From: Azolla caroliniana
Taxonomy: Eukaryota; Plantae; Polypodiophyta
Direction: 5' to 3'
DNA length: 64,000 nt
Assembly: GCA_043228905.1 (NCBI GenBank)
Contig: JBHGNT010000005.1
Span: 10,602,001-10,666,000 of the forward strand
A program made the translations under genes and the position numbers. Positions 1 to 64,000 of the stretch are shown in pieces (positions within the stretch are counted from its first letter, which is position 1; each line of letters starts with the position of its first letter). The notes below the pieces were generated by a model. The model ran no database searches. It saw only the letters and a program-made list of their open reading frames with translations, and was not told the origin of the DNA.

Positions 1-30
1 TGAACGATTCTTCCATTTCTATTGTTGTTT

Positions 31-561
31 GCTCTGATACCACTTTGTCGAGAATCATGACCGACCACAACCGGCTTCTCATTCGGATGTTCGGGTGTAG
101 GGAACGTAAAATAGAATGCACTCAGACAGAGTACGAAAACAGAAATAGCACAAGAGACAGAGACACACGATTTTAACGTGGAAACCCGAAATGGGAAAAA
201 CCACTATGCCCAAAAGAGGAGTACAACTAGAAGCTCCAAGGCAACAACCTCGAGATTCTACTTTGTCAACAGACGGCTACAGAGTTACACACTCACTCAC
301 TTATTGTTACATAGTTACAGAGGCAACAACCTAATAAGTAACCTTTTGACTATCACACATTATATTATGATTGCCCTAAGTACTTATATACTAGTACACC
401 TTTTGGGTTATTTACAAGTGTAGCCCATAAGGGCATATTTAGACTATTTGCAAGTATAGTCTTCCGAGTTGGCTGTCTACACAATTTCGGTTTCGGCCTC
501 GGCCGAGTTCCTCATCAACTCGGCTCTTCTCTTCCCATCCAGAGGGACCTGTTTCCTAACA
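31..561 (-). mobile_element. 5' LTR (46-561) and tRNA-iMet PBS (31-42) of a minus-strand Ty1/Copia (Tork/Tnt1-like) element whose body lies left of the window
   Basis: gctctgatacca at 31-42 is the reverse complement of the PBS TGGTATCAGAGC. TG...CA termini. Shares gtggaaa..ccaaa..gggaaaaaccac and cttcccatcc.gagggacctgt..cc.aaca with the LTR at 55651-56285. Confidence 0.85.
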
Positions 562-1596
562 ATTCTCTCGGTCGACTCTGTCGGTCGAACAACTCGGTCG
601 AGTGATGGGCTTCTACCGATTCATCAATGGTAAGTCCCATCGATTTTTGCCGAATGTCCTCAATGAGGACTTGGCCGATTGTCTCATCCATATTTAGGAT
701 CGGTCGGAAGTGTAGGTCGTGCAAAATACCACCCAACTCGCCAACAAGGTCGATAGGAGGGCAAGGGCTTTCACTTCTTCTTCAAAGTTGATCCCTTGAG
801 AGGAGAGTTCTGACAACACCCGGTTGAAGGTGTTGATGTGAGAGGTAGCCAGATCGGTCTCTCTCATCTTCATGTTGAACAATTGTTTGATCCAGATCAG
901 TTTTGAAGATGCGGACTTTTTCTCATACACAGCTTGTAGCTTCTCCCATAATGGGGATGTTGTCGTCTCTTTTGCCATGTTGAAGTAGACATTTTCGGCT
1001 AGGTGCATTCGAATGGTGGAGTGCGCGATTTCATCCATTGATCTCCACTCATCAGCTGACATTGAAGCAAGCTTTTCGGAGTGTCTAATGGCCTCGACTT
1101 GTCTTCAAATAATCAATACATCCAGCATCATCTCCTTCCATAGGGAAAGTTTCTGCCGTCGAATTTTCAGATCTCAACTCCTGTACCAGATGTTGATGCC
1201 ATGATTCTTTTGAAGGTGAGATTTGCTAACCTGGTCTTTTTCCTTTCAGTTTTTTTTTTGTTGTTTGTTGCCGTTGAGCCACGGATCACACTGATATCAG
1301 TTGAAGGACAGATATGTGTGGAAACATATGTGAGGACCTGTCGATTATGCTCAGCAAACAACACAGAGGGAAGGCAAGAAGATATAGACAAATAATGGAC
1401 ACACACGGATGAAGCTTTAATGGAAGCTCTTTTTATTTTTGCTTTCTCTCTCTCTCTCTCAGAGACTCGATGTACAGGATGATCAAGTGATTCTCTCTTT
1501 ACAACGTTAGGTTATCGCTTATATACTAAGCCCTAACTATATGGATGAGTTCACACTAGGATACAAAGTGGAAGGAGTCGGCCTTTTATGCCAACA
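562..1596 (-). mobile_element. Truncated Copia element: degraded gag (562-1200), degenerate PBS (1288-1299), 5' LTR (1302-1596)
   Basis: ORF 694-1062 (TIRMHLAENV..LWEKLQAVYEKKS..KQLFNMKM) is Copia gag-like. LTR TGAAGG...GCCAACA resembles the termini of 2636/13366. Confidence 0.75.
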
Positions 1597-2635
1597 CTCA
1601 TGTCAAGAAGAGAACTTGTCTCTACAAGTGTAAAGATAAGCATCTTGCACGAGGAGAGAAGGAAGGACAAGGGTGTCCTATCCCAGTTAGATGCAAATGT
1701 GTTGCAACATTCACGAAGACAATGGAACAAACAAACAAGTCCACAAAGAAAGGACAAGTCCCATGCCAGATCCAAGTCCAAGGGTAAGCTTATATGCTTT
1801 TATTGTGGAAAACCTGAACACTTCTAGAAGGACTGCCGACACCTTAAGAAGGACAAAGGTGTCTCAAATGATGTCGAACCTAGAAAGATCCCTGATGAGA
1901 ATGGCACTTTAGCCGTGGCAACAAGCGAAGAGGAGCTCCTGTTCATTTCTGAACATGCCAGTGCAAACATTACAAATGAAGAGTGCACCTGGGTGATTGA
2001 CTCTGGTGCATCGTTCCGTATAACTCCCTCAAGAGATTCTTTCTCGACTAACACAGTCGGTGACCATGGCTACGTAAAGATGGGGGATAATGGAGAATGC
2101 AGGAAGTCGGCATTGGAAGTGTGTGCCTGACAACGTTGACTGGTTTTCGGCTGACTATAAGGGATGTTCGACATGTCCCTGATATCACGCTGAATCTGAT
2201 ATCAACTGGAAGATTGGACAATGAAGGCTACAATGGTAGTTTTCGAAATGGCAAATGGAATTTCTCTTGGGGGAACCTCATAGTAGGCCGAGCACAGAAA
2301 TAGGGCACATTGTATATGATGCAAGCCAAGTTGTGCAAGGATGAAGCAAATGTGGTTGCTGACTCGAGCGGAGAGATATAGCATAAGAGGCTTGGCCATA
2401 TGAGCGGAAAGGGTATGCATATCCTAGCCGACCAAAAACTTCTTCCAGAAGTAAAAGGAGTGCACATGGAGAACTATTTCGATTGCTTGGTCAAAAAGCA
2501 AAACAGAGTTGCATTCCACTCAAGAAAACAAAGGATAAGAGAAGTTGCATTGGAACTAGTACACACAGATGTGTGCTACGTGGATACTCCATCGCATCAA
2601 GGAGGACAGTACTTTATGGCATTCATTGATGATTA
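1597..2635 (+). mobile_element. Host Copia (Tork-like) gag-PR-INT fragment, left part; continues at 13572
   Basis: Zn knuckle CFYCGKPEH, protease WVIDSGAS, GAG-pre-integrase, integrase LELVHTDVC...FIDDY interrupted by an insertion. Confidence 0.85.
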
Positions 2636-5169
2636 TGAAGGCAGCACGAGGATTAGGGTTTAGGTCAAAAACAGAGAGGGAGAGAGTCTAAGTGAGAGAC
2701 AAAGGGAGAGAGAGAGACATGCACGATGTCTTGGGTACAAAGAGTGTACCTCTTTTTTGGTTTTTAGATATTATGTATATACAAGTCAAAAGTGTGTTAC
2801 GAGAGCGTTCACAGTCGTGCATTAATAAAAGGAACGATGGCCCTTTATTCCCAACAACCTTCCACCTAAAGGCAATGTGCCATGAGAAGAAAAAAAAATT
2901 CAGCTAAGTCCAAGTATGTACAATGTTGAACTACATACATCTATCCAACTCCCATCATCTGTCGGCAATGAGCAAATCGCTCAACTAGAAGACCCTTCGT
3001 GAGAAGATCTGCAGGATTATTATTTGTATGTACTTTGACAAGCTCAATGTTCTTGTTGTCAAGTACATCTCTGATGAAGTGATACTTCACCTCTATGTGC
3101 TTCGTCTTTGCATGAAATACGGGATTCCGAGCTAGCATGATAGCACTCTAGCTGTCACAATGAAGAATAGGCAACTCTATAATGCCAAGATCTCTCACTA
3201 GATATGAAAGCCATAAGCCTCTTTGCATGGCTCAATGGCAGCAACATACTTTGCCTCTGTAGTAGACAATGCAACACACTTCTGTAGTCTGGAGATCCAA
3301 GAGACCACTCCTCTTGTGAAAGTAAACACATACCTAGAAGTAGACTTCCTGCAGCCTGTGTGACTAGCATAGTCTGCATCCGTAAAACCAACGACAGATG
3401 CCTTTTGGTTTCCAAAGCAAATGCCCCAAGTCCGTTGTGCCTTTGAGGTATCTCATAATACCTTTCACCGCTTCCCAATGCTTTTTACCAGGATTTTCCA
3501 TGTACCTACTCACCACTCCCACTACAAAGGGAATATCACGGCGTGTAGCAACCATCGCATATATCAAATTGCCAACGACGGAACCATATGGAACCTTTGC
3601 CATTTCAGCCTTCTCATCATCAGATGTAGGGTTGTCTTCTACACTGAGTTTCAAATATGGAGGCAATGGAACCCCAATTGTCTCCCCCCCTCCATATTGA
3701 AACGTTGCAAAACCGTAGAGATATACTCCTACTGAGATAGAAAGAGTACTCCTTTGGATCGGTTTCAGAGTATTCGCATGCCAAGGATGTGATTTGCATC
3801 ACCAAGATCCTTCATATCAAAGCTGCCATGAAGGCTTTGCTTCAATGAATCCAAGGCATGAATATCCTTGCCAACAATCAACATATCATCAACATACAAA
3901 ACCAAGATAATCAGGCTGCCATCACCTGCCTTCTTGGTGTACAAGCAGTGGTCCACTTCACTTCTACGAAAACCTTGAGACTACATAAATGCATCAAATT
4001 TATGATACCATTCTCTTGGTGCTTGTTTCAACCCATACAAACTCCTTTTGAGCTTACAAACCATCTTCTCTTTACCTTTAGCCACAAAACCTTCAGGCTA
4101 CTACATATATATGTCTTCATGCAGATTGCCATGTAAAAAGGCGGTCTTCACATCCATTTGTATGAGCTCCATATCTTCAGCTGCAACTAAGCCCAAAATG
4201 ATTCTTAATGTAGTCATCTTGACTACATGCGAGAAAATTTCATCAAAATCAACTCCATATTCCTGCTTGTATCCTTTTGCAACCAATCTTGCTTTGTACT
4301 TTGGTGAGGAATCAGAAATGACCTTCATTTTATAAACCCATTTGCATGGAAGTGTTTTCTGTCCTTTAGGCAACTACACCAAATCCCAAGTGTCATTTTT
4401 CTCAAGAGATTCCATCTCTAACAACATGGCTTTATACCATTTCTTATTGTCTTGTATGTCCATTGCTTCCTTGAAGCAAGTCGGTTCGCCACAATCAGTT
4501 ACCATGACATAATCAGCCACATTGTTTGCATCAGGAACAAATCTGTCAGGTTGTCTAGTAACTCTATACGATCTCCTAACCCAATGCTCATTGTTTGGTA
4601 GCTGTTGAGCCTACAAATCATCATTTTTAACTTATTGTCCAGGCATTTCAGTCTGTAAATCAGCATTAACAACTTGTTGTTCTAGCCGTTCCTGCACATT
4701 TGGTTGCTCATCATTATTGGCAAAGGCTGGTTGATCATTTCCAGCCTCATTTTTTGCATTTGCAGGTAAGTTTACATCAGTTGTTTGATGTTGTATAGCG
4801 GGCACATTTTTCTATCTAAAAGGTATTTCTTCTCGGAATACAACCCTCCGTACTTCCTCGGCCTTTTCAGGTTGTTTATGCATGCGATTTTCCCGAAAGA
4901 TAACATCATTGTTGCGTACTATTTTTCTTTTCTCGGGATCCCACAATCTATACCCCGTTTCACCCTCGTCGTCGTATCCTAGGAAAATACATTTGCATGA
5001 CTTTGGCTCAAGTTTGTTGCATTCTTCTTTATGAATGTGCACAAAAGCCTCACAGCCAAACACTCTCAAGTGAGCATATGAAGGTGGCTTACCCAACCAC
5101 GCTTCTTGGAGTATTCCCCCTCCCAAAGACCTACTAAGTGACCGATTAATCAAGTGAACAATGTTACCC

Positions 5170-5692
5170 TGTACGAGATGTACAGAGAGTCAATGTGATG
5201 AGCGAGGGTCAAATGTTATCATGATGATTGTTGTGTGTGTGTAGGGGACATAAATGTAATTGTGAGTCGATACGTATGTGAACACATGCACACGTGTGTG
5301 CATGTGGATGGATACGAGGAGGTGTGAGTGAGTGTCCAGTATGAATGCTCTAGGGGGCTTACACCCCTTTGTATCTACCCCCTCTTGTACTATTTAACCC
5401 CTTATGGGGAATGAATGAAGGAATGATCATTTTCTCTCTCAATCTCTCTCTCTCTTGTCATCTCTCTTTCTCTCTCTCTCCCCCTCAACGTTGAATCCCC
5501 TTGGGAGGGGGGTGGAGCCATTCTAGGCACCACCCCCCACCCCACAATGCTTCTCAATGATTCTCAACATCTTCATCTCGATCTCTCTCACCATCATACC
5601 ATTCATCATCTTCACTATTACACAATGTCTATCTTTATCATCAATCATCATCATTATCATAAATATTAACCCTAACCCTAAAACCTATAACA
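5170..5692. mobile_element. Foreign LTR-like segment (TG...CA) of the GC-hairpin family, related to 20780-21330
   Basis: Shares tatg.gaacacatgcaca..tgtgtgcatgtg, gggaatg.atgaa and the ggggggtggagccattctaggc.ccacccccc hairpin with 21040-21320. Flanks taccc/cctta do not match. Confidence 0.65.
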
Positions 5693-7806
5693 CCTTAGTG
5701 CAACCCCCGGATTGGGCGAAGGAATTTCATGTGTTCGTGGATGCGTCCGACATTGCAATTGGGAGTGCGTTGATGCAACTTACGGAGCCAAGATGGTACC
5801 GGCCCGTATATTACGCAAGCCGGAAGTTATCCGAAGCCGAACGAAATTATTCCACCACGGAAAGGGAAGCTTTAGGCATGATCTACAGTGTAACAAAATT
5901 CAGGCATTATTTATTGGGAAGAAAGTTTTCCTTCCATGTAGATCATTCGGCACTCCTCTACCTAGTGTCCAAAGCGTCACTTACCGGTAAGTTGGCCTGG
6001 TGGACTTTGCTATTACAGGAATTCGAATTCGAGATATTCCACCGACCCAGCATACAGCATGCGGTAGCAGATTATTTAAGCAGGTTAGATTCCGGCGAAA
6101 CCGGCGAAGGAGTATCGGACGAGTTTCCGGATGCTGAGCTATTTCGAGTCACCACGGAAACGGCAACAGATGAAACGGTGGCACCAGAAGATAAGTGGCT
6201 AACAAATATGCACCAATTTCTGAGCACCGAATTGCCTCTGGAGGAGATGAACTGGGACGAGAGGAAATGCTTGGCGGTACAAAGCCGGCATTTCTGTTTA
6301 TTACGGGACACGCTATACCACAAAGGTTCGGACGGTATATGGCGACGAGCAGTGTGCAGCGACGAGAAAGAGGTAATACTACGGGAAGCACACTACAGAG
6401 TCGCCAGAGGCCATTATGCCGGGGATGCTACGGCAAGGAAGATGTGGCAAAGTGGCCTATGGTGGCCAACTACATTTAAAGACGCAGTCCGGTACGCGAA
6501 AGAGTGTGATCTATGCCAACGAATGGGCCAGCCAACGGAACAAGCTAGGATGCCGCACCAACCAGTACTACCACTAGAACCATTTCAGAAATGGGGAGTG
6601 GATTTTGTCAGACCATTTAAACCACCGGCAATGAGAACTGGCAACCGGTATGTGATCATCGCGACGGACTACTGCACTTAATGGGTGGAAGCCAAAGCCC
6701 TACGAGACAACACCGCGGCGTCGACGGCAAAATTCTTATACAAATACATTTGGTGCCGATACGGATGCCCCATAGAGCTAATAAGCGACCAAGGAGGGCA
6801 CTTTCTTGGACAGATAGTGGAGAGCTTGACATCATTCTATGCAGTAGTACATAAACGGAGCACCCCGTACTACCCACAACCCAACGGATTAGCTGAGTCA
6901 ACAAACAAAACGCTACAGAATATCCTGCGCAAGATCGTCAATGAGAATCGGGCAGATTGGGACACGAAGTTGCACAGCGCACTCTGGGCTTACCGGACAA
7001 CCTACAAAACAAGCATCCAAACCACACCGTTCCGGTTAGCATTCGGATTAGAGGCAGTCATGCCGGTCGAGTTCCAGGTATCGAGCTTACGAATCCAGAT
7101 TCGGGAACGACTTAATGAAAAGGAATCAGAGGCAATTCGGTTAAAGGCTCTGTGTGAACTAGAAGAACATCGACTGGCGAGCATCATGCACCTGGAATTG
7201 GAACAACGGCGACGGAAAGCGTTTGTAGATCGGCACCGGAAGGGAAACAAAAAGATGTTCTAAATCGGCAAGCCGGTACTAGTGTTCCAGACCCAGATGG
7301 GTAAAATGCCAGGCAAACTACGGTTTAGATGGACCGGACCGTACTGGATCACACGCGGGTTCAATGGGTCTTACCAGTTAGGGACACTTGCCGGCGAGGT
7401 GCTGGGTAAATGGGTCAACGGATTTAGACTAAAGCCATACAAAGGACCTATGCCCAAGAACCCATTTGAACGAAGGACCGACACCGAATCGGACGCCGTC
7501 AAGCCAACCAAGACGGCAACCTGTGAGGAAAACGGCTACCACCAAGCCGGTAAGGAGGAGCACGAACCGGCAATCGAGGAGAGCAAAACGACGGCAAACC
7601 GTCAAGAGGCCGACAAGATGCGTGTTTCGGGTAAGGGTCTGGTAGGACCAGAGGCGAAGTAACCTAATAATCACATATTAAATAAATAAAATAAATAAAT
7701 AAAATAAAATAAATGGAATGGAATCAAAGAAATCATGGAAAGGAGTGGTGGGAACAGCCATGCAAACGAGGAGTAAAGAGGCACTTCGAAAAGGTACGAG
7801 GAGGCT

Positions 7807-10800
7807 ATGAATAGGACATTAAACCACCGCCACATGGCACGTAATGCTATTATAGTACACAACCTGCACATGCGTAGGCTCGAAAAAGGCGCCAAGATGC
7901 AGAGAGAAAAACCCCCACGCATCGAGACCTTCTCCTTTCGCGAACCAAGGAAAACAGACGCAAACAGACGCGTGAAGATCAATCGAAGAGAGCTCGCGCA
8001 CAGAGAACCTTCTCACTCAGAACTTCCTCTCTCAGACTCCCTCCACCATCAAACCTCGCCAACGCTCTCCGACCTTGACGCAGAGATGGACTGCCAAATA
8101 CTGTCTGAAGCTGCCAAGAAATGGCTACGGCAACACAGATTGGAGGGTTTCTTGACGATCATGGAGGCGGCGCCACACAAGGAGGCCGAAAAGATTATCA
8201 AAGACATTGACACCGAGCTGATCACGGAGTAAGCGATCCGTGCGTTAACAGGCCTTCCGGAGGGGGGCATCTACATGATCGACAATCCTACCTCCGAGCA
8301 GCTCATCAAATATTTCGGTGAGTATTCTCTCGCCAGCAAGGGCTACAGGACACAGGGTGGCGAAGATATGTTATTCCGCAAAATTGCCTGTGTACTCCAT
8401 GAGTTTCGCCACGTATACCCCCGACCCCCCGTTATGCCTCAGAACAGAGCAGGCTTGATTATCGCAACATACGAAGGGGTCAAGGTGGATTGGCCGGTGC
8501 TGATCGCCGACGGATTTTGCGCGACTATTGATACTGTAAGAGGTAAGGAAGGCAAAGAAGGCCGGAAAATATGGCATGCGGTGACGCAATGGCTCACCCT
8601 ATTGGCGCCACCTGTCGAGCTCGTCCAGACCAAGAAACGGGGAAGAGCAACGGACGACACCCCGAAACCTGCTTCAAAACGGCAACAGTTGTTGGCCTCC
8701 AAGGCCACTAAGGGGAAGACGGCCGACGTAGAGAAGGCGGCAAAGGAGCGCGCCAGCCAGAAGCGGCCAACGGACACGCACGAGGAGACACCGGCACGGC
8801 CCCAGAAGAGCCCACTCCACCAACCGGTGCAGCAAGAAATAGACACCCTAGCGGCAAGAATGAATGTCGAGACTCAGGAGGAGGAAACGGAGGAAGAGCC
8901 TATGGAGCACCTCCAGCTGCGGCCAGTGAGGAGGACCGCAAAATCAGCCGGGAAGCGTTCAGACCCACAGAAGGATGGAACGCCCACAACCCACACTGAG
9001 AATCCCACGCCAAGGGAGGCACCGGAACCGGTTCGGACGGAACCGGTCACAGAAGTCCCTGCACAACAGGCAGCACCGGCAAGCCCCGCAACTCAAGAGT
9101 CGGTTATACAAATGCCAACCTCCTCAGCCGGCCAAGAACAAGCAGAACAAGTGCGGCCAGCCGAAACACAACCGAAACCTGAACGGCAAAGAGATTAGCA
9201 GGCAGAGCCGGAATTGCCGCTCAACGCAGTAAGGTAGGACCAGCCACCGGCAAGTGAACCCATCAGCCAACCCGCCGTGCAGACGCAACAACAGGGCACC
9301 GGCAACCAATGGCTTCGGTGGATAGGAGAACAAATTGCCGGAGTAGTCGGATACGTAGAGGCGGAAGAACGAGCGCAAATGGAACGGTTGCTCGTCACAA
9401 CCGATGAACTAGAGACAGCCCGGTCAAGGATCCGGTGCCTCGAACAAGAATTGGATCGGATCACAGAAGACATGGCCAAAATGGCCTTAACCGCAACACA
9501 GATCCAAGCACCGATGACTCCGGTGGATGTACATATGAATAAGACCCCGAAGACAGAAACTGTCTCGGAGAAAGATGCGGCGCAAGCCCAAGAGCTTGCC
9601 GACTTAAGAGACGAACTTGCCGCACAAGAAGCATTACGGAGCCGTGAACGCGACTTGAAGAAGGCGGCCGAAGAAGAATTAAAGAAGACTACTGAGAACC
9701 TCCGTCGGGCAGAGGAAAACTTGCGTAAAGGACATCAATCTTACGACCGGCTAAAGGAGGAAAAAGAGAAATTGTTGCAGGAGAAAGACAAGTTGCGATG
9801 GATGGCGGAGACAGAAATCGAAAGGCTGAAGGAAGAACTCCGTCAACAGAAGAACCGGGAGGACCGCGTGCGCCGGCAGATCAACCAAAGGCTGAAGTAG
9901 AAGACCGATGATTTTGATCATCTGCACCGAGACTACAAGCAGCTGGAGGTGGAGTATAAGAAACAGCAGGAAAGGCTGGCCGAGCTCCAGCAAGAAGTTG
10001 ATAGGGCCACAATGGCACTCGCCGACGAACGAGCTGAGAATTCAAATCCATTGGAGGAAGCGGCGATGGACCGGATGGAGCTCCACAAGCAGAACCATGA
10101 AGAAAAGGAAAGAGCGACAATGGTGTTACAGAGGTTGCAAACAACCTATCAAAGTCAATTGTCGCATTATAGGGAGCAGGAGGCGGACACGGTTAGAATC
10201 ATCAAGCAATTGAAAGAGGAGCGACAAGCCGCGGAGAACAAATCATGGATGGGAACCGAACGGATCCAGTGCATCCTCCGAGCATGGCTCACCAAGACCA
10301 AACGCTTGATTGACGAGAGCTATGTGCAATGGTGGACGAAATGGGCGCAGAATACGGCGGAACTCCAACTGCTCAGGGCGGACGTGGAAAACCGGCGGAA
10401 GGAAGGTGACGACTGTTCTACGCTAACATCGGAGGACTTCACCGCCATAAGGGATGAGTTGGCCGAAGATTTCACAACCTTGGCGAATGAACAATTGGTG
10501 TAGGTCCGGCAGCTCATAGCTCAACTGGACGACGATCGGCTGGAGGCTCAAATCTAGTTTGAGAGCTATGAGCGGTCCCGGCTCCGGGAAGAAAAAGCAA
10601 GGAAGGCGGCAACGGTCAACCTTAGTGATGAGGAACCGTCACCGGTACAATGACTAGACGGGAACCATGTCGGGGTCAGTCAGCCAGCGACAACTCCGAT
10701 GGAGGAAACAACGAAGGAAACGCCAGTGCCAGAGCGACAAACGGAGCAGTAGCCCCAAACGGAGAAGGCACAAACGGAGCAGCCACCGCAGCAGCCACAA

Positions 10801-10893
10801 ACGGAACAGCAGCCACAACAACAACAACAGATTCCTGACGAGCCATTGGAAATTCTGGAGCAAAGCATTCTGGACATTTTGGACGAAGAGTAG
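7807..10893 (+). pseudogene. Extra retrotransposon ORF (~1030 codons, coiled-coil rich, unknown function) between pol and the 3' LTR, broken by in-frame stops
   Basis: ORFs at 7807, 8275, 9277 and 9949 share one frame, separated by in-frame TAA/TAG/TGA. Frame reads on to TAG at ~10893. Confidence 0.8.
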
Positions 10894-13571
10894 CAGGGCC
10901 GGATAATGGGTTCGACATACAAGGTATTGTCCCACGGGCGTGCCATGTGTTACCCGGTCGACAAAGAAGTCTTAAGGATGTCCAGACCAGAGTGTGAAAG
11001 GATAGTTTATTCGGGAACTGTTGTAATTATTTTATTAATATGGACGGACGGACCGGAATCGGTATGCCGATCCAGATTCGGACCGATTCCGAATAGGTGC
11101 CGGTTGGCACCATTTTGTACTTCGCACCGGAGACCTATATAAAGGCCCGGTTACAATGTAATTGACAGTGGATAATTAATAGAACTTATTGCCTTAACCT
11201 TTCAGTATTGATTACCGTTCTGTACTCATTGTTATATCTTATGCGTGTTAATGACGTATTGCTAAGTAACCAATTAAGGTCTAATTAAGCGTTGTGTCAT
11301 AAGTCATCTTGCCGTAACACCCTTTGGTGAAGTGTCTTAAGTGGACACCCTGCATTAGGCTGTTGTCCGGCCTTAGGATTAACAAACAATTGTCAGAACA
11401 GCCTTTGCCCAAAAACCATGGGGTAACGCAGCATGAGACAGCATAGTACAAACCTTATCTTGAATAGTCCAATTCATACGCTCTCCAACTCCATTTTGGG
11501 GTGGATTATAAGGGTCAGTGAGTTCCCTCTTTATCCTATTGTTGTCACAAAATGCTTGAAAAGCCTTGGACACATATTCCCCACCATTGTTAGAGCGAAG
11601 ACACTTAAGTGTCTTATCAATTTGATTCTCAACTAATGCCAAAAATGTTTGAAACTTGTCGAGCACTTCATCCTTGGTACAAATAGGGTAAACCCATACC
11701 TTTCATGTAGCATCATCGACAAAAGTGACTAAGTATTTCTTTCCCCCTAATGATAGCCCTAGCATCTTACATACATCTGAATGTACTAACTCAAGCGGGG
11801 ACAACTTCAGCGAAAGAGACTTTTTATGAGATGTTTGTACATGTTTACCATAAATGCAATGATCACAATGTTCAAAATCAGCATAACGAAGACATGGCAA
11901 GTAACCCAAATGAGACAATACTTTCATACCAGTTTCACTCATGTGTCCCAACCGCCCAATGCCACAAAGAAAAACTAGGTTGCTCGGTTATAGCAACAAC
12001 ATGGTCACACACACTAGATACATGGAGAGGATACAAAGTATCACTTTTACTACCCTTGGCAATAACTCTAGACCCCTTACAAATCTTCCATTTCCCATCA
12101 GCAAAGGTTGTGTGAAATCCATCATCATCTAGTTGTCATGTTCTAATCAAGATCTTCTTGAGCTGAGGTACATGTCGTACACGCTGAAGTGTGAAAGCAA
12201 AACCATGTTGAAACTATAATTGCACAGTGCCAATACTTGCAATTTCACATGCATAATTGTCCCCAAGATGGACAACACCATGTCTACCCCTTGTGTAATC
12301 TGAAAACCACTCATGATGAGGGGTGACGTGAAAAGAAGCACCATAATCGAGTATCCAAGTGTGCATGTCACCATCTATATCTGCAACTAAAACATGTTCT
12401 CTATGGCATGATGAAACAAAGAGTACATCATTTCCAATATCATTACCATGAGTGACTACATTCACCTCTTCAATTTTAGTATTGCCTTTCCTCGGTTGAA
12501 TGTCTCTCTTTTCTTCTTTGAAATCATCTATCTTCTTGCCCTTTCCTTTCTCTTTCTTCCATTTTAAACAATCACGTTTAAAGTGACCCTTTTTGCCACA
12601 GTGATTGCATTCTACATCTTTACCACATGATTACTACAGCCATAACTATCAAATTTGCCTCTCTGTTGTGACCTACCCCTCATATGCAATGCACTAGAGG
12701 ACTTATTGGATGCATTGTTTTGCCGACTCATCTCTTCCATGAGTAGATAACTCTCTACATCAGCATAAAGAAGCATTGCATTTGAATTGCTCATAGAAGT
12801 CCTGAAAGTATCCCAACTTTCTGGCAAGGTGCAAAGTAAAAACGTGGCCTTAAACTCATCATCAATGATGAATTTCAAGGCAACCACTTGGCTGAAAATG
12901 GAATTGAATTCACTCAGGTGAGTTGACATGGGTGTGCCCTCTATCATGCGCAAATCCATAAGTTTCTTAAGCCAATAAACTTTGCTAGTTGTCGTCTTCT
13001 GGGCATACAGTTCCTCTAGTCCAGTCCATATAGAATAAGCACAATCCAAACCTTCAATATTAAACAGCAAGGCATCACAAATCGACAACTCAATAGTCGA
13101 GCGTGCAAGCTCATTCAACTCTTGCCAATCATCTTGGTGCATATTTGTAGGCTTTACCCCTTTGACTTTAATAGGCTTTGCATGCGTCTTCTACAACAGG
13201 ATGTTGTAGCACTGCTTTTTTCAAATCGCAAAGTTATGTGCACCCTCAAGCTTCTTGATGTGCATAAGGTGGCTACTGTCACGGCTGCTAGTCATGATTT
13301 CTTAGCCCAAACGGATGACCAAACCTACTCTACAGAAAACCCTAAACTCTGTTATGATACCCGTTTGAAGGTAGCACGAGGATTAGGTTTTAGGTCAAAA
13401 ACAGAGAGGGAGAGAGTCTGAGTGAGAGAGAGACATGCAGTTGTCTTGGGTACAAAGAGTGTACCTCGTTTTTGGTTGTTAGATATTATGTATATACTAG
13501 TCAAAAGTGTGATACGAGTGTGTTCACACTCGTGCATTAATAAAAGGCACGATGGCCCTTTATTCCCAACA

Positions 13572-13906
13572 GATTACAATCGAAAGTTGTGGGCTTTCGT
13601 ACTAAAGTCGAAGGATCAGGTACTTTCGATATTCAAGGAGTCCCAAGCTAGAGCGGAAAGAGAGTCGGGCCAAAAGTTGAAGGTTGTCCAAACCGACGGC
13701 GGTGGCGAGTACAGATGACAGTTCAAAGAATACTACAAGGCCCAAGGTATTCAAGTCAAATACACAATACCTAAGACCCCTGAGTTGAATGGACTTGCAG
13801 AGAGGATGAATTGAGCGATAATGGAAAGAGTGATGAGCATGTTGCCGCATGCAAAGCTATCAAAATCATATTGGGTTGAGGCGATGTACATTGTTGTTTA
13901 TCTTAT
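13572..13906 (+). mobile_element. Host Copia integrase, right part
   Basis: (D)YNRKLWAFVLKSKDQV...TDGGGEY...TPELNGLAER continues the frame interrupted at 2635. Confidence 0.85.
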
Positions 13907-14074
13907 TGTTGAGAATCGAACTCAACTTCCCATAGAGATAGTGTTCACACTAGTCAGTGGACATGATACTAGGCTAGTTTTGTAATTAGTAGAAAGGGCA
14001 CTTGCCCTAGACCAGTTGGTATTTAAACCAACTCTTTGTAACTTAGTTATTGTTGGATGTAATATTTTTTTCCC

Positions 14075-17000
14075 TTGAATGCAGCTTCTTGTTCTAAGCT
14101 CTCTCTCTCATCCATGGAAATCCATGGACCACACAGGATTACAAGTCGAGCACATCATATATGCTCGAGAGTGCGTAGCCCCCTTTCTCACTCTAATCTT
14201 CAACTTCGCCCTCGCCGAGGGTTTTCCACCACAATGGACCATGAACACAGGGGACCCAATGGATCCAAATACATATAGGACCATTATGATAGGCCATACG
14301 CTCGCTAAACTATATGATGCGGTAATGGAAGCGGAGCTTAGCGATTATATGGAAACATTAAGTCTTCGAGCGCCTGAGCAAGCTGGCTTTAGATGAGCCA
14401 TCTCCACTATTGACCATATCTTCACACTTAGGTGCTTAATTGACCAGACGAAGGCTCGTAAGAAGAAACTATATTGTTGCTTTGTGGACTTCCACAAAGC
14501 CTTTGACACAGTTCTTAGGGAGAAGTTGTTTGATAAACTTAAGAGCTTGGAGATACCAAATGGCATGATCTAGGCCATTTATCCCCTATATGAGCAAGTC
14601 TCTGGGTGCGTAAGATGCCCAGGTGGCCTATCCGATTGTTTCACTCGCACCATTGGTGTAAAACAGGGTTGCCCCCTATCACCAACTCTTTTTGGGATCT
14701 ACATTGATGAGATCACTAATTTTATTGCTTGTAAGGGAGGCAAGGGAGTAGCTATTGGGGATACGCAAGTTAGTCTCTTACTCCACGCAGACGACATTGT
14801 CTTGCTCTCAGAGTCGGAACACGACCTACAAAAGCATCTTAATGCCCTAGATGACTTTTGTACACAACGAGGACTAGTAGTGAATCTCGTGAAAACTAAA
14901 GTCCTTAGCTTTCATACATCGTCCCTAGTTAGGAGTAAATGTCACCTAATCCTCTCTCATAAACTAGTTGAGGTAGTTGGATCATATGTATACTTGGGAG
15001 TCACTTTTAGTGCTTGCTCAGGTAAATTCTCGATGACCCAGGCAGCCAAAGATAGGCTAATGAGAGGGTATGCATCCCTCTCACTCTTAGAGAGACAATG
15101 CCACCAAGCATACTTTCAAGAACCACGGACTAAGGGATGGCTCTTCGACTCATTAGTGACCCCTTCCCTCATGTATGCATTAGTAATATGGGCTCCAGGT
15201 CTACCATCTTTCATGTGGACGCAATTAGAGAGACCTTTGGTGACGATGTTATCACGTCAACTCCGAAGCAAATCGACAGTACCACATGACATTATTAGAG
15301 TAGAGTTTAGTTTGCCCCCGATGTTAGTAGAAGCACTGTTTCTAGTGGTAGTTTTTATTCATCAGATACATAGCCAACCACAAGATAGGATGTCCCGTCG
15401 AGCCTTTGAGGCATTTCGATCCCTACATGCCTCTGGAGACACTAGCTCTTGGTATAGCACTGTGGTGAGTTGGTTACTTGTAAACGGCATAGACATTAAT
15501 AACCTACCCCCCTTAAGTACAACAATGGGACTGACCAAACTCTAATATCTCATGAAGACCATAATAAAGTGATACGCCGAGAAATATGGTAAATTTACAC
15601 TCGATATAAATGGACCACCCCACGAGAGACACTCCCATCTAAAATGTTGTACTATAAGGAACACTTCTTGCTCTTCTCTCAGTTAGGTTTTATTACACAA
15701 CCAAGATATCTAGATACATTCTTATCAAATGCACTAAGGATCGCCATTGGACAACTTAGGATATCATCTCACCAAGTTGAGATTGAGAATGGTCGGGCTA
15801 ATAAAGTCCCTAGGGAGGAAAGGCTATATAGGTTGTGCCACATAGAGATTGAGGATGAGTATCACTTCACATGCAAGTGCCCAACTTATGCCGAGATACG
15901 AGTGGAATACCAAGACATTTTAGGACCCTCTCCCACCCTCTCCAAACTATTAGATACCTCGGATGTAAAGAGACTAGGTAGGTATATCTTAGAGCTAAAA
16001 CAACATAGGGAGAATAAATTACAAAGTGTTAACCATAACCCTTTTACTATTCATCAACTTGTAACTAGTGTAATTTTTCAGGAACAAGGGGAGACGATGA
16101 ATACGGTTACACTTACGCCGCTCGGCCTCTCTCTTGAGGAAGCCGAAACGCAAAGAATAACCAAACGCCCTCGGATGTTGGGCTTCAAAACAAGTCAACA
16201 CAGAGTAGAAAGGATTAAAAAGATAAGGGAACGTGAGCTACGTTGTCGTGCCTTTCAGCTCTGGATCGTTGCGTGAGTCGGGTGGAACCGTTGGGGTTTT
16301 GGACTAGGAGAAAAGAAAATTCTAAGGCAATGAAGAATATGAAATATGTTGTAAGGAAGAAAGATATAAAAAACTCGTGAATCCCACGAGTATAGTGTAT
16401 TAGTGAGTACTCAGATTAAGAGAGAAAAATAGTTAGCCAATTCGTGAATCCCACGATTATATTATATTAATCCACCCTTGTAAAATAAGCAACAACCCCC
16501 CATACATCTTTCTCTCCTCCTTATATAAGGATGGAAGAGGCGAAGCATAGCTTCATGCTTTTTCTAAAGTGTTCATGCACACTAAATGTGCATGAGTTGC
16601 CTTTTTACACTATGCTTTTATTTCCTAAATATAGTGCTCATGCTCGCTAGATGTGCACGAGTCTTTTTTTTATTGGTGTACATTTTTCTTATAAATAAAG
16701 TATTCACGCATTCTAAAAAATGCATGACTTACCTTTTAATAAAGGTAGGCGTAAATAGAGGTCTTATATGTATTAAATCTACATTTAAAACAATTAGGAT
16801 AAGTTAGTACAATGGTAAGGTTAGGGTTTGTCTATGTGGAGGTATAGGGTTTGAATCTTGCCCTATGCTCTTAATAAATATTTTTAATATTTTATTTTAT
16901 TTATTATACCTACTTTAAATCGGATATAGTATTTTACATATTTTACGTAGTGTGTGATTCACACTATGACAACGTCAACTAGAAGCTATTGTTGCGATAC

Positions 17001-17266
17001 CTTTTACATTGGGGCCACAAGCCACATCCGCATCGAAACCCTTTGACCTCCTGCTTCTCTTCGAGAGACTTGGATGGAAATGAAATTAGGCCTAGTATAA
17101 CATCATTTTCATTGTAGAAAATGTTTGTTATTTTATTTTACTAGAACTATTTAGCTTAAAACTCTTTTTTTATTTTTTTTTATTTTTTATTTTCAATGAA
17201 TGGGTAAATATCCCTTTTTTGTTGTAAACCATTTGTCTCATGGGCCAATTTTGGCCTTAGAAGACG
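14075..17266 (+). mobile_element. 5'-truncated degenerate LINE (ORF2 RT plus C-terminal Cys/His domain), non-L1-like
   Basis: YRTIMIG, EQAGFR, CFVDFHKAFD, GVKQGCPLSP, HADDIVLL, YVYLGV, RISSHQVEIENGR..REERL..LC..EDEYHF..KCPTY. ORF resumes after the solo LTR (16972-17083). Ends approximate. Confidence 0.85.
16244..16971 (-). mobile_element. Solo LTR related to the LTR at 24854-25426, inserted in LINE ORF2
   Basis: TGTCGTG...TATGACA termini, 4-bp TSD ACGT (16240-43 and 16972-75), shared gg.ggaaccgt.gggg.t.tggac motif. LINE frame ...ERELR|QLEAIV... is restored. Confidence 0.85.
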
Positions 17267-17273
17267 TTAATAT

Positions 17274-17321
<48 letters not shown>

Positions 17322-19659
17322 AAGATTGCTTCTGTTGCATAGCACCACCTAGGTCTCTTCTTCTTTACATGGTATCAGAGCGTGTGGTTGTCTAATCAAA
17401 CTCACTCAACTCTGTTGTGATCACACCGACGATCAACAGAACCAGTTCAACCAACAAAGAAGAAATCGGCATCATGAACACTCTTATGGGAAGTGCTCTT
17501 CCTACAGAGAAGCTTGATAGAACAAACTTCGCATCTTGGGAGTACAAGATGCATCAGTACCTTGTCGAACAAGGTTACTGGAGCTATATAGAGGGAGCTC
17601 ACGAAACGCAACCCAAACCCATCACACACAGACTACCTAGCATGGGAACAGACCGCAAGGTGTGTGTTGCATTGCCTTGCATCATGTGTTCATGATCACA
17701 TGCTCGACTATATTCGAGAGTCAAAAACGTCGAAAGAAGCTTGGGGCAATCTCAAGAAGATTTTAGTGGCCAACACGACTACACATAAGCTCCAACTCCG
17801 ACAGGAGTTAAACAATATGCAATTGAGGGACATGTCGATCACCGGCCATACCTTGAAGATCACGGAGTTGTGCGATGCCCTCGAATCGATCAACTTCGTC
17901 ATCGACGACGACGAAATGGTGCAAATATGCCTCGGCGGTTTAGCACCGCAATTTGACACGATTAGATCAACCATTCTCGGAAGGGAGAATCCACCTTCTT
18001 TTTTCGACCTTCAGTCGATACTATTGGTGGAAGAAAATCATGCCCGACAAAGGAGCAATGCACCTAATGGTCAAATGTTCTACTCCCAGTCGGATGATAG
18101 AAGGGGATCGGGGCGATGAAATAGAGGTCGATTCGGCCGATGGCAACAGGGTTAGCCGACTCGAGAACATAACACCCACCATTGGCAAGTCGATAGGAGA
18201 AATTCTAGGGAGTTCGGTAGAAGGGGGAGCCATCCTGCCAGGCCGAGCCATCACAACAACCCGATCGAATGTGGGTACTGTGGAAAACTCAGCCACTACG
18301 AAGAGGAGTGTCGAAAGAAGCAATGAGGGCTTCGACCAATTGACAACTCACGAACTATGGCACGAATTCCGATTATGAAGATCATGGTGGGACATTCATA
18401 ATGAGGCATAAAGCGTATTCGATGTCGGCACACGGTCTGACTAGCAGCATTTCTCCAAACGATGTATGGTTTGTAGACTCTGGAGCATCCAATCACATGA
18501 TTCACACAAAGATTGGTTCCGAGAGTTGAGAAAGCCCGATTGACCCGGCTATGTCGAAACCAGAGACGACACAACTCACTCGATTTGGCATGTCGGAAAT
18601 GTCCCATTTGAGAACGACAGCAAACAAACCTACCTAAAGAATGTACTACATGTCCCAACAATCACGAAAAACCTGGTCTCGGTAGGCTAGATTGTCGAAC
18701 AAGGCATGCAAGTACGATTCAATAACGAAGGGTGCTTTATTGAGAAAGAAGGCCAACTAGTAGCTCATGGTCAAAGAGAAGGTCGTATGTTCATCCTCAA
18801 ATCGAACGAGGTGAAGTCATCTATGTTCATTAAAAGCCTCAAAGTCGAAACCGACTTGAAACTGTGGCGCAAGCGAATTGGCCACATCAATCTCCAAAAG
18901 CTTAACGGAATGCAGTCGAAAGGAGTCATGATCAGACTCCCAACATTTACCGAAAAGGAGATAGTTGGTGTATGTGAAGCCTGCCAATTTGGCAAACAAC
19001 ACTGACAACCATTCCCGAAACAGAGGAATGTGAGCAAAGGGATCCTGGATGTAGTAGATTCAGATGTGTGGGGAACAGCACAAACGACAACATTTGGTGG
19101 TTGTTGATATTATGTCTCGTTAATCAACAACTTCTCAAGGCTTGTTTGGATCTATCCTATGATGCAGAAGAGTGAAGTGTTTGGACACTTCCAAAGGTTC
19201 AAAAATGAACTTGAAAAAGCCACAAGTCGGCATGTCTGATGTCTTCGATCGGATGGAGGCAAGGAGTACTTCTCGGACGAATTTATGGCATACCTCCGAA
19301 CACATACCTCCGAACACAAGGAATTCGACGAGAATTTTCATGCTAGCACACACCTCAACAAAACGGAGTAGTCGAACGAAAGAATCGGCATATAGTAGAG
19401 GTAGCAAGGGGCATGATGAACAAAAAGAATCTGCCGAAATCGTACTGGGCAGAAGCTGCGAACACAGTTGTCTACCTCATGAATAGGTGTACAACCTTTG
19501 GGGTACACAATGTAACCCCTCATGAGAAGTTTTTCGGAAAGAAGCTGAATCTATCACATGTCTGGATATTCGGCTCGAACACCTACGTGCATATTCCCAA
19601 CGAGAAGCAACAGAAGCTCGACCTGAAGTCGGAGAAATGTATCCTCGTAGGGTACTCAC

Positions 19660-21330
19660 ACCCAACCCCTTGGCACCCATCAACGCTTGGTGACCACTAC
19701 GGTAACCCCCTTTGAAGGAGTCGAGGAATTACACGCGCAGCAGAAGTATGTAAGAGAGCGAATTGTACACGAAAATCAAGGTATGGTGTACATCTCATCT
19801 AGAAGAACATAAGTTAGAGATGGAAGGAAACATAAACACACTTTAGAGTGCTTTATAGATAGTGTTATAACTTAAACAAGAGATGATGGGGTGGAGAAAA
19901 AGATTGTCTTGAATCTAATGTCATGGCATCAAAGAAGTGCAGAGATTCGTCTGAAGGTTCTCCCGATCAAGTGAAAGACATGGCAAACATCTTGGCTCAG
20001 AACAAGGATAATTCAATTGATCGGGAGAGAAGGTTCAAGCAAACATTGGTGGCAAATTGAAGCAAAATCGCACGCAAAAAGCATTTTCAGACTCTCAAAA
20101 GAATTAAGGCAAGAAGCTTCTTTTCTTGATTGCAAGAGCAACGTCTTGTTGATCTCGGTATTGACCTTGACAATGTGAGTTGAGAGTTATCGAGTGCGAA
20201 AGTATCATAGAAATAAAATTGTGAAGAGAGAAAATGGCCATTTAAATATGTGTCAAGTCAAAAAAAATTGTAATCAAGAGAAGAAGAAACAAAAGAAAAA
20301 GAAGCATCTTGGCCGCACCATCACCATCGCCATGGTTGTTGTCACCAAGCTCTCTCACGCGCTGCCCAAGGGGGGATGGCGCAGCTGCTGGGGCAGGCTC
20401 CACTACTTCTCTCATATGAAGAACATAAAACCTAACTCTCATCACCTATTGTCTTCTTCCTCCTCCTCTTCTTGCCCCCCATCACTTCTAACTGAGGGCA
20501 AAATAATAACATTTCGAAATCCTGGGGGTACCAGACAAAATTTCAAAAATTCGAGGGTACATCATATCATTTTAAAAAACTCATAAAGATCGTCAAGGCG
20601 AAAAATGGACGAGATCAACAAACCTTTCATACAACAACTCACAATGGTCAAATGAAAAGAAGTCTAACAACTCACACGAAATGAAGGAATGAGGATACAA
20701 CACATCGTACACACACTCACTCACTCACAACGTTATATCAAGATCCGAAATATAGTGCCAAAGTTAAAACATTAGAGGATGTGCCAACCGAGGGAGTTCC
20801 GACCGAAGAGACATAAGAAGATCAAGGGCGTTCCGGTCAAACAAGTTCCAGTTGAAGGACCGATGAATATGGTATAACCTTGTGGGTTCAGCCTTGCAAG
20901 GCACACTATCCCACGAGTGTGCCAAGTGTTATATGTACGATTATACGTGGATGTGTACATAAGTGTGAGAGTCTTTGTATGTAGGCTTGTTGTAAGTGTA
21001 TGTGCACATGTGCACAACAATGAGTGTGAGCATGTTGGTATGTGTATGAACACATGCACATTTGTGTGCATGTGTGCAAATATGAAATAGTGCGGGTAAG
21101 TTGTGTGTGAATGGCTAGAGGGATATGTACCCCTACATATCTCGTTGTATCTTATTGATGTATGACCCTCATGTAACTATATAACCCCGTATAGGGAATG
21201 CATGAAAAGAAGAAGTTTCCTCTCTAAGTTACTTTTTGACTTTCTCTAAATTCCATCTCTCCCCCCCTCATGCCCAACCCCTCAAGAGGGGGGTGGAGCC
21301 ATTCTAGGCTCCACCCCCCACCCATCAACA
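19660..21330 (+). mobile_element. Putative non-autonomous LTR element: 5' LTR remnant 19660-19685, PBS-like TGGTGACCACTACGG 19688-19702, non-coding interior, 3' LTR ~20780-21330
   Basis: cccaacccct...cacccatcaac occurs at both 19661-19684 and 21273-21329. The LTR ends in CA. Confidence 0.5.
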
Positions 21331-21339
21331 AAGTGTTTT

Positions 21340-24300
21340 CAGAATATAAAGTGTCTATTTGATTTCTTGATTAAAAGTTTAATTGATTTCTCCTCATCCG
21401 AATATCCTTTTATCGGAATATCATCCAAGAATGGCATCGGGATGTCCGGGATGCAATCCTTCAAGACCTTGTTCATGGCATTCACCATATGAACCACCGA
21501 GTTCGTTGCACCTTGAGGCAAGGTACACATACGCACGAGCCCAATCGGAGTCCTCATGGTTGTAATGTCACGACTGTCCAACTGGAATTGGTCGTATCCA
21601 AAGTAGAGATCGCCAATGGAGTAGATGGATCGCCCCGCAAACGCTTCGGCAAATTCGTCCATGCTCGGACCGATTCCAGCATTCCGAATTGTCACCTTGT
21701 TGACATGTTGAAGATCTTGGATGAATCACAATGATCCATTCTTCTTCGGCACCGTGAACCACCTATTAGAATAAGGAGCATTCGACGGTTCCAGAATTCC
21801 CATATTCACCTTCTCCTTTAAGATCTCGATCAATTTCGGTAGGTGTGCTCTCGGAATCGGTTTCGGTTTCAAATTCCAAGGCACATGCGGCACCGTGAAG
21901 ATTACCATCGGCTCTATTGTCCTTGGATCAGCACATCTGATTTCTTGTGGGAAAAATGCGAAGGCGTTCCCATGTCTCTCAAGCATGTCGCGAAACATTT
22001 GCTCCTCTTCAAGGAGGAGGAAATTCTCCCTTCCAACTTGTAGCTTTCCTTTCGTCTCTTCGGTGAAGACATGACCTATTTGCCTTTGGATCTCTTAAGC
22101 TTGGATCGTTACCGACTTCCTTCATCTTTTGCCAGCTATCTTCCGATATCGGAACTGCAACTGGCTTGATCTTCCTATCCACCGTTTTATATTTTGTGTT
22201 GATGTCAGCTTCGTTCATCAAGATGCTTCGATGATATTCATCGATGATAGCGTACATGTTGATGGAGTTAACCGAAATCACATGTCGATCGTGAAGATAG
22301 CTCAAGTCCACGACGTCCTTGATTTCGCCGATGGTGTCGTTAAATGAGGCTTCTTCCATAATATGAGTCACGAACTCTTCTTCTTCTATTATGTTTTCTT
22401 CTTTCAGCATCTTCTCGAAGTCTTGTATCCAACGCTTGTCTTTCTTGTCGGGTAGTACTAGTTTACATGTGCCACTAGGTGTGACACATGTGGCTTCTCC
22501 TCGCAATCCACGCGCTCTACCTTCTTGTGGGGACTTGTGATCGCTCAGACTATTTGTGCCCCATGCATCAATAGTCCGCTCTAAAAATCCGAGGATTCGC
22601 CTCCAAGACTATCTCAATTTCTTTCATGATTAGCTCGCACCGTTAGGAATTGAACAGATCTTTGATTGTCAAGACTCTTGATTCACGCAAAAGCCGGGCT
22701 CCATTATCGAACAACTTGGTCTCCATTCGAGATGATGTGATATATGGTTGACCTAGGATGACAGGATGCGAAGCCGATTCTTGCACGAAGAAGTGTTGAT
22801 CAATCTCCACATCCCCGATCATGACTTTAACATTCAGACAAGCTCCGTACAAGTCTTCTGTCGCCTTTGTTGCCGCTCGAATCTTCCATCCGTGGTTTGT
22901 ATTAATTGGCCACCTTCCTTTTTTGTAGAACTCGGTTGACATGAGGTTGATCTCTGAGCCATGGTCGATCAAGGCTACCACGGTCTCATTCTTCTCCCCA
23001 ATCTTCACCGGTGTCTCCATTGTCACTCGTGCCCAATGAGGTCGAGTATAGTGGTTGTCCACCATATCTTCATCGACTTCATCCCTTGCCATCGTTATGG
23101 CATTTGTTTTTCCTTTTTGTGGCTTCTCTTCTTCCTCATTCGACTGTTGCCTTTTTCTCTTCACAAGGTCCACAATCGTATCATGGAACTCCTTCTTCGT
23201 AATACCGAGCAATTCCCTCAAGGACAAGGTCACGTGGCTATCAAGAACACATTCCTCAAGAATCTTCTTCAAACCTGTCATTTACTCTATGTCCGACCTT
23301 AGCTTATAGGTAGGCATAATTCTTGTCTTCCGAGCGGGGTGTTCAACACCAACCTTCACGGGTCAAACCGTTTCTTCGACTCGTTTGCTCGACTCCCCTT
23401 TCCGACTCGAGTCTCCTTCCTCCGTTTGTAACGCTCAACTCGTTTCTGCATCTTCTTTCTTTTTCATGTTCCTTGTTTCATGTCTTTTTGATGGGCTTTG
23501 CTCTTCTATTCTTTTTCTCTTTTCTTCGACGAACACCTCGTGGTTGTCGCACATCACTTCCGTGAGTATGGTGTTGTCATCCATCGGATCCGACCATCCG
23601 GTGATACTTTGTACACTTTGGTCCACAAGCCCTACCTCATTCAAAGTGACTTTTCCCTTCTTCTCATACTCGAGAACGGTAGACTAGAACTTTGCTCCCA
23701 CTTTCGCAGCTTCAGTTTTGTCTTTCCCAACTCTTATTCCGGCCAACGCAGCATAGTGCATCGCATCCACATGAGTCGCCTTGGCATCCTCCATAGCTTT
23801 CTTCATTCCCCCTCTTTCGAAATTCACTCACAGGGGTCTTCTAGACTCACTCGAGCAATTCATGTTGCCATCCATGTATAAGATATTTTGTCGAATGGCA
23901 TCTCGAAGGCTCGCGCAATCCCTTCTCATGTGGTCCATGCTATCGCACCACATGCATCTAAAGGGTTCTTTTCCTTTGGGGCCCCGACGATTAATGTTGG
24001 CTAGCGTGACCATCTCGCACTTCTTTGCTACTTCTTCGATGATGTCGTCATCAATCTTCTTTTCTTCCGGGCTGCTTTGTTTGGGCGGCTCAACTACTTT
24101 CGATTGTCTTGTTTTCTCCACGACATTCGATCCCGCCAAGCCAGTGTCATCAACCCACTGACAACGCTTGTCAAGCCTATTGCACGCCCGCTTCACCACA
24201 ATCCAGTCTGCCACAAGCCCGTTTGCTTGGGTATCATCTTCAAGAAGAGTCCCCAATTCTCGTCTATCCTTCATGTCCACAGCTTTCAAGAAGCACAAAG

Positions 24301-25426
24301 TCTTGTCCTCCTCAAACAGCAGTTGGTCCGTGGCGAGAAGACGACAAAACATTTGGTCGAACTCGTCGTACACCCTCGAAGCACTCATCCTCTTATTCTT
24401 CTTTTCTATCCACTTCATCAAGGCATGTCGAGTCATCCTCGACAAATCTTCCGTCACGAACTCCACTAATATCACTTTCTCGAACTCCGACAACATTTTC
24501 TTCCCTTCTTGAAGCTCGATGACGCACCTTTGGACGTTGTTGGCGACCACTCTCTTGAAACTTACGATTTGACGTGCTTCAGACACGTCCCTCTAATTCA
24601 TCTCCCTTCTATATGCATCAAGGAACTTTGTAATGTTCCTTCCGTCAAATTCACCCTCGAGCTCAACAACACGGTCGACAGCCTTCTCCACGCTCACATC
24701 GTTGTCCCGAGATCTCATCATTTGTTCGACGATTAGCATCATCCTTTCAAACTCTCCCGCTTGATTGCTTGAGGACGCCATCTCCAAGTATTAGTCGATC
24801 CTCGACTTGATCCTTCCTACCACCTCTTTCACATCGGGTTCACCACTTAATTATGTCGTGAAGATCCGTCACTACGTGCGGATCGTGAGGCGGAACCGTC
24901 GGGGTTCTGGACCGGAAGGATTCGAAGTTTGCACTAGCTTTAGCGAGAAAGTATTTAAGATAGATTGAGAGATATTGATATGACGAAAGAGAGATATTGA
25001 GATAAAGATTGAACTTTTAACTTTTAGATTTAAGAGAGAAGATACATCAACAATAGGATTACAAGTTTCTTATTTTTCCCAAATTTTTCATTAGTTTTTC
25101 ATTAGTTTTCTCGCTTGATTCCTCCACTCTTTTATAGATGCCCCCATGCATATGGTGCATGTGAGGGTGTAAGACATGCACGTAATACATGAAATGCTTC
25201 CAATGCATGTTTGCCATGTCATCATCTAAGCTCTCATGCATGGGAATTTACATGTGAAAGTATAGTGATGAAAATATAACTTCTAAAGAAATGGTTTGGC
25301 TTAATGGTAAGCCTATTGGCTCATAACTTGGAGGTGCAAGGTTCAAGCCTTGCTTATATGCCTTTTAAAGTACAAAATTACTATTAGGCTTTTGGTCTTG
25401 TATTTACACCGAAAATCTTTATGACA
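21340..25426 (-). mobile_element. Truncated Ty3/Gypsy element of the fungal-like 'LPQGATNS' (Ylt1-like) type: RT 21340-22050, protease 22643-23281, gag 23400-24787, tRNA-Trp PBS 24829-24845, 5' LTR 24854-25426
   Basis: PWNLKP.PIPRA, PYSNRWFTVPKKNG, DLYFGYDQ, LPQGATNS, FLDD; ALIDHGSEIN; CMWCDSMDH...C knuckle; PBS TGGTGAACCCGATGTGA. Confidence 0.85.
25290..25366 (+). other. tRNA-like (Met/CAT) Pol III A-box/B-box cassette inside a Gypsy LTR
   Basis: TGGCTTAATGGTAAGC (A box, D-stem GCTT/AAGC), loop CTCATAA, GCAAGG-TTCAAG-CCTTGC arm with B box GGTTCAAGCC, TTTT at 25363-66. Acceptor stem is poor. Confidence 0.6.
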
Positions 25427-27689
25427 CCACGCACCGCGATCGACCCATTTGTCTGGTCTCGTCCGTCCCGACCGGTTCAATCTGATCCTGATCCCATCCG
25501 GTTCGTCGCCATCTGGTCCCGGTCTTGGTCGCCGGATCCGTCCAATAACTGTTGGCAGTCGTCGTCGCTAGTTGGCCAAAACCTTTACAAGTAGTTAGGC
25601 CACACCTATTCATTTGAATAATTTAGTACAAGTAGTTAGGCCACACCTACACCTTGAACTCTCTACGCTCCACGCATAGACACAAAATAATAGCTTTTGC
25701 CTCTGTGTTATATATTGTGGAATCCAACGTTGTCCTATCTATGTGGGATATCTCACACTTTGTTTTCCTTCTCTTTCTCAAACTTCACACTCACATAACT
25801 TGTCACTTAAATGTCTGTTTCTTATGTGGTAAAGTGTATTCGAAAGCTCTTGAAGACCTCCATCTTTTTGTACCAAGATATTAAACTAGTATAAAATAGT
25901 ATTTTTACTATTATTGTTTTATGTTGTGTGTGAAGAACCACACTCGATTTTGTACATTCCATTCAACTTTACGACACCGAATTAAAAACATTAGCCCATG
26001 TTAGAAAATTCATTGGCTCGAGTTAGACGTGACAAAGCCAGGACAAAGTCGAGCTAGTTATCTATGCATTCTTTGTGTGGATAATGATCTGATGGTGTAG
26101 ATTTCACGAGATTATTGAAGTGCTCCTTACATTGCCCATGACCATGATTCCCTCGTGAGGCTTATTTAATATTTGGTTGCAAATAGAAATGTGGTTATGG
26201 TACTACATATGTATGTGTATTCATATCATTTTGTGATGATGTGTATGAAAGTGAAAGTGAAAGTATGTGATATGTTTATCTAAATGGGTATGTGTAAAAA
26301 GTATGCCAATGTGAATGCACATGTATGTGTGGTTACATGTGTGTAGATGTGTGTGTGCAAGCATGGGAGTGGAAACACTTTTAGAGCTATCATGTAGCAA
26401 AGAAGGCAATAAACAATTAGCTATTGTTTTAGTTGCTTGTTTAGTATGTGAATTTTAAAGGTGCATATCATTTATTATACATGGACTAAAATACATATGG
26501 AAATGCCCAAATTCAAACATTTGGCACATATAGGGGAACGTGGGTTTTGTGTATTCATGTTTGGGCCTTTAATGTTAATACACTCCCTCCTCATCCTTAG
26601 TATTTACATCGAATATCAAATATATGGAGCATTGCTCACATGATTGCAAAAATAGTCCTTGCATCAACAACAAAATGCAAAAATTAGTTAAATCCCTTAT
26701 TACAATTGGTGTTACAAGGGACCTCATTGCCTCTTCCTCTAAGTAGTTATCAATATATTTGTGGTTGTATTTTATTTTTTTCTTAAAATGAATTGCTCAT
26801 AGGTTATATTTTCTTGTTGATTGTAGAAAAGTTTATCACAATTTGCATCACGCACTAGGATGTCACAAAAGCAAGTATGTAACAAGTCAGATTTCATTAC
26901 GATTTTGATTACAATCGTATATGTATACATTTAAGGCTAACATGTAATTAGGGTTTTGGTTACAACTTACAAGCATATTTTGTCAAGTATGTAATAAGGG
27001 TTAACAACCATACATTTCCACTAGATTAATTAATTTCTAAACTGGATTAAGATTTAGAGTAGGGTTAACATATCATCACTTAGGGTTAGGATTCAGGAAC
27101 ATACATACATTGATCGGTACAATCAAATTATGACAAATATGTGGTTAGGGCTTGAATCACATATACTGTATACATATTAACTATCTCGATTTGGTAGAAG
27201 GTGGGATTCAAAGCCATTCTTCCAATTGATTGATTTATTGAATCACATATGTACACTTATACACACACATTTAGAAAAGACGTATACATGAATGCATGAA
27301 TGCAAAGGCACTTGCACTTGCACATACACTTACGAGGAATAAACAATTACACATACATACCCTCTTCATCCTCTTAAATACAAAAACCCATTATACACAT
27401 TACATCAATTCAATCCCATGTAAACACATAACTACTCACTTAGTATTTACTTACATTACACATTCTGGCACACTTGATTGGTATGTACAAGTTCATATGC
27501 ATTTCCATTCCTAAAGATTGCACCTACAAGTGCACCATGCTCAAGTCATGAAGGGAATATTCAGTGCATGCTATTAACATTATCATCTTTCACGACCCTT
27601 CATCGACAACACTGTCTTCCTCAGTTTAGGGCATACATGTATCATTGTGACATAGGGCAATCATTTTGTGAGGAACTAGGTGGTTGTTG

Positions 27690-27880
27690 TATTTTCAGAT
27701 ATATGCGCGGAAGTATGTGTATGAGGATTTGTCTTTCTATGCACAACAAACAACACAATATATGTAGTGATAAGAAGAAGAAGATAAACGATGTTAGAGC
27801 TTCAATGGAAGTTCTCTATTGATCTATAACTCTCTCTCTACAAGACTCAAGATCGATCATCATCGTTACAATTTTAGGTT
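27690..27880. repeat. Degenerate LTR fragment related to the LTR at 1302-1596
   Basis: cagatat..ggaa..atgtg..gagga..tgtc..tatgc.ca.caaacaacac...agctt.aatggaag.tct...ctctctct..agactc aligns by eye. Confidence 0.6.
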
Positions 27881-29199
27881 TCAAATATTTGAATATTTGA
27901 AAATGTGCAATAATTGCAAGAGCTCTTTCCTAGAGAAGATGTATGTTGCTTCAAATAGTGTCTTCTTTTGCCTTTTGCTCTAATAAGGAAAGCATAACAT
28001 CACGATAGCATGTATAATCTTCAATTTCCAACCTTTATGTCAATTGCAATTGTGTACATGTTTTACAATTGCCCAAATGTGGTCATGATCTCAACTTTCA
28101 AGCACTATCACCTTGTAATTTGACTAAATAGATGACAATGCATGTAAGGAGATTGTTTGTTTTCAACAAATATTTGATTTGGATATGATTATGCGAATTT
28201 ATATACTATCCACAAGAAGGTCCAACTAGTTTCAAGCTATGACTCCAAAAGCTATATTATAACCATTTGAGGCAATGAGTTCACATTGTGGGATTTGGGG
28301 GGTGATTCATTTTACTTCCCATGGCATCTAGCTTGAGATGTATAAGTTCATAACATTAAAAAAAATTGGCATCCCATGACGCAAACTAGAATGGGAGAAA
28401 ATGCCCAAAGTTAAGAGCAACATATTGAACCTAACAAGCTATGTAAAACGTATGATAAACATTCTAATTGGGAGTGTGGCATTGTTGGCATAACCATCTT
28501 TGCATACAAGCATCAAGCTAGTCAATGTCATTGTTGCAATAACAACCAAATGATGATGAGGTCATATGGATCATCATTGAGTTATTGTGTGTGCTTAAAC
28601 ACATCACTTTCCTTCACCTCCAAGTTCATTGTTGTGGGATTTCGAATAAGGGGTGTGCATACAACCAAAAAGACCATATAGTGTATACGAAAAGTGTCAC
28701 ATAGGTGTAAACTAGGGAGTAAATATTCCCAAACTAAGAAAAGTAAAAATTGGGGTCAAAAGCGACTATAGGTCACTCGACCAACGTTTACAACTTTTTA
28801 GGCCCAATGATCGAATGGTGACAAATGGATCACGTGTGAATATCATTTGAAGTAATTATAAAGATGGATATTTATGATTGTGACATAACTGTTGTTGCAA
28901 CATATGTTCTATATCATTATTAAGAAACATTGATTAGGTTTTTGTGCATATCAGTCTCATTGATAGTTAAGATTTAAGTGATTAGTAGTTAACAATGAAG
29001 TGTTATGTTGTTCAACGATTTATGTGTATGAAAGGGGTCGTTTATTGACCTATAATTTTATGTTGAACCTAGATGACATACTAATAATTGGTTCCTAACC
29101 TCACGAGATAAAGCGACACATGACGTAAAGTTAAGTCAACACTGACACCTCGACGGTTTTGATGAAGCACAATTGCACATGTAAGACGTGGGAGGAGCT

Positions 29200-29715
29200 T
29201 GACCAATGGGAAGGATGCTGCTGGAGAGGTCCTTACAGTTACAACCCTTCCAGTTCTAATCCGGCAATATGCGGGAAGATAATTTAGGCAGCCCGATAGG
29301 CGAGTTTGGTGGTCATTGAATTTGTAGGTACATTACATTACATAAAGAGAGAGGCTTCAAGGAGATACGCGGGTAGAAATGTGGGCAGACATAGCGAGAA
29401 TAAAGTTGTTTCTGTCACGTTTATGGAGGGTCCGGCCAAAACATTTGAGTGAGAGATATGTATAATAAGTACATGCATAATGAATGCTCCGAAGGTATGT
29501 ACGTGTGTGAAAGGCAAGTATGTAGAGTTAAAAAAAGGAAGGGTACTTACTAACTTCTAACTTCTAAGTTTAGTTAGAGAGAGAGAGAGAGAGAGAGAGA
29601 TGGGCGTTTGGGCGTGTGTGTGTGTGTGAAAACGGGGTTTTTGAATCGTTGGATGTTTTAGGGTTTGGGAGAGGAGAGGGGGAGGGGGAGGGGGTTCAAA
29701 TATTTGAATATATAG
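29200..29715 (+). promoter_or_regulatory. Proximal promoter of the acidic-protein gene with cell-cycle-type motifs
   Basis: CCAAT 29203, E2F-like GCGGGAA 29271, MSA core AACGG 29631, CHR-like TTTGAA/TTCAAA at 29640, 29695 and 29703, telo-box TAGGGTTT 29659, TATATA 29709, (GA)n tract. Confidence 0.5.
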
Positions 29716-29798
29716 ATAGAAGCAGCTTGAAACGCCATCGCTGCACAGAAGGGGAGATACATACAGTCTACAGAGCGACAGTGAGGGGGAGGGAGAGG

Positions 29799-29857
<59 letters not shown>

Positions 29858-29941
29858 TTCTGAGCAGGAGACGCAGCTGCGGAAACAAAGGGAAGTGAGA
29901 GGAAGAAGAGATCATCAGGTAAATTCATCTCCTTGTCCGCC

Positions 29942-32900
29942 ATGGATTATCATTCCCTGCCAAGACGCCAGCTCCAGACCCTGTGCAAGATGCATGGCAT
30001 TCCTGCTAATAAGACCAACATGGAAATGGCCAACTGCCTGTCTGCGCTCCTAAACGTAAGCATATCATCTATACTTATCTGTGTACTCTACTCTATCTCC
30101 TTATGCCTTTTTCTGTTTCATTTTAACTTGTCGGTTATACCTATTTTCGGCAGAGAAAACCAGAGCTTGAAGCTGGCGCTAACATGGAAATCGATGCCTC
30201 TGAGGCTACGCCGAGGCCTGCGCTTCGGAAAGAAGATAATGGAGATTATGAAGCTTCTCTACTTCTAGAGAAGGATAATTGTCCATATATGGACACCCCT
30301 TCTAACAGTGTAGAACGGCAACAAGAGAATGTATGGGATGAAACCGAAAACAATGATTTTGGTGGCCGGAGCATGCCTCGGAAATGTATGGTCGATCCCT
30401 TGGTTACTCAATCAAGATTAAAGAAAGGGTCAGTTTCATTCTCTGAGACTGTGGAGGTGAAGGTGATGCAGAGTTATGAGGATCCTGTTGTAGATATGAC
30501 ATCTCTTTCTAACGTGAAGAAGACCAGAACTAGCACAAGGTTGTCGGTTGGAGGAACTCCCACTGCAGCCACCCCTGTTGGAAGAAGAAGCTCTGTTTTG
30601 AAGAGCAGTGTTTCTGAATCTGAAACTGTTGTCCAGAAAGTAGCTAGTGTAACCCGATCTAGCGCAAGGAAGGGCTCAGTATATTCTTCTTCTGAAGAAA
30701 TAAAAGCTGAGAAGGCTGATAAAACAACCTCCATTTCTGTTTCTCGACGCCGAAATGCAAATGTTAGTTTGATGAGTAATGCTTCCACTAAAGTTGAAGT
30801 CGAAGATACTGTTGGCAGAAGTAGACCTCCGAGAACTCCGAGAGCTGCATTGAAGAAGAATAATGGGCTTGATAGCGTTTTGTCAGAGATTTCAGCTGTA
30901 GATGACAATAATGTATTTGTTACTCCTGCAGTAACCTCTGTTAAGAAGAGCAATCGGTCTACTTTAGGCGCATTGGAGAAGAAGCATTTGGATTCTGCAT
31001 TTGAACGTGTGGATAAGTCTGAGAATGAATCGAGCTCTACTTCTGCAGACATATCTGAAACGCCACATAAGTTTGACATGGCTGATAGTGGTTTAAACTG
31101 TAGAGTCACAAGAGGATCCATTGGAAGGATTACTAGGAGTGCTAGTAAATCTTTGATCTCTGGTCAGACTGCAAACAGGATTGAATCGATTCCAATAACA
31201 CGAAGGAATACCAGGAAAGAGCAACTGCCTTCTGACACTCCTGATGCGAGAGATGGAACTGGCTGTTCTACGAGAAAGACTGTTGCTCGGACACCATGCC
31301 TTAGTAAGGATTTTGAGGGGCTTACCTTGTCTGATGATATTCAATCCAGCTCCGAGTTCTCAAACATTTCATTATCTGTAGTCAAAGGTATAAACTTATT
31401 TATGAGATTGAAATTTACTTCGTTTTTGCTACTTATTACTGACGAGCTCGTTAATCTGGATTTGTGTGCGTGCAGTGACCGATCCAAATGATGGACGAAT
31501 TGAGTCTAATGTTGTGGCTGAACATGTTTTCAGCAAGGATGCTTGTGTGGAGAATTTAAGTCAAGCTCTCCCTTCAGAAAGTATAATTAAGGAACACTCT
31601 GAGGATATCTCTTCCTTACACAGTGTAGAAAATTCTTCAGCTAATTCCAATGCACCAATATGTGTTCTTCATTGTACAATTGAAGAATGTCCGGATGAAT
31701 CACCCTCTAAAGAGGATTTGCTAGATGTTGATGATGTTGGATTTCTTGAGAAATCCGAGTCTGCAAATGTTGATGAATTTATAAGGGGGACGCTACTATC
31801 TCTAGTGGAGAACACAGTGCTTAATTCCGATTTTCAGAAAAATACTCATGGGTATCATGGTACTGAGGAGAATGGTATTCAGTCAACACTTCCAACGTCT
31901 TATTCTACAATATATTCTGAATCATGCAATTCAGAATTGCAAAGCAATGCAAGTGAATTATGTGCCTCAGATTGTGATAACGATGTCCAATCAAAGATGT
32001 TAAATGAGGCAAAAGCTGAAGAAGATAAAAAAGAATCAGGGGAACCTCATGTGGACACTAAAGGTAATGGTTTGTCTGAACCTCAGAGTGAAGAGGTAAG
32101 CTTTAATGATGTCATTTTAAGTTCAAAAACCCAAGCCTCTTCCGCCAGCGATGTCAAAATAGTAGCTTCTTGTGCTGAAAATAATGGCCTCGTTAATATC
32201 AATGAAAACGTGACCTTGGAGAATGTAGATGTAGGGGGCAGTGATACTGTTCTTGACTTGCCCATCTTTTGTAATGATATTTCTCCTACCAAGTCTCCAA
32301 AGACAAACTCTTTGAATGCATATGAAGATCAAGATACTAAGTTCTGTACGGAAGAAATAAATGAAGGCATGGAACCTCTGGAGGTGTGTGATGGTGTAGA
32401 TGCTACACTTTCTGTCATAGAATATAATGATAATATGGAAATTTCGAAACTTTGTTCAAGAATTGAGGATGAGGGAACCATGAAAGATACTGAAGCATTA
32501 GATGAAACTCAGTCTGGTGAGCATGTTTCTACTGAAATGGAACATCTGAAAGAGCCTAAACATCTGGAAGAAACTCTTTGTGCTGTAGATGTCAATGAGG
32601 ATATTAAGCCTTTGGGTGAGCCTGCATACATGGGTTTGGCTTCTGATGTGAGTAAGGAATCTGTAGAAGAGCGTGATGCTGAGGTTGAAGCATGTATCAC
32701 TGTAGAAGGTAGTGAAAATTTAGAATCTGAATCTGTAAACCCGGTATCTAAAAATGCGGCAGCTGAAGCAGAAATGTGTACCATGGAAAATGTGATACCT
32801 GAAAATGCAATGGCTGACATTGATGTGATAGTACAGAAATTTGCTGATTTGAGCACTTCTGTGGATGAAGTTGTTGAGATTTCATCAGACATTGGTCAAA

Positions 32901-34358
32901 CCGATGTTTCCTTAGTTGAAGAAGTTGACTGGATAGGAAGTGATGTGATAGTTGGTGCAGTTTTGGAAGGACATCATAGCATAATAGCAGAAACAAATGT
33001 ATCTAGTGAAAATGAGACCAAGTCTATTGAGGAACCATCAGATGTGTATATGGAAGTAGGATGTGAAGATGATGCTCAGTTACCAGAATCAGTAAATGTG
33101 TGTGCTATCCAGCTAAGCGAGGAAACACAGCCAATTCCCAGTAATGCCACTATTGTACAGAGTGAACTGATGCAATCGCTAATGGAAGTTGATCTGATGG
33201 AAAGCATGACAGATGAAATAAATACATTTAGTGAAACGGAGGGCATGTTTATAACAGAACCATTAGTTGTGGGTATGAAAATAGAAAGTGAAGATGATGC
33301 CCAGTTACTAGAAGCAGCAAATGTGGATGCCATCCAGTCATGTGAGGAAGCAAAACTAAACCCCAGTAGCACCATCATTACAGAGAGTGAACTGATGCAA
33401 TCACCAAAGAAAGCCCAGTTATCCTCCTTGAGCCTGAGAAAGCTTAAAGAGATGGTAAAAAAGAAGGATAAAACTAAGAGTAAGGTTTCTGAGAGTGCGG
33501 TGGTAGTAGAAACTACTGAGGTGCTTCCGATAGATATTGCTCAAAGCAAAGCAACAGACAAAGAGAAACCTAGTGAAAAAAATCTGTCAGTTACACCCTT
33601 GTCTGCCGTGAAGAAGCCATGGAAGCTGTCATCAAAATTAATGAATAATACAACCTTGTCTCAATCAAATGATTCTCCTTCATCTGTAAGTTTTGACATC
33701 ATGAAAGAGGTTTTTAATGAAGTAAAATTTCCTTACAAATTTATAAGACTTGAGTCTTATCAATTGAGTTACACGGATTTGCTTTGTTTCGTTTCCTTCT
33801 TGCAGGCTGGAAAGCGATCTGCTTTGAAAAGTTTGCCTTCAAACGTGAGGCAAGCTTCTTCAGGAGGAGGAACTCCTACTGGAAAGCTTGGGAGCCTTGC
33901 CCATGGTGTAGGAAAAGTGCAATCACCAGCATTGGATCATAGTGATACAGGTAGATAAAATATTTCATTTAATTCATTTGTGATGCTTGAGCTTACACCA
34001 TGGGTCAGCATTATTGTTTGATTTTCTTCCTATCCATCCATTATATGACTTGAACATTCATTAAAACCCATGATTGTGAAATGAGCAATCCATGAAATTT
34101 GAACTTTTGCTGTGGATCCATGTTATTGCCAGATCTGTTTAGTGTTTTTTAGTGGGAGCTTCCACCATTTATCCTAGTTTGTCATTAGTTAAACTGTTCA
34201 TTCAACATATGGCTCAATATTCTCTGCAGTTGTATGTCTAAGGTCATAACTTTTTGTTGCTTGAAGGTACAGAGAATCGACTGGTGATGACACCGAGCCG
34301 TTTGGCATTGAATTCATGCCAAAAGATTAATCATTCAGTGAGATCTCTCCATCGATAA
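29942..34358 (+). CDS. Uncharacterised Asp/Glu-rich plant protein (~1264 aa) with SAP-like N-terminal motif; exons 29942-30055, 30154-31387, 31476-33685, 33806-33950, 34267-34358
   Basis: All GT-AG junctions are phase-consistent (3795 nt total). N-terminal MDYHSLPRRQLQTLCKMHGIPANKTN and late LSSLSLRKLKEM motifs resemble a conserved plant family. Basic S/T/R-rich region followed by an acidic region. Last exon is less certain. Confidence 0.85.
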
Positions 34359-36302
34359 CAAATTCATGGGAAGATTAATTGATGGTGTGCTGAGGCTCCT
34401 CCCATATACGTCCATTTTCTTTGCAATATTTCGCTGATATAATGATCTTTTTTCATGATAACTTCAATGGTGGGATTTGTTTTCCTAACCCAAAAGCTTG
34501 GTTATAAGAGTTTATGTGTAGCTTAGTTTTCTTTATTATTATTACACTTTATGGCCCTTGGTATATGAACCTATGAATAGAAGCATTGATCTTTAATGGA
34601 GGGAAAAGCTTGATCACCTTCTCCGTATGAACTTTGATGATAATTCAAGCTTTTTATTCTGTCTTATTATCAAAATGAGATTATGAATGGAAACATCTTA
34701 TGTTTTCTGCAAAAGACAGTGTTTGAGATAAAACTTAATGGATTTATCTTGATGCATTAGCTCTAGATAACTTGGCAATTGTATCATCTTTTGTTCATGT
34801 CTCATCTGGCTAGGCAAGAACTAGATGTGTATGTATGTATATGGAGTGAAGTCATATGTCGAAATCAGGTATTAGTTTGGCTCTATCTAATTGAAAGTAG
34901 GATTATTTTCTCTCTAATTGGAAAAATGATCTCTCTAAATCGAAAAATGGCCGTTGAGAATAATATTATTTTCTGGGTAGGCAAGAACTAGATGTGTATG
35001 TATGTTGGGTTTATCTCTATCAAAGAGCTCTAAATTATTTCACTAATTTGGAAAATGGCTATTGAAAGTAGTATTGATGACAATGTTCGCTTCTCAAATT
35101 TTGCCTCTATTCAAGACTGGGTGTTTTGTGCCTCTTATAAGGTTCCATCGTATCTGTGGAAGCTCATCGATTGTTTTTCAATGTGTCTTTTAAATTGATT
35201 GTCAAATACTTTTCTGGAGTAATTCCTAAATATTGGAAATTGTTTAGAGCTCTTGATTGCATCTTTCACAAACCTTTGGTGGGTATCTACAGTAATGCAG
35301 TTTGTGTAACAGTTTGGAATGTTCACGAATCTACTCTAAACAAGAACGTAACAAAGTTAGGAAGTGAATGTGGTGAATTTTGCATGCGCAAAGTAAAGGC
35401 TTGTCTTTGCCAGAATGAATACATAGGCTTGGATTGATTAACATCGGAATGGTGAGTCTTATTATTATTATTTTGTGCAATGGTTTTGAGGTCAATCAGT
35501 CAAACCATGGGGTTCTAATCAATTTGTTTGGAATGGTGAGTCTTATTATTATTTTGTGCAAAGGTTTTGAGGTCAATCAGTCAAACCTTGGGGTTCCAAG
35601 GAATTTGTTAAAAATTTGCGACCAGTTTGTACATTCTTTTGTTCAGCCATCTGCCCACTCAAACCTTATATAGAGTTTTAACATCTGTTAAAAGAATCTA
35701 GGACCAGTTTGTGTATTGTGCTTGTTCTTTGGCTTGGTAAACGATGTTACTGAGGCAAACCAATCCTTGTTAAGCTGGCTTTAGGAGTTCATTTTATCGT
35801 TTTCGTTTCAATGTTGATGCTTTCACAGTGGACATTTGCCTTATGTATTTCAGACAATCTTATCATAATGTACATAGGGCTAAGTTCCGGGAACACCAAA
35901 TTATCATTGACATTCAAAAGAGGATAGAATGATCATTGCAAGGGAATAAAAGCACATTTAATCAATAAGAGATAAAATTATGGAGTCTTCCAGCTATATC
36001 TTAGTTTTCACGTGGCCATGCCTGCCAACGGATTGAAACGTACACAAATTCCAGGAAATTTCATCCATTTTCTTCATGGCGAGGAAATGGCAATGTACTA
36101 ATACTACTACTAGTCCAATGTAGGCATGGTGAAGCAAAAGGGCAATACAGATTTCAAATAAGATGGAAACCCCATTCATAATTTTTAACTCATCTAATGA
36201 AGGGACGGACAAATCTCTAAAAAAGATTATTTGGGAAGTGCTGGAGAATTCATCAAATATGTTGTAAGAAAAAAAAAGGACTGTGAAATGAGGGATGAAT
36301 CA

Positions 36303-38082
36303 TCAATATTCAGCAGAAGGGAGGGGTTGGTGGGTGGCTGGGGGTGCAATGATGAGGTACTCATAGATGATGGCGGCAAGGGCAGCACCGACAAGAGGCC
36401 CAACCCAGTAGACCCAGTGGTTGGTGAAGTCCCAGGCAACTAGGGCGGGTCCGAAAGAGCGGGCGGGGTTCATCGATCCTCCATCAAAAGCGCCTGCGAA
36501 CAAGATATTGGCCGCAACAATGAGACCGATCGCCAAGGGTGCGATGATCGACACGTTCCCCTTGGACCTTAGATCGATTACGGTTGCATACACCGTATAC
36601 ACTAGCCCAAATGTGATCACAATCTCGAGCACCAACGCCTCATAAACTGTCTCGGACGAGGACAATGCATGTGGGGAGGTTGTCTGCAGTCAAGGAATTC
36701 TTTGAATATCAGATATAATGATGTGAGAACTTTATATACTAACTATCCATGTCAAGAAGGTTCACATATTTTCCATGCCAATGAGTCCATGATCTGAATC
36801 TAACATTCACAAGCATTCGAGACAGAGGACTTCACATGGAGGAATTCGGAGTTCATGCCATACAAAATGACTCCACATTGACGAATTTGGGGTCAGCCAT
36901 TCCCTAAACCCTAAACCCTACTTTCCCACCACACCACATCTAGCTAGGTATGTGAAGCCTAAAGTACATAAGCTCAGGCGCCTCATAAGGGAAACTGGCA
37001 TGGGAGAAAATGTTGAGAAGTTACGAACACCACATTGAACCTAGCTAGATATGCGAGACGTATGATGGATCAAATTATCAATATATCCTAGGCAATGAAA
37101 CACGTCAGAGGGAGATCGATGGGCTCTTTCTCACATGGAGCTAAAAACATTTGTTGAGATACTAATATATATACATACAACTCTAGCTCAAAAACCCAGG
37201 TGCAATTTTGGAAATTACAACGCATAGATGCACTGTACTTAGGCCATGGTCATGGGACTTACAGCTCCACCGGTCACAAAGACAAGCAAAAGGGAAGCGA
37301 TTGCTGCACCAGCGAGTTGGGCGATCCAGTAGACAATGCCCTTGAGCAATGAGATATGGCCTCCGAGGAACAAGCCGAAGGTGACGGCAGGGTTCACATG
37401 ACCCCCGGACACATTGGCGGCGATGGAGACGGCCACAAAGAGTGCAAATCCGTGAGTTAGTGCCACGCCAACGAGTCCCGCGGGTGACAAAGATGCGTTG
37501 CTTGTCAAGGTTGCTACAAACAAAATCACATGACCACACATACATAAATACATTAATCCATGATCATATACTATGCCCCAACGTAAAGAAAAATTGATCA
37601 TTAAACTGGCATAACTGTAACATAGAAGGCTAATATTTGTTTACAAGCATATAAACCCTGAGAGTAAAAAGATCATGAATTCTGAAATGGAAATGGACCC
37701 ACACGCATGAACGCATGCATGCATGCAAGCCAAGCCAAGCCAAGCCAAGCCAAGCCAAGAAAGCTTTTATCACCGGAACTCACGAAAAATCTAATGGAAT
37801 TGAACACACATTAGGTGCTAGATACAAAGACCCCCAAATTCCTGGATTAACGAAGAGCAATCGCCCACAAAATGCAGCTAATTGGTTGGATGAAGGGATC
37901 ACAAATAGATAGTAGAAATGTATGCATTAGGTATTATAGCTGTATATACCATAAGAGATGACGGAGCCTTCGCCTGCAAAGACGAAGATGAGAGTGGAGA
38001 TGAATTCAGCGAGGGCAGACTTGAAGGTGTCGGGGTGTGAAGCCTCCTCGTAACGACCAACGGCAACGTTTTGGAGAGGCAT
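36303..38082 (-). CDS. TIP: Tonoplast intrinsic protein (aquaporin, MIP family), 254 aa; exons 38082-37950, 37513-37263, 36683-36303
   Basis: [50 protein letters not shown]. Canonical two-intron TIP structure with consistent phases. Confidence 0.96.
37726..37758. repeat. (CCAAG)n pentanucleotide microsatellite in TIP intron 1
   Basis: About 6 tandem units seen directly. Confidence 0.85.
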
Positions 38083-38200
38083 GGTGTAGGATCAGTGAAC
38101 AATCCGATCTTCTTCTACTTTTAGCTAGTTTTGGATCTGTTTCTGGAACTGTGATCTCTGTATAGCACACACCCCTATCTCTGTCTGCCTATTTGTCCTC

Positions 38201-38209
38201 TATATATAG
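38201..38209 (-). promoter_or_regulatory. Probable TATA box of the TIP gene
   Basis: CCCTATATATAGAGG about 120 nt upstream of the ATG. Confidence 0.6.
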
Positions 38210-38306
38210 GGAGAAGGATATAATGAATGAATGCTCTTGGCATGAGGCCTAAAATTCTATATTATATGTTATGTATAGGTCATGTTTGTGTACATTTATG
38301 TATCAT

Positions 38307-38338
<32 letters not shown>

Positions 38339-41300
38339 TGATTGTGTCCTAGGAAAAAGCCCAAATGGACATGTATGTATCATGTATGTGCGTATGTACA
38401 TATGCATGTCCCTTACCTTAATTTGGGGGTTCCTTATGGTTTTTTAAATTAATGAAAGGAAGGAGGAAAGAATTATTGACAATGGGGACCTATACAGCTT
38501 TAACTTGTCTTTGGGGACCCCCTTTCCCAGTCATCCTCGTCCCTTGTCGCATGTGCATATATATCCCTCCCTCCTTTGCCTACATCTCATCGACACTCAC
38601 ATGCTCATGTCCCCCTTCTCTTCCCTTCCCTTCCCTTCCCTTTCTTTTATATTTTTGTTTTCTTGCTAGCCTTCGCCACCTACCCCTGCTTCACCAACTT
38701 GTCTCCTCGATTCTATGCTCCCCTCCACCCTCAACTCTGTTTGTCATCCCAATCCCTTTGTCTCCATCCGTGACCACACCTGTCCTCCTTTCTTGTCTTC
38801 CAACTTTCCCTACGGGTTGTCGATCTCGATCTATCGAAGAGAACCCCTTACTTTGGCCCCACGACCACTTCATCCCGTGTCCCTCCATTCCTTGCATGAG
38901 GGCGAGACAAACTAGTTTGTATGCGCATTAATTACATCATGAGGCCATCTCATGATCCCTTCCAAGGTTTCCCTTGTCACACCTAAGAATGTGACATCCA
39001 TGTAGAGGCAACATGGACAAAATTCGTGGTTTAGTGAGCTAATGATCTACGTGAGGCTTGGTTCATGAATTTTTATGTAGTGATATTGAATGATCTATTT
39101 TCAAATTCATGCTTTTCTCGATAGGAGATGTCCCATACATCATACGTGGAATAATTGTCAAACCATCCAAACTAACGATCGATAGATGGCAAAGAATAGG
39201 AACCATTGTGCAATGTTTGATTACATGAGTGTGTTGGTGTAAGAGACATTGACATTGATTAAATGATTGATGTCATCAATGATTGAACTATTGTTGGCAA
39301 TGTGTAAATTTATCCGAATCCTTACTTTCCTCTTGGCAATTCTTTGCATCAACTTCAAGAATATAGGTAGATTTTGAATACTTAATGTAGAATGAACTTA
39401 GAAGACTTAGGTACCCTCAAAACACTTCTAGTGTTTTTGTGAAATGCTAGGACTCGATCACCATCCACTCATTATTGCATACCACTAGGTGTGCAACAAG
39501 ATTCAATGGTAGGCATTGTGAAACGTGAAAGGCGTACATTTTACAATTTCAGGGGATGTTTTTGGCTATAGTGTGATATGAGTCAATCCCTATAACCAAT
39601 AGGTTGGCTATGCTAGAATTTAATAGGTTTATTGATCAATTAAAAACAAAAATTAGGTACATGCAATTAGAACACTTTTTAAATAGGTTAGTTGCTCATT
39701 TTATTGATATATCTACCTAAATAGTAGAGATGCCTAGTAATTTCTACCTTTAGGGTTATTCATCAAAGTGGTTAAGAGCTAAGTTAAAAGACCCATGGCC
39801 ATCTTCTCGAAATGGACTACTTTCACTAAATTTTCCACTTGTAATAGTAAATAAATTGTTTCTGAATAGAGGAGACACTAGTTTGTATTCACTTCCATGA
39901 CATTTCGTCTTTGTTCAGATACCCATTTCTCTTGTGCTCAAACATACTTTCTCAACTTAGGTACGCCATGCAACTAATTAATTTGTATATGCCGTTATAA
40001 GAAAGATTAAATTTGTATTCATTGATGTCCTCTATAGTTTTTGCCAAATATAATATCTATGTAACAATGTAAGAATGTTAGGTGATTTCATGATTTAAAG
40101 GTGGAGTCGTGACAACTAAGAGATAGACAATTACACAAAGATAGAGCTGAACGGAATACGTCAATGTTAAGGACATGTTTGGTCACTTTTGCTTTTGCCA
40201 ACGTATGCACTTTTTTGAATATGAACTAGGTACAACGAACTTGAGCTGGAACAACCTCTCCTTTCTTGTTTAAAAAAAGGGCACCATTATTATTATTCAA
40301 AACAGAGGCACATGATTAGGAAGTGCATATCTCTATCGTAGTTACAAAAGGCATCTAAAGCTAGGCTGTAAAGGTCACGCTACACATGTCTTTCATCTAT
40401 CATGGTTCACCTATGCATTAACATTCATGCTTTCCCCCTCTTACTTATCATGTGGTCGCACGTATTAAACAAAAGAGGTCATGACACAAGTAGTCCCACA
40501 TAGTGCTTTATCACGACGATTAAAAATAAGTGCAAATCCTCATAATGCTCCAACTTAACTATACAATGATTCCCCTAAAGCCACTAAAAGTTTAAGAAAT
40601 TTCCAAAATGCCATAAAGTTTTATAGATTTTGATAAAGCTGAACTGTATCTAGTTAGATACTTGTGTGCCTATATTTAAAGCTCCATCCATCACTTTTAA
40701 TCTCGACCACATTATTATTGCTAATCACATACCAATCACGAAGATCTATAAATGCAAGCGGGATTACATATTAGACACTAACTAACAAAGAATTAGGTGA
40801 TTAATTAGAGAATAAAAGTATATAAGGATGAAGGGATCAATTAAATACACACCGATGGAGAAAGTGTGCGATAAATTAGACTCTACTTTTAGAGAAGTTG
40901 GGCAACTGATTAAAACGTAATCCACCAAAAAGTTTAATAGTAGGCTATCTACGAGGATATATTTTTTAAGTGGGTAAGGGTATAAAATTACAATGAGATG
41001 TGCTCCTATAAATATAAACATTCTTATCAACTGGCAACCAAAGCATCCATTGAATGTCACTCAAATTTATTGTGTTTAGATGTTTTGCCCTAAAGACAAA
41101 CATACAGACTATCTAACAAAATAAGTAATGTAGCATAAAATAAAGTGATATAAAAAACAAAATGTTATGAAATAGTACATGAAAGCATCATCTTTATAAC
41201 GCCATCAAATAGACTTTTTTGGACATCCTAGCAAATGCCTAAACATGGTGTGATGAGGTTATGACTAACCTGTTAAAATTCTAGAATTCAAATATTTAAA

Positions 41301-42229
41301 CATAATTGCATGTAATGATCATGCATTCTTTATAAATCCTGTTTGTATTTTCCATTTGAAATGATCATGTATATAACCAATTTATCATCATACAAATTTG
41401 TATTTTTTGTCTCACATGGTTGAAGTGGAAAGTTGCAAGATGTCCTCTTTCTCTTGAAATGGGAGGTTGCATTGGAGTGATATCAAAGTAAAATAACAAA
41501 TTGATCATTTGGAATGGCTAGTGTACACATTTAAGGAAAGAAGGATCATTTAAGCCCAAATTTTGAAGAACAACATCCTTTGTGGATGTATCAAGAACCT
41601 TTTGAGATTCTTACCAAGGTTCTCTCACCAAGGAACGAAGTCTTGACCTTTTCTCTTAAATAATAAACTTATGTTAAAAACTTTGCAAAAAGCTTTTTTG
41701 TCTCCCATGAAATTTGGATGAAAGTTTTTGAGATGAAAGTAAGGTTTCACATGGACATTAATATTTTGACTTCAAGATGGCAAGAATTATTGGTAGCAAA
41801 ACACATAAGAGAAATGAAGTAGAGTTCTCCCTTCTACTTGGAGACATGACACAATCATGAAAATATTTTAAGAGATGAAATGTGGTAGCACCACTTGACC
41901 TACATATCAACAGTATGGTTATCACATACATCAAATCATGTTGTACAAATGTGGTCATAGCAAGATCGAACTAGGATGCCAAGAAAACATATGGCAATAC
42001 TATTACTTGAAGACAAATATGATACATTAGGAAACATATATACTAGGAAATGATGAGTGAGCAATGAACTATGCTTTTTCACTCCATTCCACTTAATGCA
42101 AAAAGGACAATCACTTTCCTTTGCACTCGTACTCATGATCTTCAAATTGAGAATGAATATTGTAAAAGATTAGGTGGAGAAATCCACATCTATAGAATCT
42201 TCTTTGATTAGGAGTTCGAGAATGACGAA

Positions 42230-42750
42230 CATGTCATATTACAATGCGAGTATTACAAGGTTACTTGACAATGCTCGCCACCATCATTTACAATGTGCAT
42301 CCATTTCTTGTAACTTCTCGAAGTTGGACAAACCAAGCCCCTCTAGTTAGGCACATATGTGTACACTCTACCTACATATAGAGGAGATCTAATGACAAAA
42401 TACTAAACACATGGTCCACATGTGCTTACACCCAATGCATATGTATTTGAGACTCTTGTAATGCTCCTTGGGGATTCCATAGGCCATATTTCTCCCTCTA
42501 CATTTTGAATATTTGATACTAAAGATTAAATAATCATATATATATATAAAGTCATTGTAACGTAAATAAGATAGAATCTCAAGTATTACAAGGTTACTTG
42601 ACAATGCTTCCCACCATCAATTACAATGTGCATAAATTTCGCATAACTTCTCTAAGTTGGGCAAACCAAGCCCCTCTAGTTAGGCGCGCGCACACACACA
42701 CACACACACACACATTGTAACGTAAGCAAGATATAATCTAGTTACAATGG
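42230..42750. repeat. ~130-bp direct repeat pair with (CA)n tract
   Basis: agtattacaaggttacttgacaatgct...caaaccaagcccctctagttaggc at ~42249-42353 and ~42582-42685. Confidence 0.75.
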
Positions 42751-44547
42751 TATAAAAGATCAATAAATTGCCATAATATGTTTATCTATATGAGATAATA
42801 ATGAGCTACGCTTTCTTATTTTCAAAATTAACAATCAAAGTAGAGGCTTTTGGCCAAATCACATGAAAATTAAACCTCAACTTTGACAACATCCAAAATC
42901 AAAGTTGAAGCTCATGTTCGACAACTCAAGGTTGATTATGGTTTTATAATTCACTTCATATTTTGGTTATGCACACTAATAGTTTATTCATAGAAGGCCA
43001 ACATTTGTTTTATATTTTTGCTTTGTAATGCTAACTTCAAAAAATGCACATGTACCTAAAAATATGATTTACAATCTCACTTTTTGAAACCCAAGGGTTG
43101 AACACGTAATGGTTTCATTTTGATGTATTATAGGAAACAATGTACAAATTCCTTGCGACGTTTAGGGTGACATCATGTACACCAATATCTCATAGAAAAT
43201 GTCTTTTACCCACTTGCTTTTGCTGGAAAAGCTTTACTTACTTTCAAAATTTACTTTCCAAGATCCCAGGGTTTAAAATGATCACAATGTCCCCACATCA
43301 TACTCAAATGCTTGTTTTACCTTCTAACAAAGATCTTTGAGTGCTTTGGGATACCTTGATGTATTCGTTTAATGAGCCTCTTTATGCATGGGGTACACTT
43401 TCTTTTATGAATGTTGTGAGCTTTTGTACTAGAATGGTTCTTAAAAGTCTACTTTTTGCTTTCATGACTTGTATGATTATAATATTATTGTCTTCTAGAT
43501 AAATTCTTCAACATATAGTTGAAGAATTTATCTCAAGAGCTCATAACATATAGATTGTTTTCATGATCATCCTCCAATTGTCACTTAGCTTCTTAGGCGG
43601 TCAAACTTAATAAATTAATCAATGGAGATGGTACCTATGCCAATTAAATCGGAATTAATGCAAATTGATGGTCCATAAAATGATCTAGTCAATTATTTTG
43701 TTGGGATCACTTCAAATTCCTTGGTTAGAGGTGAAAAATAGAAGATGATAAATGTACATCTCCAATGGATTGGTTTGAAGATAGACACAAATTAATAAAA
43801 ACCTTTCACAAGACAGTTTGGAAGATTCCTATGAAAATGGAAAGGGGAAGGAGAAACATATGGATATCAAAACTCATAAGTAATTATGGGTATAGCATGA
43901 CAATTGTGAGAATACGTTTTATGTGAAAATTGTTAAATAGAATAAGAGTGTTTGTAAGACCTATGCATCATACATCATAGTTATGAGTTATGACTCCTAG
44001 CACTCATGTAGTGTTGGACTAAAAGTCCTACTCCCGACCGTTGTACTTCTAAGTATGAAATTCCCTTAGACTTAGGGCTAAGCCTAATCATGTATAAATA
44101 AGAAGTACTCCTATTTGTCCTAACTAAGGAATGTAGAATAATGCAATTATTCTCTTTTGCCTTACAACTGTGTAATGATCTGCCAACGCTCACCTCTCCC
44201 TCTCTGCCCACCACATCACGTCGTCTGTCGACCACTGACTACCGCCGTGTCGCTTGCCAACTACCTCCATGTCGTCCACGTTGAACACCAACTGCCGAAT
44301 TCCGACTACCGTCACACTGCGGCGTGTGTGCTTCTACTTTGTGCTCGAGGTCTCTCTTTGGTGGGTTGATGTTTGCAAGCTCATTGAAGTCAATGACACA
44401 TCCACACATGCTCGGCTAAGTTTTCCATCCTTTCTTTTACCTTTTGTATTACACCATAGCTTCTAAATGAATTAAAGAACATAAGGAGATACACGATGAG
44501 GTTATAAGTAAAGAAGATTGTTTAGATGTTTTTAATTGTTTAGTAAA

Positions 44548-46062
44548 TGTTGAGATACAAGCTCAACATTGGCCGGATCGGCTGTGCAAGCCAAGTACTG
44601 GATCGGTTTGGACTGATCGGTTAGGCCGGATCGGTGCGTAAACCGGTGTGTAAACTGGTGCGCAAACCGGTGAGCAACAAGAGGCCGGATTGGTGCGGAA
44701 ACCGGGAGGCCGTTGAACAGATATTCCGTGAGGGAATATATTTGGGAGTTAGTGTAGGAGCTCAGTTATGAGCATTGAAGTACGTGTCAGTACTTCTGTC
44801 AGTCTGTATGGACTTGTATAAACGTGGTCTTTGAGCACATCCTATGTACAGAGTTTCACACATTATTTTGAATTTAGTTTTTTCTGTGTGTTCATTCTCT
44901 CTCTGTCTCTCCCACATACATTGTGTCTTAAGCTCTCCATTAAACTTGTTTTATCCCTGTCGGTATTTTGTGTCTCATATAGCTTCCACATGTAACATTT
45001 CACATAGTATCAGAGCGCGAGGGTTGAGAACCTCTGCAGCCGACTTCAGGTCGAAACAAAAAAACTAATCTCGGTGAAGAATAGAAAGATAAAAAAAGAG
45101 GATAGAGGTATGGCTAGTTCGCTTCCAATTGAGAAGCTCGACAGAAGTAACTACGCATCTTGGTCGTACAAGATGCACCAGTACCTGCTCGGACATGGAT
45201 ACTGGAGCTATGTCGATAGAGCGAATGATGCAGCACCCGAATCGACACACAAAGACTTCCTGGCTTGGGAACAATCGGCGAGTAGAGTTCTCTACTGCTT
45301 CGCGTCCTGCGTGAGTGAACAACACTTGAGCTACATTTGGGATGCAAGAATATCGAAGGATGCTTAGTGAAATCTGAAAAAGATTTTCGCCGCAAGCACC
45401 ATAGCCAAGAAGCTCCAACTCCGACAGGAGTTGAGCAATGTGCGTCAACGTGACATGACGATGGCTAACTACACCTCCAAGATAAAGGATATCTGCGACT
45501 CCCTCGCTTCCATCGATGTGAATGTTGAGGAGGGCGAAATGGTGCAGATCTGCCTCGGAGGATTGGCGTCCAAGTTCGGAGCATTCAGAACTGCTATTTG
45601 TACAAGGGAGAATACGCCGTTGTTTTTCGTCTTGCAGTCGATGCTCCTTGTAGAAGAGAATCATGTGGGTGCGTCAACGAGTATGCATGCTGACAACAAG
45701 ATGCTGTACACGAAAGGAGATAGGCCCTGTGGTCGTGGCGGACGAGGCGAATCAACACGCAATGGAGGCGGCCGGCAGGAGCAAGGAAGAAGGCATCGTG
45801 GTGATGCCGACAACAATTCCGGACCCTCCGGAATCAAGGGGAGTCGAGGAGGTCGTGGTGGACGAGGCGAGTCGACGCGCAATGGAGACGACCGACGGGA
45901 GCAAGGAAGAAGGCATCGTGGTGATGCTGACAACAATTCTGGACCCTCCGGAAGCAGGGGGAGTCGAGGAGGCGACAAGAACCGGCAAGGGAAACATGCC
46001 GCGGAATGCTGGTATTGTGGCAAGAAAGGGCACAAGGAGAACGAGTGTTGGAAGAACGAGTG
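44548..46062 (+). mobile_element. Truncated Copia: LTR 44548-45004, PBS 45005-45016, gag 45110-46060
   Basis: TGTTGAGATAC...TTTCACA followed by TAGTATCAGAGC. gag with CWYCGKKGHKENEC and a 108-bp internal tandem duplication. Confidence 0.9.
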
Positions 46063-46249
46063 TTTGATATCTCTAACCTAGGAAGGGTAAACACCAATTA
46101 CACTAGACGACATATTAGTTCTTAAAAAATCCACTACATGAATAACACAATTCATATGCACACCATAAACCTTTAGTTATTCATGAGTAAGTGTTTGCTT
46201 TATAATTGCACCTGTTCCATCATGTTTGTGTTGGTTCCGTGCCCCTCAT

Positions 46250-49200
46250 TGTGGAGATACAAGCTCAACATTGGCCGGATTGGTGCATAAACCGGTGTGC
46301 AAACCGGTGCACAACAAGAGGTCGGATCGGTGCGGAAACCGAGAGGCCGTTGAACAGATATTCCATGAGGGAATATATTTGGGAGTTAGTTTAGGAGCTC
46401 AGTTATGAGCATTGAAGTACGTGTCAATACTTCTGTCAGTCCGTATGGACTTGTATAAAAGTGCTCTCTGAACACATCCTATGTACAGAGTTTACACATT
46501 ATTCGAATTTAGTTTTTCGGTGTTTTTTTCCCTCTCTGTCTCTCCCGCATACATTTTGACTTAAGCTCTCCATTAAACTTGTTTTTTCTTTGTCGGTATT
46601 TTGTGTTTCGTATAGGTTCCGCACGTAACATTTCACATGGTATCAGAGCGCGAGGGTTGAGAACCTCTATAACCGACTTCAGCTCGAAACAAAAAAACCT
46701 AATCTCGGTGAAGAACAGAAAGGAAAAAAATGGATAGAGGTATGGATAGTTCGCTTCCAACTGAGAGGCTCGATAGAACTAACTACGCATCTTGGTCGTA
46801 CAAGATGCGCATGTACCTGCTCGGACATGGATACTGGAGCTATGTTGATGGAGCGAATGATGTAGCACTCGAATCGACACACAGAGACTTCCTGGCTTGG
46901 GAACAGTTGGCGAGTAGAGTTCTCTATTGCTTCGCATCCTGCGTGAGTGAATAGCTCTTGAGCTACATTCGGGATGCAAGAACACCGAAGGATGCTTGGT
47001 GAAATCTAAAAAAGATTTTCGCTGCAAGCACCACAACCAGGAAGCTCCAACTCCGACAGGAGTTGAGCAATGTGCGTCAACACGACATGATAGTGGCTGA
47101 CTATACCTCCAAGATAAAGGATATCTGTGACTCCCTCGCCTCCATCGATGTGAACATTGAGGAGGGCGAAATGGTGCAAATCTGTCTCGGAGGATTGGCA
47201 TCGAAGTTCAGGGCATTCCGAACTGCTATTTGTACAAGGGAGAATACACCGTTGTTTTCGACTTGCAATCAATGCTCCTTGTAGAGGAGAATCACACAGG
47301 TGTGTCAACGAGTACGCACACCGACAACAAGATGATGTACATGGAGGGAAATAGGCCCCGTAGTCGTGGCACACGAGGCGAGTCGGCGTGCAATGGAGGC
47401 GGTCGATGGGAGCAAGGAAGAAGGTATCGTGGTGATGCCGACAACAATTCTCGACCCTCCGGAAGAAGGGGGAGTCGAGGAGGCGACGAGAACCGACAAG
47501 GAAAACACGCGGCGGAATGTTGGTATTGTGGCAAGAAAGGTCACAAGGAGAGCGAGTGCTGGAAGAAGCGCGTCGATTCGGAGAAAAGCAGATCCGGATC
47601 CGGATGGACTGAACAAGGAAATCAATAGCGGACGCACTACATCAAAGGATCCGAAAAACTCGGAAAGGGGGCAACCTTCGTGACAAGACACGAAGCGAAC
47701 TCGATGAAGAAGACCACCCCGACATCGGACGAAGTGTGGTACGTTGACTCCGGAGTGTCAAACCATATGACAAGCCATAAAGACTGGTTCTTATATCTGG
47801 AAAAACCGGAACAACCTGGAGTAGTCGCAACAGGAGACGACACTCCGCATCTGATCGTACATGTCAGTGAAGTTCCCCTCAACCACGTCAGGTAAAAAAG
47901 GGAAGCTAATGAACGTGTTACACGTCCCAACAATTACAAAGAATCTGGTGTCTGTGGGACAAATCGTCGACCAAGGGATGCAAGTCTGGTTCACGCATCT
48001 CGGGTGCTTCATCGAGGAAGAAGGCCAAGTTGTTGCGCAAGGGCGCAGAGATGGGAGGATCTTCATCCTCAACACCAATGATGTAGGCACCGCCATGTTC
48101 ACGAAAGGACAAAAAGTCGAGTCGGATATCGATTTGTGGCATAAGCGGATAGGCCATGTCAACTACCAAAGGCTTCAGGACCTGCAATCGAAACAAGTTG
48201 TGTTCGGATTGCCGAAATTCAGTGGTCGAAAGGCCCAAATTTATGAAGCCTGCCAGCTAGAGAAGCAACACCGACTTCCTTTCCCAAACGAGCGTAATCA
48301 GAGTCGAAATAAGCTCGACCTGATACATTTAGATGTATGGGAACTAGCACAGAACGTGAGTCTTGGCAGGAGTCGATATTTCGTCTCCTTCATCGACGAC
48401 TACACCCAGCACACATGGATCTACCTCATCGAAAAGAAGAGTGAGTCTTTGACTATTTCCGGAACCTCAAAAATCTTGTCGAAAGGGAAACAGGGAGGAA
48501 GATCAAGTGCCTGCCGTCGGATGGCGGAAAAGAGTACTTTTCCAGCCAATTCAACAATTATCTGCAACAAATGGGAATTCGGCGCGAATTTAGTTGCAGG
48601 TATACGCCAGAGCAAAACGGCGTAGCCGAAAGGAAGAATCGGTTGGTTGTGGAAGCGGCGTGGGCAATGCTGGAAGAAAAGAGCATGCCCAAGTTCTATT
48701 GGGCCGAAGCGGTCCGAACCGCGGTTTACATCTAGAATTGGATCGGAGAAAAAGTGTCGGCACATGAGCAGTATTTCGGAAGGAAGCTGAATCTATGCCA
48801 CTTGAGGGTTTTTGGTAGCATCGCATATGTGCATGTGCCGAAGGAGAAGCGGAGGAAGCTGACGTGAAAGTCGAGAAGTGTATCTTGGTCGGCTAGTCGG
48901 ACGAACAAAAGGGTTATAAGTGTTATAACCCCCAAACCAAACAAGCTTGCGTAAGTTGCGATGTCGTGTTTGATGAGTCTGCATCTTGGTATTTGCCTCC
49001 AACTCCGGACCTCAACTCCAATCCGAGTTCTGAAGATGAGGGCAGGGAGGTTGAGATGCCTCTTGATGAACGCAAAGTCGAAACTCTTGAAGAGAGTTTG
49101 ATCTCATTTCGGCTAAGTGGACTGAATGAGCGATTGAGTCGGTTTGACCAGTCAGATGAAGAGCCGGCGAGTAGTGGAGACTCGGCCGTGCATTCCCCGT

Positions 49201-49535
49201 GCAGGAAGCCGAAGAGACGGCTTACGCGCAAAGAAAAGGGAAAGAAGAAGATGCCAGAATACGGCACGAACATGGACGAGTCAGATCGATGCGAATCCGA
49301 CTCCGAGAAAAGCGATGACGGGCCTTCAAGAACGAAGCCCGCGTCGGCCATAACGGCCTCAACATCGGCTAATGAGCATTTACGCTGATCTACCCGCTAG
49401 AAGAACCCTATTGTGCAGTCCAGATACAACGAGTACATGGCGCATCACTATGCATACATGACACGTGTAGTGGAAGTGCGTGAGCCGGAAAACTACGCAG
49501 AAGCAGTAAAGGACGCGAATTGGCGTGCCGCCATG
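46250..49535 (+). mobile_element. Second copy of the same Copia family: LTR 46250-46637, PBS 46638-46649, gag-PR-INT to 49535 (RT absent)
   Basis: Near-identical LTR and gag to the 44548 copy. WYVDSGVSNHM, LWHKRIGH, FIDDY, SDGGKEY. Confidence 0.9.
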
Positions 49536-49919
49536 ATACCTTGTTTTTCCAACATTGTTTTAAATTACATTGGTTATTAGCTCAACATTTCGAGCTTAAT
49601 CAACATTGGGTTCGGTCTAATGGAGAGTTTCCTCGTGGCAATTCAAGGCTAAGAGACCGTATCATTTTGGTGGGAGGTATCCTTCTGAACCAGGATTAGA
49701 GATGAGATGGAACTTCTTCAGGATTGGCCATGGAAAAGGTGAACATTGTTAAGCGTTTGGAATGCAACACACATTGCTCGTGAAGAAGAGCGCATCAACA
49801 AAGGATAGCGAGAAACTAAGAAGTTATACAAAAGGGGAGTAGAAATAGCCAATAGGGGTAAAGGCCAGCCAATGGGCAACCTAATGTGAAATGACCATAC
49901 TCATTATTTAAATGTTATA

Positions 49920-51155
49920 ATGCCACCTTGTGGTGACTTTTTAGCTTCTTCATTCTTGAGAAAAAACTCTGATATCGACATTGCACCTTCAGAGCTACAA
50001 GACACCACCGATTCGATCCTCATCCAGGTATGTATCAGTTACACATTAAAAAATGTTTTTTTTTACTTTTTGATAACTGTAACTTTGTTGCCTGTTCATA
50101 TTTTATAAAAAATGATTAGGGCAAAGTTGTTGGAGTCCCAAACAAGCATGTCTCCAAGATCGGGCTGTAGCAGTAGGTGTGTTTCTGATTGACAAAAAAT
50201 GTGATTATGGTTGATTTCATACATATTTCAGATTAGGGTTTCTAATTTCCTTAACTGGTTGATTTTTTATTAGGGTTTCTCATTTCCTTAAGTGGTTGAT
50301 TTCTGATTAGGGCTTCTAATTAAGGTTTTTGATTTTTTAAATGGTTGATTTCTGATTATTGTTGAAAATTTCGAATTTAGTGTTGGAATTTTGCACCAAT
50401 TCACATTTCAGATTTCAATGGCTGTGTGTCTACAAACTTCCCCTAAACTTGATTTAGGATTTGGGTGAATGTCCCAGTAGAGCAGAGGTAACATGTATTG
50501 ATTTTTTTTCCAGGCGGCTCGTTCCTCCATATCCTAGAGTGTTGAACTTTGCAAAGTTTTGCGAGACAAAAGAGGACTTTACAACATATATGGTCTGTCG
50601 CTAGAGGATATTGACCCTGTTGTTCTAACAGATAAATTGATTAGTGATGTAGACTGGTTGTTAGTCTACAAAGAGCCCAACGTGAAAGGCAAGGTGAAGC
50701 TCAAGCATGTACGACTGGAGTTGTATGACGACTGCATGAGGCTCCACCAGAAAGTTCATCAAGAGATTCCAGTCAACAACGAGTTCTTTGTTGCATTCGC
50801 GAGAGCTTCTGCATAAGAGTATTGCAAAACAACAAAGGAAGCCACAGACCTTGAAATGTACAGGGTAGCTTGGGCTATTTATGGTGAGGCATCGGTAGAA
50901 CGATGCCGGAAGATAGGGAGCTTGCAAAGAAAAATGGCAAGATTCTGGGGCATGGTAATTGATGATGTAACTTCTAACTCCCAACAAACCCCCAAGTATA
51001 CACCACACCGAAACACAATGAAAGCCAATGTCGATGATACATGTGAGACATTGATTAGCTATATGCTGAAAAATGTCCATGAAGCTTGTGACACATTTGA
51101 GGCAACAAAGATTGATTTAGAGAAAGCAACATTGGTTGCTGCGATGGAGAGCAAA
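49920..51155 (+). pseudogene. Intron-containing ORF of unknown function (exons 49920-50027 and 50514-~51155), with two in-frame stops
   Basis: CAG|GTATGT donor and TTTTCCAG acceptor in phase 0 join ORFs 49920, 50559 and 50856 in one frame. Confidence 0.5.
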
Positions 51156-51159
51156 GTCA

Positions 51160-51615
51160 CTTTGTATAATATATATCTTTTGTTATCATCGTTCTACACC
51201 CCTCTTAGTACTAATCCTCATCTTTTAGTACTAATTCCCTCTTTGTCTTGGTACTATTCCTGTCAGTTTGAACCAATTTCGTCCTTCCTTCTATCTTCTT
51301 ACTTATCCCTCCTTTCTCTAATACTATGGAAATTGTTAGCGCTCAAGAATATCAATCTGTTTTCTCAGAGTTGCCATGCTTGGAAGAGAAATTTCTTGCA
51401 TTGGAACAAGAAAATCAACTGATGTTGGGGGATCTTCAACAAATCAGTAAATGCAACAACAACATGGGGAACTAGCGTTACACGTGCAACAACTTGAAGC
51501 AACCATTGTGGCATTGCAACAACAAGGACCAAGTACGCAAGGGATTCATAAAGAACCCAAGATCAGCCTTCCTATGAAATTTGATGGAACACGATCATAA
51601 TTCAGAGGATTCCTT
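51160..51615 (+). mobile_element. Fragment of a Tcn1-like chromovirus: 3' part of the 5' LTR (to 51265) plus start of gag
   Basis: 51200-51265 matches the reverse complement of LTR 60025-60095. gag KEPKISLPMKFDGTRS*FRGF. Confidence 0.8.
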
Positions 51616-53330
51616 ATTCATATGCACACCATCTACCTTTAGTTGTTCATGGGTAAGTGCCTGCTTTATAACTACACCTGCTCCATCATGTTCACCTTTT
51701 CCATGGCCAAACCCAAAAAATTCCATCTCATCTCCAAAGTTGTTACAGAAGCCTAGCCTTGATTTGTGACGCAACTCCGTTAGACCAGACCCAATGTTGA
51801 GTAAGCTCCAAATGTTGACATAATAACCATTGCCAATGTAACTTAAAACAATGTTGGACAAACAAGGTATCACGCTTCTTAATATCAAAAATAAAAAAAT
51901 GAGTTACATTCTTAACATCACTTGAAACTCGAAAATATGTTATGTGCACAAAAGTCATTGCTTGCACTGAACACCAATGCATGGATTGAATTTCATTCTG
52001 CTGCTTGAAAGTATAATTCTCTGCGAAATCTACTACTGAGACTACTACATCATTTGGAAAATCAGATATGCAAGTCTTAAACTGATGGGCGTGCCATGAA
52101 TAAATGAAGTTGTGTTTAATGAACTTTCCTAGAGATACTACAAATAGAGATGCAAATAACTTGATAGAGATTAATATTTCACTACTCCACTCTTTTGGAC
52201 ACCACCTAAATCTATGAGGGCCACAATGTTGACATAAACCCATGACACATTTATGACTGTGGAAGATAGCCTCAGGTTGACACAATACTGAATCTAAAAG
52301 ACCACTCATGGAAGAGATAACATGCTCTGATAATTTACAATGCTCTTGCAAGCTAGATCGACAAATGGGGCACTCACAAGTGCAGACTAAATCCTCTAGG
52401 GAGGAGCTATGGTGACGTAGTAGATTAACAAAGTCCTTGAGAAAACCCATTTATACGTGGTAAATGCAACAACATGTGTATTGATCCTTTAAGCGTCTCA
52501 CAGAAGTGTGGCTTAAGAGGCTCGAATGTTCGTAGTTGAACTTTGATATTTGGATGCATTCGCCTGAACCTAATAAATAAATCAACCTGCGTAACAAAAA
52601 GGGAGTCTAGTGAGTATAAAAAATGCGCTCTAATGTAGCTAGTTAGATATAGTGTGGTAGCTGATTAGCTATGATCATACTCTCGTAGTAGCTAATTAGC
52701 TATTAAGAGTAGCTAATTAGCTATTGACAATAGTTAATTAGCTACCTTAATAGCTAATTAGCTCCTCACATAGCTAACTAGCTATTTCCAATAGCTAATA
52801 AGCTAAGTTTAGTTGATAAGTGCTAAGTTTACTATTGGCAATAGCTAAATTGCTATTACCAACAATTAGTTAGCTATGGTCATATTATGAGGTAGATAAT
52901 TAGCTATTGTGGTGGCTAATTAGATATGGTCATATTCTGAGATAGCTAATTAGCTGATAATAGCTAAGTTAACTATTGTCAATCGCTATTTAGTTATTAC
53001 CAATAGCTAATTAGCTATGATCATATTCTAAGGTAGCTAATTAGTTAACTAACTAAGCTTAAAAATCAAAACAAAAGTTGAGATAAATGTAAATACCCGA
53101 GGTACATCAAGAAGATGAATGGGATGCTCCTCGTATTGACTCCTTCCAACACGTTTCTTGCATAAATCCTTCTTATTGGGTGAAATCCTACTCTCATTAG
53201 TCCAAAATATGATTATTATATACTTGATTTCTGATGTTATGGGTGTCATTGGCTTACATCTTGTTGTTAGCTTTAACAGACAAGTTCCTTCACCACTTGA
53301 AATTATCTAGTTTATTGTATTGTACATAGT
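51616..53330 (-). pseudogene. Degenerate DNA transposase, Sola(2)-like DDD type, with intron 52587-53096
   Basis: Cys-rich CCCIYH and CVMGLCQHCG, DFAENY..QNEIQSMHW, WSNG..SQ.K, FFGFGHGKGEHDGAG motifs. Splice sites in phase 0. Superfamily assignment is from motif memory. Confidence 0.65.
52630..53060. repeat. Array of palindromic (T)AGCTAATTAGCT(A) units in the transposase intron
   Basis: More than 15 degenerate copies seen; the motif recurs at 54790-54835 and 55010-55055. Confidence 0.85.
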
Positions 53331-54159
53331 TTTTCTACTAACACCAATTACCTTAGATAGCACACTGATGTTAAGATCGTCAACATCACTATTAAGTAAC
53401 ATCATTAGACTAGAACTTTTTAAGACAATATCATCTTCTAACCTACTCATGGATACGAAACTATTACAAAGAAGATTTACTAGTACAGATGTTATGTTTG
53501 CATTAAGGCCTTCACAATCAACTAACTCCTTTATCGATGGATCATTTAATATTCCATAAAGTACTACCTTCTTGTCGTCATTGCTGATGTGCTTGGTCTA
53601 AAGTTTGAACATTGAAATAGTCTACAACCTTTCTCGCTATGCTAGTAGTCTCATTACTTCCAGTGTTAGTTGTATTCAGACCTATATCGCAACCAATACT
53701 ATCCTTACATTTAGTGAATGTGGCTTTGGTATCCTTCAACAATTGATGATGTTTCCCTTTTCTTTCTGCCCAATACTTTCATATCGCTTGTTGTGTCCTG
53801 ATAGCGTCATCCCTATCCTAAGGATCCATGAGGGGTATTGGTAAACACCCTCCTTCCCCTTCCATTTGACTTGACATATTCATTAGTAAATTTCCACAAA
53901 AAAAAGACGCATAGCTAGTTACTAAACCACATGCAAATCGGTTATTCACAGGACCGATCCCACCATTGGTAAGTTTATGTTTGTTGCAAGGGAGTGAAAG
54001 CTACTCAACCACAGACGGGAATGAGCTAAGATGACTATGGGCAACAACAATACACAAAATTATTCCGTAATACACAAGATTATACACAACAATCCACAAG
54101 ATAATCAATAGACGGAACAATTATTGCAATCCAAGACCGCGCAATGGCAACAATCCAGG

Positions 54160-54590
54160 ACTGAACAATGGTGGCAATGGAGGAGTGAACTCCGTCGGAT
54201 CGAACAGTGGCAGAAACTGAGTGTAGAATGGTGGCAATGGAGGAGTGAACTTTGTTAGATCGAACAATGGTAGATGATGCTTAGAACGCACTGTGGCGGT
54301 AACTGAGTGTAGAATGGCGGAAGTGGAGGCGGAGTGAACTCCATTGTATCGAATAGTGGCAACAATCAATGACCAAACAATAGCGGCAACTGAGTGTAGA
54401 ATGGCGGGAATGGAGGAGTGAAATCAATAGGAGCGAACAATGGGAGATTATGCTTGGACCGAACAATGAACGGAAACTGAGTGTAGAATGACGGCAATGG
54501 AGGAGTGAACTCCGTCGGATCGAACAGTGGTAGATGATGCTTGGATTGCACAATGGCGGAAACTGACTATAGAATGGCGACAATGGAGGT
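54160..54590. repeat. Minisatellite of ~60-bp modules
   Basis: Repeated aactgagtgtagaatgg.ggcaatggaggagtgaactccgtcggatcgaaca.tgg. Confidence 0.9.
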
Positions 54591-54713
54591 TTAGGAATAG
54601 TCGCAATAATCTAAGCCTAAATAGTCACAAAGTGATGTGGCAATGGATCATGCATAATGGACCTAGGAATTAAGTATATAATTTATGGTGCACATATCCA
54701 TTTATGGTGCATG

Positions 54714-55148
54714 TTTATGTTGCACATTTATATAATTAAAACATTCTAATGTTTTCATTCATGGTGCAAAAATGACTATTTATCATTGGTAGCTTTTTGC
54801 AAAGCTAATTAGCTATGTCAAGGACATAGCTAATTGTTTCCACTCCCATGCTTTCACCCATAACTTCATCTATCTATAGAGGTGCTTCCGTCAGTGTGAA
54901 ATGTTACGTGTGGAAGCTATACGAAACATTTATGGTGCTCAGCTCATTTATATAATTAAAACATTCTAATGTTTTCATTCATGGTGCAAAAATGATTATT
55001 TATCACTAGTAGCTTTTTGCATAGTGAATTAGCTATGTCAAGGACATAGCTAATTGTTCCACTCCCATGATTTCACCCATAACTTCATCTATCTATAGAG
55101 GTGCTTCCGTGAGTGTGAAATATTACATGCGGAAGCTATACGAAACAC
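54714..55148. repeat. ~215-bp tandem duplication spanning an LTR/flank junction
   Basis: tttat..tgc..catttatataattaaaacattc...tgtgaaat.ttac.tg.ggaagctatacgaaaca occurs twice (boundary at ~54929). Confidence 0.85.
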
Positions 55149-55650
55149 AAAATACTGACAAATAAAAAACAGGTTTAATGGAGAGCTTAAGTAACAATGT
55201 ACGCGGAAGAGACAGAGAGGAAAAAAAACACAAAAAACTAAATTTGAATAATGTGTAAACTCTCTACATAGGATGTGCTCAGAGCACTTTTATACAAGTC
55301 CATACGGACTGACAGAAGTACTGACACGTACTTCAATGCTCATAATTGAAGTCCTACACTAACTCCCAAATATATTCCCTCGCGGAATATCTGTTCAACC
55401 GCTCCCGGTTTCCGCACCGATCTGGCCTCTTGTTGTGCACCGGTTTGTGCACCAATTTACGCACCGGTTTACCCACCGGTTTATGCACCGATCCGGCCAA
55501 TATTGAGTATGTATCTCAACACACTCCCCCTCAAGCTCAACTTGAGGCTCTTCCAGTCCTTCACTCTAGTTTCTCTTGACTTCACACCTCGCTCTCACTC
55601 CTCGACCTGTTCGATTCTGCACGCCTTGACCCTTACGATCGGCTTGTCTG
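55114..55650 (-). mobile_element. 3' LTR (55114-55521), PPT and 3' UTR of a minus-strand copy of the 44548/46250 Copia family
   Basis: Reverse complement of LTR 46250-46637; cactcccccctcaag (PPT, reverse complement) follows. Confidence 0.9.
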
Positions 55651-58600
55651 TGTCGGGAACTAAATGTACCCTATGCGCAACGCTCAGCCACAAACGAGCT
55701 TAGAATCATACACAAAAAAACAGGAATGAATGCACGACACAGTGAAGAGAAGAGTACACAGGATGTTTACGTGGAAAGCCCAAACTAGGGAAAAAACCAC
55801 GGCAACCCACAGGTTGCAAACTATCACTATGTTACAGTGTACAACAGTAAAGCACCGAGGCAACAACCTCAAGCTTTCTATCTTCGCCACAGGCGGCGGT
55901 TACAACAGAGGCAACGACCTCTTCCTCTCTCTCTCTCTCCCTGTACACAGTTACGCGCTCTGATCTTGCACAAACAAGAATAACAACAACTCTCTAAAAG
56001 TTTGCCCTAAGTCATATTTATACTAATATGATTTTTCGGCTATTTACAAATATACCCACGATGGACTCTCAGAAACATATTTACGAATATGTCTCTTCAT
56101 CCGGTGAGCACTCCTCACCGGGTCTGCACCATCCGGCTCTCCGTAGCCGGGTACTCCTCATCCGGTTCTCACCGGGTCTGCACCATCCGGCTCTCCGAAG
56201 CCGGGTACTCCTATCGGCCTCGACCGAGTTTGCTCATAAGCACCGTTCTTCTCCCTTCCCATCCGGAGGGACCTGTCTCCCAACAAACTCCCCCTTCACT
56301 CCAGCATGGGGTGTCTTACTAGTCCAATCCGCTTCCGGCATGCATCCAACTTGTCGGGTATCAACACTTTGGTCAGCATATCTGACCCGTTCTCGGCCGT
56401 GTGGATCTTCGTCAGCGCTAACTCCTGGTCATCTACTCTTTCCCGGATCCAGTGATACCTTCGCTAGATATGCTTCGTTCGGGAATGGTAGGTCGCATTC
56501 TTAGCAAGGTGGATGGCACTTTGACTGTCGCAATAGAGCTGGTATTCATCTTGCCGGATACCGAGCTCTCCGATGAAGTCCTTCATCCATAATATTTCCT
56601 TGCCGGCTTCCACAGCCGCCATGTACTCCGCCTCCGTGGTTGACAACGCAACCGTCTTTTGCAGTCTCGACTGCCACGAAACAGCTTCCCCCGCATATGT
56701 CATTACTTACCTAGATGTAGACCGGCTGGTATCCACATCAGCCGACATGTCCGAATCGGTAAAACCGTCAAGTTGAGGTTTACCGGAGCCGAATCAGAGA
56801 CACGTATTCGAAGTGCCCTTCAAGTACCGGAGTATCCATTTGACCACGTTCCAGTGCTCCTTGTCGGGATTGCTCATAAACCGGCTCACCACTCCGACTG
56901 TGTATCCTATATCCGGTCGGGTACAAACCATTGCGTACATTAAGCTCCCGACGGTAGAGGCATATGGAAACTTCATCATATCCGCCTTCTCTGCTTTCGT
57001 CTTCGGGCTTTGCTTACCGGATAGGCTGCAGTTTGCCGGAAGTGTCGATCCGACCGGTTTCGCATCTGACATGTTGAACCGCTAAAGCACCTTTGTCACG
57101 TATTTCTCCTGTGACAGCCACAGTTGCTTCATTGGCCGGTTTCGGATGATATGCATCCCCAACATCTGTCTTGCCGGACCCAAGTCTTTCATTGAGAAGG
57201 TCCGGTTGAGAGCCTTCTTCAATGTCCGGATTCTGGCTTGGTCCCGTCCGACGATCAACATGTCGTCCACGTACAGAAGGAGTATCAGGAAGTCGCCTCC
57301 TTCGAACTTCTTCACAAACACGCAGTGATCGGCCTGCGTCTTGTGGTACCCTTGATTGGTCATGAAGGAGTCGAACTTCCAGTACCATTGTTGGGGAGCC
57401 TGCTTCAGTCCGTACAGGCTCTTCTTCAACCGGCATACTAGGTGCTCCTTCCCTTTCTCCATGAATCCTTCCGGTTGCTGCATGTAGATCTCCTCTTCGA
57501 GCTCGCCGTGAAGGAAAGCCGTCTTCACGTCCAACTACTTTACCCCGAGGTCCATGCTTGCCGCTATACTTAGCACCGTCCGAATGGAGGTCATCTTTAC
57601 TACCGGGGCAAATATCTCGTCGAAGTCCACGCCCTTCTTCTACTGGAACCCCTTCTCCACGATCCTGGCTTTGTATCTCGGGGGGTTGTCGGCATCTCCC
57701 GGTTTCAACTTGTACACCCACTTGTTTCGGAGTGCCCGCTTTCCTTTCGGCAATTCCACCAATTCGTACGTATGGTTCTCATGCAGGGAATCCATCTCAT
57801 CCTGCATGGCACTTAACCATTTTCGGTTGTGGGTGTCATCCTTTGCTTCTTCGAAGCTTTCCGACTCCCCCTCATCGGTCAGCAGAACATGCTCTGCATC
57901 CGGAAATCTCCGGGGGGGCCTTCTCTCTCTGAGAGGATATCTCCGTCTTCGGGCTTCGGTAACCGGCTCCTCCATTTGCTCTTCATCCGAATCCGATTCG
58001 GGGTCTTGGCCGGTTCCGATTTCAGCTTCCTCTACTTCTTCTTCAGCCTGTTCGGTATCCTCACCATAACCGGCTGGTCCCTCGAGTGCTAACCGGTCTC
58101 TTGTCGGTTCGGTCTGCTCATCGTAGAATCGATCCTCACCGGTCGACTCGGAGTTCATTATCTTCTTCTCCGACTCCCAGTCGGTGAGCATCTTGTCCTC
58201 CATGAAGATAATATCTCGACTCCGGAATACCTTCTTGTCGACCAGGTCCCACACTTGGTAGCCGAACTCATCGTCGCTGTAACCGAGGAATATGCATGGC
58301 CGGGTCTTTGGATCTAACTTTCATCTCCGGTCCTTAGCTACATGCACGTACGTGAGACACCCGAACACCTTTAGATGCCGGTAGGATACTTCCTTACCGG
58401 TCCATACTCTCTGTGGCGTGTCTCCGTCCAAGGGTACTGAGGTTGATCTATTTATGACATATGTCGCCGTCGACAGTGCCTTAGCCCAAAACTTCTTGGA
58501 AAGTTTTGCATGCGCTAGCATACTCCGGACCCTCTCCATTATGGTCCGGTTCATCCTCTCAGGTAGCCCATTTAGTTCTGGCGTCTTCGGCACGGTAAAT

Positions 58601-60024
58601 TCGAGCCGGATTCCCTTCGAGCGACAATACTCCTCGAACTGCCCCCGGTATTCACCTCCGTTATTAGCTCGAACCGCCTTCAGCTTCCGACCGGTTTCTC
58701 TTTCCACTCTCGCGTGGAGCTCTTTGAAGACGGATAGCACCTGATCCTTCGTCTTCAACGGTGTGGCCCATAGTTTCCGGCTGTGGTCATCTATGAACGT
58801 CACGAAGTATTGCGATCCTGCATGTGACTTCGTGTCCACTTGACACACGTCAGTATGCACCAACTCTAGTGGTGCATTACGTCTCATCGGTGGCCTTGGT
58901 CGGAAGGAGGTCCGGTTTTGCTTACTGGACAGAAAATCAGTGCACTTCTCCAAGTGCACGTTCTTCACTGGAATGAGGTTGTCGTCTGCAAGCCTCTTCA
59001 TCCCCTTCTCGCTCATGTGACACAGCCTTTTGTGCCACAGCTCACCGGCAGTGTCGGATGCCACGTTCACTTCCTCCGGACATAACAGAGTATTCATCAG
59101 GTACAACGTGTTTACCTTCCAGGCCCGAGCCACAATCAGGCTCCCTTTGCTGAACTTCATGACACTGTTCCGGATGCTACCCGTGTAGCCTTCATCATCT
59201 AGCCGACCGGCTAATATCAGGTTCAGATGAACCTCCGGAACGTGTCGAACATCTTTCAACAGCATCTTGCATCCAGTTGGTGTTGACAGCCATACGTCTC
59301 CTATGCTGACAATTCACCATGTACCTTCATTCCCCATCCGGACACAACCGTGATCAACGGCTGGGTAGGATGAGAAGCATTTCCGGTCCGGGGTAAGGTG
59401 GAACGACGCTCCGGAGTCTACCACCCAGGTCATCTCATCGCCGGCAAGGTTTAGCTCACTTTCCTCAATGATGAGCATCAACTCTTCTTCACTTGCCGCG
59501 ATTGCCGTCGTTCCCTTCCGGTCCGGCCCCCTCCGGTCTTTACCGTTCCGGTCCGGGGTTCGCTTCGAATCGGTACCGTCGGTTTCCTTGTCTTTTCGGA
59601 AATGCCGACAGTTCTTTTGGAAGTGTCCCGGCTTGCCGCAATAGAAGCAAGTAGGCCTCCCCCTTGACATTGACCGTGTCCCCGACTTCTCCCGGTTCTG
59701 GGGACTACGGTTTCTATGTCTTCCGCGTTCCGATTCGGTGAGGAGCGCTTTGGAGTCGGAGCTCGTATCCTTATCTTTCCGATGCGCCTCCTCATCTAGC
59801 AAGCTCGACTTCAGTCTTGCTAGGGATAACCGTTTCCCTTCCGGCCCGACATTGCCCAAGGTGACAACCAACGTCTCCCAGCTATCTGGGAGGGAACCGA
59901 GCAGGAGTAGTGCTAGTACCTCATCGGCGAGAGGTACCTCCAATGATGTTGCTTGGTGGATCAGCCCCTGGAAGGCATTCATGTGCTCCGCCATGCTGGA
60001 GCCATCTTGGTACCAGAGTCTTAC
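55651..60024 (-). mobile_element. Tork/Tnt1-like Copia: 3' LTR 55651-56285, PPT 56286-56296, RH/RT/INT/PR/gag, interrupted in gag by the Tcn1-like element
   Basis: ALSTTEAEY, LLYVDDM, DVKTAFLHG, FIDDHSRK, WVVDSGAS, CFYCGKPGH. 54-bp tandem repeat inside the LTR. Confidence 0.95.
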
Positions 60025-63000
60025 TGTCAGGAATAGTACTAAAGCAAAGATGGAATTAGTACTAAGAAGAGTAGTACTATTAGTACTAAGAGGACGGGAC
60101 TGCGTAAGATTCTCGAGAGAGGAAGTGAGAAGAGGAGAGAGAGAGAGATAGCGAGGATGAGAGAGAGAGAAGAATGATGACAACAGCTAATATATTATGT
60201 GAAAAGATAAGTACAAAGCGGCTGAGAGGCTTAAGACTGGCGTTGAACCAATTTGGTTCAACATAATGCCTAGTGCCTGTCAGGAATAATCCTGAAACTT
60301 CTAGAATGTTCCAGAGAGATCTGGAATATACATTACTTTCTTATAATAAAAACATAAATGAAAATAATTTCTTATGAATTACAATAGAAGGTGTGATGGT
60401 TAAGAGCTCGACCCATATACCATAAGGTCATGGGTTCGAGTCTTGCCATATCATGATACTATCTCCCCCTTAAAGACGACGAGTGGAATGAGTCGGCACT
60501 GATTGCGGACCGGGTTTGTCCGGATACTTTCGGTGAAAATCAGCAAGCAGATCCTGAGCATTGGCAACATGCTTGACGGGTTCCCAAGTGCGTTCGCTCG
60601 GACTATAACCCACCCAATCAACCAAATAATAAAGTTTGTTGCGAATAAGTTTGGAATCGAGGATGGCAGCAACTTCATACTCCGGGCCAACGTCCAACTC
60701 CAGCGGGGGCGGCGGTGGTGTAACACGATCGGGAATGGTGTTTACTTTATAAGGTTCAAGAAGAGAACAATGGAAAACCGGATGTATCTGAAGCTGCGGC
60801 GGGAGATCAAGGCGGAATGTGACATCATTAACTTTACCCGTAATACGGAAAGGACCGAGTCGTCGATAATCCAACTTGTCGCATGGTCGAGTAGTCTTGA
60901 TGTGACGACATAAGAGCCATACTCGATCTCTGATGGCAAAAGAGGAGGGAAGCCGATGACGATCCACGTAAGTCTTCTGTGTCTGTTGAGCATGACGAAG
61001 ATGAGTCGAGAGATCTGTTTGGATCTTGCGTAGTCTCTCCAAATGATCCCCGGCATGAGGATTGGTAGGTAGCTCAGGGGTGTCGATCACCGACTAGCGA
61101 GGATGAGAACCGGTAGAAGCGTAGAATGGGGAGACTCGAGTCGAGGAGTGAACAACATTATTATACGCAAACTCCGCAAAGTGGAGAATCTCGGCCCAAT
61201 CGTCCTGTTGATAACTCAGGAAACACCGGAGATATTGCTCTAGCGTTTGGTTTGTTCGTTCTGCCTGCCCATCGGTCTGAGGATGGTAGCCGGAGGAGAG
61301 GTTGCAAGAGACCTTGAGCATCTTAAAGAGATGTTGCCAAAATTTGGAGACAAATTGCGGTCCTCGGTCACTGATGATACTATCTGGGAGGCCATGATGC
61401 CGAAATACCTCACGCATGACTAGGGCGGCGGTTTCCTCGCTAGTGATGGCCTTAGTACACGAAACAAAATGTGCCATCTTCGTATATCGATCGACGACGG
61501 TTAAGATAGCATCGAACCCCTGCGAGACCGGCAGATCTGTGATAAAATCAAGACAAATATACTGCCACGGCTTACTTGGAATCGATAAGGGTTCTAACAA
61601 GCCATATGGATGGTGTCGTGGCATCTTTGCTCGGCAGCAAGCATCACAGGTCTGAATGTAGTCGTCGACAAAACGGCGTATGTGGGGCCACCAAAAAGAT
61701 CGATGCACTAGCTCCAACGTCTTAGTACTACCGAAATGTCCCGCCGTATGGGTGTCGTGACAATGTTGGACGATTTGAAGGCGACAGGAGCAATCGGGGA
61801 CATATACACGCTTTTTAAAGAATAACAAACCATCATGATATTCGAATTGTCGATAGTCAATACCTGGTTGTTGAGACTGAGAACAGGATGCCCGAGAAGT
61901 ATCAATGTGCGCCAGGATGTCTTGAGCAAAACTATCCGTCTTCAAGTTTGCACGTATGGCATCGGTAATCCGTGAATCCATTGGGGTGTGAAAAATCCGC
62001 GTCGTGTGCAATCGTGTTGGTCCCAAGATTACTTGCTTTTGATTATCAAATGTTGGATCACCAGGACGAGGTGCAAGATATGAACGCCGTGATAGTGCAT
62101 CTGCTTTTCCTTGCTGCTTCCCCGGTCGATATGTGATTTTGAAGTCGAAACACGTGAGGAATTGCGCCCACCGAGCTTGCCGTCAATTTAGTACGCGAGC
62201 GTTCTGGAAATAAGCAAGATTTTTATGATCACTAAAGACAACGACCTGATGTGGAGAGCCCTCCAAGAAATGTCGCCATTGCACAAATGAATCCACGATG
62301 GCTAATAACTCCTTGTCATGTATTTCGTAGTTGATTTCCACAACATCGAATTTGCGCGAATGGAAAGCCACCGGATGCAACTCTTCTTTATCTCCTTGTT
62401 GAGAAAGGATGCTACCAAGGGCGAAATCTGAAGCATCGGCCTCCATGATGAATGGTTTGCTAGTATCCACATGAGCTAGAATCGGTGCTGATGTAAAGGC
62501 TTTCTTAAGATGCCGAAAAGCCATATCTGCTTCAATGGACCAAAGAAATGCTTGGCCCTTCTTTGTAAGTTGTGTGAGGGGTAGGATAATCTTCGAGTAA
62601 TCCTGTATAAACTTACGGTAGAAGTTAGCAAAACCTAGAAAACATTGTACATCTCGTACCGACCGTGGAATTTGCCACTCTAGTACAGTTTGGACTTTAG
62701 CTGGATCCATGGCGATGCCCTTTAAGGAGATGACGTAGCCTAGAAATTCCACTTGCTTGCAGTCAAAGCTACATTTTTCTAGCTTGGCATAAAGACCATT
62801 CTCGCGGAGTCGCTTTAGTACTAATAGTACATGAGAATCGTGCTCTTGTTGGGTCTTCGAATAAATCAATAGATAATCAAGATAGATGATCAAACAGATA
62901 TCCAAGAGGTCTCTGAATATATCATTTGCCATGTGTTGGAAGATTGCGGGTGCATTGGTTAGGCCGAACGGCATAACAGTATACTCGAAATGCCCATACC

Positions 63001-64000
63001 ACGTGCGAAAGGCGGGCTTCCATTCATCTCCCGGTCGGATCCGCACAAGGTTATACGCTCCTCGTAGATCGATTTTGGTAAAAAACTTGGCACCATTAAC
63101 TCGCTCTAAAAGACTTGATATAAGAGGAAGTGCATACCTATTCCGGATGGTGACCTTATTCAATCCGCGGTAATCAACGACGAGACGAAGTGAGCCATCT
63201 TTCTTCTTGACAAAGAAGATGGGCGCACTGGCCGGAGATTTCGAATGACGGATGAACCCGCTTGCCAAGTTCTCCTCTATGTAGGCTCGAAGGACTTCTA
63301 ACTCCGTGGGTGACAAGTTGTAAATTGGTCCCCATGGTGGCTCGGTTCCTGGTTGTAAATCGATGGGACAGTCATAGGGACGGTGATGAGGAAGGGTTCC
63401 GGCTTTTACCTTGTCAAATACATCGGCATAAGGATGATATTTTGCCGGAAGTTGTACTGAGGAGTCCTTCTTAATAGTGCTGGAAGGATGTACTAATATT
63501 GCAAATAGGAACATTGCCTCCTTGTGTCCTTCTTCGCGTAATTGATGGAGTGAAATGGTCAAAACTCGGTGAGTAGATTCTTGGGGTGGTCGATATCAGA
63601 CTTCTCTTGTTCTCCAATCTATGGCTGGATTATGTAATTCAAACCAAGGTAATCCTAGGACAATGGGATGCTCAGGACTACTAATTATATTAAATGATAT
63701 TACACACACAAAACTACCTAGGACAACTTGAATGGGTTCTGATTCTTCTACAATATTCCCGGAAGCAATGGGACGACCATCAATGACTACTACAGATGCA
63801 GGACAAGGAAGTTTTCTTAGGGATATCTGAGAAGCTTGGGCAAAATTTCGATCCATGAAACAGGAATTAGCTCTGGAATCTAGGAGTGCTAGGACGGGTA
63901 CTAGGGGAGTACTTTTAGTACTAACAATGACTTGGGCTAGGAACACATTGCTAACTTGCTTGGAAGGAATGGAACCACTAATGGGCTGTACAGATCTAGG
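60025..64000 (-). mobile_element. Tcn1-like Ty3/Gypsy chromovirus: 3' LTR 60025-60458, PPT 60459-60471, chromodomain-integrase, RH, RT, protease; runs off the window
   Basis: PPWGPIYNLS, KKKDGSLRLVVDYRGLN, MPFGLTNAPA, DASDFALG, GQAER, chromodomain EYEVAAILDS..YYLVDWVGY...TWEP. Confidence 0.95.

What the first reader, a model, noticed from the sequence alone, without database searches (positions are those of the whole stretch)
25290..25366. tRNA-like Pol III cassette built into a Gypsy LTR, recurring in LTRs of two lineages
Seen: A box TGGCTTAATGG with paired D-stem GCTT/AAGC, Met-type loop CTCATAA, variable loop GAGGT, hairpin GCAAGG/CCTTGC carrying B box GGTTCAAGCC, then TTTT. It lies ~60 bp from the U3 end and antisense to the element. 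Comparable A/B boxes sit at the equivalent position in the related solo LTR (16805-16860) and in the unrelated Tcn1-like LTR (60389-60445). Known: Cassandra TRIMs carry 5S Pol III promoters in their LTRs, and TFIIIC-bound B boxes can act as chromatin boundaries. Inference: these elements may have captured tRNA-derived promoters as a fixed LTR module (insulator against silencing, antisense small-RNA source, or Pol III promoter). I do not know of this being described for these lineages.
Basis: partly seen in the sequence, partly recalled or inferred. Interest (0 to 1): 0.85.

Follow-up and report, generated by a model that had tools for sequence, protein, structure and literature searches.

The report
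tRNA promoter boxes inside Gypsy LTR
One branch of plant jumping genes carries a decayed tRNA-gene-like sequence, with both promoter boxes at the right spacing, built backwards into its end repeats just upstream of its own TATA box; it is not a working tRNA and likely serves as a docking site for the RNA polymerase III machinery, a design already described in gene-less mini-elements but not found in our searches for protein-coding ones.

Summary
The motif is real: 25297-25350 meets 16 of 16 tRNA invariant positions, a score never reached in 40 shuffles. It is not a tRNA (ARAGORN and Rfam negative; cloverleaf not kept). Two details are wrong. The Met loop is copy-specific (relatives read CTT or CCT), and the LTR runs 24854-25976, so the module lies about 610 nt, not 60, from the U3 end, 160 nt upstream of TATA. 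The host element is Phygy-like (tRNA-Trp PBS, NCGN sites). The module is a built-in LTR part in one gag clade (7 of 9 scorable rows) and absent from 8 of 8 scored rows outside it. A second, sense, decayed copy lies downstream of TATA. Within the family the boxes are not significantly better conserved than neighbouring U3 (p=0.22); between LTR types only the module aligns. The Tcn1 recurrence rests on one copy (13 of 16). Closest known: Helenus/Cassandra (sense, gene-less). The scan noted LTR-borne tRNA-like promoters before in fungal and diatom DNA, not this sequence. Verdict: new variant of a known kind; function inferred; interest 0.45.

The parts
24854..25976 (-). 5' LTR (1,123 bp) of a Phygy-like Ty3/gypsy element
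   Evidence: End at 24854: over 100 loose ends in each of three runs and 53 in the fourth. Start TGTCG at 25976 with an NCGN flank; colinear with the L002 LTR.
25290..25366 (+). Decayed tRNA-like module, antisense to the element, ending in TTTT
   Evidence: 16/16 invariant positions; not a tRNA.
25297..25307 (+). A box
   Evidence: 0 mismatches to a recalled A-box pattern; fits the Helenus TRGCY..YGG description.
25340..25350 (+). B box within a T-arm-like hairpin
   Evidence: T-arm pairs 78-89% kept over 9 modules.
25130..25137 (-). TATA box of the LTR Pol II promoter (inferred), 159 nt from the A box
   Evidence: TATA-proximal block is the best conserved region, 0.87.
25006..25061 (-). Second, sense, strongly decayed tRNA-like module downstream of TATA
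   Evidence: Orthologous place scores 15/16 in L004 and L015, 14/16 in L017, under 13 in the window.
25409..25426 (-).
   Evidence: Resembles LTR starts of L021, L016 and L004 but lies 550 nt inside the LTR.
24830..24845 (-). Primer-binding site, tRNA-Trp type (tRNA identity recalled)
   Evidence: Same PBS in the related loci; Phygy PBS is tRNA-Trp in 81%.
21387..24781 (-). Broken gag-protease-RT region, cut off inside RT
   Evidence: 58% (gag) and 87-88% (pol) identical to the intact L009 proteins.
16244..16971 (-). Solo Phygy-like LTR of another type, ACGT target-site duplication
16805..16858 (+). Antisense module of the solo LTR, 276 nt from its TATA
   Evidence: 14/16; aligns to the L002 module.
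60389..60443 (+). tRNA-like sequence at the start of a Tcn1-like 3' LTR (about 60027-60457, inferred); one copy only
   Evidence: 13/16; partial HMM hit E 0.005; chromodomain integrase next to it.

Best explanation
The sequence is a decayed tRNA-like A-box/B-box unit that sits antisense in the U3 of one clade of Phygy-like Gypsy LTRs, 160-205 nt upstream of TATA; it was likely captured from a tRNA gene or SINE head, and likely works as DNA, binding TFIIIC and so keeping the neighbouring Pol II promoter open. Steps: (1) capture into an ancestral LTR (inferred); (2) copying into both LTRs at each reverse transcription, so the clade inherits it (shown by its fixed place in orthologous LTRs); (3) loss of acceptor and anticodon stems while the box positions persist (shown); (4) TFIIIC binding, with or without a short divergent Pol III transcript (inferred); (5) a boundary or chromatin-opening effect, helped in some subfamilies by a second, sense unit on the other side of TATA (inferred from recalled yeast and animal tDNA insulators; untested in plants here).
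For: 16/16 invariants at canonical spacing. Present in 7 of 9 scorable rows of a 100/100 gag clade. L006, whose LTR aligns with the window's type only in U5, has two antisense modules (15/16, 16/16), one at the same 160 nt from TATA. Between LTR types invariant columns are 10-12 of 12 identical against 16-22 of 37 others. The tandem pair in L006 keeps 11 of 12 against 23 of 37 (p=0.053). The cloverleaf and anticodon are not kept, nor is the terminator position (T4 at +66, +67, +87, +94, +105, none near in L017), which fits a DNA-level role better than an RNA product.
Against: Within the family, selection on the boxes is not significant: 3 of 12 invariant columns vary against 16 of 37 others (p=0.22), and 51% and 31% of 11-nt windows are at least as conserved as the A and B boxes. 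L020 has lost the module by deletion and L022 carries another LTR type; the sister clades, which include intact elements (L009, L012), lack it. Several copies have C56 changed to T (L002, L006a, 16805). The between-type pattern is also expected of independent captures of tRNA-like DNA. No binding or chromatin data.
Confidence: 0.45

Rival explanations
1. Neutral relic: an old tRNA-derived SINE head landed in an ancestral LTR and is carried along without function; similar captures recur because such heads are common.
For: Module identity 0.78 against 0.79 for the neighbouring U3; p=0.22; T-rich tail downstream in several copies; losses in L020 and absence from intact sister elements; Kojima proposes SINE insertion as the origin and notes that 'not a few LTRs' hold tRNA-like parts.
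Against: Boxes, spacing, orientation and distance to TATA persist between LTR types whose other U3 sequence no longer aligns; identity falls to 0.35 just beyond the module.
Confidence: 0.35
2. The module is a Pol III gene for a 70-110 nt antisense RNA with two hairpins that acts as RNA (small-RNA source or decoy), like foamy-virus LTR Pol III RNAs.
For: A non-cloverleaf two-hairpin model is 79% paired with 6 of 14 pairs changed on both sides; 11-47 of 500 shuffles reach the covariation and pairing measures. TTTT follows directly in the window and L002.
Against: That structure was derived from these sequences and the rows are related; 158 of 500 shuffles reach the pair-type count; the terminator position is not conserved; folding z -0.83.
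Confidence: 0.12
3. Independent, copy-specific SINE insertions into AT-rich LTR sequence.
For: Some contigs join the module to other flanks (loose ends near 25301-25346), so other contexts exist.
Against: Same position in six orthologous LTRs without indels across the module; no shared target-site duplication; no free copy in 206 kb searched.
Confidence: 0.05
4. Chance resemblance to tRNA.
For: No Rfam or ARAGORN hit; loose box scan at chance level.
Against: 16/16 never reached in 40 shuffles of 206 kb; four real sites reach it.
Confidence: 0.03

Closest known systems
Helenus (TRIMp3; Kojima 2024, PMC10886601; parts 1-4 of 6 of the text and passages read, supplements not read)
   Same: tRNA-derived sequence in the LTR, conserved around boxes A and B, not a functional tRNA, proposed origin by SINE insertion; one plant family (Selaginella).
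   Different: Helenus elements are 311-1263 bp, gene-less, and the promoter is proposed to make the template RNA. Here the LTR is 1.1 kb, has a TATA box, belongs to gag-pol-coding elements, and the best-kept unit points away from the element, so it cannot make the genomic RNA.
Cassandra TRIM (PMC7215508, passages; PMC10886601)
   Same: Plant LTR element with a captured Pol III internal promoter in both LTRs.
   Different: 5S-derived, gene-less, drives its own transcription.
Phygy non-chromovirus Ty3/gypsy (Neumann et al. 2019, PMC6317226; passages and one supplement row)
   Same: 4-bp NCGN target sites, tRNA-Trp PBS, about 8 kb, RT-RH-INT without extra domains.
   Different: No tRNA-like LTR module in the passages seen; no RT tree with reference Phygy sequences could be built.
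Foamy-virus LTR Pol III microRNA cassettes (PMC7104284, PMC7693620, PMC3993851; search listing and abstract starts only)
   Same: Pol III units inside the LTR of a protein-coding retroelement.
   Different: Their RNA products are demonstrated; here no RNA is shown and no terminator position is conserved.

Membership tests
tRNA gene | Cloverleaf with paired acceptor, D, anticodon and T stems | tested here: not met
   Acceptor 27%, D 64%, anticodon 58%, T 78% paired; no excess covariation; ARAGORN and Rfam negative.
tRNA gene | Stable anticodon | tested here: not met
   CAT in the window, CTT in 4 and CCT in 1 of 5 relatives.
Type 2 Pol III promoter | A and B boxes at tRNA spacing | tested here: met
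   (patterns recalled).
Type 2 Pol III promoter | TFIIIC binding and Pol III transcription | not testable with these tools
   No ChIP data; no RNA holder listed.
Helenus / TRIMp3 | tRNA-derived sequence in the LTR, conserved at boxes A and B | tested here: met
Helenus / TRIMp3 | Short (about 1 kb or less), non-coding TRIM | tested here: not met
   1,123-bp LTR followed by gag-protease-RT.
Helenus / TRIMp3 | Pol III promoter placed to transcribe the element | tested here: not met
   Main module is antisense; the sense copy is decayed in the window. The sense orientation of Helenus is inferred from the paper's model, not stated in the passages seen.
Free SINE insertion | Own target-site duplication and copies outside LTRs | tested here: inconclusive
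   No shared duplication and no free copy in 206 kb, but no whole genome was held.
Phygy | 4-bp NCGN target site | tested here: met
   ACGT duplication at the solo LTR, TCGG flank at 25976, loose ends ending in ACGT.
Phygy | tRNA-Trp PBS | tested here: met
   the tRNA-Trp 3' end is recalled.
Phygy | RT-RH-INT order, no chromodomain, 7.7-10 kb | tested here: met
   On relatives L009 and L012; the window copy is truncated.
Phygy | Clusters with reference Phygy RT/RH/INT sequences | not testable with these tools
   No reference set; nearest named proteins are from the liverwort Riccia at 55-63%.
Tcn1-like LTR with fixed module | Module present across copies of the family | not tested
   One copy in the window; no related locus in viral contigs.

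The most novel reading that the evidence does not exclude
Protein-coding LTR retrotransposons of non-seed plants insulate themselves: a Phygy clade brackets its Pol II promoter with two divergent tRNA-derived TFIIIC sites, and a Tcn1 chromovirus has captured the same kind of site on its own, giving portable chromatin barriers that spread through the genome in every solo LTR.
Probability: 0.2. Interest if true: 0.75.

Novelty: new variant of a known kind. Interest (0 to 1): 0.45.

Why it matters
Known Pol III promoters in plant LTRs (Cassandra, Helenus) belong to gene-less mini-elements and are thought to make the template RNA. An antisense unit next to the TATA box of a coding element cannot do that, so if it is under selection it points to a different use: TFIIIC as a shield against silencing. 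Near-identical elements with and without the module (L002 and L020) make this testable. It also offers a route to TRIMp3 elements, since a coding element's LTR already holds a sense unit (L004, L015). If neutral, it is only a marker of one subclade.

Tried and rejected
No whole genome is held, so the genome-wide copy test could not be run. No RNA holder listed; this says nothing on expression. Summed contig depth peaks over the module, the TATA block and U5, but the tool states that such depth cannot rank parts, so it is not used. Viral contigs gave nothing. A search for real tRNA genes in the loci's records was not possible, so no comparison with host tRNAs was made and the source tRNA is unassigned. 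One search used a structure string that I had put out of register; replace it. RNAalifold gave only a weak consensus (-3.05 kcal/mol). The profile matched only its three training sites. A landing-pad role (insertions stacked in front of the module) was not seen in the 10 antisense modules printed. Rejected: Met tRNA, functional tRNA, U3-terminal position, lineage-wide presence. Rows left out of the tree: 15 of 43 loci without a PBS followed by 500 nt; 13 of 29 rows carried no label, mostly for too little upstream sequence. Family-wide presence in the Tcn1-like LTR and in the 16 kb solo-LTR type remains open.

Full report
Setting. The window is a nest of Copia, Gypsy and LINE fragments. No whole genome is held. 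The finding lies in the 5' LTR of a minus-strand Gypsy element whose gag-protease-RT region runs from about 24781 to 21387 and is cut off inside RT. The LTR ends at 24854, where 109, 104, 121 and 53 contigs of four runs break off, their flanks ending in ACGT. A tRNA-Trp-type PBS follows (tRNA identity recalled). Neumann et al. give Phygy 4-bp NCGN target sites and a tRNA-Trp PBS in 81% of 186 elements. Intact relatives have RT-RH-INT without a chromodomain, and the nearest named proteins come from a liverwort. I call the element Phygy-like; a tree with reference sequences was not possible.

The observation. The boxes, hairpins and T run are in the sequence as stated. A loose A+B scan does not beat chance (3 hits; 0-4 in 12 shuffles). 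A scan for 16 recalled tRNA invariant positions does: 25297 scores 16/16, and in 205,914 bases all 9 sites scoring 15 or more are modules in these LTRs, against 0.33 per shuffle. The module is no tRNA: ARAGORN finds none in the window or in 43 loci, Rfam gives no tRNA hit, and over 9 modules the acceptor stem is 27% paired with no excess covariation. The anticodon position reads CTT in 4 and CCT in 1 of 5 relatives, and contigs carry C or T at 25323 in every run (63 and 58 contigs in X1), so the Met loop is a feature of this copy.

Position. The window is colinear with the complete L002 LTR up to 25922, and further loci match up to 25943. A TGTCG start with an NCGN flank lies at 25976. The LTR is 1,123 bp; the module is about 610 nt from its 5' end and 159 nt upstream of TATA, pointing away from it.

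Is it a fixed part? A gag alignment brought 43 related loci from metagenome contigs. A module profile hits L001, L002, L004, L006 (twice), L015 (3' LTR) and L017, always antisense in U3, and nothing outside LTRs above the reversed-sequence control except one weak hit in gag. On a tree of 29 rows these fall in one clade of 12 (100/100): 7 of 9 scorable rows have the module, L020 has lost it by deletion, L022 carries another LTR type, and 3 rows have too little sequence. None of 8 scored rows in the other 17 has it. Of 32 contig pieces listed (of 14,327), 7 bridge 25297 with 31 or more letters on each side, in all four runs and three organism labels. No shared target-site duplication flanks the module. 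So it is inherited with the LTR in one clade, not inserted copy by copy, and is not lineage-wide.

Is it under selection? Within the family the evidence is weak. Over five LTRs the module has 0.78 identity, the A box 0.70, the B box 0.78, the spacer between them 0.81, the adjacent U3 0.70, the TATA block 0.87, R 0.51, and the sequence beyond the module 0.35. Leaving the window copy out, 3 of 12 invariant columns vary against 16 of 37 others (p=0.22), and the neighbouring U3 has 0.79. Between LTR types it is stronger. L006 aligns with the window's type only in U5, yet has two antisense modules (15/16 and 16/16), one 160 nt from TATA; the solo LTR at 16244-16971 aligns with L002 only across the module and with other LTRs only in U5. 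Invariant columns are 10-12 of 12 identical between types against 16-22 of 37 others, and 11 of 12 against 23 of 37 in the L006 tandem pair (p=0.053). This fits one capture kept by selection, but also repeated captures, since any two tRNA-derived sequences share these columns.

A second unit. Downstream of TATA, in sense, L004 and L015 hold another tRNA-like unit (15/16), L017 a weaker one (14/16), and the window a decayed trace at 25006-25061. In these subfamilies two divergent units bracket the TATA box.

The Tcn1-like copy. A chromodomain integrase ends next to 60389-60443. The sequence has a clean B box and resembles an L006 module (z 8.6), but scores 13/16, a level common in shuffles, gets only a partial profile hit (E 0.005) and has no T run nearby. 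It is one copy; whether the family carries it is untested.

Mechanism. An antisense unit in U3 cannot make the genomic RNA. The stems and terminator position are not kept while the box positions mostly are, so I favour a DNA-level role: TFIIIC bound 160-205 nt upstream of TATA, keeping the promoter open (0.45; the insulator role of tRNA genes is recalled from yeast and animals; one search gave a listing only). A neutral relic is nearly as likely (0.35). An antisense RNA with two hairpins has modest support (79% paired; 11-47 of 500 shuffles for four measures, 158 for the fifth; structure derived from the same rows; 0.12).

Known and new. Helenus TRIMs have tRNA-derived LTR sequence conserved at boxes A and B, include one Selaginella family, and are proposed to arise by SINE insertion; the paper also says that not a few Repbase LTRs hold tRNA-like parts and expects coding partners not to share long LTR stretches. 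Cassandra has 5S promoters. Foamy viruses have Pol III RNAs in their LTRs (listing). I recall a fish retrovirus with a tRNA gene in its LTR, but one search found no paper. Searches gave no report of an antisense tRNA-like unit in Phygy or Tcn1 LTRs; the library lacks most subscription papers. Earlier notes of this scan describe LTR-borne tRNA-like promoters in fungal and diatom DNA but nothing like this sequence. Verdict: new variant of a known kind, interest 0.45.

Noticed in passing
window 25006-25061 (-); L004 1200-1255; L015 42-97: Second, sense tRNA-like unit downstream of TATA, so that two divergent units bracket the promoter.
   Followed up: partly
window 25409-25426 (-): An LTR-start-like motif inside the LTR, suggesting a compound LTR formed by recombination or template switching.
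   Followed up: partly
window 60000-60457 (-): The Tcn1-like 3' LTR is followed within about 20 nt by a Copia gag; insertion next to the Copia PBS or a shared LTR.
   Followed up: no
window 60294-60311: A four-unit heat-shock-element-like motif (recalled pattern) in the Tcn1-like U3, the only one in the window.
   Followed up: no
L006 660-870: Tandem duplication of a 140-bp unit carrying the module; both copies keep the boxes.
   Followed up: yes
L020 about 2440; L022 1-970: L020 lacks about 150 bp including both boxes although its gag is nearest to L002; L022 pairs this clade's gag with another LTR type.
   Followed up: partly
L015, L016, L021, L032: Internally deleted derivatives that keep gag and go straight to PPT and LTR.
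   Followed up: no
window 44548-47483: Tandem duplication of a Copia LTR-gag segment (1.2 kb, 89% identical), with an inverted LTR copy at 55114-55521.
   Followed up: no
window 52689-53047: Palindromic TAGCTA-rich repeat array giving sub-threshold Rfam microRNA hits.
   Followed up: no
window 7777-10503 (+) and 30127-33958 (+): Long reading frames with no Pfam match, the first set strongly A-rich and downstream of a Gypsy integrase.
   Followed up: no
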